Shown here piece by piece: positions 1-64,000 of a stretch of 64,000 bases of DNA; positions within the stretch are counted from its first letter, which is position 1; each line of letters starts with the position of its first letter. The notes beneath the pieces were generated by a model. The model saw only the letters and a program-made list of their open reading frames with translations, made no database searches and had not been told where the DNA came from. The DNA is from a virus. The position numbers were made by a program, and so were the translations under genes. The stretch lies in the IMG/VR virus record IMGVR_UViG_3300028394_000040. The stretch is one strand, 5' to 3'.

Positions 1-1
1 A

Positions 2-538
2 TTCCTCATCTCCATCCCCGTCCGAGTCACCCCATACATGGTCACATTGACGATGTTCAAAGTATTCATCTATCTTACCATCACCGTCAAAATCCAAACC
101 ATCCATAGTTCCATCTCCGTCTTCATCAACCTCCACACCTTTCTTTCCCTCTGACTTCTTAGCTGTAGAATCAGTAATCGCATTGGTAAATGCTTCAGGA
201 ATAATCGGAGTTGAAGCAGGGGTAGCGGCATCCCCTCCAGCTGTGTTAGATAAAGAAATTCCATCTTCCTCATCCATTTTTTGAACCAACATTTTATCTT
301 TGTCAGTATCAGAGAACCAGTAATCAATAATCTTTCCATATGATCCGATAAATGCTCCTAACAATAGTAGTAATAACTCTTTCCATTCACCTTCTATAGT
401 AGTACCTTTAACTATAGCTAGAAAGATACCACCTATAATAAACATAAAACCACCAAGAACCATAGCTGTAATAAGCCATCTTCTTGTCATCATTTGATTT
501 AACAGGTCTTTAAACCCTGTTGCATTAGACTGTAACAT
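2..538 (-). CDS. Two-TM membrane protein with acidic DxDxDG Ca-binding-like repeats (partial, runs off left edge)
   Basis: Not in the ORF track. ATG at 538 reads MLQSNATGFKDLLNQMMTRRWLITAMVLGGFMFIIGGIFLAIV..ELLLLLLGAFIGSYGKIIDYWF..DEDGDGTMDGLDFDGDGKIDE..DSDGDGDEE with no stop. Confidence 0.8.
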   Translation of the reverse strand, partial: MLQSNATGFKDLLNQMMTRRWLITAMVLGGFMFIIGGIFLAIVKGTTIEGEWKELLLLLLGAFIGSYGKIIDYWFSDTDKDKMLVQKMDEEDGISLSNTAGGDAATPASTPIIPEAFTNAITDSTAKKSEGKKGVEVDEDGDGTMDGLDFDGDGKIDEYFEHRQCDHVWGDSDGDGDEE

Positions 539-555
539 ATTTTATACTTTTTTAA

Positions 556-864
556 TTACCACTTTGGTTCTTCTTTCAAAGCTTCCTTTTCTGTCTTTGC
601 TTTAGGTTTAGCAGGTTTTTCCACTACTCTCTCAATAACCTTAGTTCCGCCACCGGCTGCTTGTTGTTGAGAGTTATTAGTAGTAATATTAATTACCGGG
701 GCAGGAGCAGTAACAGCTGCTGGTTGTGCTGATTCTGCTTCTTTTTCACCACCGAATATATGTGATGCCAACCAAGTACCAGCACCTACTATAAGAGTTC
801 CTCCTGTAGCTACTGCTGTTTTGATCAATCCTGACCAAGTTCCATCATTATTTTCTTCTGACAT
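556..864 (-). CDS. Small membrane-anchored hypothetical protein
   Basis: N-terminal hydrophobic segment, Pro/Ala/Gln linker; tightly packed with neighbours. Confidence 0.7.
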   Translation of the reverse strand: MSEENNDGTWSGLIKTAVATGGTLIVGAGTWLASHIFGGEKEAESAQPAAVTAPAPVINITTNNSQQQAAGGGTKVIERVVEKPAKPKAKTEKEALKEEPKW

Positions 865-868
865 TATC

Positions 869-1237
869 TTATCTTTTAATTACTAATGGTTTTTTAACTG
901 ATACTCCGGATACGTCTGTTAAGGTAAGATCGTAAAGTCCATCTTCCAAATCTGTAAAATCGTATATCTTTGTTACAATTTGTTCTTCAGCAGTTAAAGG
1001 TAAAGTCTTACTTGGTTCAGAAGCAGCAAATTTATAAACTTGAACAGAATATTTTGCTCCAGCAGTAACTGCGTATTGAACCGTAACCTTTCCACCAACT
1101 GAATTTATACTTATGATACCTGTAGATTTAGAAGTAGCGCCTAAATTAATACTTGGCTCTGTTAACACATCTACATCTGAGCATCCTATTATAAATAGAG
1201 ATGAAACTAGTACTCCTAATATTAATAAGTTTTTCAT
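869..1237 (-). CDS. Lipoprotein with Ig-like/T9SS C-terminal-domain-like region
   Basis: Lipobox IIGC; C-terminus DLEDGLYDLTL..KKPLVIKR resembles the type A T9SS CTD pattern. Confidence 0.6.
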   Translation of the reverse strand: MKNLLILGVLVSSLFIIGCSDVDVLTEPSINLGATSKSTGIISINSVGGKVTVQYAVTAGAKYSVQVYKFAASEPSKTLPLTAEEQIVTKIYDFTDLEDGLYDLTLTDVSGVSVKKPLVIKR

Positions 1238-1239
1238 AG

Positions 1240-3042
1240 TTAAAAATTGTTATATCCAGTTAATTTTATTGAATCTGTATTTAGATTTATACCTAATTGA
1301 GAACCTTTATTATCTGCTGCATCCATAGCAGGAGTCACTTTTATTAAGGAGTTTATATCTAATCCGTTGTTAATAGTAGAGAACTTTAAAACAAAAGGAG
1401 TAAGAGAACCTTTTATAGGAGTTTTAAAATCTTTATCTACTCCACCAAATTTTATTGTACCTGTTACATTATTAGCAAAAATTTGCCATGTTTCAGGTAA
1501 TGTAGATTTCATACTTTCAAATTTAATTTTAGAAGAGTCGTATTTAAATTCAAATTGTAAAGCAGAAATATTAGCTCCGTCGATATTAACCGGAATTTCT
1601 ATAGTATTAGATGTCACTGTAGTATTTTTTAAACTAACACTAATTGAAGGTACATTTTGAGGTGTGTTAATAAATGCTTCACTACGATTCATACTAGGAC
1701 CGGAAGCATATAATTTATTAGCTATACTTCTTTTTAATGACGGAATAGCATTTGTCTGTATATTACCGTTCTGAACTACTTGTGAAGAATGTGAACGATT
1801 TACATCACCAGGTAAAACATATTTAATGTCTATAGTAAGTGGATTTCCTGATGTTGCAGGAGATGTATATTCAAATACAGCTTGTGATGTTTTTGGTGCA
1901 TCAGTTTTCCAATTTGAAGGTGTCAATCCATCAAAATGTGCTGCTTTGAATGTAGGTACACTCATATGCCCTCCACTTCCTTGAACATATCCAGAAGGTA
2001 TTGTAATTAATTGATTTACACCAACTGCTTGTGCATATAATCTAGTTAAATCACCACCATCAAAACTGTCACTTCTATTAACATCAGCTGCCCAATATCC
2101 CATACCAGTTTTAATACTTTGATTACCATATGTTTTATCTAAGTTTTGAGTTATAAATTCAGCATCAGCTGTTGTATAATCAGATACTGATACCGCGGAA
2201 TTCATTATGCCCGGTAATTGATCCATATTAATGAATGTCATAATCTTATATGCTGTATTAGCTGTTATCAAAGTATCAATAACATTTACCTTACCATCTG
2301 CTGTAACATCAAATAATGGACCTGTATTGTCTGCTTTTAAAAAACCAACTTTAACATGAGCTGGATTAATATTTCCATTTAAATCTAATTTAGCATAAAA
2401 GAATTTTTTAGCTAATGGATTTAATGTAATTACGTTAGTTAATGGAATTTCGTTTATTGCAGCACCTGATGAGCCGTTTTGGTTAAATGATGCAGCAAAG
2501 TTCATTTTAATTGGATTCCATGTATCACCTACTGCTGTTGATTTTAATCTAAAGCGGAGTCTCAGTACATCACTATAAGCATTATAAGGTAGAGGTGAAT
2601 TAGAAGCCCAGTTTAAATAAACACGAATAATAGTTTTAGGACCACCTTGAGTATAATTGTAACCAGCATTGTTGTAGTTAGTATTACCATTTGCTGTCGT
2701 ATTATTTGCATTTCCAGCAAAAGAATAACCTGGGTATGTATAATTACTTATTGTAATTGATGATCCTGCTGGCAATACTCCACCATTTCCTCCAGTGCCA
2801 GTATGAGCCACACTTATAAAATCAAAGGCTGTATTTTGAAATTCGAAATCAAAATAAAGAGAACGAGCAGTTGTATTGCCGTTTCCATTTAATTGAACAG
2901 GAACAAAAAACTCATCACCTTTCATGATAGTTGTACCACCAACATTAATTTTCGTGGAATCAGAAGATAACCTAATTTTAGGTTCTTGAGCAAATGCAGT
3001 TAAACTTACCAAGGTTAATAGTAAGACTAAAAATTTTTTCAT
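1240..3042 (-). CDS. Secreted cohesin/dockerin-like domain protein
   Basis: Signal peptide ending AFA-Q; two cohesin-like beta-sandwiches (SLYFDFEF; ISALQFEFKYDSSKIKF); dockerin-like ADVNRSDSFDGGD and GDVNRS motifs. Confidence 0.6.
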   Translation of the reverse strand: MKKFLVLLLTLVSLTAFAQEPKIRLSSDSTKINVGGTTIMKGDEFFVPVQLNGNGNTTARSLYFDFEFQNTAFDFISVAHTGTGGNGGVLPAGSSITISNYTYPGYSFAGNANNTTANGNTNYNNAGYNYTQGGPKTIIRVYLNWASNSPLPYNAYSDVLRLRFRLKSTAVGDTWNPIKMNFAASFNQNGSSGAAINEIPLTNVITLNPLAKKFFYAKLDLNGNINPAHVKVGFLKADNTGPLFDVTADGKVNVIDTLITANTAYKIMTFINMDQLPGIMNSAVSVSDYTTADAEFITQNLDKTYGNQSIKTGMGYWAADVNRSDSFDGGDLTRLYAQAVGVNQLITIPSGYVQGSGGHMSVPTFKAAHFDGLTPSNWKTDAPKTSQAVFEYTSPATSGNPLTIDIKYVLPGDVNRSHSSQVVQNGNIQTNAIPSLKRSIANKLYASGPSMNRSEAFINTPQNVPSISVSLKNTTVTSNTIEIPVNIDGANISALQFEFKYDSSKIKFESMKSTLPETWQIFANNVTGTIKFGGVDKDFKTPIKGSLTPFVLKFSTINNGLDINSLIKVTPAMDAADNKGSQLGINLNTDSIKLTGYNNF

Positions 3043-3542
3043 AGTTTGTCTAGTAGTTTAGTGACTAAGGAAACCGATGCCTTTTTTAAAGCATTACGAA
3101 GTGATTGTTGATTAAAACCTCCGGCTTCAGAAATCAATAAAGTAGACATTGAAATTTCTGATGACTTTTCTGTAGCGGTCTTAGTACGAAGTACTTTACC
3201 TTTTTGAACTAATTGCCCTTTTAAAGTTATTATAACTGAATTTACGTCCTTGTGAAATACTGATAGGTTAGAGTTAACTTGTTCAACATCTAAATAGATT
3301 ACCTCTACTTCTATTGAGTAGTCAGCTTCTTCTTTATTAGATGATAAAGAGTAACTTTCAGATACTAATTCTTCTAATATATTTTTTACTCCAAAGGTTA
3401 ATTTAAAATTACCTGCTAAAGGTCCAACAACTACTTTGTTGTCCACCTTGTTAATAAAAAGACTTTTAGGATTACTTTGTGCTTGAATAGAACAAAGGGG
3501 TATTATACTTAATAAAAAAGCAACTAATAATTTCATATTCAT
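3039..3542 (-). CDS. Secreted protein, CsgG/LptE/TolB-N-like alpha/beta fold
   Basis: Signal peptide; GVKNILEE..ADY..ALKKA pattern; ATGA overlap with the next gene. Confidence 0.45.
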   Translation of the reverse strand: MNMKLLVAFLLSIIPLCSIQAQSNPKSLFINKVDNKVVVGPLAGNFKLTFGVKNILEELVSESYSLSSNKEEADYSIEVEVIYLDVEQVNSNLSVFHKDVNSVIITLKGQLVQKGKVLRTKTATEKSSEISMSTLLISEAGGFNQQSLRNALKKASVSLVTKLLDKL

Positions 3543-3590
3543 AGTTAGGTCGAATATAAATAGAATAGTTACTTAGAAACTTTCTAAAAT

Positions 3591-3624
3591 AAAAAAAAAA
3601 GCCTGCTACTGCAGGCCTTTTCTT
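3591..3624 (-). terminator. Rho-independent terminator
   Basis: GCCTGC-4nt-GCAGGC hairpin followed by T10 on the minus strand. Confidence 0.8.
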
Positions 3625-3652
3625 CGATATTTAATACTTTATATTGATATAC

Positions 3653-4156
3653 TTAATCCCACCATGAACTAATATTTTTCTCCAATATAGAGAATAGTAA
3701 TTTTTTAGCTCTGTTATGATTTAAAATGCCAATTGATAAAGCTACTCCGAAATCTGTATCAGTATTTACTATAGGTTTTTTCATAGACATAACTTGCTTA
3801 CGAGATTTTCTATATTTCTTAAAAAACTCTGTATAGTCTTCATGTAAAACTTTTACCTTTAAGTACCCATTATCCTCTACATTAAACTCAGCTTGCTGAC
3901 ATTCATGGGATTCATTAATATAATCTTCGTTGTTAACTTTATCCATTAACCTACAACATAAAAGCATAATCTCAGCATCTCGTTTTGCATTGAGATGACG
4001 ATTATTGCCTCCTATATGTTCAGCTTGATTCTTTAATTTGAATTTAAAAATCTCATAGATGTAGTGCTGGTCCCAGTCTTGGTCTTTCCATATGATTGGA
4101 AACCATCTGTAGAGGTTATAAATTCTCTTAAAAAATTGCTTCAAACTATAGTACAT
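3653..4156 (-). CDS. Hypothetical phage protein
   Basis: 167-aa ORF; WFPIIWKDQDWD start and WWD end, as in common phage hypotheticals. Confidence 0.75.
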   Translation of the reverse strand: MYYSLKQFFKRIYNLYRWFPIIWKDQDWDQHYIYEIFKFKLKNQAEHIGGNNRHLNAKRDAEIMLLCCRLMDKVNNEDYINESHECQQAEFNVEDNGYLKVKVLHEDYTEFFKKYRKSRKQVMSMKKPIVNTDTDFGVALSIGILNHNRAKKLLFSILEKNISSWWD

Positions 4157-4161
4157 TAGAA

Positions 4162-4389
4162 TTATACTGCTTTAGAATCATCCTGTGAAACAACAGCTAC
4201 GATATTAGCTTTTGAAGCTGCTTTAACTTCAAAATCACTAGCTCCACTTTTTATTAAAAATTGCGTTATACGTACCTCGGCTTCTGTTACGGACATTGCA
4301 TCTACTAAGTATGAATACTTTTGTTTTTTTAATTTACCACGCTCGTCAAAAGCTTCGAATTCTACGCGTACTGTGAAATAATTTACCAT
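4162..4389 (-). CDS. DUF4494-like protein
   Basis: YLVDAMSVTEAEVRI motif resembles Bacteroidota DUF4494. Confidence 0.65.
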   Translation of the reverse strand: MVNYFTVRVEFEAFDERGKLKKQKYSYLVDAMSVTEAEVRITQFLIKSGASDFEVKAASKANIVAVVSQDDSKAV

Positions 4390-4393
4390 ACTT

Positions 4394-4609
4394 TTAGTTG
4401 TTTATTGTTAATTTATAATTTGGTGAAGTAGTTGCTAGACTTATATTACCATTAGAATATATTCGCATACGTTCTACTCCATTTACTCCAATACTCATAT
4501 CAGCATTACTTGTGTGCTTTGCTAAAGATAGTTTTTTAGGTTTTGAGTTAGGCACAAATGCGGCTCCTGCTAGTAATCCCAGTGATGCTAAAAAGTCTTT
4601 ACGTTTCAT
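4394..4609 (-). CDS. Small protein: Tat-like signal fused to one tail-fibre repeat
   Basis: MKRKDFLASLGLLAGAAF followed by ERMRIYSNGNISLATTSPNYKLTI. Confidence 0.6.
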   Translation of the reverse strand: MKRKDFLASLGLLAGAAFVPNSKPKKLSLAKHTSNADMSIGVNGVERMRIYSNGNISLATTSPNYKLTINN

Positions 4610-4610
4610 A

Positions 4611-4838
4611 CTATGTTGTTTTTCTTAGTTCTCCCGGCATGAATTCATCGTTTACATGGCTACACTTACTGCATACAAATACAGGTATCGGCACTAAGGC
4701 ATCTTGGTGAGACCCTATTAGAATCTTAGATGCTTTTCGTAGTAATGTTCCTTCTTGAAATATACTGTTACCGCATTCTTCACAAACGATAGGAGTCGTC
4801 TTGTCTAATGAAATGTTTAATTTTGGAGTACTTGACAT
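4611..4838 (-). CDS. Zn-ribbon protein
   Basis: CEEC..CSKC; likely start is the ATG at 4838. Confidence 0.7.
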   Translation of the reverse strand: MSSTPKLNISLDKTTPIVCEECGNSIFQEGTLLRKASKILIGSHQDALVPIPVFVCSKCSHVNDEFMPGELRKTT

Positions 4839-4889
4839 ATTTAGCTTTATTTTAAAACTAAATGTATTTAATTTGCTTATAAAAAGCAA

Positions 4890-5306
4890 CTACATAGAAA
4901 GCTTTATTCTTACCCGAATACAGGTCTGCGGTAATTTTTGATTTTTTAAATAATTGTTAACATAACCCATCATATTAGCAGAACCAATAGGGTTAGCTGA
5001 ATGTATGTAAATTTGAGGTAATGGAATACTTGTGGACATACTTTCTGCTACTAAAAACCTAGCACAGTCCATTCCTGTTTTTTCCAAGATATTATTATAA
5101 TCTAAGGTATAGTTAGGCGATCCATTTAAAATGTACTCTTGAATAGCTGAGTCTCCTAAGTCGTGATCTAAAGATATTACATCGTAGTTTTCTAAACCTA
5201 CTTGCTGAATATGTTTAACTAATTCTTCGAAGGTTCTTACAACTTCCCATTCTTTATCTAAAGGTGTTCTAATATCGTCTAGGTACAGTTTTATTTTATT
5301 CTCCAT
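4890..5306 (-). CDS. Cyclic-phosphate-processing receiver-like (cREC) domain protein
   Basis: LYLDDIR, ISLDHDLG, IHSANPIG motifs. Confidence 0.7.
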   Translation of the reverse strand: MENKIKLYLDDIRTPLDKEWEVVRTFEELVKHIQQVGLENYDVISLDHDLGDSAIQEYILNGSPNYTLDYNNILEKTGMDCARFLVAESMSTSIPLPQIYIHSANPIGSANMMGYVNNYLKNQKLPQTCIRVRIKLSM

Positions 5307-5343
5307 TATATTACATAGTTAAAAACACCACCGTTAATTAACT

Positions 5344-5598
5344 TTATTTTTTAGTTATAAATTTATTTTCTAATTTATCTAATCTCGAATCCATTTGAGA
5401 GAAGACGTTATTTTCTAGTTCATCGATTCTTCGATGCGTATCAGACAAATCCCTTTCTAATTTCTGGAAAATGTCTGAAATCAAATGCTCCATTTCTTTT
5501 TCTATTTTTCTTACCTTAACGAAAGATATAACTGCAACTATCGATAATCCGATAACCACAACTAATGCAATCCCTAAAATGAATGATAAAATATCCAT
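5344..5598 (-). CDS. Single-TM coiled-coil protein
   Basis: N-terminal hydrophobic helix and heptad-rich tail; likely start at 5598. Confidence 0.7.
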   Translation of the reverse strand: MDILSFILGIALVVVIGLSIVAVISFVKVRKIEKEMEHLISDIFQKLERDLSDTHRRIDELENNVFSQMDSRLDKLENKFITKK

Positions 5599-5637
5599 GA
5601 TTAATTTTCTCCTATATGTCAAAGAACGGTGGTGTAG

Positions 5638-5709
5638 TGGACCCGGAGGATTACGATACCCCGGCCTAATGATTATGAGTCATTTGCTCTACCTCTGAGC
5701 TACAAGTCC
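5638..5709 (-). tRNA. tRNA with CAT anticodon (Met or Ile2)
   Basis: Acceptor GGACTTG/CGGGTCC, D-arm GCTC-AGAGGTA-GAGC, anticodon arm AATGA-CTCATAA-TCATT, A73; atypical T-arm; no encoded CCA. Confidence 0.85.
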
Positions 5710-5849
5710 ATAATTAAAGAGCTTTACTTTTTATCGTCGGTACTCTTTATGAAGGAGTGTCTAATTGGGCGCTCCTAACCCTGGTTCAGCACGTTTGTGT
5801 CGTCTAACCAGCCTCATCAGTTCTCGGCACAACCCTAGATGAGAGTCTG

Positions 5850-6007
5850 CTGTAGTAGATGGATTCGAACCACCAAGTGGACTTTAGGAACAAAACATGA
5901 TTGATGGTCAACCTCCACCGGGTGATATCCCGATTGTATTTTGTCTTTATCAGTTGTTCCACGTCCCCGAGACAGGAGGATGCGTAGGCCAGTTCCGCCA
6001 CACTACA
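5850..6007 (-). ncRNA. tRNA-Asp(GTC)-like RNA with 89-nt structured variable arm
   Basis: Acceptor TGTAGTG/TACTACA with G73; D-arm GCG..CGC; anticodon arm TCCTC-CTGTCTC-GGGGA; T-arm GGTGG-TTCGAAT-CCATC; insert at 5875-5963. Confidence 0.8.
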
Positions 6008-6014
6008 GTAAGTA

Positions 6015-6120
6015 TAGGAAAGTAGAAGATGGGTGCGTGGACATCTACTTTTACGATTGGCGTTTCTTACCGGTCGTATCCGCCCTTTCTACAGTTAAAG
6101 GATACATTCCAATCAACCTA
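6015..6120 (-). ncRNA. Candidate structured ncRNA
   Basis: Nested helices TAGG/CCTA, GATTGG/CCAATC, GTATCC/GGATAC, AAAGTAG/CTACTTT in a GC-enriched intergenic stretch. Confidence 0.5.
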
Positions 6121-6176
6121 ATAACACAAAAGGGGACTAGCCCCTATTATGTTACTAAAATTAAAAAAAGCAAAAA

Positions 6177-6596
6177 TTAAAAAACTATCTTTTCTAGTTT
6201 ATAAGTTAAACCAAGACCAGGAGTAAAGCTACTTCCTACTAAGTTTCCTATAACCCAAATCTTTAAACCTTCCGATTTCAATGGTGCATACCCTACCCAA
6301 ACATTAGGCTTTGTAACCCCTCCTTGTGGCTGTATACCTGCTCCTAGCATTAATCTTTCTCCTGAGAACATTCTTATTACGCCTAGTTTCATGCTGCTTC
6401 CGAAGCTACCAGTTTTAGTACTTATCATCGGATCTTCATTGTATAAAAACCCAGTGTAAATACCCCATCCTTTTTTTACGTACCCAGCTGTTAAATAGCC
6501 GTCACCGCTTTTATTAGTAGCGGAACCAAAGAATTCCTGTGCGTTAGCTACTAAGCTTGAGCATAGAATTAAAGCAATAAATAATAATTTTTTCAT
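6177..6596 (-). CDS. Secreted small beta-barrel (OMP-like) protein
   Basis: Signal peptide ending ANA-Q; amphipathic Gly/aromatic strands; C-terminal Phe. Confidence 0.55.
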   Translation of the reverse strand: MKKLLFIALILCSSLVANAQEFFGSATNKSGDGYLTAGYVKKGWGIYTGFLYNEDPMISTKTGSFGSSMKLGVIRMFSGERLMLGAGIQPQGGVTKPNVWVGYAPLKSEGLKIWVIGNLVGSSFTPGLGLTYKLEKIVF

Positions 6597-6617
6597 AATT
6601 ATGTTTTAGTATAAATA

Positions 6618-6956
6618 TCAAAGATTTACCTCAGTAGGGATAATCCTATCTAGTGAATCTTTTTCAATAATAGATTTTAGAACCTTTATTTTTTGTCTTG
6701 TCTCTTTTAATCTACCTTTGGCCATTATTTCCCTTTCATGTAATTTTGATGACTCTACTGTTTTTTTAGCTTTATCATCAACAGATACTTCTGTCCACAT
6801 TTTTTGGTAATCAACAGTCTTAAGCTCTGAAAGGTATTTCTGCTCGTTTGTGATTTCTGTAGATAGTTTCTGCCTATAAAAATTCATTTCGACATTAGCA
6901 TTCGATGTTCCTGCTATTATACCAAGTGTAACTAATAGTTTATTTAACTCAAACAT
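6618..6956 (-). CDS. Hypothetical protein with signal-like N-terminus
   Basis: 112-aa ORF, helical. Confidence 0.6.
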   Translation of the reverse strand: MFELNKLLVTLGIIAGTSNANVEMNFYRQKLSTEITNEQKYLSELKTVDYQKMWTEVSVDDKAKKTVESSKLHEREIMAKGRLKETRQKIKVLKSIIEKDSLDRIIPTEVNL

Positions 6957-7043
6957 AATACATTTCTGTTTAGTTTACCTGTAAATATAATTACCCTTTA
7001 AAATAAAACCTACTATACAGTTAACTTTGCTCTATTATAATTA

Positions 7044-8687
7044 CTAGTAACCTACCTGCATATTAGAATTTTCCTCCTCTTTTTCATCTTTTTTCTCAAA
7101 GATTACAGATTCCGTTGTAAGGATCGTACCTGCTACGGAAGAGGCATTTTCTAAAGCTAACCGTGTTACCTTTACTGGATCGATAATTCCTGCTTCTCTT
7201 GCATCAACTACTAATCTTGTTTTAACATTTAAAGTAGCATTTTTTTCTGTTGAAGTAAGAACCTCATACAAAAACTTATATGGATTATCTTCACCAGAAT
7301 TTTCTAATATTTTCTGGAATGGTGCATAGCAAGCAGATTTTATAATTGCTTTAGCAAGAGTATCTTCAAATGAGACTACGTCTTTCGTGTTCTCCTCAAT
7401 GATATTAAATGCTTTGATTAATGCTATTCCTCCACCCTCGACAGTTCCTTCTGCTAAAGCTGCTTTAGTTGCAAACAATGCATCTTCTACTCGGTCTTTC
7501 TTTTCTTTAATTTCGATCTCACTATTACCTCCTACAGAAATGACAGCAACACCTCCAATTAACTTTCCTAAACGTTCTTGAAGCTTTTCTTTTTCGAAAT
7601 TAGAAGTAGCTTTATCTATCTGCTCTTTAATTTCTTCAGCTCGTACTTTAATATCTTCTTCTTCCCCATGGCCGTCTACTATAGTTGTTGACTCTTTATC
7701 TACCGTAACTGTTCTGGCTTTACCTAAAAACTGATCTAATTGATTAGCTGGTAGTTTATCTAACTTAATACCTTTTTCTTTTGAAAGAACTTGTCCTCCT
7801 GTCAAGACAGCCATATCTTCTAAAAGTAGAGTACGTCTTTCACCAAAATCAGGTGCTTTAACAGCTACTACTTTAGCAATGCCTCGCATTTTATTAACAA
7901 TAAGAACAGCTAATGCTTCGTCACCGAAATCATGAGCAACGAGAAGAAGCGCTTTATTCTCGGCATTTGCTTTAGTAAGAACTTGTAGAAGCTCCGCAGC
8001 AGTAGAAATGTTACCATCGTACATAAAAATATACGCATCTTCTAAAACCGCTTGCATAGTATTGTTATTTGTAACAAAATAAGGAGATTTATATCCTTTA
8101 TCGAATTGCATACCCTCTACAATCTCTAATTGAGTTTCTCCAGATTTAGATTCTTCTAACGAAACTAACCCATCACGTCCTACAGCATCTAATGCAGAAG
8201 ATATTAAGTCTCCTATTTCTTCATCGTTGTTACCTGAGATTACAGCTACTTGACGTATTTGATCTTCAGAATCTATACTTAATGAAGCTTTCTTTAACTC
8301 AGCTACAACAAGCTTTACATACTTGTCTATACCTTTTTTAATTTCTACCGGATTAGTTCCTTGAGTAATAAGTTTTAAACCCTCTTGTACCATTACTGTT
8401 GTCAGTAACGTAGATGTTGTTGTACCGTCACCAGCTTCATTAGCCGATTTAATAGCTACTTGCTTTACTAACTGAGCTCCTATGTTCTCGATTTCATCTT
8501 CTAATTTAGCAAAAGCCTTTGCAACTGATACACCGTCTTTAGTTACACGTATACCTGAAGTTGAATCATCTATAAGAACAGTTCTACCTGAAGGTCCTAA
8601 TGTTGAACTAACTGAGTGATTTAATTTTTGAATACCCGATAAAAGCTTTGATTTTAATTCGGTTCCTGATAATGATATTGTTGACAT
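7044..8687 (-). CDS. groEL: Chaperonin GroEL
   Basis: TLGPSGR, TKDGVSVA, AGDGTTT, GMQFDKGY, EKLQERL motifs; no GGM tail. Confidence 0.97.
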   Translation of the reverse strand: MSTISLSGTELKSKLLSGIQKLNHSVSSTLGPSGRTVLIDDSTSGIRVTKDGVSVAKAFAKLEDEIENIGAQLVKQVAIKSANEAGDGTTTSTLLTTVMVQEGLKLITQGTNPVEIKKGIDKYVKLVVAELKKASLSIDSEDQIRQVAVISGNNDEEIGDLISSALDAVGRDGLVSLEESKSGETQLEIVEGMQFDKGYKSPYFVTNNNTMQAVLEDAYIFMYDGNISTAAELLQVLTKANAENKALLLVAHDFGDEALAVLIVNKMRGIAKVVAVKAPDFGERRTLLLEDMAVLTGGQVLSKEKGIKLDKLPANQLDQFLGKARTVTVDKESTTIVDGHGEEEDIKVRAEEIKEQIDKATSNFEKEKLQERLGKLIGGVAVISVGGNSEIEIKEKKDRVEDALFATKAALAEGTVEGGGIALIKAFNIIEENTKDVVSFEDTLAKAIIKSACYAPFQKILENSGEDNPYKFLYEVLTSTEKNATLNVKTRLVVDAREAGIIDPVKVTRLALENASSVAGTILTTESVIFEKKDEKEEENSNMQVGY

Positions 8688-8691
8688 ATTT

Positions 8692-8997
8692 TTATTTTAT
8701 AACTCCTAAAATTTCTGATTCTTTAATGATAATATAATCTTCTCCTTCTACGCTTACTTTCATAGCTGCCATTTTCGGTATTAGTACCTTATCTCCAGGT
8801 ATTAAAATAGAAGCTACGCTTTCTCCTAAATTCCAGTTATATGAAGGGCTGGACGATACTACTACTCCCATTTCAGGTCTCTCTTTACCCATATCAGGTA
8901 AAACGATATTCCCGTAAGTCATTTCCGACTCTTCAACAGGTTTTAAAATAACATTACCGTTCAATGGGGTAATTGACGAAACTACTTGTTCTGACAT
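8692..8997 (-). CDS. groES: Co-chaperonin GroES
   Basis: ITPLNGNVILKP..GNIVLPD..GDKVL..ESEILG; directly upstream of groEL. Confidence 0.93.
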   Translation of the reverse strand: MSEQVVSSITPLNGNVILKPVEESEMTYGNIVLPDMGKERPEMGVVVSSSPSYNWNLGESVASILIPGDKVLIPKMAAMKVSVEGEDYIIIKESEILGVIK

Positions 8998-9000
8998 ATA

Positions 9001-9195
9001 TTAATTGTTTAATGTTTCTGTATAATCGATATCTGGTACTATTTCTAAAAAATACATCTGTCCTTCTTTCAAGAGAACTGTGTCTGCCCCTAATCGGTCT
9101 TTCCAGTATTCAACGTCTGCGTTTAAATCTTGTCTGATTATTTTTTTCAGGATATACAACCTATCGTTAAAGTTAACGAATTGAGATTTAAACAT
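9001..9195 (-). CDS. Hypothetical protein
   Basis: 64-aa ORF preceded by the TATTTATA motif. Confidence 0.65.
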   Translation of the reverse strand: MFKSQFVNFNDRLYILKKIIRQDLNADVEYWKDRLGADTVLLKEGQMYFLEIVPDIDYTETLNN

Positions 9196-9238
9196 AACTA
9201 CTTATATCTTTTATATAAATATATAAAATTTAACTAAA

Positions 9239-11554
9239 CTAGTGCCCATCTCTAAAATTTTTCGCAATTGCAGGAGGTGCTTTTAATGTTACCCCTTCTA
9301 GCTTAGTAGTGTTTTCCATTAAGTCTTGAACGAATTCGGCTACTTCATGTGCGTACTCTTCAGGTACGTTTACTACTAACTGGTCATGCACTTGAGCCTG
9401 TACACGTCCATCTATACCTCTCTTTATTAACTCTCTATTAATAGCTACAGCAGCTCGGTTAACTACGGCGGCAGCTAAACTCTGTAATTGGTAATTTAAA
9501 CAGTTGTTTAATCCGTTACGATAATCTCTGTAAACATTAGTTACTTGCTCTCTTCCATATTGGTCTTCTAAATCTTTTCTAGCTCTCCAATCTAAAATAG
9601 CATCACCCATTAAGTCGTGAATTTTTTTAACAGAAGGTAAATGACGAATACGTCCTACCTTATTACTAATATAACCATGCTCTTTAACAAACTTTCTAGA
9701 CTCTTCTCTCCAACGTTTTAAGTCTGGGAATCCATCTAAATAACCTTGTACAAGTACGTCTGCTTCTTTTTGACTGATCTCTAACGTCTTACTCAGAGCA
9801 AACGATTCCATACCGTATGCAATACCTAATGAGTAAGCTTTAGCTTTATTACGTTTAACCGGGTCTACTTTCTTTAAAAAGTTATCTGCTTTCTTATCAG
9901 CACTAACTCCTTCTAGTTTTTCAGTACGAATAGCTACAGTAGAATAAAAATCATGGTTCTTATTAAAGATCTCTCTTAAATTTTCATCACCAGTTACCGA
10001 AGCAAAGCAGTGAGGTTCTAAAGATTCGTAGTCACAATCGATAAGTATTCGACCTTCTTCTGCTATTAAGAATGCCCTTACTACATTATTATAATGAACT
10101 ATTATAGGTGCAGCTTCTCCATCCTCTTTAGGTTTAGGTAACTGTTGCATATCAGAACCATACCTTCCTGATACAGTTCCGTTTTGCTTAAAGTAAAAGT
10201 AGTACCTACCATCTTCGTGTCTGTCGAAAAACCTATCTACGTAAGTTGACTTTACTTTAAGAAGCTTATTATATATACGTAAATTCTCAGCCCAAGGATG
10301 GTCTTTAGATATCGATTCAATCATATCATCATCGAATTGAGCTTTTCCTTTTGTTGTTGTTGATAATGGTGTTACCCCAAGAACATCAAAAGCTATTTTG
10401 CCTAATTGGTCTTTAGATTGAATATTAAAAAACTTACCTTCATTCTCCTCTTTCCATAACTCTAAGCTAACTTTTAATCTAGTGTTTTGAGGTAAGAATT
10501 TCTCATCACCAGATATTAAAAAATCCTTTATAGCAGATTCTGGTAAAGTTAGTAATGAAGCTTTATTTAAAACATACTTATTAGATTTATCTGATTTAGG
10601 TAGGTCAATGCCTTCTAAGTCACATAGTTTTTGAGCGTAAGTACCTTTGTTATTGCAAGGATAACTCGCAACAGCGGTCTGGATAACCCAAGCTCTTACA
10701 TCGTCAATTTTTAATAATTCTTCTGCAACTAACTTACTATGCTTTAATAAATCTGCCTCTATATCTATTTTAGTTTTCTGCAATAAATCTAGGTCTACCT
10801 TTACTCCAAACTCCTCCATTGGTATAGTTACTTCTTTGTAGATAGGCATTACCTCATCTACGTAAAAGAAATCTACTAAATTCTCTTCTATTAATACTTT
10901 AGAGAAGTGATTAAATATTCTTAAAGTTAAGTCTGTATCAGCTGCAGCATATTCTGATAATATATGTAAGTCTGCTTTATAGATTTCGTAATTAGTCTTA
11001 GTAATAGACCCACCGTTACGTTTAATATTCTCTTTTAGTATTAACTGCTCTTCGTTAGCTTTAGTCTCAATATCTAAACCTATCTCTCTCTGTACCATAA
11101 TAGCAATTTCCTTGAGACCAAAAGGTTTACCACCAAAACCAAAAGCTCCTTCTTCCTTTACCGTATGAACTAATAAAGCCGTATCTGCATGTAAGGAAGG
11201 AATTAAATCTTCACCGTAGAAGTTTTTAGTAAAACGACCGTCAAAAGAAGCATTATGCATAATTAACTTCTTACCGTGAAGTAAACTTAAGGTTTTCTTA
11301 GCTAATGCATGACAGCCGTGACCATCTATTTCACACTCAACTAACTCTTCCTTGTTTCTATCCCATACCATAGTAGGCATATAGAAACCTATACCTTCAT
11401 CACCAGACACAGAGAAACCAATAATCTTTCCTTTACGGACATTAAGACTATTGGTCTCGGTATCGTATGCGATATACTCACTCTCTTTTATATGCTGAAC
11501 TAAAAGTTCAAGAGTAGCTCTATCAGTAACGGTATAATACTTCTTCTCTATCAT
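9239..11554 (-). CDS. polA: Family A DNA polymerase with 3'-5' exonuclease
   Basis: ExoI DTET, ExoII HNASFD, ExoIII YAAAD; GTVSGR; motif A DYESLE, motif B KAYSLGIAYG, motif C VHDQ. Confidence 0.95.
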   Translation of the reverse strand: MIEKKYYTVTDRATLELLVQHIKESEYIAYDTETNSLNVRKGKIIGFSVSGDEGIGFYMPTMVWDRNKEELVECEIDGHGCHALAKKTLSLLHGKKLIMHNASFDGRFTKNFYGEDLIPSLHADTALLVHTVKEEGAFGFGGKPFGLKEIAIMVQREIGLDIETKANEEQLILKENIKRNGGSITKTNYEIYKADLHILSEYAAADTDLTLRIFNHFSKVLIEENLVDFFYVDEVMPIYKEVTIPMEEFGVKVDLDLLQKTKIDIEADLLKHSKLVAEELLKIDDVRAWVIQTAVASYPCNNKGTYAQKLCDLEGIDLPKSDKSNKYVLNKASLLTLPESAIKDFLISGDEKFLPQNTRLKVSLELWKEENEGKFFNIQSKDQLGKIAFDVLGVTPLSTTTKGKAQFDDDMIESISKDHPWAENLRIYNKLLKVKSTYVDRFFDRHEDGRYYFYFKQNGTVSGRYGSDMQQLPKPKEDGEAAPIIVHYNNVVRAFLIAEEGRILIDCDYESLEPHCFASVTGDENLREIFNKNHDFYSTVAIRTEKLEGVSADKKADNFLKKVDPVKRNKAKAYSLGIAYGMESFALSKTLEISQKEADVLVQGYLDGFPDLKRWREESRKFVKEHGYISNKVGRIRHLPSVKKIHDLMGDAILDWRARKDLEDQYGREQVTNVYRDYRNGLNNCLNYQLQSLAAAVVNRAAVAINRELIKRGIDGRVQAQVHDQLVVNVPEEYAHEVAEFVQDLMENTTKLEGVTLKAPPAIAKNFRDGH

Positions 11555-11588
11555 GTCTAAATATAGATTGAAATATTTAAAAAAACAA

Positions 11589-11912
11589 CTACACTTCTTC
11601 TAAAATACCATCTTTAGCAAGTAGTATTAACCTAGGATGTAACGATGTTCCTTTTTTAACTAAAACTGTGTTACCTACTCTATACTGCACTCCTTCTATA
11701 ATGGCATCTTTTAAAAATCTTACTTGACGAGTAGTTTCTTCGTATGGAAATAACTCGTTTAGATACTCCCTACGTTCCTTACATCCACAACCTTCAGCTC
11801 CTGCTAACTTAGCTACAGCATCAGCTAATCTATCTATTCCTAGAAAGTTAGTTACTTTTGCTATAGAATCTCCAAAGCCAGTAGAAGGTTTAGTAGAATC
11901 AAAATCGTTCAT
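11589..11912 (-). CDS. Hypothetical protein with GCGC motif
   Basis: GFGDSIAKVT..GCGCKERREYLN. Confidence 0.7.
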   Translation of the reverse strand: MNDFDSTKPSTGFGDSIAKVTNFLGIDRLADAVAKLAGAEGCGCKERREYLNELFPYEETTRQVRFLKDAIIEGVQYRVGNTVLVKKGTSLHPRLILLAKDGILEEV

Positions 11913-11914
11913 TA

Positions 11915-12460
11915 TTATCTCTGTCTATCGTATTGAAATTGTCCGTTGTAAAGATTCTCTACAGCTACTTCATCGCAATGGTGAAAGTAAATTTGAGCAA
12001 CTCTAGCATCACACTCTATAAATAGCGTACAGTTAACTGTGAGAATACATCCCATGTTCGATGTTTCGAAACCAGGGTCAAAAACAGAACTATGCATTAC
12101 AGCTCCATTCCTTAATAAAGAAGATCTTTGACGAATAAAACCTGCTAGATTAGAAGGTATTTTGCACCCTTCCCAAAACGTAATATCATACACTCCTTCG
12201 TAAAGTAAATAACCTTCTTTACCTTCTATCTTCTTGGTCTCAACAGGTCTGTATACATTCAACTCAGTCTTATCTTTAAAAATAAAACCTATCTGCGGTT
12301 GATTAGAAATGTAATGTCTCGGGTCAGAAATATTCCAATTGACATTACCTATAGCATTAATCGACTTAACTGATAAGTCGTAACCTACTTGTGCTGGTTT
12401 ACCTTTGCTATCCTCTAACTTAAGTATACCTTTTTCTATTATTTGTTCGGCGTTTAACAT
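11915..12460 (-). CDS. Trimeric dCTP deaminase/dUTPase family protein
   Basis: GYDL, RSSLLRNG, FDPGF, RVAQI, YNGQFQ; likely start at 12460. Confidence 0.85.
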   Translation of the reverse strand: MLNAEQIIEKGILKLEDSKGKPAQVGYDLSVKSINAIGNVNWNISDPRHYISNQPQIGFIFKDKTELNVYRPVETKKIEGKEGYLLYEGVYDITFWEGCKIPSNLAGFIRQRSSLLRNGAVMHSSVFDPGFETSNMGCILTVNCTLFIECDARVAQIYFHHCDEVAVENLYNGQFQYDRQR

Positions 12461-12464
12461 TTGC

Positions 12465-13109
12465 TTAATTTTTAGTTTTATAAAGCGCAACAGATGAACA
12501 CATTTCTAAGAAATACTCTTCAGTCCAATTAGACTTTAATTTATTAATATCCTTATGAACCCATTGTACGTTACCAGTAATGTAACCTTTAGTACTGTCT
12601 ATCCTATCTAAAGACGCCGTATTTTTTTGATATCCGTTTTTATTTAAACTACCTAAAGATACGTCCAAAACTATATCGAAACCTGACAATGCACATATTC
12701 CTCTTTGTTTTTCAAATAATTCCCAGATCTCTTCTATTTTAACTGAAAATTCTAAATTCCTACTTTTAGCTCCGTTTTGAATAACTCGCCACATATCACC
12801 TGATATGTCTTTATAACCTTTCCAAATTTTCGATCTCCTTAGTACTCTCTGTTCTACATTTTCGAACTGTTTATACGCGGTAAGTTTTCTAGTTTCAATT
12901 AACTTTATTGCTTTCTCTTCTCCATACCTTTCGATATAGGATTTACCTTTGCTAAATTTTGAAATTGCTTCTACTGTTTCTCTAGAAGTCATTTTTGCGT
13001 TTGGAAACAGCCTTAAATATTCAGCCAACTCTAACCCGTGTTTATCCCTTAAATGAGTATTAGTAACTTTCTTAAATTTAACTTTACATATATTGCATGT
13101 TACCATCAC
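12465..13109 (-). CDS. Free-standing His-Me (HNH/EndoVII-like) endonuclease with N-terminal Zn finger
   Basis: CNIC..THLRDKHG; QRGICALSG..SLDRIDSTKGYITGNVQWVHKDINKLK. Confidence 0.75.
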   Translation of the reverse strand: MMVTCNICKVKFKKVTNTHLRDKHGLELAEYLRLFPNAKMTSRETVEAISKFSKGKSYIERYGEEKAIKLIETRKLTAYKQFENVEQRVLRRSKIWKGYKDISGDMWRVIQNGAKSRNLEFSVKIEEIWELFEKQRGICALSGFDIVLDVSLGSLNKNGYQKNTASLDRIDSTKGYITGNVQWVHKDINKLKSNWTEEYFLEMCSSVALYKTKN

Positions 13110-13153
13110 TTTCTTTCTATATAAATAGTGGTGTTAACACACAAAACGAAAAC

Positions 13154-13864
13154 CTACTCAGAAATTTTATAACTTCTCGTAAACTCATAGAATTCTGCTC
13201 TTGCTGAATCTTCATCTAAGAAGCATCCTGATAGTTTTGCTGTTTTCATGGATGCTCCGTGATGTTTGACACCCCTGCAGGAAACACATGCATGAGTCGC
13301 TTCGATCAAAACGGCTACACCTTGATTCCCTTCGCAGATTTTATTTACTGCATTGTGAATAGCTACTGTTAACTGCTCTTGGATAGCGCCTCGTCTCCCA
13401 AAGTTCTCAACGATTCTATTAAGCTTTGATAAGCCTACTACCCTACCGTTTTCAGAAGCAATATATGCTATATGTACTTTACCTTTTATTAAGCCGTGAT
13501 GATGACTACACATAGAAACCAGTGGAATACCGCCCTCAAAAACGATTCATGTATATCCATCGCTAGGGAATGCAGTAACTTTATCTAAAGGTTCATAACG
13601 ACCAGCCCATAAATGATTAACGTAGGCTTTAGCTACTCGATGAGGAGTTTCGGATGAGTTTGGATCGTTTTCCCAATCACATCCTAAAGCAGATAAGAAC
13701 CAACCGAACGCTTCAGCAGCATCTTCGATAATTATTTGCTTATCTAAATCAGTTAAACGAGCTTCAGGGCCGTTAATTGCTTGTTTGGCTGCCAATTGCG
13801 TTGATATACCATTAGCGAATCCTGCTTGAACTAGTTCAGTTCCTTCAATAAATTTTTTTGACAT
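13154..13864 (-). CDS. folE: GTP cyclohydrolase I interrupted by an in-frame TGA at 13547-13549 (readthrough, pseudogene or sequencing error)
   Basis: ETPHRVAKAY..FPSDGYT*IVFEGGIPLVSMCSHHH..GLSKLNR..QEQLT..HACVSCRG; the two track ORFs are in the same frame. Confidence 0.9.
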
Positions 13865-13869
13865 TTGTG

Positions 13870-13896
13870 TTTGTTTTTAAGTGGTGCTACGACACT
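13870..13896 (-). promoter_or_regulatory. preQ1-I-like riboswitch aptamer upstream of folE
   Basis: AGTG-TCGTAGCAC-CACT-TAAAAA-CAAA, ending 5 nt before the folE ATG; class I preQ1 pseudoknot layout. Confidence 0.6.
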
Positions 13897-13917
13897 ACAT
13901 AACCGAAAGTAAAGTTA

Positions 13918-14340
13918 TTACTTTTTTAAATAATCTTGTATAGTTTCTGAATCTTTATTTTCCCAAGGGAAAACTATCCATGCATTAGAATCAATTGACT
14001 CTGCATAATATTCTGGAATATATTTAGAATTAGTTCTCCAAAGTAGGCTTGCAGTAGTAAATCCACAGTAATGAAAATCTACAAAAGTTTGACCAGAATC
14101 GCATATGTCATCAATAAGCAATGTCTTAGCCCTAATGTCTTCCTTTAACATTATAGCATCTTCTACAGATAAAAATTCTATACCAAGCTTATGTGATAGG
14201 AGTACTGCCGGTATTAATCCACCTCTAGCAGGACCTGTAACATACTTCAAATTTTTATTTAACAATACCCATTTTTCGATAGCATATATGTACTCCTCTA
14301 CTCCCGACCATGACAGGTGAATTTTATCTGGTGTTTCCAT
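13918..14340 (-). CDS. Type I phosphoribosyltransferase (xanthine/guanine PRT-like)
   Basis: ARGGLIPA, LLIDDICDSGQTF, WIVFPWE. Confidence 0.88.
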   Translation of the reverse strand: METPDKIHLSWSGVEEYIYAIEKWVLLNKNLKYVTGPARGGLIPAVLLSHKLGIEFLSVEDAIMLKEDIRAKTLLIDDICDSGQTFVDFHYCGFTTASLLWRTNSKYIPEYYAESIDSNAWIVFPWENKDSETIQDYLKK

Positions 14341-15194
14341 TATACATTAAGTATGCGATCCCAAGCTGAAATGTGCAAACGAGTCAAGCCTGTAAATTTA
14401 TATTTCTTAGCCATTTCCAATACAAATTGAGTACGCTCATGAAAATCATCCTGACTGTCTAGACCTGGCATACAAACTACATTCTTTAAAGGAATGTTAA
14501 ATGGCTCAACGAAATCGCGGAATACTTCTTTAACATCTTCTTCATTAGAGATAACAAACTTAAATTGATAGTTTTGATGCTTCATTATCTGCTCTATAAC
14601 TTCTGGCTTAATACGCTGCTTTACAGTCATACCTGAGTTCTCTAATTTAGGAGAGCAATTAATTTGAGTTAGCCGTACGAACATATCCGGTGAAAATTCT
14701 ACAGTACCGTTAGTTTCAATTTCATTATAAACAAGAAAATCTACTTTTAATAAACCATTACTATAGGATTCGTACTTTGCCCAGTAGTCAATAAAGTTTA
14801 TAATAGCTTCTTGATGTTTTTTCATTGCGGGTTCTCCACCTGTCCAAATTAAATGGATAGTTCCATTTAAAATATCATCGTAGATACCTTGCTCTTTCCA
14901 AGTATCTATTAAGTATTGGAAGTCTTTATTTTCCCCTCTCCATGCCCATTGTGAAGTACTATCACAAGTCCATGTTGCTTTACCTTCTAATTCTAAATCT
15001 CCTTTAAAGATTTCACCATCGGCAAGTTCTTTGCCGTTAATTAAGTTCTTTAAAAATCTAGTAGACATACCACAAGTCAAGTTACACAAACCTAAACGGA
15101 TAAAGTAAGAAGGTACTCCTGTAGATTTTCCTTCGCCCTGTACTGAGTAGAAGTCAGAACTTATTAATAATTTGTTAGGATCTATAGTAGACAT
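14340..15194 (-). CDS. queE: 7-carboxy-7-deazaguanine synthase (radical SAM)
   Basis: FYSVQGEG, FIRLGLCNLTC..WTCDS, TGGEP, IETNG, SPKL, RLH. Confidence 0.9.
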   Translation of the reverse strand: MSTIDPNKLLISSDFYSVQGEGKSTGVPSYFIRLGLCNLTCGMSTRFLKNLINGKELADGEIFKGDLELEGKATWTCDSTSQWAWRGENKDFQYLIDTWKEQGIYDDILNGTIHLIWTGGEPAMKKHQEAIINFIDYWAKYESYSNGLLKVDFLVYNEIETNGTVEFSPDMFVRLTQINCSPKLENSGMTVKQRIKPEVIEQIMKHQNYQFKFVISNEEDVKEVFRDFVEPFNIPLKNVVCMPGLDSQDDFHERTQFVLEMAKKYKFTGLTRLHISAWDRILNV

Positions 15195-15195
15195 A

Positions 15196-15384
15196 TTATT
15201 CGTTGTTAATTTTTTTGTAGACTGAGTTGGTAATGGCTAAAGCCCAAATAGCTAAAAGAACTCTCCACCAAATAGACCAATTAGCTATATTTAAATCCCA
15301 ATTTATAAAGGAAATAATAACATAAGGAATAAATGTTGAGGCAAGAATTAAAATAACATAAGCTAGGAAAGGTAATTTTTTCAT
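15196..15384 (-). CDS. Small two-TM membrane protein
   Basis: Two hydrophobic segments; likely start at 15384. Confidence 0.6.
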   Translation of the reverse strand: MKKLPFLAYVILILASTFIPYVIISFINWDLNIANWSIWWRVLLAIWALAITNSVYKKINNE

Positions 15385-15388
15385 CGAA

Positions 15389-15853
15389 TTAAGGAATGTA
15401 TATTGCTGAATTTCTATCGTTTTCAAAGAATTCTACTTTTGTAACTTGGACTCTTCCTGAGGTCTCTTCTATAACAAAAGGATTAACCTTGCTATAAATA
15501 AACTCAGCGAATTTCTCTGCACCTACATCCGGGAGTAGTCTTAACTGTATTACTCCTAGACCGTCCATAGTTTTGTACCCATTTATACCTGGATCGTCTT
15601 CTGCTACTAAACAAGTATGGTCAAACATATAGTCCATCCACTCTTTAGGATTCTTACCATCTATAGTACCTTTAGCTCTTTTCATGCCGCCAAAATCCCA
15701 TACCCAATTTCGCTCATCTAAATCTCCTTCAAACCATAAACGAAAAGATATACCATATCCATGTATAAATTTACAATGAGTGCCTTCGGCTCTCCACTGA
15801 CGGAAAATAGTACTGTATCCGTCAAACAGCTTTGTTGAAATAAACTTTGCCAT
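15389..15853 (-). CDS. queD: 6-carboxytetrahydropterin synthase
   Basis: CKFIHGY, WDFG, FDH, AEKFAEFI, EFFE. Confidence 0.88.
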   Translation of the reverse strand: MAKFISTKLFDGYSTIFRQWRAEGTHCKFIHGYGISFRLWFEGDLDERNWVWDFGGMKRAKGTIDGKNPKEWMDYMFDHTCLVAEDDPGINGYKTMDGLGVIQLRLLPDVGAEKFAEFIYSKVNPFVIEETSGRVQVTKVEFFENDRNSAIYIP

Positions 15854-15862
15854 AATTTTAAA

Positions 15863-16372
15863 TTAAAGGTATTTACTTATTATATCTAATCTCTCCTCAA
15901 CTGACCCTGTTACTTTAATAATTTTTTCAGTCGGTATATGTTTTTCCATAAAGCTTACTATAACAGCGTCTACTTTATTTTGTAACTCCTCGTTAAGTCT
16001 ATCCGGGTCGTAAACAAATCCGAATTCAATAGGAATATAAAAAAAATGTTCTACCTGTTCCTGTGTTTGGTCAAACAACTTAACCATCTCCGATGTATCC
16101 ATCGTAGGATTAATAATTTGGGTATACAAAATACAGTCTACAATACTTCTAGTCGAGATCACGTACTTATGGGAAAGGTAATTTTGATAAGCCCAAGTCG
16201 ATAACTCATTGATTACTAATTGCTTTTCGTAATCAGAGAAGTCTAACTGCTTAGCTATCTTAAATACAGGTCTAGAAAACCCGTCTGTTACATAATAGTT
16301 AGCAAATTTTTCACTAACAGCTTTTAACAACGTACTCTTACCTACACCATGACTTCCTAATAAGATTTTCAT
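15863..16372 (-). CDS. P-loop nucleotide kinase (AAA_28/NMP-kinase-like)
   Basis: N-terminal Walker A GSHGVGKST; TRSIVD; GSVEERL. Confidence 0.75.
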   Translation of the reverse strand: MKILLGSHGVGKSTLLKAVSEKFANYYVTDGFSRPVFKIAKQLDFSDYEKQLVINELSTWAYQNYLSHKYVISTRSIVDCILYTQIINPTMDTSEMVKLFDQTQEQVEHFFYIPIEFGFVYDPDRLNEELQNKVDAVIVSFMEKHIPTEKIIKVTGSVEERLDIISKYL

Positions 16373-16962
16373 ACTTCGAATTCTAAATTTTCTACGGTCT
16401 CTTTTCCTAAAGGTAGTAATTTTGATTTAAGTAAAAAAGTAATCCAACAAGTAAATGATGTACTTTTTAGAATATCATACATACTATCTAAGGATCTAGC
16501 TATATTACTAGTACTGCATTGCATTACTATATCCCCCTCATCTACTCCTTCTGTTACTTTATGAACTACCGAACCGACCTCTCTATACTTACCTTCCCAT
16601 GCCTTAATTTGTGGGTCTTTACCTTTTAATTCCGGATATGAACTAATTAAACCAGGATGGCCGTTGTAGATACTTCCTTTAAAGTTCTTGATAAAAGATG
16701 CAGGTAAAATTCTGAGATATCCGTGTAACGTTATTAAATTACAATTATTTAAAATTTCACTATGATAACTCTCTTCTGTAGGCCTAAAAGGCAGTTTAAC
16801 TATTTCTACATTATTTTTCTTGAAAAATTTTAAGGAATTAGCAGATAATTTATTAAAGTTATTAGTTAACAAATATCCAGGAGTTATATTTAATGCATTG
16901 CATACTTCTACTACTTCCGAACCTGTTTGTGATACAAATACTGCCCATTTAGAAACTTTCAT
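16369..16962 (-). CDS. PurN-like formyltransferase (DpdN-like, predicted preQ1 formyltransferase)
   Basis: FVSQTGS, LHGYLRIL, NGHPGL, VHKVTEGVDEG; directly downstream of queF. Confidence 0.82.
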   Translation of the reverse strand: MKVSKWAVFVSQTGSEVVEVCNALNITPGYLLTNNFNKLSANSLKFFKKNNVEIVKLPFRPTEESYHSEILNNCNLITLHGYLRILPASFIKNFKGSIYNGHPGLISSYPELKGKDPQIKAWEGKYREVGSVVHKVTEGVDEGDIVMQCSTSNIARSLDSMYDILKSTSFTCWITFLLKSKLLPLGKETVENLEFEV

Positions 16963-16963
16963 T

Positions 16964-17869
16964 CTATTGTCCTTGTGCTTTTTTAGTATAAAATCCAACA
17001 TTTTTTAATGCAGAAGAGATTAACATAGTAGATGATGCCCTGACTGGATTAATATCTAATGAACCACGTCTAGCGTATAATAACATAACTGAACATTCAT
17101 GGACTAAAGGGTTTTTCATTATTTCCAAGTATAACTTTTCACAGCAGAATTCATGGAATTCATTTACTTCTCTTAAAGATATAACTAATTTTAATAATTC
17201 CTTACCGTATACCGAACCTCTTTTAGTTATAATTTTAAAATAAGCAGCACCTGTATCTTTTTGCTTTGTATGTCTACATCTAGAACGAAGAACATTAGTA
17301 AAAGATTTGTTAACCTCTCCTAGCGGATCATCGTCAATAATAATATTATACGATTCTTGAGAGTTATAATCTGTTATTACTAAATTCTGTAATTCAGCTA
17401 GACTAACCGACTTATATAAATCTCGATATCCTTCACCTGGGTCTCTTTCATATATTTTATCTTCTCCAGAACTAAAAAACTTCACCTCGACGTCTGCACC
17501 AATACATTTGCTTATATCTAGTATGACTTGATTCTCATAATTCTCTATAGCTTCTTCAAAAGTAGAGCCCATCTTACACATATCAAAAGAATTTAAATAT
17601 AATTTAAAGCTTTTTGATTCAACCATAAATTCTGAATTAGCCGGACAAATAATTTTTAACGTTCCTGCTACTGGTAAGCCATTATTTAACAAAAACGTAG
17701 CTTCATGACAATGCCAAACATCATAACCTACAAACTCATTTCCGGTAATACCCCAATCACCTCTGGCTGCTGCCCTTGGCATTGGATTTAATAATGATGC
17801 ATCGAATTTATCAGTATAAATTGCATAGGAGTTCTCTGAACCTAGAGACTTACTAGCAAATTCATTCAT
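16964..17869 (-). CDS. queF: NADPH-dependent preQ0 reductase, bimodular type
   Basis: QueF motif ESKSFKLY; catalytic SRCRHTKQKD; FHE; YARRGSLDINP. Confidence 0.92.
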   Translation of the reverse strand: MNEFASKSLGSENSYAIYTDKFDASLLNPMPRAAARGDWGITGNEFVGYDVWHCHEATFLLNNGLPVAGTLKIICPANSEFMVESKSFKLYLNSFDMCKMGSTFEEAIENYENQVILDISKCIGADVEVKFFSSGEDKIYERDPGEGYRDLYKSVSLAELQNLVITDYNSQESYNIIIDDDPLGEVNKSFTNVLRSRCRHTKQKDTGAAYFKIITKRGSVYGKELLKLVISLREVNEFHEFCCEKLYLEIMKNPLVHECSVMLLYARRGSLDINPVRASSTMLISSALKNVGFYTKKAQGQ

Positions 17870-17870
17870 A

Positions 17871-18656
17871 TTACCACTTGACATAGTTCTTAAAAGTTTT
17901 TACGTTTTTATAAATTAATTCTATTTGTTCTTTTTCTAATTTAGTATCTAAATTATCTGCAAGTTTTAAACTAGGTTTTGGTGCTAGTAAGCCATGTTCT
18001 GTAAACTCATTACCTACCCATCCGTTAATAATAGGAGAACTAGTATCTATAGAGTAGATGTAATCAGCTACGGACTGCCCTTTAAATAATTCAAATTCAA
18101 CTGGGTTTAGAGTACCTAGTAAATGAATTTTTAATGCTATAGCCTCATGCAGTTTAAATTTATGCTTATACCACCATTGTAAAAATCTGAATCTTACGGT
18201 AACATAATCAGACTTTTCTATTAAGTCAAAAGGTAAAGCTATAATGTCTATATCTTCACTTAGAAAATAGGACATACAGCTATAAATTTCGTCAAAAGTA
18301 TCTCCTTGGCATACTCCCATATACTTTTGGTCTTTAACTTTATACTTAGCTAAATACTCCTTTGCATTATCTAATGTAACTCTATAGTCATTAACCTTAT
18401 CAGGTAAAACCAAATGTGTTGGTTTATACTCATTACATAATTCAGCTAATTCTTCTAATGGTATAGACTCACCTAATTCAAAAGCAGAATTATCTAAAAT
18501 AGAATAAGAAGATGATGCTAGTTTATTTTTATAAAAGTCTGCATACTCCTTATCCTTATTAAGTAAATGACCTAATACATAAGGGTAATCACTAATTTTA
18601 TCATGCTCACTGAATAACTGCTTAGGAATTTCGTGAGATACTAAAGGTCTTCTCAT
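17871..18656 (-). CDS. TGT-fold transglycosylase (DpdA-like, probably DpdA3 type)
   Basis: ILDNSAF (cf. DSGAF), VCQG, IHLLG, SIDTSSP; lies between queC and queF. Confidence 0.65.
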   Translation of the reverse strand: MRRPLVSHEIPKQLFSEHDKISDYPYVLGHLLNKDKEYADFYKNKLASSSYSILDNSAFELGESIPLEELAELCNEYKPTHLVLPDKVNDYRVTLDNAKEYLAKYKVKDQKYMGVCQGDTFDEIYSCMSYFLSEDIDIIALPFDLIEKSDYVTVRFRFLQWWYKHKFKLHEAIALKIHLLGTLNPVEFELFKGQSVADYIYSIDTSSPIINGWVGNEFTEHGLLAPKPSLKLADNLDTKLEKEQIELIYKNVKTFKNYVKW

Positions 18657-18660
18657 ATAC

Positions 18661-19554
18661 TTACTTCGCATATTCGGCTAGTACTTTCTCTACTGATGCT
18701 CTAGCTACATCCCAGCTAACAGGTCCTGTTTCATCTGCATATGCCACCGGATCTGGACGTCCTAAACGAATAAATGCTTCTATACGTTCTACTGATGCTG
18801 CTGATTTATAATCAGAATACCAGTTACCTATCTTCCATCCTTCACTTGTAGGTTGATCTTGTATAAAAATTGGCTTATAAGATGTATTAGTACGTTTATA
18901 TACCTCATTAAAATTTAAACCTAATTTCTCACAAGCTACTAACCCATCTTCTAAAATTTCAAATTTGCTTACTTCTAGATACGGAGTATAGTGGTATACT
19001 AATTCAGAATCCCAATTACCTACTTTAAATGCCTCAAAATCAGCATCACGAAACTCTTGACGACAGTCAGGGTAAATAGCATGATCTCCAGCGTGAATAC
19101 CCATTGCGATAGCTACTTCTTGCTTATCGCCTTTAGTTGCTACAGATAATGCAGCGGCTTGAATTAAAGAAGCGAAAATCTTATTACGATTAGGTACGAC
19201 AGTTTCTTTCATGTTGTCTTGCTCATAATGTCCTTCTGGAACTTCATCACCTCCTGTAACTAAAGCAGAATGTAGTAAGTTTTGTAATCCATCTAATTTA
19301 ATGATTTGATGTTTTACTATAGGATATGCTTCTTCAAATCCACCGAATACATGGTCAGTATGAGTAATTCTCATAGGATTTGTATTAATGTATTCTACTA
19401 AAGATTTAGCCCGGTCTAATTCAACACGGTGTTTTTGACCGTAATCAAACCCTAATGCGGTAACTTCATAGCCGTTAGCTAATAAATGAAGTAATAAAGT
19501 AGAGGAATCCATCCCTCCGCTGAGTGATAAAACTGCTTTTTTTGTACTAAACAT
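18661..19554 (-). CDS. queC: 7-cyano-7-deazaguanine synthase
   Basis: SGGMDS, FDYGQKH, VPNRN, HAIYPDCR. Confidence 0.93.
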   Translation of the reverse strand: MFSTKKAVLSLSGGMDSSTLLLHLLANGYEVTALGFDYGQKHRVELDRAKSLVEYINTNPMRITHTDHVFGGFEEAYPIVKHQIIKLDGLQNLLHSALVTGGDEVPEGHYEQDNMKETVVPNRNKIFASLIQAAALSVATKGDKQEVAIAMGIHAGDHAIYPDCRQEFRDADFEAFKVGNWDSELVYHYTPYLEVSKFEILEDGLVACEKLGLNFNEVYKRTNTSYKPIFIQDQPTSEGWKIGNWYSDYKSAASVERIEAFIRLGRPDPVAYADETGPVSWDVARASVEKVLAEYAK

Positions 19555-19574
19555 ATAACTTTATTTATAAAATT

Positions 19575-19616
19575 AAGACGTATTATTTTATTGATCGATT
19601 AGTCCCGGTAACCGAT
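19575..19616 (-). promoter_or_regulatory. Candidate H-type pseudoknot in the queC leader
   Basis: ATCGGTTA/TAATCGAT stem; loop GGGAC complementary to downstream GTCTT after an A-rich linker. Confidence 0.35.
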
Positions 19617-20062
19617 TAGAATAACTCTCTAATTACTGAACTTTTTACTGGCAGACAGTATAAATCCTTATTTCTACCTACTCTTTTAAGCTCTCTTCCT
19701 TGAACGTAATTTCTCATTTCTTTAAGAGAGTATTCGTAGCATTTATTATTTTCAATATCATAAGTTAAAATTTTATCAGCCTGGGAGGTATAAAACCATC
19801 CTGGCATTCCTGAAGGAGATTTTTCTACTTCTAAAAAAGTAAAACCATTTCTCACATTAGTTTTTATATCGGCCCTATCCCATTCCTTGGTAACTGCATT
19901 ATAATATTCAATATCATATCCTTTCAACTGCTTATGCTTGAAAGTATCAAAATCGTTCGTATAGTCTTTAATCTCATAGCCTCTTGTTGTCATTTCTGCT
20001 ATAACATTAATTTCTCCTGATCTACCTTTTTGGTAGTTTACCGATAACTCAAATTTGCTCAT
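19616..20062 (-). CDS. PD-(D/E)XK restriction-endonuclease-like protein
   Basis: GRSGE..GYDI..ADIKT..FLEV..GWFYTSQAD. Confidence 0.55.
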   Translation of the reverse strand: MSKFELSVNYQKGRSGEINVIAEMTTRGYEIKDYTNDFDTFKHKQLKGYDIEYYNAVTKEWDRADIKTNVRNGFTFLEVEKSPSGMPGWFYTSQADKILTYDIENNKCYEYSLKEMRNYVQGRELKRVGRNKDLYCLPVKSSVIRELF

Positions 20063-20079
20063 TTTGTTAGTTTTAAAGT

Positions 20080-21795
20080 TTAACCACCACAGCTTAAACA
20101 GTCTTCAGAAGTTCTACTTCCAATATCACCGTTAATAACCGAATCGGTCCTTATATAATATAACGTTTTAACTCCTAATTTCCAAGCTGTTTGATGTACT
20201 AAATTAATAAATCTAGGATTATCTGTTGGATCAAAGAACAAATTTAGTGATTGAGCTTGGTCTATATACCTCTGCCTTACAGCTGCCTGCTCAACAAGGC
20301 CTAGCTGGTTTATTTCTACTGCGGTTAAAAAAACTTCTTTATCATCTGCAGGCATAACCTCTTCAGGTAGATTAGCTATAGATCCTCTATCTTTCATAAT
20401 CTGATCCCATACCTCTTCAGTATTATGCCCTCTGTTCTCTAAGTACTTAGATAATTCATCATTACGTCTGATAAAAGTACCTTTAGGTCCATTAAAAGTG
20501 TAAATATTAGCTATTACAGGTTCAATACCTGCAGATACTCCTCCTGAGATTGTAGCATTAGATAATGTAGGTGCGATAGCTATTAGATGCGAGTTTCTCA
20601 TACCTGTACCTTTACACCAAACAGGCTCTCCGTATTCGTTAGCTAACTTTCTTGAAGCTGCTTCTGCTTGAGATTTTATCTGAGAGAAAATAGTATTTGT
20701 ATAAGAGGTAGAAGCTATCGATAAGAAAGGAATTTCTTTAGATTGTAAGAATGTATGCCATCCTAAGACTCCTAATCCTAATGCTCGTCCTTTCTTAGCT
20801 GATCTATGAGTTCTAATCATTGATTCTTTACCGTTAGTTTTAGCTAGGAATTCTTCTAATACTCCATCAAGGAAGTAAATAGAAGTTTCAATTAAATCAG
20901 AATCTTTCCATTCGTCATACTTTGCTAAGTTAACAGATGATAAGCAGCAAATAAAGCTATGTTCTTCGTCGGTATGTAAAGCAATTTCAGTACAGATGTT
21001 AGTCATAGTAACATCTAGGTTATTCTTTACATAAGCAGGAGGATTTACTTTATTAACGTTATCCTTATACATTACGAAAGGCTCACCTGTCTCTATTCTA
21101 GTTTTTAAAATTTCTATCCACAACTCCATAGCTTCTGGATCTCTATGCTCTAACTTAAGCATAAATTTATCATCTACTACAACGCATTGGTGTAAATTTA
21201 AACATTGACGATTGGGGTCTCCTTTAGGTCGCCTAATCTGCAAAAACTCCTTTATATCTGGGTGATTAATATCTAGATTAACCGATGATGCACCTCTACG
21301 TACAGTTCCTTGATTAGTAGCTATAATAGTAGAATCATAAATCTTAGCCCAAGGTACAACACCTTCTGACTGACCTAATCCTTCTTTACCTATTTTAATT
21401 CCTCTTCCTCTAATTCTAGATAAACTAATACCTACCCCACCACCAACTGAGGTTAGTTTCATTAACTCAGCGTTAGTTAAACCTATACCTCTTATAGAAT
21501 CTGGTGTATCTATACCAAAACATGAAATAGGTAAGCCTCTATCCGTACCTGTATTAGCTAGTACTGGAGAGGCTAGACATAACCATCCTTTCCACATATA
21601 CTTATAAAACTTAGCAGCCAGGTCCGGACGATCTAATCTCATAGCTACTGCATCAGATACTCTCTTATAAGCCTTCTTTGGAGTCTCAAGTGGAAGTAGA
21701 TAGTCTTTTGATATAGTGGCTAAAGATATTTCATTCATCCATTCAGGATAATCTTTTCCAGCTTCCCATCCGTATATGTCTAGTATAGTATTCAT
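20080..21795 (-). CDS. nrdA: Class I ribonucleotide reductase alpha subunit (no ATP cone)
   Basis: PISCF, TNICTEI, AIAPT, DQAQSLN, KTLYYIR, C-terminal CLSC. Confidence 0.95.
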   Translation of the reverse strand: MNTILDIYGWEAGKDYPEWMNEISLATISKDYLLPLETPKKAYKRVSDAVAMRLDRPDLAAKFYKYMWKGWLCLASPVLANTGTDRGLPISCFGIDTPDSIRGIGLTNAELMKLTSVGGGVGISLSRIRGRGIKIGKEGLGQSEGVVPWAKIYDSTIIATNQGTVRRGASSVNLDINHPDIKEFLQIRRPKGDPNRQCLNLHQCVVVDDKFMLKLEHRDPEAMELWIEILKTRIETGEPFVMYKDNVNKVNPPAYVKNNLDVTMTNICTEIALHTDEEHSFICCLSSVNLAKYDEWKDSDLIETSIYFLDGVLEEFLAKTNGKESMIRTHRSAKKGRALGLGVLGWHTFLQSKEIPFLSIASTSYTNTIFSQIKSQAEAASRKLANEYGEPVWCKGTGMRNSHLIAIAPTLSNATISGGVSAGIEPVIANIYTFNGPKGTFIRRNDELSKYLENRGHNTEEVWDQIMKDRGSIANLPEEVMPADDKEVFLTAVEINQLGLVEQAAVRQRYIDQAQSLNLFFDPTDNPRFINLVHQTAWKLGVKTLYYIRTDSVINGDIGSRTSEDCLSCGG

Positions 21796-22421
21796 TAAAT
21801 TTTATTTTTGTACTGTTCTACTTTTTTTGTAAATATCTTATTCTGTTCAGTTTCCGAAAAATTTTTACAGTATTTAGTAATAAATTGCCTTGCTAATTGT
21901 TCTGGAGGTTTTGGCTTTCCGGTCCAAGATGGCTTTCTTCCTTTTAGTGTCGCTGAAATTGCTGCTCTTACCTCTAATCTTTTTGCAGGATTATTAATTC
22001 CTGTTTTCGTTCCCTTTAGCGAATCACTCTGCTTCTCTCTCCTTTCTACTGCCCCCTTTACTCCTAATAGTTCCTCCCAAGTCTTACCTTTCAGTGCTTT
22101 TGATATCTTAGCTCGTACTTCTACTCTTTTTGTAGGATTTTCTTCACCTATTGCAAATCCTGTTGCTAAGTTTTTCTTATTATAGCTATCTGGATTCTGC
22201 ATTGCTTTCACTTCAGTTAATATTTCTGATTCCTTTTCCCTAAAATAGATTCCCTCATATAGAATTTCTCTAGCAAAATTAACGAGTCCATGCTCCCTAA
22301 ATGCTTTCTTAATATCTGTACCGCTAGCGGTATACTTGTCTCCAGCTGTTCCTTTATGTGATCCAATATACCACTTTCCATTGAGGTTATTGGTCCATTT
22401 GTAAACTATTCCTGTTTTCAT
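21795..22421 (-). CDS. GIY-YIG (Seg-like) homing endonuclease with NUMOD3-like repeats
   Basis: GIVYKWTN..YIGSH..SYN; repeated EVRAKISKALKG; sits between nrdB and nrdA. Confidence 0.85.
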   Translation of the reverse strand: MKTGIVYKWTNNLNGKWYIGSHKGTAGDKYTASGTDIKKAFREHGLVNFAREILYEGIYFREKESEILTEVKAMQNPDSYNKKNLATGFAIGEENPTKRVEVRAKISKALKGKTWEELLGVKGAVERREKQSDSLKGTKTGINNPAKRLEVRAAISATLKGRKPSWTGKPKPPEQLARQFITKYCKNFSETEQNKIFTKKVEQYKNKI

Positions 22422-22554
22422 AATAAAAAAAGCTTAGGCTTTCGAGGTCGTAGTACCTACTACCGTAAGCTTTGGTTGATATTTTATCTACAATTGAAGC
22501 TACGACTCTCCATATCTATATAATAACTTTTAGTAGTATCTCTTACTAGCTTAG

Positions 22555-23538
22555 TTAGAAAACAGCAGAAGAGTCCCACGACATATGACCTTTTGAATAA
22601 TTTGTTACTCTATTCGCAAAAAAGTCTGTTTGCTGTTTACCAGCTATAACAGCATCAAACCATTTCATAGTCTTTAATGCTCCTTTATCTATTTCGCTAG
22701 AAGGTATTAAAGGTTTTAAACCTAAATCTCCCATCTTAGTATTTACTCTATGTTTAATAAAGTTTTTTAAGTCTTCCTTAGATAAATTCTCTAAATCGCC
22801 CATTTCAAAAACTTTATCGATAAAATCGAATTCCAATTTAATAGCTAGTCTAGCAGCAGTCTCTATTTCGTCTATTAATATAGGTGAAAGTAGTTTAGGA
22901 TTTTCACCAACAAGCTCTCTAAATAACCAACAACCAGCTTCTGAATGTAATGATTCGTCTCTTACTGACCATTCTACTATTTGGCCTACTCCTTTAAGTT
23001 TATTTCTCATCTTAAAAGAGAGTAAAACAGCGAAAGAAGAAAATAAGTTTACTCCTTCTGTAAATGCTGAAAAGATAGCTAGAGATTTAGCAATTTCATG
23101 CCAGTCTTTTTTACCATCATGACTACTTGCAACATTCATTAAAGACTGTATTTTAGCTTTTGTTGCTTCATCTTCCATAAACTCAGCAAAGTTATCTAAG
23201 CCTAATTGTTCGTTTAAAAGAGAATATGCTTCAGCATGAATAGTTTCAAAGGAACCAAAGGTAGTAGCCATCATAATGACTTCCGGCTTTCTAAACCATT
23301 TTGTTACTAACCCAGTCCAATAATCATTAACTACAGTTTCCGTCTGGGCAAAGCCTTTTAAAATTCCTCCTATAACGTTCTTTTCGTTATCTTTTAAATT
23401 TGAATTCCAATCTGTTATATCTTGGGACATCGGCACTTCAGTATGAAGCCAATGTGCTTGCTGCTGTTTTAACCAGTAATCATATGCCTTAGGATACTCA
23501 AAAGGCTTATAGACAACTCGTTCTTCGATTAAACTCAT
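22555..23538 (-). CDS. nrdB: Ribonucleotide reductase beta subunit
   Basis: YKPFEYP, ETIHAEAY, EGVNLFSSF, DESLH, DFFANRVTNY. Confidence 0.95.
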   Translation of the reverse strand: MSLIEERVVYKPFEYPKAYDYWLKQQQAHWLHTEVPMSQDITDWNSNLKDNEKNVIGGILKGFAQTETVVNDYWTGLVTKWFRKPEVIMMATTFGSFETIHAEAYSLLNEQLGLDNFAEFMEDEATKAKIQSLMNVASSHDGKKDWHEIAKSLAIFSAFTEGVNLFSSFAVLLSFKMRNKLKGVGQIVEWSVRDESLHSEAGCWLFRELVGENPKLLSPILIDEIETAARLAIKLEFDFIDKVFEMGDLENLSKEDLKNFIKHRVNTKMGDLGLKPLIPSSEIDKGALKTMKWFDAVIAGKQQTDFFANRVTNYSKGHMSWDSSAVF

Positions 23539-23619
23539 AGTTAAAAGATTTATTTTTTAAAGATAGAAAATACGACTAAATTAGACAACTAAAATAGAAT
23601 TATTTAAAAAAAATTTTAC

Positions 23620-23862
23620 TTACTTAATGGAATCTGTGTACTTTACTGGTGGTTTAGGTAGATCGTACTTAGACTGGAATTTAGCTAGGTCGTTGTGGGG
23701 TAAACTATATGGAGTTTCCCTACCTGCTGTATTAACCAATACACCTTTATTTTTAGATTGAAACAGGGCTTTAATGTAAGAACTAGCAGAATTTTTTGAT
23801 GCCTTACCTGGTGCGGTATTTGAATTCTTGGAAGATGATTTAAATAGTTCTAAAATGTTCAT
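23620..23862 (-). CDS. Hypothetical protein
   Basis: 80-aa ORF, promoter-like motif upstream. Confidence 0.6.
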   Translation of the reverse strand: MNILELFKSSSKNSNTAPGKASKNSASSYIKALFQSKNKGVLVNTAGRETPYSLPHNDLAKFQSKYDLPKPPVKYTDSIK

Positions 23863-23897
23863 AGATAGCCTCTTTTAGATAAATATAAGTTTGTCAA

Positions 23898-25286
23898 TTA
23901 TAATGAACTTAACTCAAAGAATTTTTTACTTAATACCTCCCTATCATCTCTACTAAAGTTAGCAAAAGAGTTACTCCCCGATGTTTGTTGAGGAGAGCCA
24001 GGAGGACTAAACATTGAATCGTCTAATTCACTTGTACTTATTTCAATATGACCAATGCTTGTATTGATTTTAGCTGAGTAAGTCATTCCGTCCATTCCGT
24101 ACCTGTTCTTCATTAAATGTATACGTCCGGTTCCGTTAACTTTATCTTGACGTTTTCTAGATAAAGATAAAGCAAAATCAGCAATCATAATTTTATCGTA
24201 TGAACCTGCTGCTTTATCTGCTTCTATTATATCATCCTTTGCACCCATTCTATTTACCTGTGAAACAGTCCAAATAGGAATTTTTAAATCTCTAGCTAAT
24301 CCTTTAGTTGCTGTATAGACATCATCTATTTCGTCTTTCTTCTCTCTATTTGTCTTTTTAGATCTAAGTAAATCAACGTAGTCAATTAGTACTAAATCTG
24401 GTTTGTTTCCTAAATCAGTACATTTTTGAATATGAGATTCTAAAGTAGATATTCCTACTTTGCCGGGTGAATATTCTTTAACTATAAGCTTTCCTGGTAA
24501 TCCTGTAACTACTTTTTCTACGCTCTCTCTATTAAAAGCAACCTTATCAGTATCAATACCTGTAAAACATGCATCAAAACGTTTTCCTACATAGGTTTCT
24601 GATAATTCTAAAGTATAATATATAACGTTATACCCTAACTTTACTGCCATAGCCCCTATAGCTACTAAACACCAAGATTTACCACCTCCAGGATTACCGA
24701 AAATTAAACCTAAATCTCCTGATCCTAATCCTCCTCCTAGAAGCTCGTCTATAATAGACCAACCAGTAGGTATAGGAGAACGTTCTTCTATCCTATAACG
24801 GCTTTCTATATCAATGTTATACTCGTGCCCTATATTTTTTTCAGTACCAGCCTTTCTGGTTTTATCCATTAGACCCCAAATGCTATCTATATCACCTTTC
24901 TCGTATAATTCTACTGATAAAAATAGAGCTTTTTTCAGCTGTTGGTTTCTACAAAAATTAGCAAACTCTTGTTCAACGAACTCTTTATCGTCATTAGTAA
25001 TTTTATAGGCTTCTTTTAATTGTTCTACAATAGAAACTCGTAAAACTTCATTCTCAATTTTTTTTACCTCTACGCTTAAAAAATCTAAAGAAGGTGTAGT
25101 ATGGTATAGAGTATAAAATAAAAGGGTTTCTTCTACTATCCATTTATGAGCGGGATTATCAAAAGATTCCGCTTCTAAAATATCGTTAATGTTAATAAGA
25201 AATTCTTTATTTTTTAATAGAGAGTTAAGAACCTTTACCTGGAAACCTACCCCGTAAGCTGATAATTGATTAAGTGTTTTGCTCAT
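23898..25286 (-). CDS. dnaB: Replicative DnaB-like (SF4) helicase
   Basis: GNPGGGKS, TLEL, IDYVDLL, WTVSQVNR, KNRYG. Confidence 0.92.
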   Translation of the reverse strand: MSKTLNQLSAYGVGFQVKVLNSLLKNKEFLININDILEAESFDNPAHKWIVEETLLFYTLYHTTPSLDFLSVEVKKIENEVLRVSIVEQLKEAYKITNDDKEFVEQEFANFCRNQQLKKALFLSVELYEKGDIDSIWGLMDKTRKAGTEKNIGHEYNIDIESRYRIEERSPIPTGWSIIDELLGGGLGSGDLGLIFGNPGGGKSWCLVAIGAMAVKLGYNVIYYTLELSETYVGKRFDACFTGIDTDKVAFNRESVEKVVTGLPGKLIVKEYSPGKVGISTLESHIQKCTDLGNKPDLVLIDYVDLLRSKKTNREKKDEIDDVYTATKGLARDLKIPIWTVSQVNRMGAKDDIIEADKAAGSYDKIMIADFALSLSRKRQDKVNGTGRIHLMKNRYGMDGMTYSAKINTSIGHIEISTSELDDSMFSPPGSPQQTSGSNSFANFSRDDREVLSKKFFELSSL

Positions 25287-26313
25287 AGTCTAATTTGTAA
25301 TGCTGTAACTTATTAAAATTATCAAATAACCACATCTCTGTATTTGGTATCGAATTTTCTAACTTATCTTCTTTGTAAAGATATAAAAAAGCTTTCTTAT
25401 TCAATAATTGGTTTGGGGTAATAAGCATTTCGTTGATTTCTTCTAATGCATCATCCGGAATGTTTGGATTATGTAAATCCATTAGTTTCTCGTTAACGAT
25501 TAATTGATGTTTAAAATTAACGATATTTTCGTATGCTCTCTTCTCATTCCTTTGATTCTCGCTTATATCTAGCAATTCGTTAAGACTCATACGTCTTTTA
25601 TTAGATAACCCGGGAAACAAAGAGAGAATCGTTTTCTTACCTATACCTCGCACTCCTGGTACATTGTCAGAATCATCCCCCATTAAAATTTTATAATTCA
25701 GGTAATTAACAGCTTCTACCCCGAATTCTTCTTTTACTGTTTCTGGGTAGTAGAATTTTTTCTTAACAGGTGAGTATACTGTAATATTCTCGTCTATTAA
25801 CTGAATATAATCTTTATCAGAAGACATTATGGTTACTTTCTTGGGTAGCTTTTTAGCTATATAACCTATTACGTCATCTGCTTCTATTTTATCTATAATA
25901 ATTAAATCAACAGGAAGGCATTGAAGGTAAGATATTAGTCTAATTATTTGATTTGTTATAGATTCTGCTTCTTCGTCTTTAGAATCAAATCCATCCCAGT
26001 TAGTAATTCTCTTAGTAGTTCTATTAGCTTTGTAATCAGGATAAAGATATCTTTTATTAGTACTACCACCAATTCCATCAAATGCAAGAATAACTCTTGT
26101 TGGAGCTGTTAACCTAATAATATACCCTAACGATTTTAAAAACCCAGTTAACCCGCCGATATGGTTACCGGCAGGGTTTAAATGGTGTATCACTACAAAG
26201 TTTCTTAAAAAAGTATTTAGAGAATCTACAATTAATACATTGTCATTAATATGAATATCTGTCTCTTTTTCTTCTTTGAGATTAGCTATAATATCTGCAT
26301 AGCGTTTATTCAT
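25270..26313 (-). CDS. 5'-3' exonuclease/flap endonuclease (RNase H-like)
   Basis: IVDSLN, YKANR, EADDVIG, SSDKDYIQL, GDDSDNVPGV. Confidence 0.92.
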   Translation of the reverse strand: MNKRYADIIANLKEEKETDIHINDNVLIVDSLNTFLRNFVVIHHLNPAGNHIGGLTGFLKSLGYIIRLTAPTRVILAFDGIGGSTNKRYLYPDYKANRTTKRITNWDGFDSKDEEAESITNQIIRLISYLQCLPVDLIIIDKIEADDVIGYIAKKLPKKVTIMSSDKDYIQLIDENITVYSPVKKKFYYPETVKEEFGVEAVNYLNYKILMGDDSDNVPGVRGIGKKTILSLFPGLSNKRRMSLNELLDISENQRNEKRAYENIVNFKHQLIVNEKLMDLHNPNIPDDALEEINEMLITPNQLLNKKAFLYLYKEDKLENSIPNTEMWLFDNFNKLQHYKLDYEQNT

Positions 26314-27442
26314 CTGATGTATCGAAAATATCTCTGCTTTCTTCTTCTGTCTCTACTACTATATCAAAATCTTCAGAACCTAAGACTCCTAACCACTCTT
26401 TTGAATGTGCCTTCTTGTAGTTATTAAGTGCAGAAGGTGTATCAGGGATAAATCCGTGAATAGTCATAATTACTTTATTCAGAGTAGTTATACCCGTTAC
26501 GTGGTTCTTATCACAACTAATCTTGGTACGTTTTGCAAACTCTACGTCCTTACCGTTCTTAGTAGCTTTTATCTTATTTGTACCGCTACTAGTTACATTC
26601 CCAAAAGTAATAATTAAAGAAGCATCAAAGTACATTGTATCACCTCCTTTGTTTTTCATTTTAGGTTGTGACATTACTGTTTCTGCTTTAGCTACCCATA
26701 CCTTATTAATAGCTACAAATGTATTTGTATAAGGTTGGTTTTCTTTTCTAGATAAAACAATTTTCTGATTAACGAAGTTACCAAATTGCTGAGACATTGC
26801 TCCAGCATTCCATTCGTTATTATTCTTATTAGATTCAACTGATAACCTACAGGGAATACTACCTACGCTATCCCAGAAGAAGCATAATTCATAAGGCAAG
26901 TTTCCTTTTTTCTGCTCGTCTAAAAGATCTAATACAAAAGCAGATACATCTTCTATCGTATTTAATTTTTCTCTATCTGCATAGATAAAAAATCCATTAT
27001 AGTCAATTACAGCTCCATTCTCGTCTAAAACCTCATCAAAAAGTAATCCCATAGTCTTAGCATGTTCCCAAGACCATTTCATCTCCGTAATGATAAACAC
27101 AGGTAAAATACCCATTTTCTGAGCAGAAACTGCTCCTTCTAATAATGCAGTAGTCTTCCCGGTATCTGAATGACCTCTTAATAGGGTAATATGACCTTTC
27201 GGAATTCCTGGTATAGATAATGCTTCTTGGAAAGCTTTAGATATTGGAATCCATAATTGCTCTTTAAACTTTACGGAAGAAGAAGAGAGATTCTTTGTCT
27301 TCTTAAACCTATCTAGATTAAATGGCCCTTTTATGGCTTCCGAAACAGCAGCGTTAAGAGATTTCTTACCTTGCTTCTTTTCGTTGACTTCCGCGGACTC
27401 ACTATCCTCTCGGAATTCGCTTCCTAATATTTGATTCGACAT
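26306..27442 (-). CDS. recA: RecA/UvsX-like recombinase
   Basis: GIPKGHITLLRGHSDTGKT, WDSVGS, INKV, KNH. Confidence 0.8.
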   Translation of the reverse strand: MSNQILGSEFREDSESAEVNEKKQGKKSLNAAVSEAIKGPFNLDRFKKTKNLSSSSVKFKEQLWIPISKAFQEALSIPGIPKGHITLLRGHSDTGKTTALLEGAVSAQKMGILPVFIITEMKWSWEHAKTMGLLFDEVLDENGAVIDYNGFFIYADREKLNTIEDVSAFVLDLLDEQKKGNLPYELCFFWDSVGSIPCRLSVESNKNNNEWNAGAMSQQFGNFVNQKIVLSRKENQPYTNTFVAINKVWVAKAETVMSQPKMKNKGGDTMYFDASLIITFGNVTSSGTNKIKATKNGKDVEFAKRTKISCDKNHVTGITTLNKVIMTIHGFIPDTPSALNNYKKAHSKEWLGVLGSEDFDIVVETEEESRDIFDTSDE

Positions 27443-27458
27443 AGTTGATTTTAGTTAA

Positions 27459-28274
27459 TTAAAACGGTGCACCTTCACTGTTTGGTGCCTCACCAAATAA
27501 AGTAGCAAAATCAGCATCAATATCTGCTTTCTTTGCTTTTACATCTAAAGTGTAACTAGTCTTAGGTGCTTCTACTTCAGGTTCAGATGTAACTGTTGCT
27601 GTAGTAGTATCATCAGGATTTAACCAGCTAAGTAAAGCAGACTTCATTTCATCGTATGAATGCTTTTTAAACAAGGTTAAAGGTTCTGGTTGCTCAGTCA
27701 TCCATCTTTGAACTTCTTGAGAGTTCTCTGACAAGGCTGTTGTCTTTGTACGTACCCTGACGGTCGTCTTATTAAACGATCTACCTGATTGATCTGGGCC
27801 TACAGTGTCGATAGTTAAGTCTCTACCTGTTACTGGGTCAGTATAGTCTTGTACGTCTTCGTCTTCAGCGATAGAAAGTAATTCCATGTAGACTTCTTTA
27901 CCGAATTCCCATAACCTTACTCCTTTATCTTCTTCTCCTCTTACAACAATAGGTGCAAATACCCGCATTTTAGGGCTAAGTTTTTTAGCTAAATCGCGAC
28001 TATCTTGGTCACTGGCTTTACGTAACTCATTAGCGAATTCAACTATAGGGTCTTTTTCGCCGAAATTCTGCAAAGATATCATAGTCTTTGCGCCTACCCC
28101 GTAATGAAAAGTAATCTCTTTAAAAGGGTTAGCTTTATCGTACATAGAAGGTATCATTCTAATAGAATGTTTACCAACAGATGGCTTCCAGATAATTTTT
28201 GCTAAATCGTTCTTTGGGCCTGTTTGTCTTGTCTGCAAGGAAGACAGCTTTGATTTGATTTGTGATAAATCCAT
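27459..28274 (-). CDS. gp32-like single-stranded DNA-binding protein
   Basis: WKP..IRMIP, DPIVE, GVRLWEFGK, TDPVTGRD; acidic tail ending in PF. Confidence 0.8.
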   Translation of the reverse strand: MDLSQIKSKLSSLQTRQTGPKNDLAKIIWKPSVGKHSIRMIPSMYDKANPFKEITFHYGVGAKTMISLQNFGEKDPIVEFANELRKASDQDSRDLAKKLSPKMRVFAPIVVRGEEDKGVRLWEFGKEVYMELLSIAEDEDVQDYTDPVTGRDLTIDTVGPDQSGRSFNKTTVRVRTKTTALSENSQEVQRWMTEQPEPLTLFKKHSYDEMKSALLSWLNPDDTTTATVTSEPEVEAPKTSYTLDVKAKKADIDADFATLFGEAPNSEGAPF

Positions 28275-28305
28275 AACTAATTATTTAAATGTAAAACTAA
28301 ATATA

Positions 28306-28740
28306 CTAAGCTTTTACAGTAGCTTCTACTATACTGTGCACTTTAGTATGGATTTTTCTTAAATCCGGACCTTGTGTTAGTAGAACTGTATTTTTGAAGT
28401 CTGGCCAAACTATACGATAATTTGGATCTAAAACACCACCGTTTAATTCTTTAATCAAAAGATTAAGTGCGTTAATGGTGTACAGAGTATTAGTTTCCTT
28501 TTTACGATGCAAAAGGATTGTATTAGGTAATATCTTGAAACTGGAATTATTTGGGTCAATATTATACGTACATAAAAACTCGTCTGAATCTGGTGACTCT
28601 AAAACGAATACTTTATCGTATAATATAGTGTAATGGCTCTTTATCCCTTCTAGTATTGAATCTAAATCTTCTTTTGGGGAGAAAGTACAGAACAGTTTGT
28701 TCATAATTTCCTGTAACGTGAATTCTTTTTCTACTATCAT
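28306..28740 (-). CDS. Conserved hypothetical phage protein
   Basis: LFCTF, TYNID, HRKKETNTLYTINALN; true start may be 28704. Confidence 0.75.
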   Translation of the reverse strand: MIVEKEFTLQEIMNKLFCTFSPKEDLDSILEGIKSHYTILYDKVFVLESPDSDEFLCTYNIDPNNSSFKILPNTILLHRKKETNTLYTINALNLLIKELNGGVLDPNYRIVWPDFKNTVLLTQGPDLRKIHTKVHSIVEATVKA

Positions 28741-30056
28741 AAATAGTTTGTTTTTCTAAGAGAGTTATAATTTGAGCCGTACTTAACTTTACTAGTTAAG
28801 CCTTTTTTGTATATGATATCTTTAATCGTCGTTAAAACTTCCTTTCCGTCTTCAAAATTAAAATCAATAAGAATAGAATCATACACCACTAAAGTTATAA
28901 AACTTTTCTTGTCTTTCAAATAATCTTGTATACTCTCTAGTAAAAACAGGTTACTAATTGTTTCACAATTTTGCAAATAATAATTAAAAAGCTTCTGTGG
29001 ATACATTCCCTCTATACTTCTCAATCTTCTACCGGTAGGTAAGTCAAGGTACCCATTTAAACTATACGTCTCCCATAATTGCTCAATGAATGCGCTTATC
29101 TTTTTGAAGAATGGTATATTCTTATAGTCATCGGAGATACCCCCGTAGATCTGTTTAAAACTAAGCTCTTTTGACTGCTTGTATTGATCTTCAGTTAATT
29201 CCTCTACGTTGAAATACATCCTACCTAAAACTGTATGTATAGATTCGGATGAGTTGAAATCAAACCGGATAAGTTTACTTATTAATTTAAGGTGGTATCC
29301 TTCAAAGTCGTACTCTACAAATGCATTATTAATAGGTAAGAATGCTTCTCTACAGCCATTATCTTTATTTAATGCTAAAAAATTTACTGTATTAAATGAG
29401 TTGGTAGGTCTACCGGTAATGTTATGTAGGTTGTAATAAGAATAAAGTAATCCATCGTGGATAGAGTAGGGCTTCCATTTAGTTTCAAAGTACTTATCTA
29501 ATATTTTTTCATCTACTCTAATTCCTCTACATTCAATACTTCTGTATACTTTCTCTATTCTCTTAACTACCGAACCTGTCCCTTCTTCCTTCATGTAGGG
29601 CTTTACTTTTTCATAAAGGCATTCTGATTTTTCATATAGTTTAGAAATAGGTATTACTCTATTTAAGTCCTTCTTGTGGTAAAGCCTAGTATAAAGATCT
29701 CTTTGTATTTTCGTATCGCAATATAAATCAGGTAACTTAGATATCTCATCTATCATTATCTGGGAAAGGTCTTGTAAGTTATCTGTAGTAATATAGTATC
29801 TGGTAAGTTTACTATCTAAACAGAATACTCTGTCGTGATTATCTAAAAAAGCTTGTATTTCAAGAATAGGTAAGCTTAATGCTTCGGAATGATTTACTGG
29901 GAGAATATAGCCTTTCTGTCTGTTATGGTAGTATAAAACAGATATAGAATTAATAGCAGGATGGAAATTGTCGTTTAATGTTATAATATCTATAAAACAG
30001 TCTTCACTTGGTTTTAACTTAGCTAACTGTTCTGATGTTTCAACGATATAATACAT
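28737..30056 (-). CDS. Second, divergent family A polymerase-like protein
   Basis: TGRPTN; motif A YDFEGYH, motif B KELSFKQIYG, motif C VYDSIL; degenerate exonuclease; likely start 30056 (alternative 30107). Confidence 0.8.
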   Translation of the reverse strand: MYYIVETSEQLAKLKPSEDCFIDIITLNDNFHPAINSISVLYYHNRQKGYILPVNHSEALSLPILEIQAFLDNHDRVFCLDSKLTRYYITTDNLQDLSQIMIDEISKLPDLYCDTKIQRDLYTRLYHKKDLNRVIPISKLYEKSECLYEKVKPYMKEEGTGSVVKRIEKVYRSIECRGIRVDEKILDKYFETKWKPYSIHDGLLYSYYNLHNITGRPTNSFNTVNFLALNKDNGCREAFLPINNAFVEYDFEGYHLKLISKLIRFDFNSSESIHTVLGRMYFNVEELTEDQYKQSKELSFKQIYGGISDDYKNIPFFKKISAFIEQLWETYSLNGYLDLPTGRRLRSIEGMYPQKLFNYYLQNCETISNLFLLESIQDYLKDKKSFITLVVYDSILIDFNFEDGKEVLTTIKDIIYKKGLTSKVKYGSNYNSLRKTNYL

Positions 30057-30057
30057 G

Positions 30058-30124
30058 AACCTTAATTTAGTAAGAATATAACCGATTAATTTAAAACCTT
30101 TGAACATAAACCTTAATTTAGTAA
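30058..30124. repeat. 16-bp direct repeat, each copy just upstream of an in-frame ATG
   Basis: aaccttaatttagtaa at 30058-30073 and 30109-30124. Confidence 0.85.
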
Positions 30125-30136
30125 AAGTAACTTTAA

Positions 30137-30787
30137 CTATCTAGGTTTAGCAAATTTAGTATAGTTACCTCCTATGAACTCTTCTAAACCTCTAAACTTA
30201 ATGGACTTAGACGCTACTAATCGTTTATTTGTATCAATTATTCCAGATACCCTAACACCATTAGTCTGTACGTAATCATTTAATGGTCCTGATATTTGCC
30301 AGAAGAGATCTATAGCTATGTTAGCTATGTAGTCATATTCGCTACTTACGTCTTGTAAAGATAAAAATGTTTCTTTATTCACTTCAACTATTCCCCCTTC
30401 TAAATTTCGTTTTTTGCAAAAATACCTCATAATAAAGCCTTTACTGTAGTCTTTTAAAGTAGGGTTAGGATAATAAGGTATTGGCTGTTTAAACTCACCT
30501 AAATCAACTGGGTTAATTTTTCTACTAGCTAGATAGTCTGCTGATTCGTTAAAAGCGGTTATATCTGAGTTAATAAACGTATTCCCGGCACTTGAGTCTG
30601 TTCCTGTGTTTAAAATTTTAATCGGTACTAATAGCTTGTTTGAACCGACAACAGGGTTATAGCCTGCAAGGGCTTTATTATCAAAAGTTTTGTAGTAAGG
30701 TCCCGTATACGGTACTCCGTCTACTGTAAACTCAGTACCATTAGTTTTATAACCAGTAACGATTCTACTAGATGGGTAGTATTTCAT
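30137..30787 (-). CDS. Hypothetical protein, probably virion/baseplate associated
   Basis: 216 aa; directly downstream of the hub gene. Confidence 0.6.
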   Translation of the reverse strand: MKYYPSSRIVTGYKTNGTEFTVDGVPYTGPYYKTFDNKALAGYNPVVGSNKLLVPIKILNTGTDSSAGNTFINSDITAFNESADYLASRKINPVDLGEFKQPIPYYPNPTLKDYSKGFIMRYFCKKRNLEGGIVEVNKETFLSLQDVSSEYDYIANIAIDLFWQISGPLNDYVQTNGVRVSGIIDTNKRLVASKSIKFRGLEEFIGGNYTKFAKPR

Positions 30788-30788
30788 T

Positions 30789-33700
30789 TTAACTGTATTG
30801 AATTTTAGTGTTCATTACTTGACTTGCTACATTACCTCCGTCTAATTGAAAGAAAGGTAAATAATCTACAGGGTCTAGAAGTTTACCTGTTTTAAAATCA
30901 CCTTCCCATAATTCAAAATGTAAATGGTATCCTTTAGAGGCTCCTTCGTTTCCTATATAAGCTATATGTTGGGCTTTAGTAACTTTCTCATTAACGTTTA
31001 CTTCAATACTCTTTAAAGGCATATGTCCGTATACCGAAGTATAGTTAATACTGTTTACTACATGATTTATAAAGATTGCGTACCCAAAACCCGAAACAGC
31101 TCCTGCTCTAGTAACAGTTCCGTCTCCTATAGCAAAAATCATATCCCCTGTAGTTCCATTTCCCCCTAGTATATTACTTAATGTTGTATTTACATTTCCT
31201 AAATTAGGGCCTATAATATCTATACCTTCGTGTGCTGACCTAAAATTAACAGGAGTTCTATACTGTTTAGTTTGAGCCCGGTAAATAAAACTGCTGAAAA
31301 AGTAAGGTTTTGATACAGGTATAGTAAAATTAAAAGAAGATACAGCATTAGGAGGAGGTTGGGGAGCTCCTGAGCCCCCAGCCGGTCTAGGTGTTCTACC
31401 TCCTTTACGTCTAAAACTAGAAGATACTCGTCCGGTCTGTAACGGAATATTTATCATCATTGAACGTACAGCTGTGACCCATTCTTGATTTTCTATAGTA
31501 TGAGAGAGCCCATATACAGTAAATCCTATTCTAGTTTTATTACCTTCTTTATATTGGGCAGGTAATCTGTCTAATGGTAATATAAATGCTTGATATAACT
31601 TTATACCGCTTAATCCATCTAATGTAAAATTAGCTGCTAGAGGAAGTATACCTCTTGCTGTAACATCGTTTGCCTCTACTACATTATTTCCATTCTTATT
31701 TACTAGTTCAGTTTTTAAACTGTTCAATGTTTCAGGATAATACTGAATACAGGTTTCTATGTCACCAACGTTAAATCCAGTTAATGCATAAATATTTCTA
31801 ATATGATTATTAAATAAATTAGCTGAATCCGTTAAACCGTCAATGTTCTCTGAATTAGTAGATTCTAAACTACCTGATGCTTCAGTTACAATTGATTCTC
31901 TTACCGGCATTAACCTATCCCTTAGTCTACTGTTTAACGCAGTAAACGCTGATCCATCTTCGTTACCGGCAACAGGACGTCTTTCCCCAGCCATAGCTGT
32001 AATAGCTAGTAAACTACCTATTCGAGTACTAGTTTCTGTCTTTAAAGAGAAATTTCTCATTATAGAAGAAAGTCCGAAAATCGGTAGAGTAGGTAGGTTA
32101 TTGGCTGCAGGACCAGAATCAGAGTCTACTAATTGGTCGTCGTAAATCCTTATTACGTTAGAAACATCATTATACCCTATCGTAAAGTTATTTATACTTC
32201 CTAAAGCTTTGCTAATTTGACCAAGTAGCTCTTTTAGAAAAGAACCTAAATAGACGTTAGAAGTTTTAGTATCTCTTAAACTTTCAGCTATTTCTAAAAC
32301 CTTATCTACATTAACTAATATATTCATTAGCTTACCTCTAGTACCTGATTTTACTTTAGAATCCTGGTATTCAGCAAGCCCTTGATTATTATAGACGTTA
32401 TTAGTTAAATCATTTGTAGCTTGGGTAAACTTGTTCTGGATTGTAGCAGGGTTAACATTCCTAGAGGTAAATAACATATTAAAGTCCTCGTCGGTACAGC
32501 CTAGATCTACTAAACAAACTCTAGGATCTATAGAAAACTGCTGAGGCATTCTAAAACAAAAGTTAGTCTCAGGATTAAAATCTATATAAATTATAGGTCT
32601 TACGTTATTTTTTTGTTTATCGTAAAATACACAAGAATTATTTATGTAGGCTAGTAGTAATCCGAGTGGTATGTAAACAAAATCTAATTTTTGATTTTGG
32701 CCTGTAACAAAGTTTACTTTAGTGTATGTAGCAAGGGTTGAGAAATCTACAGAAGGAGCATCGGTTTTATCTTCCATATACTCTACGTTGAATCCTCTTT
32801 TGAATCCTTCTACTAAGTCTGACTGTGTCGCAGTAGAATTAGATTGTCTAAGTAGATTCAAACCAAATTTAAAAGTATACTCCATATACTTACGAAAATC
32901 AGCCTGAGATTTATTTTGTAAAGCTATATTTTTAGTAAAAGATAAAAAGGTCTCTAAAGAAGAACTTACTTTCTTTGTTGCTACTGTAGAAATAGCAGGA
33001 CTATTTGCTCCTGGAGCTGCGGCAGGTACTATGTCAGGTATAGTTTCAGTTCCGTTGATTTTTAAAGATTCAATAATACTACCAATACCAGTAAGGCTTA
33101 AAGTAATATCATAACCTCCATCTACTGTTTGTTCCCAAGAAAAGTTAGTTACTAATCCTAACATTCCATCGTAATTACCGTAACTCCTTTTTCTCTTTTT
33201 TGCTAGTTCAGATAAGATAATCTCTTTAGTATAAGAAGTAGATTTATTAAATATATCGATAGGGCTTTCACTTATCTGTGTGTTACCTTTATTATCTACA
33301 TAAGTTCCATGACCCCATTCTAAAAGTACTGAAAAACCTAATCTCATATAAAGCACATCTAAATAAGATAATTGCTCTAAAGTCCATGCTTTTGCCTTTA
33401 CTGTAGCTATTTGAATAGATCCACCTGTTCCTGCAGCTTCTATAGTTGCTGAGGTAAGTCCGGGCATAGGTCTAACTCCTAGTTCTAATAATCCTCCTAC
33501 TCCGTACCCTTCCATACCTAATGGTTTTTGACCTACTCCATTAGTATTATGCAGTCCGTTAAATAAACACCATTTTTTAGCTATGTCTGTCCCTGTACCT
33601 CCTAAAGTAGCTGCTAATGCCGAATCTGTTACTTCAACAAATGAGGTAAGCTTTAAATAAGCATTCTTTCTACTTCTGAATACAGCACTGTTATCCTCCC

Positions 33701-33797
33701 TAAATCCATTTTGAGTATTTAAATTAGCTCTTGCGGATATTTGATCAATAACATTACTATCTAAAGGAGAACCTACTAAATTAGTGTTTGTAGACAT
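30789..33797 (-). CDS. Baseplate hub-like protein with C-terminal M23 peptidase
   Basis: RPMPGL, LLEWGH, GNYDGMLG hub-like motifs; HEGID, YGHM, HLHFE M23 Zn motifs. Confidence 0.75.
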   Translation of the reverse strand: MSTNTNLVGSPLDSNVIDQISARANLNTQNGFREDNSAVFRSRKNAYLKLTSFVEVTDSALAATLGGTGTDIAKKWCLFNGLHNTNGVGQKPLGMEGYGVGGLLELGVRPMPGLTSATIEAAGTGGSIQIATVKAKAWTLEQLSYLDVLYMRLGFSVLLEWGHGTYVDNKGNTQISESPIDIFNKSTSYTKEIILSELAKKRKRSYGNYDGMLGLVTNFSWEQTVDGGYDITLSLTGIGSIIESLKINGTETIPDIVPAAAPGANSPAISTVATKKVSSSLETFLSFTKNIALQNKSQADFRKYMEYTFKFGLNLLRQSNSTATQSDLVEGFKRGFNVEYMEDKTDAPSVDFSTLATYTKVNFVTGQNQKLDFVYIPLGLLLAYINNSCVFYDKQKNNVRPIIYIDFNPETNFCFRMPQQFSIDPRVCLVDLGCTDEDFNMLFTSRNVNPATIQNKFTQATNDLTNNVYNNQGLAEYQDSKVKSGTRGKLMNILVNVDKVLEIAESLRDTKTSNVYLGSFLKELLGQISKALGSINNFTIGYNDVSNVIRIYDDQLVDSDSGPAANNLPTLPIFGLSSIMRNFSLKTETSTRIGSLLAITAMAGERRPVAGNEDGSAFTALNSRLRDRLMPVRESIVTEASGSLESTNSENIDGLTDSANLFNNHIRNIYALTGFNVGDIETCIQYYPETLNSLKTELVNKNGNNVVEANDVTARGILPLAANFTLDGLSGIKLYQAFILPLDRLPAQYKEGNKTRIGFTVYGLSHTIENQEWVTAVRSMMINIPLQTGRVSSSFRRKGGRTPRPAGGSGAPQPPPNAVSSFNFTIPVSKPYFFSSFIYRAQTKQYRTPVNFRSAHEGIDIIGPNLGNVNTTLSNILGGNGTTGDMIFAIGDGTVTRAGAVSGFGYAIFINHVVNSINYTSVYGHMPLKSIEVNVNEKVTKAQHIAYIGNEGASKGYHLHFELWEGDFKTGKLLDPVDYLPFFQLDGGNVASQVMNTKIQYS

Positions 33798-33798
33798 A

Positions 33799-34104
33799 CT
33801 ATCTAGACTTGTTTAAAGCTTCAAAAGCAGAAAGTATTTCTGCAGTATTAATTGGAATTCTTAATTGCATACCAACTGGAGGGAATAGACTACTACCGTC
33901 TAATTCATTAGCAGAAGCTATTATCCACCATAACGAAGGGTCTTGGTAAAAGTCAGTTGCAATTAAATCTAATCTATCAGCTATTCCTACTATAATATAT
34001 GCATCTTGTTCTGATGCAGGGACTGTTGGATATACTGCGTTTACATAATACCTTTTACCCAAGCTACCTGAAGTTATTTTTAAGTTACTGTATATAGTCG
34101 CCAT
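33799..34104 (-). CDS. LysM/gp53-like baseplate protein
   Basis: DRLDLIA..FYQDPSLWWIIASAN..QLRIP. Confidence 0.8.
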   Translation of the reverse strand: MATIYSNLKITSGSLGKRYYVNAVYPTVPASEQDAYIIVGIADRLDLIATDFYQDPSLWWIIASANELDGSSLFPPVGMQLRIPINTAEILSAFEALNKSR

Positions 34105-34106
34105 GA

Positions 34107-36098
34107 TTAAATTCCAAATATATTAGATGATGCACTACCGGAAGAACTTGTATTAGGTGTTATAAAAGGAGCAAAGTTATAATTTTGTCCGTTTAACCAG
34201 AAAGATCTCCTAGGTAAGAAATTATGAATAGGTATAAATGTCATATCTATATCTAATACTTGCGGTAACTGATACATATCGTCATCTGCTCCTCCTGCTC
34301 CTGTTTTATCTAATACTATTTCCCAAGGATAATCGTCATTTACAGAAATATTTAAAGACTTAATTAATCCCGGTTGGTCATAAAGATAATCCCCAACAGT
34401 CATTTTAACTAATGGAGCTCTCATAAATCCATTACCGGCACCTGATGTTAATTCACTATATGCAGGATATACTTGAGATACTAAATAATTTAGCTTTCTA
34501 TACAACGGTCTCATTTCAACTCTAGATTGAGCTGCTATTTTAAAACTTAAAGATATCTGTCTGTCTACACCTTGATATGTATAGAAGTTTTCTGCCCTAC
34601 CAACATACTTATGTGAAGAATAATCTGCATTATGGTTATCTCTAAAGTTTGTTATAAAAGCTCTAAAAGCTAAAACTGTAGAGTGAAAATTAGTACCATC
34701 TGGTTGAGTTCTAGGCTGTACCTCTACAGCTGTAATTAAGAAGTTAATTAAATCTTTAGGTTCTTGTGGTAACTCTAAAGGATTAACTCCTACATCAAGC
34801 ATATTATAAGTATCTACACCTTGATCGTTACCTGCTTTACCCACTAGGTTATAGCTAGATCTTTTTATACTTTTTCTACCAGGATTACCTATTCCTTTAT
34901 TTAAATCTATATAGTGATCTATAGAACTACTAGGTACATTAGAACCTGTAGGTAACTCTGATCTAAAATCAGATCTTATAGCTCCTTTAAAAGTAGTATC
35001 CTTAGCAATTATTTGCTTATAGTTTAACGTATAACTAAACGGAGAGGATGTTCCATCGTATTGAACGTTATCAACAGTATCTTCGTATCTCTTTATTAAT
35101 TCTTGTGTAGAGCCTTTTTTAGTAGTGCTGTTAGGAGTATTATATTTGTACATCTCTTGACCAGTCTTTACTGAGCCAGATACAAAAATATCTTGTACAA
35201 ATTTAACTAACCTATCGTCTTTACTTAAAAGAGGTTTTCTTACGAACTGTGATGCAGCAAGAGGAATATTATTTACTAGAGTACCACCTATAGGCAAAAG
35301 TCCAGTAGAATTGGTTAATCTACGAATGTAAGTATAGCCGTTTCCTGCTATAGAATTAGGACCTCCTATGTATTGAAATAATAGATTAGGATTTCTAGAT
35401 AAACCTAAAGCATTAATAGTTTCTAATTTAACATTACTTTGCTGTAATTGAGTACCTGCTAAAGGTACATTACCTGTATTGTTAATTTTTAACTCATAAA
35501 GAATTCTAAGCCTATTACCGGTCTTATCATTCTCTACATTTTGCATACTTACAACATACTGATATGTAGATTGGAAAGGGTTTACAGGAACTGTTCCGTG
35601 TCTATCGAAATGAGCTCCAGAACCCATTGCCCCTACTTGCTTTAATAAGTTAGTTCCGTTATTAAAGATTCTAGTATTTTCTAAATTACTTAGGTTTCCT
35701 CTAGCTACTAAAGTCTCTAGGAAGTTACCTGCATTATTTGCTGCATTTACGTTTAATTGAGTACCTACTTCAGTTTTAGGATTAGCTAATTGTAATAGTT
35801 CTTGTTTTTGTATAAATGCTAATCCTCTAGGACCGCTTTTTAAAAATCTCTCTATTCTCTTTCTATCTTCTTCAGCTGTTAACGGTACTATTAATCCATT
35901 ATATAAAGTACTACCGCCTCGAACAGGAAAATCTATACTAGTTCTTATTAGCTCATACTTAGTTTTTTGAGCAGATGTTGCATTTTGCGGTAAAGGTGAT
36001 TGAATAAATGGTTGACCGCTAGAGCCATACGCAGGTCTATCCTGACCGTATTTCAGGCTAGTTAAATCTGTTTGAAGGGTTAATAATTGAGATGGCAT
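34107..36098 (-). CDS. Tail tube initiator/baseplate protein (gp48/gp54-like C-terminus)
   Basis: FRAFI, YVGRAENFYTYQGVDRQISLSFKI, PWEI; follows the tape measure gene. Confidence 0.6.
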   Translation of the reverse strand: MPSQLLTLQTDLTSLKYGQDRPAYGSSGQPFIQSPLPQNATSAQKTKYELIRTSIDFPVRGGSTLYNGLIVPLTAEEDRKRIERFLKSGPRGLAFIQKQELLQLANPKTEVGTQLNVNAANNAGNFLETLVARGNLSNLENTRIFNNGTNLLKQVGAMGSGAHFDRHGTVPVNPFQSTYQYVVSMQNVENDKTGNRLRILYELKINNTGNVPLAGTQLQQSNVKLETINALGLSRNPNLLFQYIGGPNSIAGNGYTYIRRLTNSTGLLPIGGTLVNNIPLAASQFVRKPLLSKDDRLVKFVQDIFVSGSVKTGQEMYKYNTPNSTTKKGSTQELIKRYEDTVDNVQYDGTSSPFSYTLNYKQIIAKDTTFKGAIRSDFRSELPTGSNVPSSSIDHYIDLNKGIGNPGRKSIKRSSYNLVGKAGNDQGVDTYNMLDVGVNPLELPQEPKDLINFLITAVEVQPRTQPDGTNFHSTVLAFRAFITNFRDNHNADYSSHKYVGRAENFYTYQGVDRQISLSFKIAAQSRVEMRPLYRKLNYLVSQVYPAYSELTSGAGNGFMRAPLVKMTVGDYLYDQPGLIKSLNISVNDDYPWEIVLDKTGAGGADDDMYQLPQVLDIDMTFIPIHNFLPRRSFWLNGQNYNFAPFITPNTSSSGSASSNIFGI

Positions 36099-36099
36099 A

Positions 36100-38652
36100 T
36101 TATCTAACTACAGTTCCTGGGTTAAGTAAGTTTCCATAACCTGTTGCTACATTTCTAGCTACAGATGTTGCTAGTTTTTGGCCATCTATTACTAACGTAG
36201 TATTTCCTGTAGATAGTATAGCTTGTTTAACTGCTCTCATCTCTTCTACTAATAGTTTCATTGTCTCTAAGCTATTCTTTCCTAAATAAACCTCTCCAGT
36301 ATCTACTTGGGCTAATCCACCTTTTGTAACAAGACCTCCGGTTGCTAAACCTGCTGCTTTAGCTTCGTCTCCAAAGAATGTATCTACTATACCTTTTCCT
36401 AAGCCGTCAGGTCCTATAGCTTCACCTATCTTATTACCTAACCACGAACCTCCATAAGAACCAGCTATACCACCTATTATAGCCCCGCCTGGTATGGGTG
36501 CTAGTAAAGCTCCTAATGCAGCACCTCCTAATACACTTCCTAGCCCAGCTATTGCCCTAGTACCTACTGCTGAATAAATTCTACTTTTATCTCCTCCTGA
36601 TGCTAAAATGTCTTTAATATCGGAACTTGCAAATATACCTTCGAATAATGCTGATACTGCTCCAATTTTACCGGCAGATCTTAAAAAAGATTTCAAAGCT
36701 CCTGGTTGGGTAAAGAATCCTTTGATAGCAGCCATAGGGTTCAAAGAACTAAACATACTACCACCTGCAGCAGCCCCTCCTCCTGCACCTGCACCTTGGG
36801 TTGTTCCAGGTAAGAGCTGTCCTGTTGTAGAGCTTCTTAACCTACCTGCTAATCTACCAGCACCAGCAGGTACAGCTCCTCCAGCAGCTCCGCCTCCACC
36901 TAGCCCACCTAACATTCCTGCCCCAAAATTATATGCTTTCTTAGCCAGTAATACTCCAGCTAAAACTACAATAGCTTTTAGGACTTTTTCAGATTTAGCA
37001 AGCATTTCTGCCATAGCTGTAAATGCACCTACTATAGGTTTTAATATAGGGGCTAACTTATCAAAGGCCGATAACATTTTATCAACAAGCATCGATATCC
37101 TTTCTTGATAGGACTGCTGTTGAAACTGTCTAGCTAATGCTTCGTCACCTAATTTAGCAGTAGCTTCCTCAAAAGTCATCGTTTTGAGATTTTCATTAAA
37201 AATTGCCCGCGCTTGAGTTAAATCTTTAGCACCTAGGTTAGTAATTGCTTGTTGTTTAACTAACATCTCAGACATCTCTTCGCGAGACATTCCCAATGCA
37301 TCTGCTGTAGCTTCTTGAGCAATACGGTTCATTTTACCGTATCTATCTGCCGTAATATTAAGCTTATTTAATTCTTGCTGTAAACCAACAGTATTATTAG
37401 TTAAGGAGTAATATCTAGCTTTTTCTAAATTTAACTCTCGGCCAGTTATTAACTCAGCCTCCATTTGATTTCTAATAGAGGTTTCAAAATTTAAAAAGCT
37501 TCCTGCTATTTTATCTAACTTATTTAGATCTGTACCCATTGTTCTAGCTGTAGCAGCTGCTTTCGCAAGAGCTGCATCACTCCCAATAAAGTTGATCTTA
37601 ATTGCATTAGATGTATTAGCTATATCTTTTAATACTTGTCTTTCATTTATTATTCTTCCGGTCTGTAACTTTACTAGGTTAATTTGAGCTAATCTACTCT
37701 TAGTAATATCGTCTAAAGTCTTTTTATTAAGTAAAGAAGCGGTATTAACGTCTTCTAATACTTCTGGTTCAAATTTAGCTACATCACGTAATTTAGTATA
37801 AGAATCTATCCTACCTTTATCAAAAGAGGAAGCAGTACCTAAGGCACTATTCATCTCAATTAAAGATTTACTATACTTAGCACCAGTCGCATAAATTTGA
37901 CCGCTTTTATCCGCAGCCATAGAAAGCTGTTCCCTGAATTTAAAACCTGTATCATAGGTTATATTCATAGATCTAGCTAAACTAGCAGCGTCTGTATCAA
38001 ACTGTTTAAAAGAGGTAGCTATTAACCCAAAAACTTTTAATGCTGCTGCGTCAGTAATAGCACCTATAGATTTATCTAATCCAGCTGCTATTATCTTTAA
38101 TCTATTATCAGTCTCTAATGCTTTTTTATTCATAGCTGTTAAAGCTTCTTCTGCTTTAACAAACTGCCCTACAAACGGTATTTTAGTTATACCTTTAAGA
38201 AGATCAGATGTTCTACCTACCCTTATTTCTATTAATCTAGCTAAAGCTGCTTGATTTTCTAACTCTTTTACTTCCTGTTTGGCAAGATTTACTGATTCTT
38301 TTATAGCATCGTTTACTTCTCTTGATAAATTTAAATTAGCTTGAGTAATTCTATTTAATGCAGCACTTACGTTATCTTGTCGTTTTTTAGCTGTAAAAAT
38401 CTGATTTTCAATCTCTGAAAGTTTAGCAGCACCAGATCTTAATTTATTCTGATTATCTAGAATTTTATCTGCAAACCTAGCTGTTTCCTTAGTAAGGTTT
38501 ACTATGTCATTCGTAACCAATTTAAATCTTTCTGGATCGAAAGATTCCTGAATAGCATCAGATAAGCCGGCTTTTAAGACGCCAGCTAATGACATCATCT
38601 GTGCTCTTAATTCCGGGGTATCTAAATTTATATCTAAATTTTGCTTTGCCAT
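36100..38652 (-). CDS. Tape measure protein
   Basis: Long helical Ala/Gly-rich protein with a TM-like region; canonical position after tube and chaperone genes. Confidence 0.8.
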   Translation of the reverse strand: MAKQNLDINLDTPELRAQMMSLAGVLKAGLSDAIQESFDPERFKLVTNDIVNLTKETARFADKILDNQNKLRSGAAKLSEIENQIFTAKKRQDNVSAALNRITQANLNLSREVNDAIKESVNLAKQEVKELENQAALARLIEIRVGRTSDLLKGITKIPFVGQFVKAEEALTAMNKKALETDNRLKIIAAGLDKSIGAITDAAALKVFGLIATSFKQFDTDAASLARSMNITYDTGFKFREQLSMAADKSGQIYATGAKYSKSLIEMNSALGTASSFDKGRIDSYTKLRDVAKFEPEVLEDVNTASLLNKKTLDDITKSRLAQINLVKLQTGRIINERQVLKDIANTSNAIKINFIGSDAALAKAAATARTMGTDLNKLDKIAGSFLNFETSIRNQMEAELITGRELNLEKARYYSLTNNTVGLQQELNKLNITADRYGKMNRIAQEATADALGMSREEMSEMLVKQQAITNLGAKDLTQARAIFNENLKTMTFEEATAKLGDEALARQFQQQSYQERISMLVDKMLSAFDKLAPILKPIVGAFTAMAEMLAKSEKVLKAIVVLAGVLLAKKAYNFGAGMLGGLGGGGAAGGAVPAGAGRLAGRLRSSTTGQLLPGTTQGAGAGGGAAAGGSMFSSLNPMAAIKGFFTQPGALKSFLRSAGKIGAVSALFEGIFASSDIKDILASGGDKSRIYSAVGTRAIAGLGSVLGGAALGALLAPIPGGAIIGGIAGSYGGSWLGNKIGEAIGPDGLGKGIVDTFFGDEAKAAGLATGGLVTKGGLAQVDTGEVYLGKNSLETMKLLVEEMRAVKQAILSTGNTTLVIDGQKLATSVARNVATGYGNLLNPGTVVR

Positions 38653-38678
38653 TCAATAATACTATATGTTATAAATAG

Positions 38679-38703
38679 AAAAAGCGCCTACTTTTTAGGC
38701 GCC
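38679..38703 (-). terminator. Rho-independent terminator
   Basis: GCGCCTA-5nt-TAGGCGC followed by T5. Confidence 0.65.
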
Positions 38704-38966
38704 TTCACACTGTATGTTGCTTCTTTACCTATATTCTTCATAATATCGGGTCTACTAACAGTTCTGTTAGGATTTTCCTCATTAATCATCATATTCTCTT
38801 TTTCAGCAGAAATGGAATCGTAATGCTCTTTTAGCTTATTGAATGTAAACTTTCTAAGCCAGATTGGCATGCTATAAATAGCAGCATAATCATATCCTCC
38901 GTTACTATGAAAGAGTATTTCATGTATTTCTGTAAATAGAGCGAATCTATCACTAGAGCTCAGGCC
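38688..38966 (-). CDS. Tail chaperone extension (gpGT/T4 gp51-like), probably reached by frameshift
   Basis: Open frame GLSSDRFALFTEIHEILFHSNGGYDYAAIYSMPIWLRKF..; no ATG until 38870; begins at a T7 run in the upstream gene. Confidence 0.65.
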   Translation of the reverse strand, partial: GLSSSDRFALFTEIHEILFHSNGGYDYAAIYSMPIWLRKFTFNKLKEHYDSISAEKENMMINEENPNRTVSRPDIMKNIGKEATYSVKAPKK

Positions 38967-39720
38967 AAAAAAAGTTTAGAGTTAAAGGTATATCTATACC
39001 CTCCTCTGTATAGCCATCTGATACGTAATCAAATTTTAATTGAACTCCTGGTGCTGTATCTTTTATATGCTTTCTTAATTCTCTTGATGCCCTAGCCAGT
39101 AGATGATTATCTACGAAATCTCTAATAGTGGCCGCAGTTCTATCACCGTTTACTGATGTAATGATAAATTTTAATCTAGTAGTAATATCAAAAGAACCAG
39201 AAGGGCTTATTTTTTGTAGTCCCAGTATTTCTTTCTCTACTGATTTTTCATCTGCTACAGTAAGAAATTTATATGTTACTTTTGTATTGATACTAGGAAT
39301 AGTAAACTGTAATTCGTTACTACCTTCGTTAAGTAACTGCTCTTTTTCTAGTAACTTATCTTTTACTGTAGATAAATCAACTGTAATAGTTTCTTCTTTA
39401 CCGGTAGAAGGGCTAGTAAATTTAAAAGAGTAATCTTTACCGTAGCCTAATATTCTAGCTGCTACTAAAAGAGCATCTCTATCTTCTACGATTAATTCTT
39501 CGATGTTTACCTTAGAAACTACTAAAGATTGAAGTAATTTGTCTAAAACTGTATTAGCTCTAATGTAGTTAGCATTAGTTAAGATATCCTCTTCTTTGGC
39601 TGTCATATACTTGATTTCTACTTCGCCAGAAGATAATGGATTGTCTTTGCTATAAACTAAACCTTGTGATGGTAATTTTACTGTTTCCGTAGGGAAAGAG
39701 AACTTTGATTCTTGTGTCAT
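38953..39720 (-). CDS. Tail/baseplate assembly chaperone (T4 gp26-like)
   Basis: LPSQG, MTAKEEDIL, ARILGYG, ends NFFWP; between tube and tape measure genes. Confidence 0.75.
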   Translation of the reverse strand: MTQESKFSFPTETVKLPSQGLVYSKDNPLSSGEVEIKYMTAKEEDILTNANYIRANTVLDKLLQSLVVSKVNIEELIVEDRDALLVAARILGYGKDYSFKFTSPSTGKEETITVDLSTVKDKLLEKEQLLNEGSNELQFTIPSINTKVTYKFLTVADEKSVEKEILGLQKISPSGSFDITTRLKFIITSVNGDRTAATIRDFVDNHLLARASRELRKHIKDTAPGVQLKFDYVSDGYTEEGIDIPLTLNFFWPEL

Positions 39721-39755
39721 AACGTGTTAAAACTGTTTGTATATATAAATATGTA

Positions 39756-39790
39756 AAAAACAAAAAATCCCTCGAGATTTCAAGGGATTC
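39756..39790 (-). terminator. Rho-independent terminator after the tail tube gene
   Basis: AATCCCTTGA..TCGAGGGATT hairpin followed by a T-tract. Confidence 0.75.
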
Positions 39791-39810
39791 TAAGTTAAAA
39801 TTATATTCTA

Positions 39811-40296
39811 TTAGAAGTTTAAAATTGCATAATCCATTGCTATCGTTAAATCGATAGAGATGTACTGATCATTCGACCAATCATACTCACCGAAGTTAGC
39901 CGATTTTACATACGCTCCTTTGATAATCCACTCACCTACAATATCACCTACTGGTCCTAATGTATTCAAAGTAATATCTTTTTTGTAAAAGTCTGAGTAT
40001 CCATCACGTCCTGTTACAGACTCGTGTCCTAGACGAACCCATTCCATTACTGCTTGGGCTCCAGAAGGAGTAACCGGATCATATAAAGCTAATGACATAT
40101 CTTGCCATTCTCCTTTTCCTTTCAACTTTCTATAGATGTTGATATGATCTAACTTTACATCAGTAAATTGAATTTGCGGTGAAGCAGCTTTCTTTATGAT
40201 ATATGAAGGAATTCCATCAATATACATTATGAATCTGTTTTGAACTTTTGGTTCAAAAGCAGTGAAAAATATCTCATTTGGATCGAGAACGCTCAT
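39811..40296 (-). CDS. Tail tube protein (gp19-like)
   Basis: FEPKVQNRF, AQAVMEW, YKKDITL, EWIIKGA. Confidence 0.88.
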   Translation of the reverse strand: MSVLDPNEIFFTAFEPKVQNRFIMYIDGIPSYIIKKAASPQIQFTDVKLDHINIYRKLKGKGEWQDMSLALYDPVTPSGAQAVMEWVRLGHESVTGRDGYSDFYKKDITLNTLGPVGDIVGEWIIKGAYVKSANFGEYDWSNDQYISIDLTIAMDYAILNF

Positions 40297-40305
40297 CGTC
40301 TTCTT

Positions 40306-40437
40306 TTATTTTAATTTTTTACAATTATTTCCGTGAAACCTTTTAAAAGCACTTGCGCCTTGTATTTCTCTATCGCAATGTTCACATTTAAAAATTTTAT
40401 AACGCCGAATATGTCTGTAAACTACAATTAAGCGATT
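40306..40437 (-). pseudogene. Remnant C-terminal Zn finger of a homing endonuclease
   Basis: Start-less frame ..KIFKCEHCDREIQGASAFKRFHGNNCKKLK*. Confidence 0.55.
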
Positions 40438-40457
40438 TTAAATAAATATCGTAGTTA

Positions 40458-40889
40458 CTACTTTTTCTTAATTCTTATAACTTTTTTAACTCCTTCTTTT
40501 AAACTAGTTGTTATGTTACTATCCTCAGGAGCCTTATTATTTAATGCTGCTTTAAATGCAGCTAGTAATGTTGTCTTTGGCATATTTTGTAACCCGAAAT
40601 AAGAAGTAATTGTTTCCAATGCACCGTCTAATTCATTTGCTGAACCAATCTTTCCTAAATATTGTTTAATAGTAGGATTTTTATCTATTGCTTTCTGAAG
40701 GTTTGTCTCATCGCCAGTATTCTGTAAAGTTACTGGTGACTGGTCTGTAGCTTCTTCAAGCATTCCTTTTAATTGATTTTTAAGCATTTCTTTTAAAACA
40801 CCTTTGCTATCAATCTTGCTATTTCCTTTTTTATATAATTCGAAAAGAGCCTTCGGAATTTTTACTTTTATATTAGATTGGTTTTTCAT
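40458..40889 (-). CDS. Hypothetical protein
   Basis: 143-aa ORF between sheath and tube genes. Confidence 0.7.
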   Translation of the reverse strand: MKNQSNIKVKIPKALFELYKKGNSKIDSKGVLKEMLKNQLKGMLEEATDQSPVTLQNTGDETNLQKAIDKNPTIKQYLGKIGSANELDGALETITSYFGLQNMPKTTLLAAFKAALNNKAPEDSNITTSLKEGVKKVIRIKKK

Positions 40890-40907
40890 TTTTCTTTTCT
40901 TTTATTC

Positions 40908-42641
40908 TTATTGACCAAATGTAGCACCTGTTGGTGTAATATTGAAGTCAATTAAGATATACTCAGATGTCTTAGTTGGCTGTAAATAAATTGCACCTAC
41001 TAATTGGTTTCTGTCGATTACATCAGGTGTATTGTTAGTATCATCCATTACTACTTTAAATGCATACAATCCTTGTTTTTGTTGTACGTACTGTAAGTAT
41101 GGATTAACTTGGTTCAAGAAGTTATTTCTTGTTGCTTGAGTATTCGGTTCAAATAATAAAGTCTGAGAGATTTGATTAATTTGAGTCTTAAGAGCGATTA
41201 ACAATCTACGTACATTTACTCTGTCTAGAGCAGATGGTTTAGATTGTAATGTCTTTTGACCATAAATTACTGATCCTTGACCAGGGAATAAAGCGATTGG
41301 ATTTACTTTAGATTGGTATAAAGTATCTCTTTGTGCTGAAGATAATCTACGTTCTGGTTGAATTACTGTTGGTAAACCACCTCTGTTAAGACCAGCTGGT
41401 GCAAACCATTCTTGTCCTACTCTATCGTTATATTCGTATGCTGCAGGTATTACTGTAGATGCTGGGCAGAAGAATAGTTTTCCTGTCTCAGAAGAACGTA
41501 ATTGAACCCAAGGCCAATATGTTGCTGCATAACTATTATCTATTGATGTAGATTGTCCAGTTGCAGAATTAATCGTCTGTCCATAAGCAACAGTATCTAT
41601 TACTGCTATTGCGTCTCCTCTATTAGAAGCTAACGATATTAATGAGTTAACTGTAGAAGGAGCATTTTGTAAAGTAATACCAGGTGCAAAAATTACTTTA
41701 AATGAATAAGCATCTTTATTAGCTAACAAACTAATAGCTACATTGTAATCAGCAGCCGCTACTCCTTGTATATCGTTACCTGTCGTAGATGGAATTCTAT
41801 CGTATAATTTTATAGAAGCACTTACTGTTCCAGTAGCTCCACCAAAACATCCGTTATTTGAACCAGAACCTATTGTAGGAATAGAAGCTGTATAAGCTGC
41901 TACTGCTACCTGTCCTTGGGTATTTAAATAATTAGGTGTTGGTAAATTAACACTCTTTACATGAATATATCTACTGTTGTTATTATATGAACCGCTAGTA
42001 GCTAAGTAGTAATTTCCTGATTCATCTACTGTAGGTACAGTGAATTGATTACCTAAAACGTATTCTACGTAGTTATTTGAATTAGGGTCTAAAGACAATC
42101 CAGCCCAAGTTTCTAATACAGTTTTATTAGCCGAGTAATCGTCACCTCGTCTTACAATTATAGAAAATTGTCCGGATCCAGTGTCGGCAGCTGTTACTTC
42201 CCATCTTACATTAGTAATTGAACCACTTACCAAAGAACCAGATACTACACCTAAAGAAGCGCTGAAATCGTTATTCATTGATAACCCTTCAGAATTAGTC
42301 TCTAACGTTAATGCTGTTCCTGCTGTAGCTCCTAAAGAAGCAGTAGCAAAGTTATAAGAACCAGAAGCTACTCTAGTTACTAATAATGACTCTCCTCCTT
42401 GTTGGAAGTAGCTAAATGCAGCCATTGAAGTCAAATATTCGAAACTAGCACCACCGCTAGTAAATAAAGCACCAAATTTAGATTTATAATCTGAATAAGA
42501 AGTTACTAATGTAGGTTCGTTTACTACACCAATAACTGTTGGGCCAACGATTGCTGCCCCTACTGTAATAGGTCCTTGAGTAATTTGGGATGTATCATTC
42601 TCATTTAAGAATACCCCAGGGGATATTAAAGTTTCTGCCAT
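40908..42641 (-). CDS. Contractile tail sheath protein
   Basis: SPGVF, WFAPAGLNRG, VNPI, GQKTLQ, RVNVRRL, LFEPN, NTPDVIDRN. Confidence 0.95.
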   Translation of the reverse strand: MAETLISPGVFLNENDTSQITQGPITVGAAIVGPTVIGVVNEPTLVTSYSDYKSKFGALFTSGGASFEYLTSMAAFSYFQQGGESLLVTRVASGSYNFATASLGATAGTALTLETNSEGLSMNNDFSASLGVVSGSLVSGSITNVRWEVTAADTGSGQFSIIVRRGDDYSANKTVLETWAGLSLDPNSNNYVEYVLGNQFTVPTVDESGNYYLATSGSYNNNSRYIHVKSVNLPTPNYLNTQGQVAVAAYTASIPTIGSGSNNGCFGGATGTVSASIKLYDRIPSTTGNDIQGVAAADYNVAISLLANKDAYSFKVIFAPGITLQNAPSTVNSLISLASNRGDAIAVIDTVAYGQTINSATGQSTSIDNSYAATYWPWVQLRSSETGKLFFCPASTVIPAAYEYNDRVGQEWFAPAGLNRGGLPTVIQPERRLSSAQRDTLYQSKVNPIALFPGQGSVIYGQKTLQSKPSALDRVNVRRLLIALKTQINQISQTLLFEPNTQATRNNFLNQVNPYLQYVQQKQGLYAFKVVMDDTNNTPDVIDRNQLVGAIYLQPTKTSEYILIDFNITPTGATFGQ

Positions 42642-42661
42642 GTCTAATTGAATTGTCTTAT

Positions 42662-42669
42662 TATAAATA
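42662..42669 (-). promoter_or_regulatory. Putative late promoter motif TATTTATA (representative copy)
   Basis: Same 8-mer 10-26 nt upstream of starts at 3555, 6610, 9214, 13120, 38670, 39744, 42662, 43182, 43716, 52874. Confidence 0.65.
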
Positions 42670-42691
42670 TACTATAATATGGCAAAACCGA

Positions 42692-42964
42692 TTACTGAGG
42701 TACTATTATTCCTGTCTCCAAGTCTACAGATGTACCACCGTATTTTTCTATAAGGCTGTCTGAAAATTCCTTCTCAGATTTACTTAACGTTTTTATATGT
42801 TGTTCGGCAATTTTAATCTCATTTTCAATTGACTTTAATTGCTTTTCAACCATATACTTTTGAAGATGTACTTGCCCTAAATCATATACTGATTTAGTAA
42901 AGTTTATTTCGAAAGTTTTTAATTGTTCTAATTCTTCTGGCGTAACTTTAGTTTCTGTAGACAT
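42692..42964 (-). CDS. Small coiled-coil hypothetical protein
   Basis: Ends EKYGGTSVDLETG. Confidence 0.7.
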   Translation of the reverse strand: MSTETKVTPEELEQLKTFEINFTKSVYDLGQVHLQKYMVEKQLKSIENEIKIAEQHIKTLSKSEKEFSDSLIEKYGGTSVDLETGIIVPQ

Positions 42965-42965
42965 T

Positions 42966-43169
42966 CTATGCTGTTAGATTTTGATTTGACTCATTTAATT
43001 CGATTGCTTTGTATAAGCGACCAGTCTCGTCAGCAGCTTGTAATTCTGCTGCTTTAGCTTCTGCTTCTTCATACGTAGCATATTCGTAAATAGGATCTTC
43101 AGGTGTCAATCTAGCCACCCAAATATTATCAACTCCAGGAATAAATTCCATTACTACGATGTACTGCAT
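42966..43169 (-). CDS. Hypothetical protein
   Basis: 67 aa; TATTTATA motif upstream. Confidence 0.65.
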   Translation of the reverse strand: MQYIVVMEFIPGVDNIWVARLTPEDPIYEYATYEEAEAKAAELQAADETGRLYKAIELNESNQNLTA

Positions 43170-43192
43170 AATATTTTTATTTATAAATATAA

Positions 43193-43690
43193 TTACTCTG
43201 CTGTAACCTCAGCAGACGGTTCTTCTATTGGGGTAATAACTAAGTACTTATAGACTAAAGGATAGTTATCGGTAGTATTAACGTCTTTTAAGTCTTCTAA
43301 CTTAATTTCCTTAATAGAGACTTCTTTTTCGTTAGAAACTAAGAATTCGTTATATTCATTCATAAACTTTATATACTCTTCAGTGTAGTACATAGGTTCT
43401 GTAGAATCTTCCGGGTTTTTCTTAGGTTGTGCAACAGGAATAAATAATTCTCCATTCTCATTCTCCTTGCCGTATTGTTTGATTAACTCTTGACGAACAG
43501 CCTCAATAGACTTCTCTTCTTCAGCTAGAGTATTAACTAAACTGTCTAACCAGTACTTTACTGTTGTAATAGGTAGTTTTTGGGCTAGTAAGCCTTCTAA
43601 ACGTACTTCACCTGTTTCTTGATTTTTAGCTCCTTGAAGTTCGGCTTTTAAATCTAAAATTTCAAATAATTTTAACGATATTTTTTTCAT
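43193..43690 (-). CDS. DUF1617-like protein
   Basis: RQELIKQYG..EYNEFL pattern, seen after fibre genes. Confidence 0.55.
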   Translation of the reverse strand: MKKISLKLFEILDLKAELQGAKNQETGEVRLEGLLAQKLPITTVKYWLDSLVNTLAEEEKSIEAVRQELIKQYGKENENGELFIPVAQPKKNPEDSTEPMYYTEEYIKFMNEYNEFLVSNEKEVSIKEIKLEDLKDVNTTDNYPLVYKYLVITPIEEPSAEVTAE

Positions 43691-43765
43691 AATAATCTTT
43701 ATAACTTTGTTTACATATAAATATATAAAATTTTACTAAAACAATCCAAGGTACTTATATTTTTA

Positions 43766-43864
43766 TTAATAAGCAGGGCTAACATTATTTATCCCTAAAC
43801 GACTATTTGCTAAATCAGCCGTTAGTATATTGGTTAAACTATATTGATTGGATATTTTTGTCAT
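43766..43864 (-). pseudogene. Truncated tail-fibre gene start (32 aa)
   Basis: MTKISNQYSLTNILTADLANSRLGINNVSPAY*, starting 1 nt after the previous stop codon. Confidence 0.5.
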
Positions 43865-43865
43865 C

Positions 43866-46190
43866 TTATTTTGCTTTTAATGGTTCTACTATTACTTTAC
43901 CTTGTTCATCTGTCCATTCTGTATCCATCATATGTTTATCTTTTCTTTCTCCTATTACCATCCACGATATCTCATCTGTTGAATTTTGATTCTGACTTTC
44001 TATATAAATAATATTACCTATTACTTTTCCTTTTACTAAATCCCATCCATTCTCATTGGTGGTAAAACATTGAACTTCTCTACATAATGCTTCAAAAGTT
44101 CCTTCTGTCATTGTTGACACCTCATCAATATTAGCTTGAGCCTTACCATTAACAAGAGTTAACTTGCCTCTATAAATTAAGTCTGCTTGAGGACCTTCAA
44201 TAAATGAGTGAACTAATTGATGTGTATCAGGTTTTAATGGATGGTCTATTCTAAATGAACCTGAACCTTTAGATAATGAGCCTGCAACTACAACATTGCC
44301 AGCTGAAGTAACTCTTAATGCATTAGTTCCTGACATATAATTATATGCATTTAAACTATCATCATTATTTAGTACCCATTGATATTTTGCAGTACCAGCT
44401 CTTTTTAATATAAATCCAGTTTGACTTGAACTACCACCATTCATTTCGATAAAACAACTAGCAGATGAATTAATATTTACTAATTCAGGTGTAGTTGCAG
44501 TGCCAATTCCAATGTTACCAGTAGAGCCAATAACAAAATCACTTTGTACTCCAGTACTTGTTCCTCTTCCTAAAACAACATTATTTGAGTAAGCATTTAT
44601 TCCTCCTAAAGTTGTTCCACCATCTCCACTAAATTGAAGAGGGGCATATGTTCCACTTACAATAAATCTTGAACCTACTTCACTACCTCCAACAAGATGT
44701 AATTTATAACTTGGCGAACTCGTTCCAATACCTACGTTGCCAGCAGAGGTAATCGTTAAAGGAGTAGTCCAAGTTATTGCATTACCAGCGGTTCCAGTTA
44801 TCGCCGATTTAAAACTTAATGCTCCCGCCGATAATTGTAATTGCGAAGCAGTATTAGAACCTATATATTTCCATCCAGCATTATAATAAGCATTTACTGA
44901 TAATGCAGTTTCATATCCTCCATATTCATAAATACTTGCCGATTTTACTTGCAATACATTTTCTGTACCTCCTGCCCAAGCACTTGGAGTACTAGCTATT
45001 CCAACATTACTCGAAAACGTGGCTGCTCCTGTCACCCTCGCAGTACCTGTCACATCTAATTTATATCCTGCCCCCGTAGTAGTTCCTCCTAAAAGAAGGT
45101 TACCGTAAATTGCGGTGTCTGTTGTAGAACTATTACCAAGTACAGTAGTGTTAGAGCCAAGACCTGTAGCATCGTATCCGATTACTATTTGATTAGTTTG
45201 GTTGTTTGCTAAAGGAGATGCTTGAAAACCAATCATTATACTATTATCTAAAATAGTAGCTCCAGTTGACTTATTAGCAATAAACCTGCCTGCACTTCTT
45301 CCTATGAAAATATTATATGCACCTGTAGTATTACTAAATCCTGCTACTGAACCTAAATAAGAATTATAATTTCCTGTTGTATTAGCAGCCCCTGTATTTG
45401 AGCCTAAAAAGACATTATCAGAACCTGATGTATTATTACCGCCGGCACTATATCCAAAAAATACATTACTTGCACCTACAGAATTTGAATATCCAGAATA
45501 ATACCCAACAAAGGAATTAAAATTTCCTACTGTAGTACTGTATCCAGAGCCTAGACCTATACTCGTATTAGCAGTTCCTGTAACGTTTGTATAGCCAGCA
45601 TCTTTCCCAATAAATGTATTACTGGTTCCTGTTGTATTTGCTTGTCCTGCTTCAGATCCAACAACTGTATTAAAACTACCAGAACTATTTACTAACGCTC
45701 GATAACCAATAGCTGTATTGTTATTAGTTGTTGCATTATTAAGTGAAGCAGAAGCACCAAATGCTGTATTATAATTACCTGTAGTATTATTTAGCATTGC
45801 TCGAAACCCTACAGCTGTATTATTAACTATATCACCACCTCCTCTACCTAGATTTACATCATCTACAGCTAAACTACCAGTTATAGCTACTGAACCGGTA
45901 AATAAATGAGTATCCGTTAACAAAGAGCCAAACCTAGTAGAGCCTGTGACAAAATCGATTGATGATGTAATAGTCTGTACCACCAAGGTCTGTGCCGTAA
46001 GCGTTCCTTGCACTACCTGTGCACCAGTAAAGGTGTTTGAGCCTGTAGTAGCGTAACTACCTGTTTGAGCTATAAGAGCATCTACTTTGCTATTAGAAGA
46101 TGCTGTATAAGCATTAAGGTTAGCTGTAGTAGCAACTCCAACACCGTTTAAGTTTAAAGAACCGGTAACAGATATGTTTTGGTGTTTCAT
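43866..46190 (-). CDS. Tail fibre/RBP 10 with NTxxG beta-roll repeats
   Basis: Shared TAQTL module; YadA-head-like NTAxG/NxFxG repeats; GNVGIG repeats; C-terminal KGSGSFRIDHP domain. Confidence 0.8.
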   Translation of the reverse strand: MKHQNISVTGSLNLNGVGVATTANLNAYTASSNSKVDALIAQTGSYATTGSNTFTGAQVVQGTLTAQTLVVQTITSSIDFVTGSTRFGSLLTDTHLFTGSVAITGSLAVDDVNLGRGGGDIVNNTAVGFRAMLNNTTGNYNTAFGASASLNNATTNNNTAIGYRALVNSSGSFNTVVGSEAGQANTTGTSNTFIGKDAGYTNVTGTANTSIGLGSGYSTTVGNFNSFVGYYSGYSNSVGASNVFFGYSAGGNNTSGSDNVFLGSNTGAANTTGNYNSYLGSVAGFSNTTGAYNIFIGRSAGRFIANKSTGATILDNSIMIGFQASPLANNQTNQIVIGYDATGLGSNTTVLGNSSTTDTAIYGNLLLGGTTTGAGYKLDVTGTARVTGAATFSSNVGIASTPSAWAGGTENVLQVKSASIYEYGGYETALSVNAYYNAGWKYIGSNTASQLQLSAGALSFKSAITGTAGNAITWTTPLTITSAGNVGIGTSSPSYKLHLVGGSEVGSRFIVSGTYAPLQFSGDGGTTLGGINAYSNNVVLGRGTSTGVQSDFVIGSTGNIGIGTATTPELVNINSSASCFIEMNGGSSSQTGFILKRAGTAKYQWVLNNDDSLNAYNYMSGTNALRVTSAGNVVVAGSLSKGSGSFRIDHPLKPDTHQLVHSFIEGPQADLIYRGKLTLVNGKAQANIDEVSTMTEGTFEALCREVQCFTTNENGWDLVKGKVIGNIIYIESQNQNSTDEISWMVIGERKDKHMMDTEWTDEQGKVIVEPLKAK

Positions 46191-46210
46191 TGTAAATTTT
46201 TATTGTCTTA

Positions 46211-47758
46211 TTATTTATTTTCTAATAGGGTTACTTTGGCTGAAAGTTCTTTTATAGCCTCTATTAATACAGGAATAATTTGATTATAAGAAACTCCTTT
46301 AATCCCATCAGTACAAGTACTAACGGCATACGGAAGTATTTTTTCAACCTCTTGAGCAATTACTCCATATTGATATTCATCATCTGCTTTCCACTGGTAA
46401 GAATAACCATTTAATTCCATTAATTTATCAATAGGATTATCAATGATTTGAAGGTTTTTCTTCAATCTTAAATCTGAGTTAGCAGTTATATTTCCCGTTG
46501 CATAAATAGCACCCGACACATAAAGCCTATATCCTCCATCGGTCAAAGTTCCCATTGAATTATTACCGTTTGTGTGAAGACATATTTGTCCATCAGTGCT
46601 ACTTGCTCTTAATTCAAATTTAGTATAAGTAGATAATGCCTCATTAATACCAACAAGAGAATAATATGAAGTATTGCCAGTTGTACCAAACATTCCAATG
46701 CTTGAATTACCAAAGAAAACATTACCACTAACTTGTAATTTAGTGCCAGTTGAATTACTTGTTGTTGTATTTATTAATACATTTCCATTAAAGGTAATAG
46801 CATTTGTAGATTTAATAATCTTCATTGCCATTGTACCATTACTATTGTATAACTCAAAGTTATTATCCTCTGAAGCTGCACCATTACCTAAATACCATTG
46901 ACTAACTCCACTTTGTTGAAATTCTATACTTGCTCCTTTATTTACTACACCATTTAAAAGTAATTTTACATTAGTTGCTGCAACTGCGCTACCAATTATT
47001 ACGTTGCCAGCAGCAGTAATGCGCATTTTTTCATTCCCATTAGTACCAAATCGCAAATTACCATTCATATTATTTCTAATGAATGTATCGGTAGCACTAT
47101 CTCCTCCAACAAATAATTCTAAATTACCAGTTGTATTTCTAAGTTGAATACCAGCATAAGCAGAACTACCTCCGACTGAAATACCAACCGTTGTAGCAAC
47201 ACCAAAATTAAGATTTGTTGTAGCGCCAATCCCAATGCTTGTTCCATCATCATAAATTGCACTATTCCCTATCGTACCACTTGCTGTAAACTTAGGCACA
47301 TAGTTAGCAGTACCGCTTCCTACTACGGCAGTAGTTCCGTTTATAGCTAAGCTACCTGTTATACCTACGCTTCCGGTAAGCTCTTGTACATTACTCAATG
47401 AAGAACCGATCTTATTACTACCGGTAGTAAATAAGACAGAAGACGTTACTGTCTGTACTATAAGGGTTTGTGCTGTAATAGAACCTAAAACCGTAGCATT
47501 ATTACGTACATATAATGTATCTGCCGAAGATGCAGTCATGGCATTAGAGCCAGTCAATGCATTTAATCCATAGCTAGAAGAAACGGCTGTTGTTGCAAAA
47601 GAAGCAGTACCGCTTAAAGTAGTAGTACCTAATGTTAACGTTGTAACAGAAGAGAAATCTAAAGCAGATCCAGAGAACGACATAGCTCCTGCATTAGAGG
47701 CAGATATCTGTGCTACTACCGTTCCGCTATTATTTTTAAATCGAAATTGTCCTGCCAT
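46211..47758 (-). CDS. Tail fibre/RBP 9 with S74 chaperone
   Basis: Shared module; SDLRLKKN..GVIAQEV..LIEAIKEL. Confidence 0.85.
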   Translation of the reverse strand: MAGQFRFKNNSGTVVAQISASNAGAMSFSGSALDFSSVTTLTLGTTTLSGTASFATTAVSSSYGLNALTGSNAMTASSADTLYVRNNATVLGSITAQTLIVQTVTSSVLFTTGSNKIGSSLSNVQELTGSVGITGSLAINGTTAVVGSGTANYVPKFTASGTIGNSAIYDDGTSIGIGATTNLNFGVATTVGISVGGSSAYAGIQLRNTTGNLELFVGGDSATDTFIRNNMNGNLRFGTNGNEKMRITAAGNVIIGSAVAATNVKLLLNGVVNKGASIEFQQSGVSQWYLGNGAASEDNNFELYNSNGTMAMKIIKSTNAITFNGNVLINTTTSNSTGTKLQVSGNVFFGNSSIGMFGTTGNTSYYSLVGINEALSTYTKFELRASSTDGQICLHTNGNNSMGTLTDGGYRLYVSGAIYATGNITANSDLRLKKNLQIIDNPIDKLMELNGYSYQWKADDEYQYGVIAQEVEKILPYAVSTCTDGIKGVSYNQIIPVLIEAIKELSAKVTLLENK

Positions 47759-47761
47759 TTA

Positions 47762-49390
47762 TTATTTATTTTTTAATATTTCTATTTCTTCTTGCTGTAA
47801 ATCTATCTTTGCTGAAAGCTCTTGGATGGCTTTGGTTAATATTGGGACTAATTTAGAATAGTCTACTGCTTGTGGTTTAATAGTAGTATCCTCATTTATT
47901 GCGTCTTTTTCCCCAAATACCATATATGGTAATAATTCTTGTAGTTCGTGTGCTTTAACTCCGTATGCCCTTGTATTATCAATAGACCAAGCATAATTAT
48001 AAGTCTTAATTGCATTAATTAAACTTAATCCATTATAATCTTTAAAATCAGTTTTAAGTCTGTAATCTGAAGATGTATTGAAAGCAGTTGCTGATGTAGT
48101 TACTGTAATTGAACCAACATCTACATTGTTTCTTCTTATTCCCATAAATAAACCATCAGTAGTAGTTCTATTCCCATAAAACACATAACCTGTTCCTTCT
48201 ACCTGAATACTACTACCTGCTAATGTTGTCCCACTTGTGTTAGTTAAACCAGCATCTGTTCTACCTATCAATAGACTCCCCATTCTCATAGACATAACAT
48301 CGTAAATATTAGCCCCGACTTTCTGAGCAAATGTCCAAGTAATACCACCTGCCCCAGCATCTGTTGGATAGACATTCATATAATAAGAGGCTGGGCTAAC
48401 TTTAGTTGTTAATTTTAATGCATCCCCACTGTAATTATCTGGTGAAGCTGCTGTAATACTACTTGCATACGTGGCGGCACCAGTAGAATTAACTGCAAAT
48501 TTAGATGTCGTAGTTCCTCCATACCAAGTCAAACTTGGAGTTCCACCAGTATTATAATTTATATCAAAATTATATGAAGCATCACCTCCTAATTTTGTAT
48601 TAGTTAAATAAATATTATTTCCAGCCAAAACGGTTATGGGTCCATTAACAGTTAAAGTTGTAGTAGGAGAACTCGTCCCAATCCCTACGCTGCCAGCAGA
48701 GGTGATTCGTACTGCATTCGTAATAGTTCCTGCTCTAAGAGTACGAATGTTTAAATATCCATTAGTTGCACTTTCATATTCTCCTGATATAGCAGCATAC
48801 CTAGTTGTTCCACTGCCAAAATCTATTTGCCCGCCATTTGTTGAGCCTGAACCATAAACTTCAATACCAGCATATCCAGAACCTCCAGATGGTGCTAATA
48901 TTGTTAATGCCCTACTGTAAAGACCTAGGTTTAAAATTGTTGTTCCAATACCAACATTTGTCCCATCATCATAAATCAAACTATTTCCTATCGTATTACT
49001 TGCAGTAAACTTAGGCACATAGTTTGCTGTACCACTACCTACTACAGCAGTAGTCCCGTTTATAGCTAAACTACCAGTTATACCAACGCTACCTGTTAAC
49101 TGTTGTACGTTACTCAAAGAAGAGCCAATGATATTGCTCCCAGTAGTAAATAAGACAGAAGATGTTATAGTCTGTATTATTAAAGTCTGTGCAGTTATAT
49201 TACCTGTAGCTGTAATGCTGCCGGATATAATTTGAGAACCAGAAAAGTAATTAGAGCCAGTTAAAGCATAGGAACCTGTCTTCTGTACTAGATTATTGAC
49301 ACTTGAAGTAGTGGCATACGTAGACAAGTCTTGTAATGAAGTTCCATTATAATTTAAACTACCTGTAATTAAAGGAGCATCTATTCTCAT
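47762..49390 (-). CDS. Tail fibre/RBP 8 with S74 chaperone
   Basis: Shared module; SDYRLK..AHELQ..VDYSKLVP. Confidence 0.85.
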   Translation of the reverse strand: MRIDAPLITGSLNYNGTSLQDLSTYATTSSVNNLVQKTGSYALTGSNYFSGSQIISGSITATGNITAQTLIIQTITSSVLFTTGSNIIGSSLSNVQQLTGSVGITGSLAINGTTAVVGSGTANYVPKFTASNTIGNSLIYDDGTNVGIGTTILNLGLYSRALTILAPSGGSGYAGIEVYGSGSTNGGQIDFGSGTTRYAAISGEYESATNGYLNIRTLRAGTITNAVRITSAGSVGIGTSSPTTTLTVNGPITVLAGNNIYLTNTKLGGDASYNFDINYNTGGTPSLTWYGGTTTSKFAVNSTGAATYASSITAASPDNYSGDALKLTTKVSPASYYMNVYPTDAGAGGITWTFAQKVGANIYDVMSMRMGSLLIGRTDAGLTNTSGTTLAGSSIQVEGTGYVFYGNRTTTDGLFMGIRRNNVDVGSITVTTSATAFNTSSDYRLKTDFKDYNGLSLINAIKTYNYAWSIDNTRAYGVKAHELQELLPYMVFGEKDAINEDTTIKPQAVDYSKLVPILTKAIQELSAKIDLQQEEIEILKNK

Positions 49391-52300
49391 TAGTTATTTA
49401 TTTTGCTTTCTAAATCTTTTACTTTTGCAGATAACTCTTTAACTGCGTTAACTAGTAATGCTGTTACTTTTGAATAGTCTAACACCATTATTTCTTCTTG
49501 GTTAAATTCTCTATACGAGATTAACTCAGGTTGTACTGCGTATACTTCTTGGGCTACTAATCCAATTTGTTTAGTTTTATCCCCGCTATATTCTGTAATC
49601 CAATCAAAGGTATATCCGTTTAATAATTCTATTTTATCTAAAGCTCCTTCTACTATTTCCAGATTAGTCTTTAATCGTAAATCAGATGTAGTATTAAAGT
49701 TATTAGCATCTACATCCCCGGAGAAGATACCTGAACCTGTTACGTTCATGCTTCCGGAGAATGAATAGTAACCGTTAGATCTATCTACAAATAACGAAGT
49801 AGTTCTAGCCCCTCCTTTAGAGATAATTGCATTACCTGATGTAGGTGTAACAAACGTAACTGTTAAAGTATTTACATCAGTAGCTGTTACTACTTGAGGT
49901 ATCATTAACTGGTCGTTATTATCGTAGATATCTACGTTTACGTACTTGTAATTTAATCCGTGATTAATTACCCAAGAACCAGTAGCACTTGTTTGCGTAA
50001 ATAAAAATCTATCTGCTTGTCCGGTAGAAATACCTCCTACAGAGACGTTAGCGTATCCGGCCTGTGCTACTGTAAAACGAACGCTAGTAGTATTGTTATC
50101 TACGCTGATAATCTCATCAGGTTGAATAACGTACCCTGTACTATCGTAAATTGTAACGTTTGGATAGTTATATTCTAAATTATGATTTACTGACCAAGTA
50201 TTAGCTGCAGAAGTCTGGCTATGTAGATACCTACTGTTATCTATATTAGCATTAGCAAAATCTACTGTACCAGATACAATAAATGTACCAGATACTAGAA
50301 GGCTACCAGTTATAACACCGGAACCAGAGAATGGAAAACCAGATCCGGCACCGCTACCAGAAATATATGATGCTGTAAATGCATACGATGCTGTCTGTGC
50401 GTTTAGTACATACGATGCTGTATATGAATTAGCAGCTTGTGATGCCGATATTGCATTCTGTACATATGAAGCAGTTAAAGCGTTAACAACATAGCTTGCT
50501 GTTTGAGCATTTGCTACATAAGACGCTGTCACTGCGAATGACGCACTCTGCGCATTTAAAACGTAAGATGCAGTAGGTACACTAGTTATCGGAGCCCATG
50601 AAGCAGAGTACGGAGACGCACTTCCTACAGTAAGGACATAGCCGGCGTAAGAAGCCGATATCGTTGGCAAGTCACCTCCTATGGTTGCTAAAGCATATCC
50701 AGAAGAGGCCGAGTCAAATAGTATAGTAGCAGATGCTGTTGTAGCTAAGATAATCGAAGTAGGTATTACCATTTCGAAGTTATCGTCAAAAGCCTGTACC
50801 ATTACGTACCTATCACCTAATGCATGATCAAAAGACCAGGTATTGGCTGTACTAAAGTACTGTCTTGCCGTTCTACCAGTTACTGTAGTAGGTGATCCAA
50901 TATTTGCTATCGCATATCCAGCTACGGCTGAACCGAAAGTTAATGTTAACGTATTAACATCGGTAGCAGTAATCGATTGGGGTACTATTACTTCATTCGA
51001 TGCGTTGTATACAGTTACGTTTGGATAACGATAATTTAACAGGTGATTAAATGTCCAAGTAGCAGATGGAGAAGATTGGGTAAATAATTTACCTCCTGCT
51101 ACTATTCCTGTAATGCCAGATCCGTCTCCAAAAAATGATCCTGTTATACCGCTTCCAGATACATTTAAACTACCAGTAATAACAGCTGAACCGCTAAAAG
51201 GAAAACCTACACCACCTCCTCCTCCGCCGTTTAGAGCAAAAGAAGCTGTTAAAGCATAGGAAGAAGATACTGCGTTGGCTACGAATGATGCTGTTAAGGC
51301 ATTTACTACGTAAGATGCTGTATAAGAATTAGCTGCTTGTGATGCCGATATTGCATTTGTTACATATGATGCTGTTAAGGCATTCACTACGTAAGAAGCA
51401 GTTAAGGCATTTACTACGTAAGAAGCTGTTCTAGCCGTATCTACGTAGCTGGCAGATTGGGCTAATGCTACAAAGGATGCAGTATATGCATTAGCTGCTT
51501 GAGATGCTGAAATTGCATTTACTACGTAAGAAGCAGTTAAAGCGTTTACTACGTAAGATGCTGTTAAAGCAAAAGAAGCAGTAGCCACAGACATCGATGA
51601 TGTTTGATTAGCCGTTATTACGTTAAACCCATTTAACTGTAAAGAACCAGTTATACCAGTAGATCCAGTTATTGCTTGGGTATCTGTTAATTGACTACCT
51701 AGTCTATTAGAACCGCTTGAAAAAACGATTGAGGATGTAATTGTCTGTACTACAAGTGTCTGTGCCGTTAATGTACCCCTTACTGTAAAGTTATCTGCCG
51801 TAGATGCTGTAGCTGCTAAAGAAGCAGATAAGGAATTTACTACGTAAGAAGCAGTCTGTGCATTAGCTACATAAGAAGCAGTAGTTGCTGTACCTAAAAG
51901 GGAGCCTGTAAATCCTAAAGTCGAAGTAACAGAGCCAGAAAAAATAGAAGAGCCAGTTACGCCTAACGATCCTGTAAATTGATGAGTATCTGTTAATAAA
52001 GTACCTACTTTTAAAGTTCCATCCAATCTAGTCGAACCAGATACATAAAATTTAGAAGGTATTGTGTAAATATTTGGGTAGTTAATTGCAACATTACCTG
52101 TAAAGGCTACGTTAGTTCCATTAGCAATTTGAAAAGCTCCACCCGTGGCATCCGAACCTAAGTTAAATACTTGTCCATTATTTGCAGCATTAGTAAATGC
52201 AAAACCACCACCAGGTCTTGATTGCATATAAAAACCTGGACTACTTCCACTAACGAATAATGCTAATTCAGAATAATTTTTTGAATTTATAGTAAGTCTT

Positions 52301-52857
52301 CTAATATCAGGTGATGTCGGACCAATATCTTCGCCAAAAATTATACTACCAGTACTAGTTTGGCGTAATATACTTTGACCTAAAACAGACCCCGATTTAA
52401 AGGGAAAGTACGTGTCTGATATATTTGATGGATTAATAGTACCATTTACGTCTAAAGATCCAGTTATGCCTACTGAGCCTGTAAACTGATGTGTGTTGGT
52501 TAATAATGAACCAAATTTAGTACTACCTGTTACAAAGTCTACTGAAGATGTAATGGTCTGTACTACTATCGTTTGTGCAGTTAATGTACCTCTTACTGTA
52601 AAATTATCTGCTGTAGATGCTGTTGCTGCTAAAGAAGCAGATAATGCGTTAGTAACGTAAGATGCAGTTAAGGAATTAGCTACGTAAGATGCTGTAGTTG
52701 AAAAAGAAGAAGATACTGCGTTAAGAACAAAAGACGCTGTAGTAGCTGTTCCCAATAAAGAACCGGTAATACCTTGTGTTGCAGTGATTGAACCCGTTAC
52801 CGTAAGCGGTCCTTGTATTTCTAACGAACCCGTAACTACCCCAGAATCTATTATCAT
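49390..52857 (-). CDS. Long tail fibre 7 with TASY repeats, HNL-type domains and S74 chaperone
   Basis: Two shared modules; W-x-x-x-H-x-L repeats; SDLRLK..GLVAQEV. Confidence 0.85.
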   Translation of the reverse strand: MIIDSGVVTGSLEIQGPLTVTGSITATQGITGSLLGTATTASFVLNAVSSSFSTTASYVANSLTASYVTNALSASLAATASTADNFTVRGTLTAQTIVVQTITSSVDFVTGSTKFGSLLTNTHQFTGSVGITGSLDVNGTINPSNISDTYFPFKSGSVLGQSILRQTSTGSIIFGEDIGPTSPDIRRLTINSKNYSELALFVSGSSPGFYMQSRPGGGFAFTNAANNGQVFNLGSDATGGAFQIANGTNVAFTGNVAINYPNIYTIPSKFYVSGSTRLDGTLKVGTLLTDTHQFTGSLGVTGSSIFSGSVTSTLGFTGSLLGTATTASYVANAQTASYVVNSLSASLAATASTADNFTVRGTLTAQTLVVQTITSSIVFSSGSNRLGSQLTDTQAITGSTGITGSLQLNGFNVITANQTSSMSVATASFALTASYVVNALTASYVVNAISASQAANAYTASFVALAQSASYVDTARTASYVVNALTASYVVNALTASYVTNAISASQAANSYTASYVVNALTASFVANAVSSSYALTASFALNGGGGGGVGFPFSGSAVITGSLNVSGSGITGSFFGDGSGITGIVAGGKLFTQSSPSATWTFNHLLNYRYPNVTVYNASNEVIVPQSITATDVNTLTLTFGSAVAGYAIANIGSPTTVTGRTARQYFSTANTWSFDHALGDRYVMVQAFDDNFEMVIPTSIILATTASATILFDSASSGYALATIGGDLPTISASYAGYVLTVGSASPYSASWAPITSVPTASYVLNAQSASFAVTASYVANAQTASYVVNALTASYVQNAISASQAANSYTASYVLNAQTASYAFTASYISGSGAGSGFPFSGSGVITGSLLVSGTFIVSGTVDFANANIDNSRYLHSQTSAANTWSVNHNLEYNYPNVTIYDSTGYVIQPDEIISVDNNTTSVRFTVAQAGYANVSVGGISTGQADRFLFTQTSATGSWVINHGLNYKYVNVDIYDNNDQLMIPQVVTATDVNTLTVTFVTPTSGNAIISKGGARTTSLFVDRSNGYYSFSGSMNVTGSGIFSGDVDANNFNTTSDLRLKTNLEIVEGALDKIELLNGYTFDWITEYSGDKTKQIGLVAQEVYAVQPELISYREFNQEEIMVLDYSKVTALLVNAVKELSAKVKDLESKINN

Positions 52858-52929
52858 TGTGTATCTTCTTTACTATAAATATTTTGTACTCTACTAAGTA
52901 TACTTTTTATTGCTAAGTATTACTATTCA

Positions 52930-54477
52930 TTAATATCCGTCTCTTAATTTAGTTGCTGTTACTGCTGCTGGACCTCTTGCTCCACCCCATCCAATATTAA
53001 CTGTATATCCTGAAAGAGTTATTCCTCCATTATTATTATTTGGACCTGGGTTATTATAAATTGCAGATATTGCATCTGAGCCTCCACCATAACCACTAAG
53101 ATGCATATAATACCACATAACACTATACGTTTCATTTATACCACCCCCACCTCTCATCATATATGCATTTATTAAATATATTCCAGGGTCTAATGCAGCT
53201 AAATTATATGATATAGTAGCACCAGCATAAGGTGTAGATGCACAAATTATTCCAAATTCTCCTTCAAATATAGAAGCATACATACCTCCAGTTGCTCTAA
53301 CACCTCCATTTACATAAACTTTTTCTCCTTGGTCTGTTGTAGTTCCTACAAGTAAATTCCCCCCACTTGTAATTCGCATACGTTCTCCAACAGAACTTCT
53401 TACAAACGTTAAATCTGTACTACTTCCACCATTAATCTCCCATCTATCTTCAGATGTTAAATTACTGCTAAAAAATAATCCTGTAGTTAAAGCTACTCTT
53501 CCTGTTACGTTTAATGTTCCTACAGTTCCATTAGTATTCCCAATCCCTACGTTGCCAGCAGAAGTAATTCGCATACGTTCAGTACCGTTTATAAGAGTTA
53601 CTAAAGGATACGCACCTGATGAGTATATAAATCTACCATAAGCAGTTCCTGTAAAGTTAGCTCCTGCAGAATCATCAATACCAACATACATTGTGCCAGA
53701 CGTATTAGTATACTGTGAGGTAACAAAATTTGTTGTTCCGCCGATATTAATACGAGCATTAGAAGTACCGGTAGAGTATGCATCAATCACATAGAGTGGA
53801 GAACTCGTTCCTATTCCTACAATACCACTAGAACTAACGAATAGACCATTAGGGTTTACCCTCAGGCTACCGCTAATAATATGATTATCAGTCAATGCGT
53901 TCCCTATGTTTACTCCGCCTGCGGTAACTTGGAACTCTGTTCCGTTAGTAAATACTGCTAAAGAGCCTGTTATCCCAACGCTACCAGTTAACTCTTGAGT
54001 ATTGCTTAAAGAACTACCGATCTTATTACTCCCCGTCGTAAACAAGACAGAAGACGTTACCGTCTGTACTATTAAGGTTTGTGCCGTAATAGAACCTAAT
54101 GCTGTTACGTTATTACGTACATACAAAGTATCTGCCGATGAGGCAGTCAAAGCATTAGAAGAAGATAAAGCATTTAGTCCGTAAGATGCTGTTGTAGCAG
54201 CTAAGGCATAACTAGAAGACGTACTGGCCAAGGCATAACTAGAAGACGTACTAGCCAAGGCATAACTTGCCGATGTACTGGCCAAAGCATAACTAGAAGA
54301 CGTACTGGCCAAGGCATAACTAGAAGACGTAGCCGTAGCAGAATAACTAGAAGAAACAGCTGTAGTTGCAAAACTAGCTGTACCTGTTAATCCTCCTACC
54401 ACATTTATTGAGCCAGATAAGATAGTGTTTCCTGTTACTGTTAAAGAACCAGATACGGTAGGTGAGTTTAATATCAT
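52930..54477 (-). CDS. Tail fibre/RBP 6 (no S74 domain)
   Basis: Shared module; ERMRITS repeats. Confidence 0.8.
   Translation of the reverse strand: MILNSPTVSGSLTVTGNTILSGSINVVGGLTGTASFATTAVSSSYSATATSSSYALASTSSSYALASTSASYALASTSSSYALASTSSSYALAATTASYGLNALSSSNALTASSADTLYVRNNVTALGSITAQTLIVQTVTSSVLFTTGSNKIGSSLSNTQELTGSVGITGSLAVFTNGTEFQVTAGGVNIGNALTDNHIISGSLRVNPNGLFVSSSGIVGIGTSSPLYVIDAYSTGTSNARINIGGTTNFVTSQYTNTSGTMYVGIDDSAGANFTGTAYGRFIYSSGAYPLVTLINGTERMRITSAGNVGIGNTNGTVGTLNVTGRVALTTGLFFSSNLTSEDRWEINGGSSTDLTFVRSSVGERMRITSGGNLLVGTTTDQGEKVYVNGGVRATGGMYASIFEGEFGIICASTPYAGATISYNLAALDPGIYLINAYMMRGGGGINETYSVMWYYMHLSGYGGGSDAISAIYNNPGPNNNNGGITLSGYTVNIGWGGARGPAAVTATKLRDGY
54195..54355. repeat. 27-bp coding tandem repeat (STSSSYALA)
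   Basis: ggcataactagaagacgtactggccaa-like units; boundaries approximate. Confidence 0.8.
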
Positions 54478-55967
54478 TGTAATTTAGCTTTTAATTCGTC
54501 TATTTGTGCTTGTTGTTCTTGGATTGCTTTTACTAAAAAAGGAACTAAATGTCCTGTATCTATAGACTTAAAATCCTCTATAAGACTATCACCTAATGAA
54601 TATTCTTTGTTATAAACATATTTAGGAAATACTGTTTCAAATTCTTGAGCAATAAATCCAATGTTATTTAATTTTATACTATCGTCCCAATTATTTTTTT
54701 CTGCAAATTCTTGTTTATAATTAAAAGAGACTGGATTTAAGGATGTTATCACATCTAAAGCGTTTGAAATAGTATTAATATTTTCTTTTACTCTAATATC
54801 TGATGTTTGCTGCCAAGTAGTAGTATTATTATAATTAAACACACTACCAGCATTATTCATAGATATAGCTTGTCTGCCACCAGCTGTGTATAAATTAAAA
54901 TTATCACTATACGCTCTTATCCAATGACTACCCCAAGTTCCTTCCATTCTTAATTCTGGACCTAATCCTCCACCGTATATATGGAGTTTTTCTCCCGGTG
55001 AACTTAATCCTATCCCTACGTTGCCACCATTAGCAATATAAAAAGCATTCCCTACAGAATAAGTATTGAATGCGTAATCCAATGAAGTAGAAGTTCCATA
55101 AGCAAATATAGTTCCATCACCGCCTGCATTATTTTGGAATCTAATTATTGCTCCAGAAGATTGGGATTTTAAATTTAATGTAGCAACCCCAACAGTAGTG
55201 TTAATTCTTACAGAGCCACCACTTGTAATTGACATTTTCTCTGAATCATTCGTATAGAAATATATAGCACCATTAGCTACATTGTTTAAATAAGCATCAC
55301 CACCATCTTGTTGTATATTTAATGGATTATATCCAGTTCTACCAATTTTAATACCTCCACCAGCTGCTCCTCTTATTTCTAATGTTTTATATGTAGAAAT
55401 TGGGCTAATAGAAGTTACTCCGATTCCAACATTACCACTTGAACTAACAAACAACCCGTTAGGGTTAATCGTAAAACTACCACTAACGACATGATTGTCA
55501 GTCAATGCATTTCCTATATTTACTCCGCCGGCGCTTACTTGGAACTCTGTTCCATTAGTATTGACAGATAAAGAACCTGTTATCCCTACACTCCCGGTAA
55601 GCTCTTGTACGTTACTTAAGGAACTACCTAACCTGTTACTGCCGGTAGTAAACAAGACAGAAGACGTTACCGTCTGTACTACAAGGGTTTGCGCAGTAAG
55701 CGTTCCTTGTATTACTTGTGCACCGGTAAAAGTATTAGAACCTGTTGTAGCATATACCCTTTCTATATTAGTTGTTCTAGTAGAGAAAGAACCACTAGCT
55801 GCTTCTAACGTAGTTGTTCTCAATGCAACAGAAGAAGAATAATTCGATACATCACCTGCTATACCTGCTATAGAACCGGAAAATGAGCCAGTAAATGAAC
55901 CAGATAAATTTGTGGTCCCTTGTGAAACTGTTGTCGTTCCTTTTAGTGTTGCTGAAAATATTTTCAT
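54474..55967 (-). CDS. Tail fibre/RBP 5 with S74 chaperone
   Basis: Shared module; SDIRVKEN..GFIAQE. Confidence 0.85.
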   Translation of the reverse strand: MKIFSATLKGTTTVSQGTTNLSGSFTGSFSGSIAGIAGDVSNYSSSVALRTTTLEAASGSFSTRTTNIERVYATTGSNTFTGAQVIQGTLTAQTLVVQTVTSSVLFTTGSNRLGSSLSNVQELTGSVGITGSLSVNTNGTEFQVSAGGVNIGNALTDNHVVSGSFTINPNGLFVSSSGNVGIGVTSISPISTYKTLEIRGAAGGGIKIGRTGYNPLNIQQDGGDAYLNNVANGAIYFYTNDSEKMSITSGGSVRINTTVGVATLNLKSQSSGAIIRFQNNAGGDGTIFAYGTSTSLDYAFNTYSVGNAFYIANGGNVGIGLSSPGEKLHIYGGGLGPELRMEGTWGSHWIRAYSDNFNLYTAGGRQAISMNNAGSVFNYNNTTTWQQTSDIRVKENINTISNALDVITSLNPVSFNYKQEFAEKNNWDDSIKLNNIGFIAQEFETVFPKYVYNKEYSLGDSLIEDFKSIDTGHLVPFLVKAIQEQQAQIDELKAKLQ

Positions 55968-58066
55968 TATTGTATGTTATTGCGTTGTAATATTTCTTCT
56001 AATGCTGTGTTTTTAGCGGAAAGTTCTTTTATTGCTTCAATTAGTACAGGTACTATATCTGAGTAAGCTATAGTTTTAGTTCCGAATTCATCATCGCCTG
56101 TTGTTACTACTTGAGGCAATATTTCTTCTACATCTTGAGCAATAAGTCCTAAATGATTATTGTCATCTAAATTTAGATCTGGTCTTAAAGTTTTATCCCA
56201 ATTAAAGGTTATCCCATTTAATTGCTTTATTTTATCTAATCCATTTATAACAGGTGTAACATCTTTTTTAAGTCTACCGTCCGAAACGTTGTTCCAGTTA
56301 GATAAACCTGCTGCTGTACCATTAGCAAATAATCTATACCCTAAATTTGTTGATGTACCTATTAAAAAATTACCGCCACCATTTAAAGCTATAATATGGT
56401 TAGTAGAATATTCCTGTAGATACAAAATACCATTACCTGTTCTGTAAATTTGGTTTTCAGTAAAACCTATACATGAACCAGCATTTGAATTTTTACCTAT
56501 TGTTGTAGGATTATTTAAATCAACACCGCCGCCGTTTATAGTCATTGCAACAGTTTGTACTTCAGCAGATAGATTAGCAAAGTTACCAGAGTCACCACCT
56601 GCTTTAGTATACGTTGATGTACCTAATGCTAATCCACCTCCGTAAACTGCTCTAATCCATCCAGAAGTTGCAGTTGAAATAGCCGAAGATGTAATTGCTT
56701 CAAAAGTTGCAGTATTACTATTATTTTGTAATGTACCAACTCTTATTCTTTGGCTACCTCCTGCTGTAGAAACTTCAAGTAAGTATGATGGAGTAGTTGA
56801 TGCTCCAATCCCTATGTTACTTTGGTAAAGTACCATTGCAGTGGTTAGTACACTACTTTGTAGAGTTTTTAAATACAAAACACCGCCTGTTCCTGCATAT
56901 TTTCCTCCTTGTATTTGAGCTTTAATTGTACCTATATCTGCCCTGAAATTTAGGAAAGTATCACCCCCACCATTATCTCCTGATATGTTTAAAGTAGCAT
57001 TTGCAGTTGGGGAACCTATTGTAACATCATTACTAAACGTGGCGGCACCTGAAGAGGAAATGGAAAGTCTTGTAGTTGCATTTGTTTGCAAATTTAATGG
57101 TATAGCAGCTTGGGTTGCTAATACAACCGCAGAAGAATTTGCATAGATATATCCATAATCAACATTACTCCCTTTTAAATAAATTTCACTACCTGTAGTT
57201 CCGTTTATATTTAATGCAGTATAATTTGGGGAAGCACTTAATGTAGTAGTCCCAATACCAACATTACCGCTAGAACTGACAAACAAGCCATTCGCATTCA
57301 CTCTTAAACTACCGCTTATTACATGATTATCGGTTAAAGCATTTCCTATATTTACTCCACCGGCACTAACTTGAAATTCAGTACCGTTAGTGTTTACAGA
57401 CAAGCTACCGGTTATACCAACGCTACCAGTTAATTCTTGAACGTTAGATAAAGAAGAACCGATCTTATTGCTGCCGGTAGAAAATAAAACGCTAGAAGTA
57501 ACTGTTTGTACGATTAACGTCTGTGCAGTTATATTACCGGAATACAAAGCATTAGAAGCTGTTATGTTTCCTGTTAAAGCTATTGAGCCGGTAATTATTT
57601 GATCGCTTTTAAACGAGTTAGATCCTGTAGTGGCATAGCTACCGGTTTGTACCGTAAGGCTAGTTACTCTAGTTGAGAAAGATGCACTAGCAGCTTCTAA
57701 CGTAGTAGTTCTAGTAGAAAAGCTAGAAGAAGCTGAAATCAAGGTACTTCCTGTTGCTTCAATATTAGTAGTTCTAGTTGAAAAGCTAGAAGAAGCTGCA
57801 GTCAAGGTACTTCCTGTTGCTTCAATATTAGTAGTTCTAGTTGAAAAGCTAGAAGAAGCTGCAGTCAAGGTACTCCCGGTAGCTTCGTTATTAGTTACCC
57901 TAGTAGAAAAGCTAGAAGAAGCTGCAGTCAAGGTACTCCCGGTAGCTTCGTTATTAGTTATTCTAGAAGAAAAAGATGCAGAATAAGCGGCAGAGCCGGT
58001 TATGTTCGAAACATCAGATCCGTTTAGCGATATTGAGCCGGTAAGTACAGCGTTATGTATTAACAT
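55967..58066 (-). CDS. Tail fibre/RBP 4 with coiled-coil repeats and S74 chaperone
   Basis: 21-aa repeats; shared module; SDGRLKKD..GLIAQDV. Confidence 0.85.
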   Translation of the reverse strand: MLIHNAVLTGSISLNGSDVSNITGSAAYSASFSSRITNNEATGSTLTAASSSFSTRVTNNEATGSTLTAASSSFSTRTTNIEATGSTLTAASSSFSTRTTNIEATGSTLISASSSFSTRTTTLEAASASFSTRVTSLTVQTGSYATTGSNSFKSDQIITGSIALTGNITASNALYSGNITAQTLIVQTVTSSVLFSTGSNKIGSSLSNVQELTGSVGITGSLSVNTNGTEFQVSAGGVNIGNALTDNHVISGSLRVNANGLFVSSSGNVGIGTTTLSASPNYTALNINGTTGSEIYLKGSNVDYGYIYANSSAVVLATQAAIPLNLQTNATTRLSISSSGAATFSNDVTIGSPTANATLNISGDNGGGDTFLNFRADIGTIKAQIQGGKYAGTGGVLYLKTLQSSVLTTAMVLYQSNIGIGASTTPSYLLEVSTAGGSQRIRVGTLQNNSNTATFEAITSSAISTATSGWIRAVYGGGLALGTSTYTKAGGDSGNFANLSAEVQTVAMTINGGGVDLNNPTTIGKNSNAGSCIGFTENQIYRTGNGILYLQEYSTNHIIALNGGGNFLIGTSTNLGYRLFANGTAAGLSNWNNVSDGRLKKDVTPVINGLDKIKQLNGITFNWDKTLRPDLNLDDNNHLGLIAQDVEEILPQVVTTGDDEFGTKTIAYSDIVPVLIEAIKELSAKNTALEEILQRNNIQ
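57665..57965. repeat. 63-bp coding tandem repeat (EATGSTLTAASSSFSTRTTNI)
   Basis: About 4.5 near-identical units; boundaries approximate. Confidence 0.85.
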
Positions 58067-59719
58067 TTATTGTATATTGTTACGTTGTAGTATTTCTTTT
58101 AATGTATCGTTTTCCGATTTGAGTTCTTTTATTGCTTCAATTAAAACTGGGACTATATCAGAATAAGTGATGGTTTTAGTTTGTATTTCATCTTCACTTG
58201 TTGTTACAACTTGTGGTAATATTTCTTCCACATCTTGAGCAATTAATCCTAAATGATTTTTGTCGTCTACATTCAAATCAGGTCTTAAAGTTTTATCCCA
58301 ATTAAAAGATATTCCATTTAATTGTTTTATTTTATGTAATGCATTTTCAATAGGAATAATATCTTTTTTAAGTCTCCTGTCTGATACGTTTGCAAAACCA
58401 GATGTACCAGCAGCGCTACCATTTACATAGAGTAAATACCCCCCATCAGCAGTTTGACCTATAACAAGTCTTCCGTTACCAATAAGTCTCATTCTTTCAG
58501 TTCCAGCAGTTCTAAATGTAATAACTGAACCTATTCCAATAACGTTACCTGCACTTATAGTTACGTGTCCTGGGTCTGCACTTCTTTCATTACCTGATAA
58601 ATATATATGTCCCCCTCTTGTTGGACCATCACCACTTGCACCACATAAAGCTAAATAACCGTCATCAGTACCATCAGCAGTATTAATACCAATTGCTGCA
58701 TCTTTTGCCATTAATAAACTTCCCCCACTTGTAATTCGCATACGTTCAGTAGCAGTTGTTGGAGAAGAAGATGTACTTTGTGCTTGAGCTCTAAATATTA
58801 TATTACCTGCAAACGCAGACTCAATACTTAAACTATTTGAATCATTAAATAATCCCCATATATAGTAATTATTTGTATATGAATATACGTTTTCGCCAGT
58901 TGGATTTATTTGTAATCTACTAGTATTGTATACACCCAAATATTTAGTTCCATCAGAACCAATTCGCATACGTTCAGTGCCGTCGCTACTTGGATACCTA
59001 TTATTCCAAAAAGCAAAAGCATCTGTATTAGCTGGTTGACCTATTACCCAGTCTGCAACTGAATCTTGTACAAAATGAACTTGAGCTCCAGTCTGTGTTG
59101 CATTTTTTATTGTACCTATTATTCCACGAGTTGGACTAGTTGCTTCAATATGAAGTTTAGTACTTGGCGTAGTAGTCCCAATACCAACATTACCGCTAGA
59201 ACTAACGAATAGACCATTAGGGTTTACCCTCAGGCTACCGCTTATTACATGGTTGTCGGTCAATGCGTTTCCTATGTTTACTCCACCTGCATTTACTTGG
59301 AACTCTGTTCCATTAGTATTAACAGATAAAGAACCGGTTATACCTACACTACCTGTTAACTGCTGTACGTTAGAAAGAGAAGAACCGATAATATTACTGC
59401 CTGTCGTAAATAGAACGCTAGAAGTAATAGTCTGTACTATTAGCGTCTGTGCAGTTATAGACCCCAATGCCGTAACGTTATTTCTAACGTATAAAGTATC
59501 TGCCGAAGAGGCAGTCATAGCATTTGAACCTGTTAAGGCATTAACGGCATAACTAGAAGATACGGCATTTAATACGAAAGAAGAAGTTAAAGCAAAAGAA
59601 GAACTTAAAACAGAAATAGAAGCTGTTTGATTAGTAAGCAATACGTTTACCCCGTTCAAGGATATGCTAGAACCTGTTACTACAAGCGAACCTGATATTG
59701 ATGGATTATATAGTATCAT
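58067..59719 (-). CDS. Tail fibre/RBP 3 with S74 chaperone
   Basis: Shared module; SDRRLKKD..GLIAQDV. Confidence 0.85.
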   Translation of the reverse strand: MILYNPSISGSLVVTGSSISLNGVNVLLTNQTASISVLSSSFALTSSFVLNAVSSSYAVNALTGSNAMTASSADTLYVRNNVTALGSITAQTLIVQTITSSVLFTTGSNIIGSSLSNVQQLTGSVGITGSLSVNTNGTEFQVNAGGVNIGNALTDNHVISGSLRVNPNGLFVSSSGNVGIGTTTPSTKLHIEATSPTRGIIGTIKNATQTGAQVHFVQDSVADWVIGQPANTDAFAFWNNRYPSSDGTERMRIGSDGTKYLGVYNTSRLQINPTGENVYSYTNNYYIWGLFNDSNSLSIESAFAGNIIFRAQAQSTSSSPTTATERMRITSGGSLLMAKDAAIGINTADGTDDGYLALCGASGDGPTRGGHIYLSGNERSADPGHVTISAGNVIGIGSVITFRTAGTERMRLIGNGRLVIGQTADGGYLLYVNGSAAGTSGFANVSDRRLKKDIIPIENALHKIKQLNGISFNWDKTLRPDLNVDDKNHLGLIAQDVEEILPQVVTTSEDEIQTKTITYSDIVPVLIEAIKELKSENDTLKEILQRNNIQ

Positions 59720-59774
59720 CTGTTAATCTTTTTTTTATTGTACTATTGTGCGTTTTCTAATGCGTTTGTTTTAC

Positions 59775-61184
59775 TTATGCTCGTCCTGGTTGAAATAATA
59801 TAGTCCATTCAAATGCATATGTTCCATATCCATCATTTCGTACTCGTATTGCTGCTCCTGACTGGCTTAAATCTATGTTTGCTCCGTCAAATAAAGTAGT
59901 AAGTTTATAATAATCCCCGCTGTATGATTGAGCAAAAAATATTCCAGAAGCACAGAAATTAGCATTAGCTCCAACATAAGCAGCTTGTACTGTATATAAT
60001 CCCATAGTATCCATGGTGTATATAGTACCTGTTGCTCCAGAAGCTAAAGTAATCGTACCACTAAAACTTTTAAAATTAGAAGCATTTACTGTTGAAAAAT
60101 TACCTGTACCTCCTGTAATAGTACTATTTGAATAAATACTACCATTTACATTAAGTTTATTTCCATTGTCAGTTGTAGTCCCAATCAATACATTGCCCCC
60201 ACTTGTAAGAGTGAATGGTTGATTTCCAGCAGTTTCGTTATATATGAAAAGTGATGTTGTTCCTAATCCTAATTTATATTTTTGAGCAGTACCGCTAGTT
60301 TTTTCAAATGTTATCGTACCACCTTCAGTACCATTACTTGTCATATGCATCTGACCAGTACCACCACCATTATAAGTCGAAGATAAATGAAGTAGTGTTG
60401 TTGGCGAACTCGTTCCAATCCCTACGTTGCCACCTGATGCTATGGTCATGACTACTGTGTTATTGGTGGCAAACTGCAATGGGTCGGTAGCTTCTGAGCC
60501 AACCACGCTTGCGTAGGCAGAAGCACCAGTAAAGATTTGTCCACCAGCCGAACCCTCACGACCTGCGATAAACCCATGCGCACTACCAACAAGTCTAATG
60601 TAGGCATTATTTGTTGTTATGCTGCTATTAAGAAACGATACTCCACCATTACTATCTGAAGCATATACCACTCCTCCAGTTAAATCACCACTAAACGTAG
60701 CACTTGTCCCACTCAATGCTCTACTAACTAATGTAACCGTAGTTCCATCATCCGTAATTGCACTATTCCCTATCGTACCACTTGCTGTGAACTTAGGCAC
60801 ATAGTTAGCAGTACCGCTGCCTACTACAGCAGTAGTTCCGTTTATAGCTAAACTACCCGTTATTCCTACGCTTCCGGTTAACTGCTGTACATTACTTAAA
60901 GAAGAGCCAATGATATTACTGCCGGTAGTAAATAAGACAGAAGACGTTACTGTCTGTACTATTAAGGTCTGTGCGGTAATAGAACCTAACGCTGTTACGT
61001 TATTTCTTACGTATAATGTATCTGCACTAGATGCAGTCATTGCATTAGAAGACGTTAAGGCATTAAGGGAATAGCTACTTGTAGTAGCAAAGGATGCCGA
61101 AGCTATAGAACCGGAAATAGTCACTCCGCCGGTAGCTTCTAAACTACCTGATAATATTAAAGAACCTGATAATACTATTGCCAT
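59775..61184 (-). CDS. Tail fibre/RBP 2 (no S74 domain)
   Basis: Shared module; GTANYVPKF; GNVGIG repeats. Confidence 0.8.
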   Translation of the reverse strand: MAIVLSGSLILSGSLEATGGVTISGSIASASFATTSSYSLNALTSSNAMTASSADTLYVRNNVTALGSITAQTLIVQTVTSSVLFTTGSNIIGSSLSNVQQLTGSVGITGSLAINGTTAVVGSGTANYVPKFTASGTIGNSAITDDGTTVTLVSRALSGTSATFSGDLTGGVVYASDSNGGVSFLNSSITTNNAYIRLVGSAHGFIAGREGSAGGQIFTGASAYASVVGSEATDPLQFATNNTVVMTIASGGNVGIGTSSPTTLLHLSSTYNGGGTGQMHMTSNGTEGGTITFEKTSGTAQKYKLGLGTTSLFIYNETAGNQPFTLTSGGNVLIGTTTDNGNKLNVNGSIYSNSTITGGTGNFSTVNASNFKSFSGTITLASGATGTIYTMDTMGLYTVQAAYVGANANFCASGIFFAQSYSGDYYKLTTLFDGANIDLSQSGAAIRVRNDGYGTYAFEWTILFQPGRA

Positions 61185-61185
61185 G

Positions 61186-63999
61186 TTATGCTAATCTAAT
61201 TAATACAAAGTTTCCGTTTCTATATAAGCCTCCTAATGGAACACCGCCAGCTGCTGCTGCTGTATCGTCAACAAAATTCAATGATTGAGATACCTGTGTT
61301 AATAATACATAGCCAGAATTTACTGTTACGTTCTGGTTTAAGGTATTAATGAATGATGAAGTAACTGCATATGATGCAGATGTCGCCGTTAATGCATAAG
61401 AAGAACTAGTAGCTGTTACTGCATATGATGCAGATGTCGCCGTTAATGCATAAGAAGAACTAGTAGCTGTTACTGCATATGATGCCGAAGTAGCATTTGG
61501 TGCTCCGTTAATACCGGAGAAGTTAGCTACTGCTTTACCTGTTACTGCAGATGCAAAGTATAATTCTGCCGTATTAGTATCTACTGCTTTAATAGCTGCA
61601 GGAATAATTACGTAGTCAGAAGGATCGTATACTTCGAAGTTTACATACTTGGAATTTAAATTGTGAGTAAATGACCAAGTAACTGCAGCAGATGTTTGAT
61701 TTAATAATGAAGTTGAACCTGTTGCATATAACCCTCCTCCATTGGATGCTACTGCAAATCCTGTCGCTGCGTAATCGAATCTAATCTCTGCTGTATAGAG
61801 ACTAGTACCGACAATATCGTTAGGGATAAGCTGTTTATAGTCGCTTCCGTATACCTGTATTAAAGGATGTCTAGAGTTTAAATTATGAGTAAACGACCAA
61901 GTAGTAGCAGCTACTGACTGCGTAAGGAATGTAGTAAAGCCCGGTGCGTTAGAAGCAGATAATGCAAAAGTAGCAAATGATGCAGATGTTGCAAAAGAAG
62001 AAGTACCGTATAAGCTTCCAGTTATACCTGCTGTTACATATAAGCTACCTGTTATTACTGCCGAACCTGAAAATGGGAATCCAACTCCGGCAGAACCGCT
62101 GATGTATGATGCAGTTAAAGCGTAAGAAGCTGTTATTGAATTCTGTACGTAAGAAGCAGTTAAAGCATTTACTACGTAGCTAGCAGTTTGTGCATTAGCA
62201 ACGTAAGATGCTGTATAAGCATTAGCAGCTTGTGAAGCACTTATTGCATTCTGTACGTACGACGCTGTAAGTGCATTTACAACATAGCTAGCAGTTTGAG
62301 CATTAGCTACGTAAGATGCAGTTGCTGCTAAAGAAGCGCTTATTGCATTCTGTACGTAAGATGCTGTCAAAGCGTTAGTAACGTAACTAGCAGTTAATGC
62401 TGTTACTACGTAAGATGCCGTTAAAGCATTTACTACGTAGCTTGCTGTCTGTGCATTAGCTACATATGATGCTGTATATGAATTTGCCGACTGTGATGCA
62501 GATATCGCATTCTGCACGTAAGATGCAGTCAAGGAATTAACTACATACGATGCAGTCAACGCATTTACTACGTAACTTGCTGTCTGTGCATTAGCAACAT
62601 AAGATGCTGTAGTAGCTGTTCCTAATAAAGATCCTGTAAATGATAATGCTGTAACTGATCCAGTAATACCTACAGAGCCAGTAAACTCATGTGTGTTGCT
62701 TTGAAGTGAGCCGAACCTAGTTGAACCTGTTACGAATTGAACAGAAGAGGTTACCGTCTGTACTACTAAAGTTTGAGCAGTTATTGTATTTGATACAGTA
62801 ACTCCCCCTAAAACATTTAAAGAGCCTGTTAACCCATAAGAACCTGATAGCTCTTTTTTGTTAGTCCAAACTGAACCGCTCTTCATTAGTAAATCACCGT
62901 AGGAACCCGTAGTAGTATTATCCACTACATCATGAAGTTCTCCTATCTCATATCCATTATCAACTCTAACGTATATTTCACCGTTTCCTGCTGATACCTT
63001 TGTAACATATCCTAGTCTTACAGCATGTAAAGGAGCTATAGGTCTAGTAGTAGTAAAGGTACCATTTGCCCCCAGATAAAGATTGTCACCGGCTGTTAAT
63101 CCCGAGGTATTTAATCCATTAAGGATACCTTCTGTAATTACTACGCCAAATGCGTTGTTGTTTATATTAGCTGTAGCTATACCTAAAGTATTCGCTGAAG
63201 TACTATCACTAAGATAAGATGCGGTAGTTATTAATAAATTAGTTCCATCAGAGCCATATATGTGTGTAACTTGTCCTTTAAGTATATTCATAGCAGCCTT
63301 TACGGAAACTGCCGATTGAAAGGATAAGGCTGACTGCGTTACAAAAGATGAAGTCAATGCATAGGATGCTGTAAATGTGAAATCAGCAATCGATGCTGTA
63401 TACGAACTACTTACAGTCCCTTTAACATCACTACCGCTAACATAGCTTGCAGTTAAAGCATAAGATGCAGTTAACGGTACATTTAACGAGTAAGAAGCTG
63501 TTAATGCATTAGTGGCATATGAAGAACTAACTGCATTTAATACGTAAGAAGCAGTTTGTGCTGTCTTAATATAAGATGCTGTATGTGAATACGAGGCAGT
63601 TAAAGCTTGATTAGCATAAGACGCTGTATAAACATAAGAAGCAGTAACTACGTTACCTCCTTTAGATGCTACAGCTGTTCCAGTTCTATTAGAAGAGAAG
63701 TAGATTACAGCGCTACCGGTATCTATAGCATGTATTTGCTGAGGTACTATTACATTATCATTTGCGTCGTAAATAGTAAATACAGGATAAGTAGTACCTA
63801 AATTATGAGTAAAGGACCAAGTAGTAGCCGGTGTTGTTTGAAGCAATACTGCATTAGCGCTATTAGTATCACCACCTCCTCCGCCTCCAGGTATATAGAT
63901 AGAAGCTGTACCGGCAGATATTGTAGCTGTTACTCCTGCTCCATTAAAGTTGAAGAAAGAAGATGTACCTTGTAAATTACCTTCGTCAGCTATGTATAT
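61186..63999 (-). CDS. Long tail fibre 1 (partial; frame open to the right edge)
   Basis: No stop in frame between 63847 and the window end; TWSFTHNL domains, TASY repeats, shared module. Confidence 0.8.
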   Translation of the reverse strand: MYIADEGNLQGTSSFFNFNGAGVTATISAGTASIYIPGGGGGGDTNSANAVLLQTTPATTWSFTHNLGTTYPVFTIYDANDNVIVPQQIHAIDTGSAVIYFSSNRTGTAVASKGGNVVTASYVYTASYANQALTASYSHTASYIKTAQTASYVLNAVSSSYATNALTASYSLNVPLTASYALTASYVSGSDVKGTVSSSYTASIADFTFTASYALTSSFVTQSALSFQSAVSVKAAMNILKGQVTHIYGSDGTNLLITTASYLSDSTSANTLGIATANINNNAFGVVITEGILNGLNTSGLTAGDNLYLGANGTFTTTRPIAPLHAVRLGYVTKVSAGNGEIYVRVDNGYEIGELHDVVDNTTTGSYGDLLMKSGSVWTNKKELSGSYGLTGSLNVLGGVTVSNTITAQTLVVQTVTSSVQFVTGSTRFGSLQSNTHEFTGSVGITGSVTALSFTGSLLGTATTASYVANAQTASYVVNALTASYVVNSLTASYVQNAISASQSANSYTASYVANAQTASYVVNALTASYVVTALTASYVTNALTASYVQNAISASLAATASYVANAQTASYVVNALTASYVQNAISASQAANAYTASYVANAQTASYVVNALTASYVQNSITASYALTASYISGSAGVGFPFSGSAVITGSLYVTAGITGSLYGTSSFATSASFATFALSASNAPGFTTFLTQSVAATTWSFTHNLNSRHPLIQVYGSDYKQLIPNDIVGTSLYTAEIRFDYAATGFAVASNGGGLYATGSTSLLNQTSAAVTWSFTHNLNSKYVNFEVYDPSDYVIIPAAIKAVDTNTAELYFASAVTGKAVANFSGINGAPNATSASYAVTATSSSYALTATSASYAVTATSSSYALTATSASYAVTSSFINTLNQNVTVNSGYVLLTQVSQSLNFVDDTAAAAGGVPLGGLYRNGNFVLIRLA

Positions 64000-64000
64000 A

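Follow-up and report, generated by a model that had tools for sequence, protein, structure and literature searches.

A family of tRNA-Asp-like RNAs with giant variable arms in phages and in bacteria of the order Cytophagales

A myovirus-type lake phage encodes a tRNA-Asp-like RNA of 158 nt that combines a full cloverleaf and the anticodon GUC with a folded variable region of 89 nt. The gene lies in a stretch of 64,000 nt from the IMG/VR virus record IMGVR_UViG_3300028394_000040; this whole stretch is hereafter called the window. We are practically certain that the RNA is real and that it belongs to a giant-armed family, and a chance resemblance or a pseudogene is ruled out by covariation and by the existence of 76 distinct homologues. 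The family occurs in phages and in most sampled genomes of one bacterial order, coexists with normal tRNA-Asp in several phages and hosts, and has an abnormal anticodon loop. We propose, with about an even chance of being right, that the RNA is processed and probably aminoacylated as a class II-type tRNA-like RNA and functions for the most part outside the ribosome, its arm providing a docking domain; the processing, the charging, the off-ribosome role and the partner are what we infer from these features.

Structure and covariation of the giant-armed RNA

The window phage has a GC content of ~34% and carries every gene on the minus strand, including those for GroEL/ES, a split Pol A, gp32-like and RecA-like proteins, the tail sheath, the baseplate and fibres. 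A non-coding stretch of 554 bp is flanked by an ORF ending at 6177 and an ORF starting at 5622. Within it, both direct reading of the sequence and a structure-based scan yielded a full cloverleaf of 158 nt running from 6007 to 5850 on the minus strand, with the GTC anticodon, G73 and U37 that the preliminary description had reported. The scan also agreed that the variable region of 89 nt is inserted between positions 45 and 48. ARAGORN and Rfam 15 called only a tRNA-Met in the non-coding stretch and missed the giant-armed RNA. Membership in an already described Rfam family, which the preliminary description had left open, was not supported: sequences of three arm types gave no Rfam match at the gathering threshold or at E-values up to 10. 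A literature search found no published description of the family or of arms of this size. The single-sequence fold of the window RNA is not unusually stable (z = -0.7); therefore, the case for the RNA rests on comparison, namely the 76 distinct homologues and their strong covariation. The features of the region are as follows.

5850–6007, minus strand: whole giant-armed tRNA-Asp-like RNA gene, 158 nt; G73 is position 5850, CCA is not encoded; covered by covariance model R1 from 34 homologues
6001–6007, minus strand: 5' strand of the acceptor stem, pairing with 5851–5857; the first pair is U1-A72
5982–5998, minus strand: D arm with a 3-bp stem and an 11-nt loop containing A14, G18 and G19; class II, tRNA-Leu type
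5964–5980, minus strand: anticodon arm with a 5-bp stem and a 7-nt loop; GUC at 5971–5973, U37 at 5970, C38 at 5969
5958–5962, minus strand: 5' strand of P1, the 5-bp stem closing the arm, pairing with 5877–5881 (GUGGA/UCCAC)
5952–5953, minus strand: P1b, a 2-bp extension past a 4-nt bulge, pairing with 5882–5883
5937–5944, minus strand: 5' strand of P2, the long inner helix (8 bp in the window), pairing with 5890–5897
5919–5932, minus strand: P2a, an extra hairpin 5' of P4 that marks the host-like arm subtype
5903–5915, minus strand: P4, the conserved core hairpin of 4 bp, with a UUGA loop, a bulged A and a GACCA motif
5858–5874, minus strand: T arm, 5 bp, with the canonical loop UUCGAAU
5637–5709, minus strand: neighbouring tRNA-Met(CAU), called by ARAGORN and Rfam

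The acceptor stem of the window RNA comprises 7 bp, including one G-U pair, and is followed by G73; U8, A14, G18, G19 and A21 are all in place, and the anticodon loop reads CUGUCUC. The D arm is indeed class II-like, as first described, with a 3-bp stem and a Leu-type loop, and tRNA-Leu genes are the next-best matches of R1. From base to tip, the arm is composed of P1, the 4-nt bulge, P1b, an A-rich internal loop, P2 and P4. The closing stem and the 8-bp inner helix had been recognized correctly from the sequence, and the latter is backed by covariation; across the family, P2 comprises 8–12 bp, covaries strongly and always ends in a U-G pair followed by an A-U pair. The CGGG/CCCG hairpin of the preliminary description, which corresponds to P2a, is plausible: four phage relatives (L019, L027, L031 and L034) and several bacterial copies have a hairpin at the corresponding position, although with a different sequence. 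The UGG/CCA hairpin had been drawn in the wrong register, as the pairing conserved in the family is the 4-bp hairpin P4 (5915–5903) with its UUGA loop and bulged A.

Three arm subtypes can be distinguished by the tip. Type A has a palindromic hairpin and type B1 a single-stranded palindromic hexamer, and type B2, to which the window RNA belongs, has the extra hairpin P2a and lacks the palindrome. The palindromes are perfect and located 3' of the core hairpin in 69 of the 71 distinct type A and B1 sequences, where they occur in twelve versions (e.g. L020:6069-6210 and L004:5844-5993). The type B1 hexamers with their flanking A residues bear what we take to be a resemblance to the HIV-1 dimerisation loop.

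The nearest viral record (G001) carries an identical copy of the RNA, and diverged copies in protein-anchored loci (73–76% identity) show compensatory changes in each of the tRNA stems. The family was identified on 57 viral contigs by two pattern scans of IMG/VR; in the second, in which the anticodon was left free, GUC was still present in every true match. The addition of a metagenome scan brought the collection to 76 distinct phage-type sequences. Among the tRNAs of the collected loci, the structure-based scan detected giant arms solely with GUC. Long class II-like arms also occur on three tRNAs with other non-class-II anticodons (Gly-UCC, 85 nt, L056:5861-5945; Ile-GAU, 97 nt, L056:6002-6098; and Asn-GUU, 86 nt, L061:3308-3393). 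A blastn search with the window region against 50,697 isolate-phage records, among them the Flavobacterium 'immuto' phages with which the GroEL gene is shared, gave only tRNA matches to the tRNA-Met part and no copy of the giant-armed RNA, in a collection from which records near the window's genome may be absent.

RNAalifold applied to 34 aligned sequences recovered both the cloverleaf and the arm helices. Over the full structure, standard pairs fill 97.7% of the pair cells, and 23 of the 43 pairs, including pairs in the arm, show double compensatory changes. When the pairing partner was slid by 1–3 columns, pairing amounted to only 39–54%, and none of 500 shuffles matched the observed values. 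The cloverleaf (7-bp acceptor, D, anticodon and 5-bp T stems) is backed by this covariation, with double compensatory changes in five of the seven acceptor pairs and covariation in three of the five anticodon pairs. In the arm, seven of the nine P2 pairs tested show double changes, the terminal U-G and A-U pairs being invariant, and both P1b pairs are swapped between arm types (19 versus 15 sequences) with zero broken cells. The outer pair of P4 covaries (GC in 23, UA in 5 and AU in 2), and the sole A-U change in its second pair is the window sequence itself. P1 is invariant across the phage copies and thus provides no covariation for or against it; in the bacterial copies, P1 has other sequences with pairing kept, as judged by eye. 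The invariance of P1 and of the core was partly imposed by the motif-fixing phage-type patterns used in the later scans, and the core hairpin was not fixed by the pattern in one of the IMG/VR scans. The P4 core was found in most bacterial copies as well. The view of a structured, tRNA-shaped RNA with an extra domain has held up, and the insert is conserved and structured in the relatives.

The invariant columns include U8, A14, G18, G19 and the T-loop sequence UUCRA, and the acceptor/T branch is 7/5 in all copies. G34, U35, C36, C38 and G73 are identical in all 76 phage copies, and G2-C71 is likewise invariant; position 10 is A or G, so G10 is not conserved. Position 37 is U in 71 phage copies and C in five, and hence always a pyrimidine, whereas 281 of 282 ordinary tRNAs from the same loci have a purine there. 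The suspicion that the loop is abnormal for a decoding tRNA was thus borne out. U33 is present in 278 of these control tRNAs and in 73 of the 76 phage copies, the other three having C33 or G33. Of the 73 phage copies with placed ends, 66 begin with the pair U1-A72 and seven with A1-U72, and none begins with G-C. The variable region spans 73–90 nt in the phage copies, compared with a norm of 4–5 nt in class I tRNAs and up to about 25 nt in class II tRNAs. Six copies (L033, L041, L107, L128, L047 and L120) have an extra hairpin of 10–17 nt in the D loop, before G18 and G19. We also considered self-masking, in which the GAC of the core hairpin would pair with the anticodon; the bacterial copies with CUC or UUC, and some of those with GUC, lack the core, and there is no covariation by which to judge the pairing, so that this idea is only remotely possible.

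Bacterial copies, ordinary tRNA-Asp and neighbouring elements

When cellular genomes were searched with an exact pattern, which proved too specific to the phage copies, the only matches were two tiny contigs from a Flectobacillus MAG; finding the bacterial copies required a covariance model. Model R1 was built from the alignment of 34 homologues, with the window sequence among the seeds, and its E-values are rough owing to a short model calibration. With R1, a third, diverged copy was located on a larger contig of the Flectobacillus MAG that had yielded the two phage-like fragments. The host order, Cytophagales, was inferred solely from this MAG, and among the 121 genomes sampled from that order, 82 match R1 below an E-value of 1e-12, with matches of 98–186 nt that often form tandem arrays of 4–7. 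Of 151 genomes sampled evenly across the phylum, only 13 match. Therefore, the family is concentrated in that order rather than phylum-wide. Independent bacterial copies score 74–133 bits, and the weaker matches near 50 bits, which are the next-best genomic matches, are tRNA-Leu genes.

Many bacterial copies have the architecture of the window RNA, including P2a and the core hairpin, at low sequence identity to it. The window RNA is a member of this family, as it has the Leu-like body, the N-U-C-U/C-C loop, G73 and an arm made of a closing stem, a 2-bp extension, a long helix and the GACCA core hairpin. In bacteria, the anticodons CUC, UUC and AUC also occur, always with U37 and C38 (L173:1501-1806, L182, L179, L177 and L185:1501-1576), and one tandem pair of CUC and UUC copies is like an isoacceptor set. 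One bacterial member of 76 nt has a variable region of normal size in place of the long arm. Across the family, arm length ranges from 6 nt to about 100 nt, so that the arm cannot be the sole functional part, a point that weighs against our proposed reading. A divergent Lrp/AsnC regulator gene adjoins the RNA in 26 of 31 bacterial loci, and a SufBD gene comes next in 14 of them. Since most sampled genomes of the host order carry the family on the chromosome, within a conserved neighbourhood of its own, its primary role is cellular.

Ordinary tRNA-Asp(GUC), with 75 nt, A37 and G1-C72, is also present in the phages L026, L058 and L012 and in the complete phage genome G274. It likewise stands beside long copies in the bacterial genomes G070, G080, G071, G007 and G047, with seven tandem copies in G071. 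The giant-armed RNA is therefore a paralogue, and the idea that it generally represents the phage's only tRNA-Asp was rejected. No other tRNA-Asp was found in the phages L007, L061 and G272.

Four near-complete carrier phages were found to encode neither a class IIb (AspRS-type) synthetase core nor an Lrp/AsnC regulator, so the enzymes that act on the RNA must come from the host. Clustering of the phage neighbours revealed no clear partner among unknown proteins, PhoH, a PD-(D/E)XK nuclease and a phosphoesterase. Seven phage loci (L026, L058, L044, L042, L011, L038 and L014) also encode tmRNAs with complete tag peptides, a few kb away from the giant-armed RNA. The giant-armed RNA and tRNA-Met form a recurrent minimal pair (L004, L062, L065, L074 and L075). 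The tRNA-Met(CAU) of the window has G1-C72 and an anticodon stem without the G-C run and is therefore not an initiator; its T arm aligns to the Rfam model with lower confidence, and its T loop departs from the consensus.

Two further non-coding elements adjoin the RNA in the window. Directly upstream, at 6012–6125 on the minus strand, lies a conserved element of ~110 nt without an Rfam match, copies of which (78–85% identity) adjoin the giant-armed RNA or other tRNAs in about 20 phage loci. It terminates in a strongly conserved hairpin, and no more than one or two pairs covary. Between the RNA and tRNA-Met, at 5711–5849 on the minus strand, is a 137-nt stretch that is absent from the nearest relative G001. 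Its first ~111 nt are found 3' of the RNA with 86–91% identity in L065, L075, L105, L092, L099 and L129. This stretch folds as four hairpins and is not unusually stable (z = -0.9).

Candidate functions and competing explanations

Our proposed mechanism begins with a gene in a tRNA-type transcription unit, the product of which would be made like a tRNA, with cleavage by RNase P and 3' nucleases and addition of CCA. Such production is suggested by the failure to find a terminator-like site between the giant-armed RNA and tRNA-Met and by the fact that CCA is not encoded. The RNA would then fold into an L shape, with the arm projecting from the core, and would probably be charged by a host synthetase. 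The identity set of E. coli AspRS comprises G73, G34, U35, C36, C38, G2-C71 and G10, and SerRS reads the long arm, G73, G2-C71 and C11-G24. Because the nucleotides read by AspRS are kept in the phage copies, apart from position 10, and the features read by SerRS fit, the RNA is probably aminoacylated. The conserved nucleotides appear to fit synthetase recognition, and ordinary decoding appears to fit them less well. A mainly off-ribosome role is suggested by the constant pyrimidine 37, the occasional loss of U33 and the coexisting ordinary tRNA-Asp. The RNA may thus serve as a carrier, adaptor or sensor whose arm provides the docking surface for a partner. The phage copy, which in the window has the host-like arm type, may keep or take over the host function during infection.

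A more specific version is that host AspRS or SerRS charges the RNA, which then serves off the ribosome as an aminoacyl carrier or an amino-acid sensor, with pyrimidine 37 keeping it away from translation and the arm docking it to a partner. As most phage tips are self-complementary, a symmetric dimer might form, which could, for instance, bind a dimeric class II synthetase or block the host partner. We put this version forward tentatively and think it rather less likely than not to be right in this form.

The main competing explanation is that the RNA is a true tRNA-Asp isoacceptor, able to decode despite its very large variable arm, and that the phage simply enlarges its tRNA set with it. 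We regard this as possible but somewhat doubtful. It would account for the retention of all L-shape elements, G73 and GUC and for the location within tRNA arrays, some of them large arrays without another tRNA-Asp; the absence of another tRNA-Asp in L007, L061 and G272 would fit a true decoder and, like the array location, counts against an off-ribosome role. The same can be said of the bacterial copies, which form multi-copy tandem arrays with NUC anticodon variants (CUC, UUC and AUC as well as GUC), among them the isoacceptor-like CUC and UUC pair. In addition, engineered tRNAs carrying aptamers in the arm are reported to be still able to translate (PMC7590224). However, a decoder would not be expected to have a pyrimidine at position 37 in every phage copy where the controls have a purine, or C33 or G33 in three copies. 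Canonical tRNA-Asp exists in hosts and phages, in up to seven tandem copies, the self-complementary tips of most phage copies suggest dimers, and some copies have the extra hairpin within the D loop. We favour a largely off-ribosome RNA over a decoder.

In the preliminary description, the RNA was proposed to be a decoy that takes no part in translation and titrates a host anticodon nuclease, TGT or AspRS, with a possible link to the deazaguanine pathway. The abnormal loop and the coexistence of normal tRNA-Asp would fit such a non-decoder, the nucleotides read by AspRS are invariant in the phage copies, and the palindromic tips of types A and B1, which differ from the sampled bacterial copies, could be a phage-specific twist. 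Nevertheless, we consider a decoy improbable: a decoy against the host's own defence leaves unexplained why most sampled genomes of the host order have the family in their chromosomes, with a conserved neighbourhood. Moreover, the UGU or GU motif targeted by TGT and colicin E5-type nucleases is also present in the tRNA-Asn, tRNA-His and tRNA-Tyr of these arrays, and they carry no giant arm, the arm being placed on the Asp-type tRNA alone. TGT needs U33, which three copies lack. No copy was matched by blastn in the isolate-phage collection, 'immuto' phages included, with the reservation given above on records near the window's genome. The link to the deazaguanine pathway likewise received no support, since the RNA is resident in the host and tRNA-Asn, His and Tyr are TGT substrates as well. 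Less probable still is a tRNA-Asp gene interrupted by an intron or a small mobile element that either is excised from the transcript or has simply inactivated the gene. In favour of this reading, the insertion point falls precisely between positions 45 and 48, a stem closes the insert, and the 137-bp indel beside the gene in the nearest relative indicates that small indels occur here. However, no repeat of the arm was found in the rest of the window or in related loci, it covaries as RNA together with the tRNA body, and its lengths are graded from 6 nt to about 100 nt. It matches no intron family or self-cleaving ribozyme in Rfam at E-values up to 10 and is not inserted in the anticodon loop. 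Its removal would leave a variable loop of ≤3 nt and the U37 loop unchanged.

Relation to known tRNAs and significance

The body of the RNA is closest to bacterial class II tRNAs, especially tRNA-Leu (RF00005), with which it shares the 7/5 branch, the 3-bp D stem and a Leu-like D loop, and which supplies the next-best model matches. One unpaired base precedes the variable stem and two follow it, which we take to be the spacing of E. coli tRNA-Leu. It differs from tRNA-Leu in the GUC anticodon, in G73 instead of A73 and in pyrimidine 37, and from class II tRNAs in general in its arm of 73–90 nt with several helices, against about 13–21 nt. With canonical tRNA-Asp(GUC), it has GUC, C38, G73 and G2-C71 in common, whereas the canonical tRNA-Asp of the same phages and hosts is a class I tRNA of 75 nt with G1-C72, A37 and an unrelated acceptor stem.

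In terms of concept, the closest relatives are the allo-tRNAs, which likewise combine a long variable arm and G73 with a non-serine anticodon (PMC5389517). GUC is among the predominant allo-tRNA anticodons, and these RNAs have been proposed as SerRS substrates, suppressors or regulatory RNAs (Mukai et al. 2017, PMC5389517). They have 8/4 or 9/3 branches, a tRNA-Sec-like D arm and G73 or U73 and occur in Clostridia, Proteobacteria and Acidobacteria (PMC5389517). In contrast, the giant-armed family has a 7/5 branch, and so does not share the branch type that marks allo-tRNAs, a Leu-like body and a far larger, multi-helix arm, and it occurs in Cytophagales and phages.

There are precedents for the off-ribosome use of charged tRNAs. 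The non-proteinogenic tRNA-Gly of staphylococci is such a charged tRNA. In both this system and the Mom system described next, however, the tRNAs are of normal size with normal anticodon loops, and for the giant-armed RNA no transferase partner was found. Phages employ charged tRNA off the ribosome as well, as the Mom protein of phage Mu uses Gly-tRNA (PMC13219725).

Few features in biology are as tightly constrained as the size and shape of tRNA. A conserved family of multi-copy genes whose folded variable arm measures 75–100 nt and whose anticodon loop departs from the purine-37 rule would represent a new branch of tRNA biology. Most of the genomes sampled from one bacterial order carry this family, and many lake phages have copied it. 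Because standard annotation tools miss the giant-armed genes, the tRNA counts of these phages and bacteria are incomplete. The family also raises a testable question, namely what use the cell and its viruses make of a tRNA body that has been kept chargeable and yet seems unfit for decoding.

What the first reader, a model, noticed from the sequence alone, without database searches (positions are those of the whole stretch)
13154..23538. Deazaguanine cluster with the parts for a nucleotide-level (pre-replicative) route to formyl-preQ1 DNA
Seen: folE, queD, queE, queC, queF, a PurN-like formyltransferase and a TGT-fold protein, interleaved with a purine PRTase and a P-loop kinase, directly downstream of nrdAB. 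Known: FolE-QueD-QueE-QueC-QueF make preQ1, and a PurN-like DpdN with a DpdA3-type protein is reported for Flavobacterium phage DNA carrying formyl-preQ1. Inference: PRTase or the TGT-fold enzyme, then kinase, RNR and polymerase supply a modified dGTP for extensive G replacement, instead of base exchange on finished DNA. The PRTase and kinase roles are the untested part.
Basis: partly seen in the sequence, partly recalled or inferred. Interest (0 to 1): 0.72.

Follow-up and report, generated by a model that had tools for sequence, protein, structure and literature searches.

The report
Phage formyl-preQ1 DNA operon with kinase
A phage operon for replacing guanine in DNA with a formylated 7-deazaguanine, known from one cultured relative, always carries a nucleotide kinase beside its base-swapping enzyme, which suggests the modified base is built into nucleotides before replication rather than swapped into finished DNA as published.

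Summary
On the minus strand, downstream of nrdB/nrdA, lie queC, a DpdA3-type TGT-fold gene, queF, a PurN-like DpdN, a TMPK-like P-loop kinase, queD, queE, an XGPRT-like PRTase and folE. The junctions are tight or overlapping. One caveat: folE carries an in-frame TGA.

The backbone resembles Flavobacterium phage immuto_2-6A, whose DNA has every G replaced by formyl-preQ1, so the cluster is a new member of a known kind.

The new result is comparative:
- The kinase accompanies DpdA3 in 34 of 34 metagenomic loci with enough flank, and in immuto and CP220.
- Other DpdA3-like lineages carry different kinases: AAA_18, phrog_761, T4 gp1-like DNMK, and a fused T7 gp1.7-like DUF3310 domain.
- Seven DpdA1 control clusters have no kinase.
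- PRTase homologues occur in only 27 of 50,697 phage records. All but one small unannotated fragment carry deazaguanine genes, and 25 carry a DpdA3-like gene.
- A 100%-complete relative lacks the PRTase, and RNR adjacency is rare.

The PRTase and RNR parts are weaker. A nucleotide-level route is the likeliest mechanism (about 0.5), but no test here separates DNA from nucleotide substrates.

The parts
22555..23538 (-). nrdB, RNR small subunit
   Evidence: PF00268, 4.6e-65. 82% aa identity to immuto.
21795..22421 (-). GIY-YIG/NUMOD3 homing endonuclease inserted between nrdB and nrdA
   Evidence: Pfam NUMOD3 and SegE_GIY-YIG. About 760 bp that are absent from the near-identical contig L004.
20080..21795 (-). 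nrdA, RNR large subunit
   Evidence: PF02867, 1.7e-100.
19616..20062 (-). 148-aa ORF, possibly a PD-(D/E)xK-type nuclease; not a core part
   Evidence: No Pfam or PHROG hit. It occupies the position of immuto gp011, annotated as a Hjc-like endonuclease. Conserved in 5 loci.
18661..19554 (-). QueC (preQ0 synthase)
   Evidence: PF06508, 4.7e-37. 61% identical to immuto.
17871..18671 (-). DpdA3-type TGT-fold transglycosylase
   Evidence: Model pLDDT 94; Foldseek finds TGT and DpdA. tblastn finds immuto, CP220 and phiST DpdA3. Invariant D60 and D209 in motifs shared with DpdA1.
16964..17884 (-). QueF, bimodular preQ0 reductase
   Evidence: TIGR03138, 7e-51; QueF_N plus QueF.
16369..17001 (-). DpdN, PurN-like formyltransferase (the true start may be the ATG at 16962)
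   Evidence: PF00551, 2e-15. N-x-H and D catalytic motifs align to PurN structures. Invariant SQTGSE loop. 42.5% identical to immuto DpdN.
15863..16372 (-). TMPK-like P-loop nucleotide kinase; ATGA overlap with dpdN
   Evidence: phrog_2107 and AAA_28. Model pLDDT 89.5; best folds are thymidylate and deoxynucleoside kinases. Present in 34 of 34 flanked loci.
15389..15853 (-). QueD
   Evidence: PF01242, 1e-12. 69% identical to immuto.
15196..15426 (-). 76-aa hydrophobic ORF of unknown role
   Evidence: No family hit. Sequence shown.
14340..15194 (-). QueE, radical-SAM CDG synthase
   Evidence: phrog_2076, 2.4e-39; TIGR03963.
13918..14340 (-). XGPRT-like purine phosphoribosyltransferase
   Evidence: phrog_8995, 1.8e-18. 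PDB matches 1vdm, 4z1o and E. coli XGPRT, with the PRPP motif. Homologues in only 27 phage records.
13154..13864 (-). folE (GTP cyclohydrolase I), interrupted by an in-frame TGA at 13547-13549
   Evidence: 77% identical to immuto FolE when read through; Gly at the TGA site in immuto and in L004.
12465..13109 (-). HNH homing endonuclease insertion
   Evidence: phrog_3322. Absent from L004.
11915..12490 (-). DCD/dUTPase-fold dNTP pyrophosphatase; possible accessory
   Evidence: PF22769, 5.6e-11. Nearest solved relative is the 'probable dUTPase' 9w59. Within 10 kb of DpdA3 in 26 of 34 loci.
11589..11912 (-). 107-aa conserved ORF of unknown function
   Evidence: Conserved next to the DCD-like gene in about 40 loci.
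9239..11554 (-). Family A DNA polymerase, which would take the modified dNTP
   Evidence: PF00476, 7e-62.

Best explanation
The region is one tightly packed operon of an immuto-like Flavobacterium phage. It replaces G in phage DNA with 7-(formylamino)methyl-7-deazaguanine (formyl-preQ1).

Supported by homology:
- DpdN is a PurN-type formyltransferase with its catalytic triad intact.
- DpdA3 is a TGT-fold glycosyl-exchange enzyme with both catalytic Asp motifs.

Inferred from comparative genomics: DpdA3 and the kinase work as a pair on free nucleotides.
1. DpdA3 exchanges guanine for the deazaguanine on a deoxyguanine mononucleotide (dGMP, or dGTP after pyrophosphatase action).
2. The dedicated kinase phosphorylates the unnatural dNMP, which the host guanylate kinase would handle poorly.
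3. Host NDK makes the triphosphate, and the phage family A polymerase incorporates it.
4. The XGPRT-like PRTase is an accessory. It most likely recycles the released guanine to GMP and then GTP for FolE. Alternatively it activates the deazaguanine base directly.

The folE nonsense codon means that this particular genome copy relies on host FolE, on read-through, or carries an error.
For: Gene identities. Immuto_2-6A has the same gene set, including PRTase gp211 and kinase gp203, and its DNA has 100% of G replaced by fdPreQ1.

Kinase and DpdA3:
- 34 of 34 IMG/VR loci with at least 4 kb on both sides have the kinase. All 17 loci without one end less than 1.5 kb after DpdA3.
- The kinase stays with DpdA3 where DpdN is absent, and in CP220, where the other pathway genes are scattered.
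- Compared with immuto, the block DpdA3-QueF-DpdN-kinase is 25-43% identical, while FolE, QueD, QueC, PolA and NrdAB are 61-82% identical.
- Unrelated kinases sit beside DpdA3-like genes elsewhere: AAA_18 in phiST, phrog_761 in Bacillus and Weizmannia phages, DNMK in Aeromonas, Vibrio and Brevundimonas phages, and a fused DUF3310 domain in Rhizobium phage RHph_I1_18. DUF3310 was implicated in the nucleotide-kinase activity of T7 gp1.7 (PMC10700055).
- Seven DpdA1 clusters have no kinase. In six of them DpdA lies just upstream of the sliding clamp and polymerase genes.

NTP pyrophosphatase or HD-domain genes lie beside DpdA3 in phiST (MazG), immuto (PRA-PH family) and CP220 (HD).

PRTase homologues occur in 27 of 50,697 phage records. 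25 of them are DpdA3-like phages.

Literature:
- DpdA3 could not be made to work alone in E. coli.
- The free ADG nucleoside was seen in CP220-infected cells.
- A modified-dGTP route was once proposed for Campylobacter phages.
Against: - No computation here distinguishes a DNA substrate from a nucleotide substrate.
- DpdA3 shares its fold and both Asp motifs with DpdA1 and bacterial DpdA, which act on DNA.
- The related DpdA2 modifies plasmid DNA in E. coli without a phage kinase.
- The kinase family also occurs in 89 Streptomyces phage records. In the one read, Jay2Jay, no deazaguanine gene is annotated within 7 kb. It could therefore be a general dNMP or dTMP kinase.
- In T4-like phages, DNMK next to a DpdA-like gene may only reflect clustering of nucleotide-metabolism genes.
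- Many metagenomic loci are close relatives, so the 34 of 34 count is not 34 independent events.
- No dGTP-removing enzyme was identified in this window.
- The published view is post-replicative insertion.
Confidence: 0.5

Rival explanations
1. Post-replicative insertion, as published. DpdA3 flips out every G in finished or nascent phage DNA and replaces it with preQ1 or formyl-preQ1. The PRTase and kinase only recycle the released guanine (guanine to GMP to GDP to GTP) to feed FolE, or act as general nucleotide-supply enzymes.
For: - DpdA3 has the TGT/DpdA fold and catalytic motifs.
- All DpdA enzymes tested so far act on DNA, and DpdA2 works in E. coli without a phage kinase.
- The PRTase is XGPRT-like and usually lies next to FolE or QueE.
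- The kinase family also exists outside deazaguanine phages.
- In Bacillus phages DpdA3 abuts the DNA polymerase gene.
Against: - It does not explain why a kinase is always present with DpdA3 and absent from DpdA1 clusters, although DpdA1 phages replace up to about 30% of G and also consume GTP.
- The substituting kinases are of deoxynucleotide types: T4 gp1-like DNMK and the T7 gp1.7 domain. They are not guanylate-kinase-fold enzymes.
- MazG, PRA-PH or HD genes beside DpdA3 fit removal of a dNTP pool.
- DpdA3 alone failed in the E. coli DNA assay.
Confidence: 0.33
2. A PRTase-first ribonucleotide route. The PRTase joins the (formyl-)preQ1 base to PRPP, the kinase makes the diphosphate, phage NrdAB reduces it, and NDK and the polymerase finish. 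DpdA3 would be auxiliary, for example cleaning up residual G.
For: - PRTase homologues are restricted to deazaguanine phages and are present in all three cultured lineages with total G replacement.
- The PRTase lies near RNR in this window, in phiST and in Brevundimonas phage MaInes.
- Own knowledge, not checked here: the toyocamycin and tubercidin pathways use a PRTase (ToyH, TubE) on 7-deazaguanine bases.
Against: - A PRTase lies within 10 kb of DpdA3 in only 3 of 34 loci, and none was found in a 100%-complete 181-kb relative that has DpdA3, DpdN and the kinase.
- RNR adjacency is seen in 2 of 34 loci.
- The route leaves the universally conserved DpdA3 without a necessary role.
- PRTase specificity could not be read from the sequence.
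Confidence: 0.13
3. The kinase is an ordinary thymidylate or dNMP kinase, and the PRTase an ordinary salvage enzyme. Both would sit in a nucleotide-metabolism neighbourhood by chance, with no specific link to the modification. The cluster may even be inactive because folE is broken.
For: - The kinase is annotated as, and folds like, a thymidylate kinase.
- nrdAB, a dUTPase-like gene and PolA are neighbours.
- folE carries a stop codon.
Against: - The kinase is embedded inside the operon with overlapping junctions.
- It keeps its place next to DpdA3 across lineages that share little else, and is replaced by other kinase types in the same position.
- PRTase homologues are found in no phage outside deazaguanine lineages among 50,697 records.
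- Both halves of folE are 77-79% identical to immuto, so the break is recent or an error.
Confidence: 0.04

Closest known systems
[quoted passage not shown]
   Same: It has the same gene set: FolE, QueD, QueE, QueC, QueF, DpdA3, DpdN, plus a PRTase and a 'thymidylate kinase'. The backbone is the same (nrdAB 82%, PolA 63%, FolE 77-79% aa identity).
   Different: Here the genes form one compact operon directly after nrdAB. In immuto, queC lies about 12 kb from the main cluster, and nrdAB lies more than 20 kb from it. The DpdA3-QueF-DpdN-kinase block is a divergent version (25-43% identity) with a different gene order. The window has no MazG/PRA-PH gene, folE carries a TGA, and two homing endonucleases are inserted.
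Campylobacter phage CP220 (dADG) and Cellulophaga phage phiST (dDG), both DpdA3 phages with complete G replacement
   Same: Each has a DpdA3 homologue with a small nucleotide kinase next to it and a PRTase homologue in the genome.
   Different: The final bases differ, and neither has QueF or DpdN. Their kinases are phrog_2107 in CP220 and AAA_18 in phiST. An HD or MazG gene lies beside DpdA3, and the PRTase is located elsewhere.
DpdA1 systems (phage 9g and other Queuovirinae)
   Same: They have preQ0 genes plus a TGT-fold DpdA with the same Asp motifs.
   Different: DpdA1 is longer (about 300-320 aa). It lies just upstream of the sliding clamp and polymerase genes, has no kinase or PRTase, and gives partial, sequence-dependent replacement.
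Pre-replicative hypermodification pathways such as T4 hmC (gp56 dCTPase, gp42, gp1 dNMP kinase) and Z-genome phages (MazZ, DatZ, PurZ)
   Same: They share the proposed logic: a dNTP pyrophosphatase or hydrolase, a base-modifying enzyme acting on a dNMP, and a dedicated dNMP kinase. T4 gp1-type DNMK is found next to DpdA-like genes in some phages. The comparison itself rests on own knowledge.
   Different: The modifying step here would be a base exchange by a TGT-fold enzyme, which has not been shown for any free nucleotide. No exclusion enzyme was identified in this window.
Toyocamycin and tubercidin biosynthesis (ToyH or TubE PRTase acting on preQ0 or CDG)
   Same: GTP is converted to a 7-deazaguanine base, which is then turned into a nucleotide by a PRTase. 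This is own knowledge, not tested here.
   Different: Those are bacterial antibiotic pathways that yield ribonucleosides, not DNA. Homology between the phage PRTase and ToyH or TubE was not tested.

Membership tests
DpdA3 subfamily of TGT/DpdA | Sequence similarity to the founders: phiST CGPG_00065, the Campylobacter phage homologue and immuto gp206 | tested here: met
   tblastn gives 32.6% identity to immuto (2e-28), 32% to CP220 (7e-22) and 25% to phiST (2e-5). The family HMM hits all three.
DpdA3 subfamily of TGT/DpdA | TGT-type (beta/alpha)8 fold with the two catalytic Asp motifs | tested here: met
   Model pLDDT 94. Foldseek finds TGT, ArcTGT and DpdA 7ui4 with TM 0.57-0.69. Invariant D60 (DNSAFE) and D209 (SIDTSSP) align with the DSGAF and DSSSW motifs of DpdA1. 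No Zn-site Cys or His is conserved.
DpdA3 subfamily of TGT/DpdA | Encoded together with 7-deazaguanine synthesis genes | tested here: met
DpdA3 subfamily of TGT/DpdA | Complete replacement of G in virion DNA, and base-exchange activity | not testable with these tools
   This needs LC-MS and enzymology. It has been reported only for the cultured relatives.
DpdN (preQ1 formyltransferase, PurN superfamily) | PF00551 domain with the N-x-H and Asp catalytic residues; similarity to immuto YP_010114479; co-encoded with DpdA and FolE to QueF | tested here: met
   PF00551, 2e-15. The motifs YNGHPG and VDEGD align to PurN. 42.5% identical to immuto DpdN. Present in 29 of 34 flanked loci.
preQ1 pathway (FolE, QueD, QueE, QueC, QueF) | All five enzymes encoded and intact | tested here: inconclusive
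   All five are present, but folE has an in-frame TGA. TGA is an ordinary stop elsewhere in the window.
Thymidylate/dNMP kinase-like P-loop kinases | Walker A motif, a DR-type substrate motif, a lid Arg, and an NMP-kinase fold | tested here: met
   GxxGxGK[ST], R75/D79/Y83, D122/R125 and R161 are conserved. The fold matches TMPK, dNK and NadR-RNK. Substrate specificity was not determinable.
6-oxopurine PRTase (XGPRT type) | PRPP-binding acidic motif followed by D-S-G-x-T; similarity to XGPRT and archaeal purine PRTases | tested here: met
   The LLIDDICDSGQT motif is present. Matches are 1vdm (7e-11), 4z1o, and E. coli XGPRT (3e-4). Base specificity was not determinable.
   No preQ1 family was reported at E<=1 over 13 kb, or at E<=10 over 121 bases. 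The motif is tiny, so this is weak negative evidence.

The most novel reading that the evidence does not exclude
DpdA3 enzymes are not DNA transglycosylases. They are the first TGT-fold enzymes that exchange the base on a free deoxyguanine nucleotide. Together with a dedicated dNMP kinase, and often a dNTP pyrophosphatase and a guanine-recycling PRTase, they form a pre-replicative pathway. That pathway feeds a 7-deazaguanine dNTP to the polymerase. This would explain why only DpdA3 phages reach 100% G replacement, and it would overturn the published post-replicative model.
Probability: 0.45. Interest if true: 0.85.

Novelty: new member of a known kind. Interest (0 to 1): 0.62.

Why it matters
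How some phages replace every guanine with a bulky 7-deazaguanine is unresolved. The only published proposal is base exchange on finished DNA by DpdA3, and it rests on homology; attempts to show DpdA3 activity in E. coli failed.

The comparative pattern found here turns that question into a few direct experiments:
- a kinase always accompanies DpdA3;
- other lineages carry unrelated kinases, in one case fused to the DpdA3-like domain;
- DpdA1 clusters have no kinase;
- the PRTase is confined to deazaguanine phages.

If the nucleotide-level route is right, it adds a new reaction type to the TGT superfamily. It would also offer an enzymatic route to 7-deaza-dGTP analogues. Finally, it would change how restriction evasion and polymerase tolerance are understood in these abundant aquatic phages.

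Tried and rejected
- **TGA as a sense codon.** TGA terminates 6 of 67 long ORFs, mostly in ATGA overlaps. The only tRNA in the window is tRNA-Met. The folE TGA is therefore a nonsense change or an error, not recoding.
- **Net charge and pI as a proxy for DNA binding.** DpdA3 and DpdA1 are both acidic, so this is uninformative.
- **hhalign of DpdA3 against DpdA1 profiles.** Probability was low (E 0.034). Only the motif correspondence was used.
- **Sequence search of DpdA3 against PDB.** Nothing was found; fold search was needed.
- **Search for a MazG, PRA-PH or HD gene in the window** with immuto, phiST and CP220 queries. None was found.
- **DCD-like gene as a dGTPase.** Its nearest solved relative is a probable dUTPase, so no claim is made.
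- **Search for DpdA3-kinase fusions among longer proteins.** Only intein-containing DpdA3 forms appeared. The Rhizobium fusion came from the phage records instead.
- **Sigma-70 promoter and terminator scan.** Counts were no higher than in shuffled sequence.
- **Rfam search for a preQ1 riboswitch.** Negative.
- **Own genome.** It is not held, so no whole-genome check of this phage was possible.

Full report
**What is there**

The window is phage DNA, about 34% G+C, with nearly every gene on the minus strand. Read in the direction of transcription, the region holds these genes:

| Gene | Coordinates |
|---|---|
| nrdB | 22555-23538 |
| GIY-YIG homing endonuclease | 21795-22421 |
| nrdA | 20080-21795 |
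| 148-aa ORF | 19616-20062 |
| queC | 18661-19554 |
| 266-aa TGT-fold gene | 17871-18671 |
| queF (bimodular) | 16964-17884 |
| PurN-like formyltransferase | 16369-17001 |
| P-loop kinase | 15863-16372 |
| queD | 15389-15853 |
| 76-aa hydrophobic ORF | 15196-15426 |
| queE | 14340-15194 |
| purine PRTase | 13918-14340 |
| folE | 13154-13864 |

After folE come an HNH endonuclease, a DCD/dUTPase-fold gene, a conserved 107-aa ORF and a family A DNA polymerase. From queC to the PRTase the junctions overlap or are only a few bases apart. Examples are the ATGA overlap between dpdN and the kinase gene, and the shared base between queE and the PRTase gene. The kinase and PRTase are therefore inside the operon, not merely near it.

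**Identity of the unnamed parts**

- **TGT-fold protein.** It has no Pfam or PDB sequence match. Its AlphaFold2 model (pLDDT 94.3) matches bacterial, archaeal and eukaryotic tRNA-guanine transglycosylases and the DNA preQ0 insertase DpdA 7ui4. TM scores are 0.57-0.69 at 11-15% identity.
- **DpdA3 assignment.** tblastn against 50,697 phage records finds 35 records. They include immuto gp206 (annotated DpdA), the Campylobacter CP220 group and the Cellulophaga phiST group, which are the founders of the DpdA3 subfamily. Two invariant Asp residues lie in motifs (DNSAFE, SIDTSSP) that align with the DSGAF and DSSSW motifs of DpdA1. No zinc-site residues are conserved.
- **Formyltransferase.** It keeps the PurN N-x-H and Asp catalytic residues and an invariant SQTGSE loop. 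It is 42.5% identical to immuto DpdN.
- **Kinase.** The model (pLDDT 89.5) is closest to thymidylate kinases, a mycoplasma deoxynucleoside kinase and the NadR ribosylnicotinamide kinase domain. It is thus a small-molecule nucleoside or nucleotide kinase.
- **PRTase.** It resembles archaeal purine PRTases and E. coli XGPRT, and has an intact PRPP motif.

**Relation to the known system**

Cui, Hutinet et al. (NAR 2023) showed that immuto_2-6A DNA contains no dG and 345,000 fdPreQ1 per million nucleotides. They assigned this to FolE through QueF, DpdA3 and DpdN, and proposed that insertion follows replication. Their main text does not contain the words 'kinase' or 'phosphoribosyl'.

The immuto cluster nevertheless contains both genes. 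Its order is QueD, QueE, PRTase gp211, FolE, a PRA-PH/MazG-family hydrolase gp208, DpdA3 gp206, DpdN gp204, 'thymidylate kinase' gp203 and QueF.

The window shares immuto's backbone: NrdAB 82%, FolE 77-79%, QueD 69%, PolA 63% and QueC 61% aa identity. Its DpdA3 (33%), QueF (39%), DpdN (43%), kinase (25%) and PRTase (36%) are far more divergent, and the gene order differs. That module has therefore been exchanged as a unit, kinase included. As a gene cluster this is a new member of a known kind.

**Co-occurrence test**

I fetched 80 IMG/VR loci with DpdA3 relatives (34-98% identity) and searched their ORFs iteratively with the window's proteins.

Among the 34 loci with at least 4 kb on both sides of DpdA3, the counts within 10 kb were:

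| Gene | Loci (of 34) |
|---|---|
| Kinase | 34 |
| QueE | 33 |
| QueF | 32 |
| QueC | 30 |
| QueD | 30 |
| FolE | 29 |
| DpdN | 29 |
| DCD-like gene | 26 |
| PRTase | 3 |
| nrdA | 2 |

All 17 loci without a kinase hit end less than 1.5 kb after DpdA3. The kinase stays with DpdA3 in lineages that lack DpdN. It also stays in CP220, where an HD plus P-loop protein, DpdA3 and the kinase are adjacent while the synthesis genes are scattered.

Other DpdA3-like genes carry a different kinase in the same place:

- AAA_18 in phiST, together with a MazG gene;
- phrog_761 'thymidylate kinase' directly upstream in Bacillus and Weizmannia phages;
- T4 gp1-type DNMK in the Aeromonas and Vibrio T4-like phages (these DpdA-like genes are probably DpdA2), and in Brevundimonas phage MaInes about 6 kb from its DpdA3-like gene;
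- in Rhizobium phage RHph_I1_18, a DpdA3-like barrel fused to a DUF3310 domain. The DUF3310 Pfam score is only just above threshold (24.2 against 24 bits), but PHROG 'nucleotide kinase' families agree. DUF3310 was implicated in the nucleotide-kinase activity of T7 gp1.7 (PMC10700055).

As controls I read seven diverse DpdA1 clusters: 9g, JG054, V07, Me-ZS1, RHph_X3_2, Cracklewink and Ssp-JY38. None has an annotated kinase or a small ORF with an N-terminal Walker A motif within 4 kb. In six of them DpdA lies just upstream of the sliding clamp and polymerase genes.

**The PRTase**

Its distribution is informative in a different way. Homologues occur in only 27 of 50,697 phage records:

| Lineage | Records |
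|---|---|
| Immuto phages | 4 |
| phiST group | 5 |
| CP220 group | 14 |
| Brevundimonas phages | 2 |
| Synechococcus phage | 1 |
| Unannotated 4-kb fragment | 1 |

The first three are the cultured lineages with complete G replacement. Where annotation exists, the gene lies next to QueE or FolE, or near RNR. Brevundimonas MaInes also has a DpdA3-like gene.

The PRTase is therefore tied specifically to deazaguanine metabolism. A 181-kb relative rated 100% complete has DpdA3, DpdN and the kinase but no PRTase, so the PRTase cannot be the universal entry step.

**Mechanism**

The homology-based part is as follows. [quoted passage not shown] A formyl group is added by DpdN. A TGT-fold enzyme carries out the glycosyl exchange.

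The inferred part concerns where that exchange happens. A dedicated dNMP kinase, often with a dNTP pyrophosphatase (MazG, PRA-PH or HD) beside the modifying enzyme, is the layout of known pre-replicative pathways such as T4 hmC (own knowledge). Kinases of unrelated folds recur next to DpdA3-like genes, including deoxynucleotide-type kinases and one fusion. This is hard to explain if DpdA3 works only on DNA.

I therefore favour this route:

1. A deoxyguanine nucleotide and the deazaguanine base react on DpdA3 to give the modified dNMP and free guanine.
2. The kinase phosphorylates the modified dNMP, and NDK makes the triphosphate.
3. PolA incorporates it.
4. The PRTase returns the released guanine to GMP, and so to GTP for FolE.

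Three points in the literature fit this. DpdA3 alone failed in the E. coli DNA assay. Free ADG nucleoside was seen in CP220-infected cells. A modified-dGTP route had been suggested for Campylobacter phages.

Against it:

- the fold and catalytic motifs are shared with enzymes that act on DNA;
- DpdA2 modifies plasmid DNA in E. coli without a phage kinase;
- the kinase family also occurs in 89 Streptomyces phage records, and in the one read no deazaguanine gene is annotated within 7 kb;
- many of the metagenomic loci are close relatives of each other;
- no dGTP-removing enzyme was found in this window.

I put the nucleotide-level DpdA3 route at about 0.5, the published DNA-level route with PRTase and kinase as guanine salvage at about 0.33, and the PRTase-first ribonucleotide route through RNR at about 0.13.

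**Defects and mobile insertions**

- folE contains an in-frame TGA at 13547-13549, a position where immuto and a 95-97% identical IMG/VR contig (L004) have Gly. TGA is a normal stop elsewhere in the window. The TGA is therefore a recent nonsense change or a sequencing error.
- L004 lacks both the GIY-YIG insertion between nrdB and nrdA and the HNH insertion after folE.
- folE itself is only 82% identical between the two contigs. That would fit co-conversion around a homing site, which is inference.

**Verdict**

The kinase link is strong and is not mentioned in the two main papers on phage 7-deazaguanines that I read.
- The PRTase is specifically associated with the pathway but is dispensable.
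- The RNR link is weak.
- The nature of the DpdA3 substrate remains open until the enzymes are assayed.

Noticed in passing
window 13547-13549: folE has an in-frame TGA where immuto and the near-identical contig L004 encode Gly. Both halves are otherwise well conserved, and TGA is a normal stop elsewhere in the window.
   Followed up: yes
window 21795-22582 and 12466-13188: A GIY-YIG homing endonuclease (between nrdB and nrdA) and an HNH homing endonuclease (after folE) are insertions absent from the 95-97% identical contig L004. folE, next to the HNH insertion, is only 82% identical between the two.
   Followed up: partly
P0121, P0122: Two DpdA3 homologues of 616-622 aa carry an intein with a LAGLIDADG endonuclease (PF14890, PF03161).
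   Followed up: no
L089:4926-6194 (Rhizobium phage RHph_I1_18): A DpdA3-like barrel is fused to a C-terminal DUF3310 domain (T7 gp1.7 nucleotide-kinase type). A DCD/dUTPase-fold gene follows it.
   Followed up: partly
By eye the sequence has a short hairpin and an A-rich tail, but no Rfam preQ1 model matches, even in a 121-base search.
   Followed up: partly
window 11589-11912: A 107-aa ORF with a CGC motif is conserved next to the DCD-like gene in about 40 related loci. Its function is unknown.
   Followed up: no
window 28737-30107: A second, short family-A-polymerase-like ORF (weak PF00476 hit) heads the SSB-RecA-FEN-DnaB block. It corresponds to immuto gp001.
   Followed up: no
window 4890-5306: An ORF with a cREC_REC domain (PF20274, 5.8e-23), the cyclic-phosphate processing receiver domain, in a phage genome.
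   Followed up: no
L097 (Streptomyces phage Jay2Jay 68249-68878): The same kinase family (about 30% identity to the immuto kinase) occurs in 89 Streptomyces phage records. In Jay2Jay no deazaguanine gene is annotated within 7 kb. A MazG gene lies about 4.5 kb upstream.
   Followed up: partly

Follow-up and report, generated by a model that had tools for sequence, protein, structure and literature searches.

A candidate miniature preQ1-I-type riboswitch ahead of folE and other 7-deazaguanine genes in phages

A short RNA element that stands directly before the GTP cyclohydrolase I gene (folE) in a viral genome, and that recurs in related phages, is proposed here to be a miniature, phage-specific preQ1/preQ0-sensing switch, which would turn translation off by steric occlusion in Bacteroidota hosts that do without Shine-Dalgarno (SD) sequences. 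From comparison of the sequences, we put the probability of this reading at roughly 0.6. The element was recognised in a stretch of 64,000 nucleotides (IMG/VR record IMGVR_UViG_3300028394_000040), which as a whole is called the window below. Since a conserved and covarying preQ1-like fold precedes a gene for a modified guanine, a metabolite-sensing RNA probably throttles the pathway with which these phages rewrite their G.

The element and its surroundings in the window

The sequence given in the initial annotation, AGUG-UCGUAGCAC-CACU-UAAAAA-CAAA at 13896..13870 of the minus strand, agreed with the window letter for letter, and direct reading of this strand from 13898 to 13862 gave GU-AGUG-UCGUAGCAC-CACU-UAAAAA-CAAA-CACAA-AUG. 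The 5′ strand of the stem P1 (AGUG, 13893–13896) pairs with its 3′ strand (CACU, 13880–13883), and these cells are paired in 99.3% across the family. The loop UCGUAGCAC between them (13884–13892) contains U, A and G and a final A-C that are invariant in the family. The A-rich L3 (UAAAAA, 13874–13879), which has 6 nt in the window and whose final A is equivalent to A29 of the Thermoanaerobacter tengcongensis (Tte) aptamer, is followed by the 3′ strand of P2 (CAAA, 13870–13873), which pairs with bases of the loop. The pseudoknot would end, as had been stated, 5 nt before the folE AUG (13862–13864), the spacer being CACAA (13869–13865). The top P1 pair G13893-C13883 is the equivalent of the pocket floor G5-C16 in Tte, and U13892 and C13891 are the equivalents of its U6 and C7. 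The 5′ strand of P2 is G13890-U13889-A13888-G13887, and L2 is C13886-A13885-C13884, of which C13884 is the presumed ligand-pairing cytosine. The pair C13873-G13887 makes the ceiling, as G11-C30 does in Tte, and A13870-U13889 is the equivalent of the Tte pair C9-G33.

The motif is contained in the 53-nt gap between folE and an upstream phosphoribosyltransferase (PRTase)-like gene (13918–14340, minus strand). It is present in the window as a single copy, scored at 40.7 bits by R1, a covariance model trained on 35 distinct versions of the element, with the runner-up match at 14.9 bits; across the family, P1 through P2 cover 27–28 nt. Neither of the usual expression platforms was found: the window has no SD sequence between the element and the folE AUG, and its minus strand shows neither a promoter nor a terminator consensus at this leader. 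In the family, an A-rich spacer of 2–10 nt separates the end of P2 from the AUG. Taken alone, a stem of 4 bp that closes a loop of 9 nt is predicted to be marginal in stability. In the GUG/CAC class of copies, which includes the window, ViennaRNA favoured a competing hairpin GUGU[CGUA]GCAC (−3.6 kcal/mol). This hairpin could be the ligand-free alternative state, and it is not kept in the GAG/AAC class.

The putatively regulated folE spans 13154–13864 on the minus strand and carries an in-frame TGA at 13547–13549, a single codon that splits two halves lying in one frame and that reads GGA (Gly) in the nearest relative (G001). The N-terminal 105 codons have 92% identity to the intact 235-aa FolE of this relative, and the C-terminal half matches PF01227 (GTP_cyclohydroI) in Pfam at 4.7e-36. 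Nonsense mutation, read-through and sequencing error are all possible causes of the TGA. Directly after folE lies an ORF of 214 aa (12465–13109, minus strand) that is HNH-like by eye and has no Pfam match; it is missing from the nearest relative, in which a dCTP-deaminase-like gene adjoins folE instead. The 3′ half of folE beside this ORF has 83% identity and is more diverged than the 5′ half (92%), and the two observations would be consistent with co-conversion during insertion of a homing endonuclease. By Pfam and annotated relatives, the neighbours of folE in the window include QueF, QueC, QueD, QueE-like, PRTase-like and P-loop kinase proteins and a PurN-like (DpdN-like) formyltransferase. 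The queC leader of the window (19555–19616, minus strand) has an 8-bp hairpin AUCGGUUA...UAAUCGAU with an A-rich stretch behind it, and this hairpin matched neither R1 nor any Rfam family.

A promoter-like box, TTC[G/T]TATATT, was seen 10–20 nt upstream of the element in most relatives (for example at 620–640 of locus L013), so that transcripts starting there would have the element at their 5′ end. The box is deleted in the window (13900–13917) and in the nearest relative. Given this deletion and the lack of a promoter or terminator consensus, the window copy would act inside a polycistronic mRNA, and from the deletion together with the in-frame TGA it may be under relaxed selection.

Recurrence, covariation and distribution of the element

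The initial annotation had named absent conservation before homologous folE genes among the grounds for refutation, and conservation was found there. In 80 viral loci collected by FolE protein similarity alone, without use of the motif, R1 located the element immediately ahead of folE in 49 and a second copy, approximately 2.3 kb upstream and before a queD-queE operon, in 19; elements were also found before queD, queE, folE2 and the leader gene of the queD operon. The coding strand carries 69 of the 69 R1 hits, and the model recovered variants from outside its training set, such as those with the loop UCACAG at 30–33 bits. The distinct versions collected, in related uncultured phages, numbered 78. 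In Flavobacterium phage immuto, GGAG-UCGUAGAAC-CUCC-AUAAAAACAA stands just before the folE AUG, with a stem that differs on both sides and with the same loop and tail, and the remainder of the spacer between the PRTase gene and folE is unalignable between the window and this phage. Because the element recurs in protein-selected loci, on the sense strand only, with covariation in its stem and in surroundings that do not align, it is not a chance occurrence.

A pattern scan of IMG/VR gave at least 143 matches in at least 120 stretches, at least 119 of them with the 4-bp P1 intact. Among the 119 intact-P1 matches listed, at least 43 precede FolE, at least 59 precede a small membrane protein that heads queD-queE operons, at least 3 precede QueD, at least 3 precede QueE and at least 5 precede a 197-aa lipoprotein-like ORF beside queC. 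Among the 24 matches listed without an intact P1, 20 had no ORF behind them, as chance matches would. A copy with a P1 of 3 bp stands before a FolE2-type GTP cyclohydrolase (PF02649, 1.6e-25; L197:8333-8942), and since FolE2 is isofunctional with FolE and not homologous to it, the element appears to be tied to the pathway and not to one gene lineage. The association with 7-deazaguanine synthesis genes that is looked for in preQ1-I members was thereby found at folE, folE2, queD, queE and the queD-queE leader gene. Wherever the loci reach far enough, the carriers encode a DpdA-like protein, a DpdN-like formyltransferase and QueF, and the motif is absent from the FolE relatives in Cellulophaga phiST-type clusters, which make dDG.

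The gene for the small membrane protein comes first after the second copy and precedes queD-queE; the protein has been seen in viruses only, has 60–107 aa and is marked by the motif PDPKLHQxxSFxKSGIR and a hydrophobic tail (L013:676-933; L136:4134-4454; many others). No Pfam or PHROG family was found for it, its look-alikes were viral hypothetical proteins only, and the window does not encode it. The 197-aa lipoprotein-like ORF beside queC (L110:2640-3230, L128:9087-9677 and relatives) follows the loop variant UCGGAG, in which the tail is CACC and the P2 pair is maintained.

Across the family, compensatory change was observed in three of the four P1 pairs. The outer pair is AU in 14 sequences, UA in 13 and GC in 8, the second reads GC or AU, the third is UA in 22 and AU in 14, and the top G-C is invariant, giving stems such as AGUG/CACU, GGUG/CACC, UGUG/CACA, UGAG/CUCA, GGAG/CUCC and UAAG/CUUA. 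The covariation score of P1 was reached by none of 500 shuffles, although the kinship of the sequences makes such shuffle statistics overstate independence, and when the partner was slid by 1–3 columns as a control, pairing in P1 fell to 31–58%. P1 has 4 bp, and 5 bp in a few copies; its shortness, noted in the initial annotation, is a feature of the whole family and not a defect of the window copy. The loop occurs as UCGUAG, UCACAG, UCGAAG, UCGGAG and UUGAAG. The U after the P1 5′ strand and the closing G-C are invariant, and the C that follows this U is present in all except the UUGAAG variants. The retention of the loop UCG-x-AG and of the C before the P1 3′ strand, on which the initial annotation had relied, extends to the family, the A-C being invariant in 78 of 78 distinct copies.

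For P2, each loop position was checked for pairing against each tail offset in the 78 distinct copies. The U-A that had been suggested to replace the Tte pair C9-G33 falls exactly at the sole covarying loop/tail pair, between loop position 4 and tail C+3, and no other register of P2 stands out. At this pair, all 8 copies with C in the loop have G in the tail, all 4 with G have C or U, and 48 of the 61 with U have A or G; the five with A stay unpaired. In all, 60 of these 78 related sequences are paired, the shuffled mean being 51.3 and 3 of 2000 shuffles attaining that number. The pair of the loop G with the tail C is invariant and hence uninformative on covariation. With the unpaired A variants and the kinship of the sequences, the covariation of P2 is supportive and not conclusive. 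Alternative pairings of UCGU with ACGA and of the P1 5′ strand GUG with a tail CAC were considered and were not upheld across the family. The L3 has 7 nt in 62 of 78 copies, and the tail C stands 5–14 nt from the AUG in 77 of 78 and 3 nt from it in the remaining one.

The element was found in phage DNA. A strict pattern search in one genome per species (185,579 bacterial and archaeal genomes) gave 15 places, of which one was genuine, a 5.9-kb contig with the small membrane protein and folE in a Verrucomicrobiales MAG. This contig is binned phage DNA, and the strict pattern did not find the element in the prokaryote genomes proper among those searched. When 151 sampled Bacteroidota genomes were searched with R1 and RF00522, and part of the candidates scored, nothing came over threshold; one Bacteroidota genome has a sub-threshold RF00522 match of 25 bits (L228:1501-1543), which reads GUGG-loop-CCAC-AAAAAAACAAGG. 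Among GenBank phages, the immuto isolates are the only carriers, and when the second-copy class was compared with these phages by BLAST, chance hits alone came up. The cultured carrier of the element before folE is Flavobacterium phage immuto_2-6A, in the DNA of which G is replaced by formyl-dPreQ1 at 345,000 per million nucleotides (PMC10516641).

Proposed mode of action and rival explanations

In the mechanism that we infer, a free 7-deazaguanine base from the phage pathway, likeliest preQ1 and possibly preQ0, would pair with C13884 and be stacked between the pair G13887-C13873 and the G-C that caps the 4-bp P1. The stacking would lock the A-rich tail into the minor groove of P1 and into the short P2, and the folded knot, ending 2–10 nt from the AUG, would sterically block loading of the 30S subunit and lower the translation of folE. 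In the relatives, the same block would act on the queD-queE operon, queD, queE and folE2. The outcome would be end-product feedback on the entry of GTP into the pathway that replaces G of the phage DNA by formyl-preQ1. Ribosomes of Flavobacterium and of Bacteroidota at large do without SD pairing and start on A-rich leaders free of structure, initiation being modulated by the folding of the leader and by A's upstream (PMC6847099). The preQ1-I pseudoknot of Carnobacterium antarcticum still represses translation with as many as 10 nt between it and the ribosome-binding site (PMC10018353). With SD-less initiation at A-rich sites and repression possible over up to 10 nt, a ligand-stabilised knot that occupies the landing site would be the most economical reading.

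The same fold might instead serve another ligand, such as formyl-preQ1, 7-carboxy-7-deazaguanine, dihydroneopterin triphosphate (the product of FolE) or guanine/GTP. The end product of the carriers is indeed formyl-preQ1 and not free preQ1, and an L2 cut to 3 nt with a P1 cut to 4 bp could reshape the pocket. All nucleotides that contact preQ1 in Tte-like aptamers are nevertheless retained, and the relatives that make dDG are without the motif. Furthermore, the architecture is identical before folE and before the queD-queE operon, which implies the same regulatory sign at both places and so favours a late product over an intermediate between FolE and QueD. A different ligand is thus considered unlikely. 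It is similarly doubtful that the RNA senses no small molecule and is a translational operator hairpin for a protein, either a phage RNA-binding repressor or an autoregulating enzyme of the pathway. Phage translational operators are typically short hairpins beside the AUG, their asymmetric loops strictly conserved, as known for T4 RegA and gp32, and the anatomy of the element resembles these; its stem alone is thermodynamically weak, and it is restricted to phages. On this account, however, both the position-by-position preQ1-I pocket in loop and tail and the loop-tail covariation in the pseudoknot register would be coincidences, and the A-rich tail with its fixed length of 7 nt is conserved as well. 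No candidate RNA-binding protein co-occurs with the element, the sole regularly linked protein of unknown function being the small membrane protein.

Much less probable still is action at the DNA level, in which AGTG-N9-CACT would be a promoter-proximal inverted repeat or operator bound by a dimeric transcription factor. The repeat does lie 10–20 bp downstream of the TTC[G/T]TATATT box in most relatives. Against this, its half-sites vary freely while remaining complementary, which proteins that read bases would not tolerate, and the conservation sits in the asymmetric spacer and in a one-sided A-rich tail. All 69 of 69 copies are on the sense strand, and the window keeps the element though the promoter-like box is gone. 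The reading as a preQ1/preQ0-sensing OFF switch accordingly stays the preferred one among those weighed. In its fullest version, in which we believe slightly more than we disbelieve, the element would be a phage-specific fourth subtype of class I preQ1 riboswitches and the smallest natural metabolite-sensing aptamer (27–28 nt), which by SD-free steric occlusion in Bacteroidota would meter the replacement of every viral G through a regulon of folE/folE2, queD, queE and the leader membrane protein, with formyl-preQ1 perhaps as the ligand.

If the RNA binds a 7-deazaguanine, it would be the first known regulator of phage DNA hypermodification, which is a major anti-restriction strategy, and phages would be metering the drain on GTP by a riboswitch. 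It would also bring the size of the minimal natural aptamer below the 34-nt record of preQ1-I and provide a natural example of a riboswitch that governs translation where bacteria do without SD pairing. That standard Rfam annotation missed the element indicates that very small motifs can go unseen in viral metagenomes, and the phage element is experimentally tractable.

Comparison with known riboswitches

The Rfam preQ1 model, which the initial annotation had proposed as a check, did not detect the element: the window gave no hit, and its relatives reached at most 9.8 bits against a gathering threshold of 39. On five related phage records, RF00522 scored 9.8 bits at one motif copy and otherwise gave unrelated chance hits. 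Against all of Rfam, neither the whole window at the gathering threshold nor segments of 161 nt and 101 nt that contain the motif, taken from the window and from locus L019 and compared at E ≤ 10, matched a preQ1 family, and the hits returned were at chance level. In the opposite direction, R1 scored bona fide preQ1-I riboswitches at 11–12 bits with E about 2–3, which is not significant. As no model score is significant, homology is argued from features of the consensus. Genuine preQ1-I members were taken from 151 Bacillota genomes with RF00522, and four genuine Tte-like ones (L234, L235, L237 and L238) scored 29.7–37.5 bits, under the gathering threshold, which indicates that Rfam-based annotation under-calls the Tte-like subtype. 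For an element of 27 nt with deletions in P1, L2 and L3, the lack of a significant model score is weak negative evidence.

No literature was found that combines riboswitch, DpdA and phage, and the word ‘riboswitch’ is absent from two papers on phage 7-deazaguanines (PMC10516641 and PMC6884629). The known phage 7-deazaguanine clusters have the same genes as the carriers (FolE, QueD, QueE, QueC, QueF, DpdA and DpdN), with no RNA regulator described. Streptococcus phage Dp-1 was not taken as a precedent, an Rfam scan of its que region having found no preQ1 riboswitch. Before folE, the THF-II riboswitch (the folE motif of Rfam) is known, with a hairpin architecture and a ligand unrelated to those of preQ1-I. 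The phage element and THF-II thus share their place before folE, but their folds are unrelated.

Class I preQ1 riboswitches are sorted by the two bases ahead of the P1 3′ strand: A-C marks type II, which takes up one ligand and has Tte among its members, and U-C marks type I, in which two ligands are stacked (PMC11625349). The class I label that the initial annotation gave to Tte is correct, its subtype being type II by the current nomenclature (PMC11625349) and the older ‘type 1’ label of some papers a known misclassification. By its invariant A-C, the phage element belongs with type II, and it would group closest with the Tte-like ‘AC’ subtype. The type I riboswitch of C. antarcticum is a compact pseudoknot that represses translation at a distance, which is the steric mechanism proposed here for the phage element, but that RNA has U-C and two ligands, whereas the A-C of the phage element is that found in one-ligand types.

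The Tte-like Bacillota members read P1(5 bp)-UCGCAG-N(1-3)AC-P1′-A-rich-CAAGGAGG, with CAAGG after the A-rich stretch, and the phage family reads P1(4 bp)-UCGUAG-N-AC-P1′-NUAAAAA-CA(A/C)R. Each of the pocket positions seen in the Tte-like members is kept in the phage family: the G-C at the top of P1, the U and C after it, the loop G with its partner C in the tail, the A before this C and the A-C that ends L2. The phage element differs from type II in having a P1 of 4 bp and not 5 bp, an L2 of 3 nt and not 4–6, and an L3 of 7 nt and not 8–10, and in lacking a GGAG after the tail, as its hosts do not use SD. Roth et al. (2007) reportedly gave the 34-nt minimum usually quoted for the preQ1-I aptamer, and the phage aptamer, with 27–28 nt, is shorter than this value. 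It was found in phage contigs only, unlike type II, and would control supply for DNA modification where type II controls that for tRNA modification. With type II, as represented by Tte and the four Bacillota members named above, it shares the H-type layout (P1, U-C-G-Y-A-G, a short L2 ending in A-C, P1′, an A-rich L3 and the tail C-A-N-R), the same pocket positions with a covarying pair in the C9-G33 register, and the place directly before 7-deazaguanine biosynthesis genes and beside the start codon. These likenesses and differences together suggest that the element, of which we found no mention in a prior paper, is a phage-specific miniature variant of the preQ1-I kind of riboswitch.
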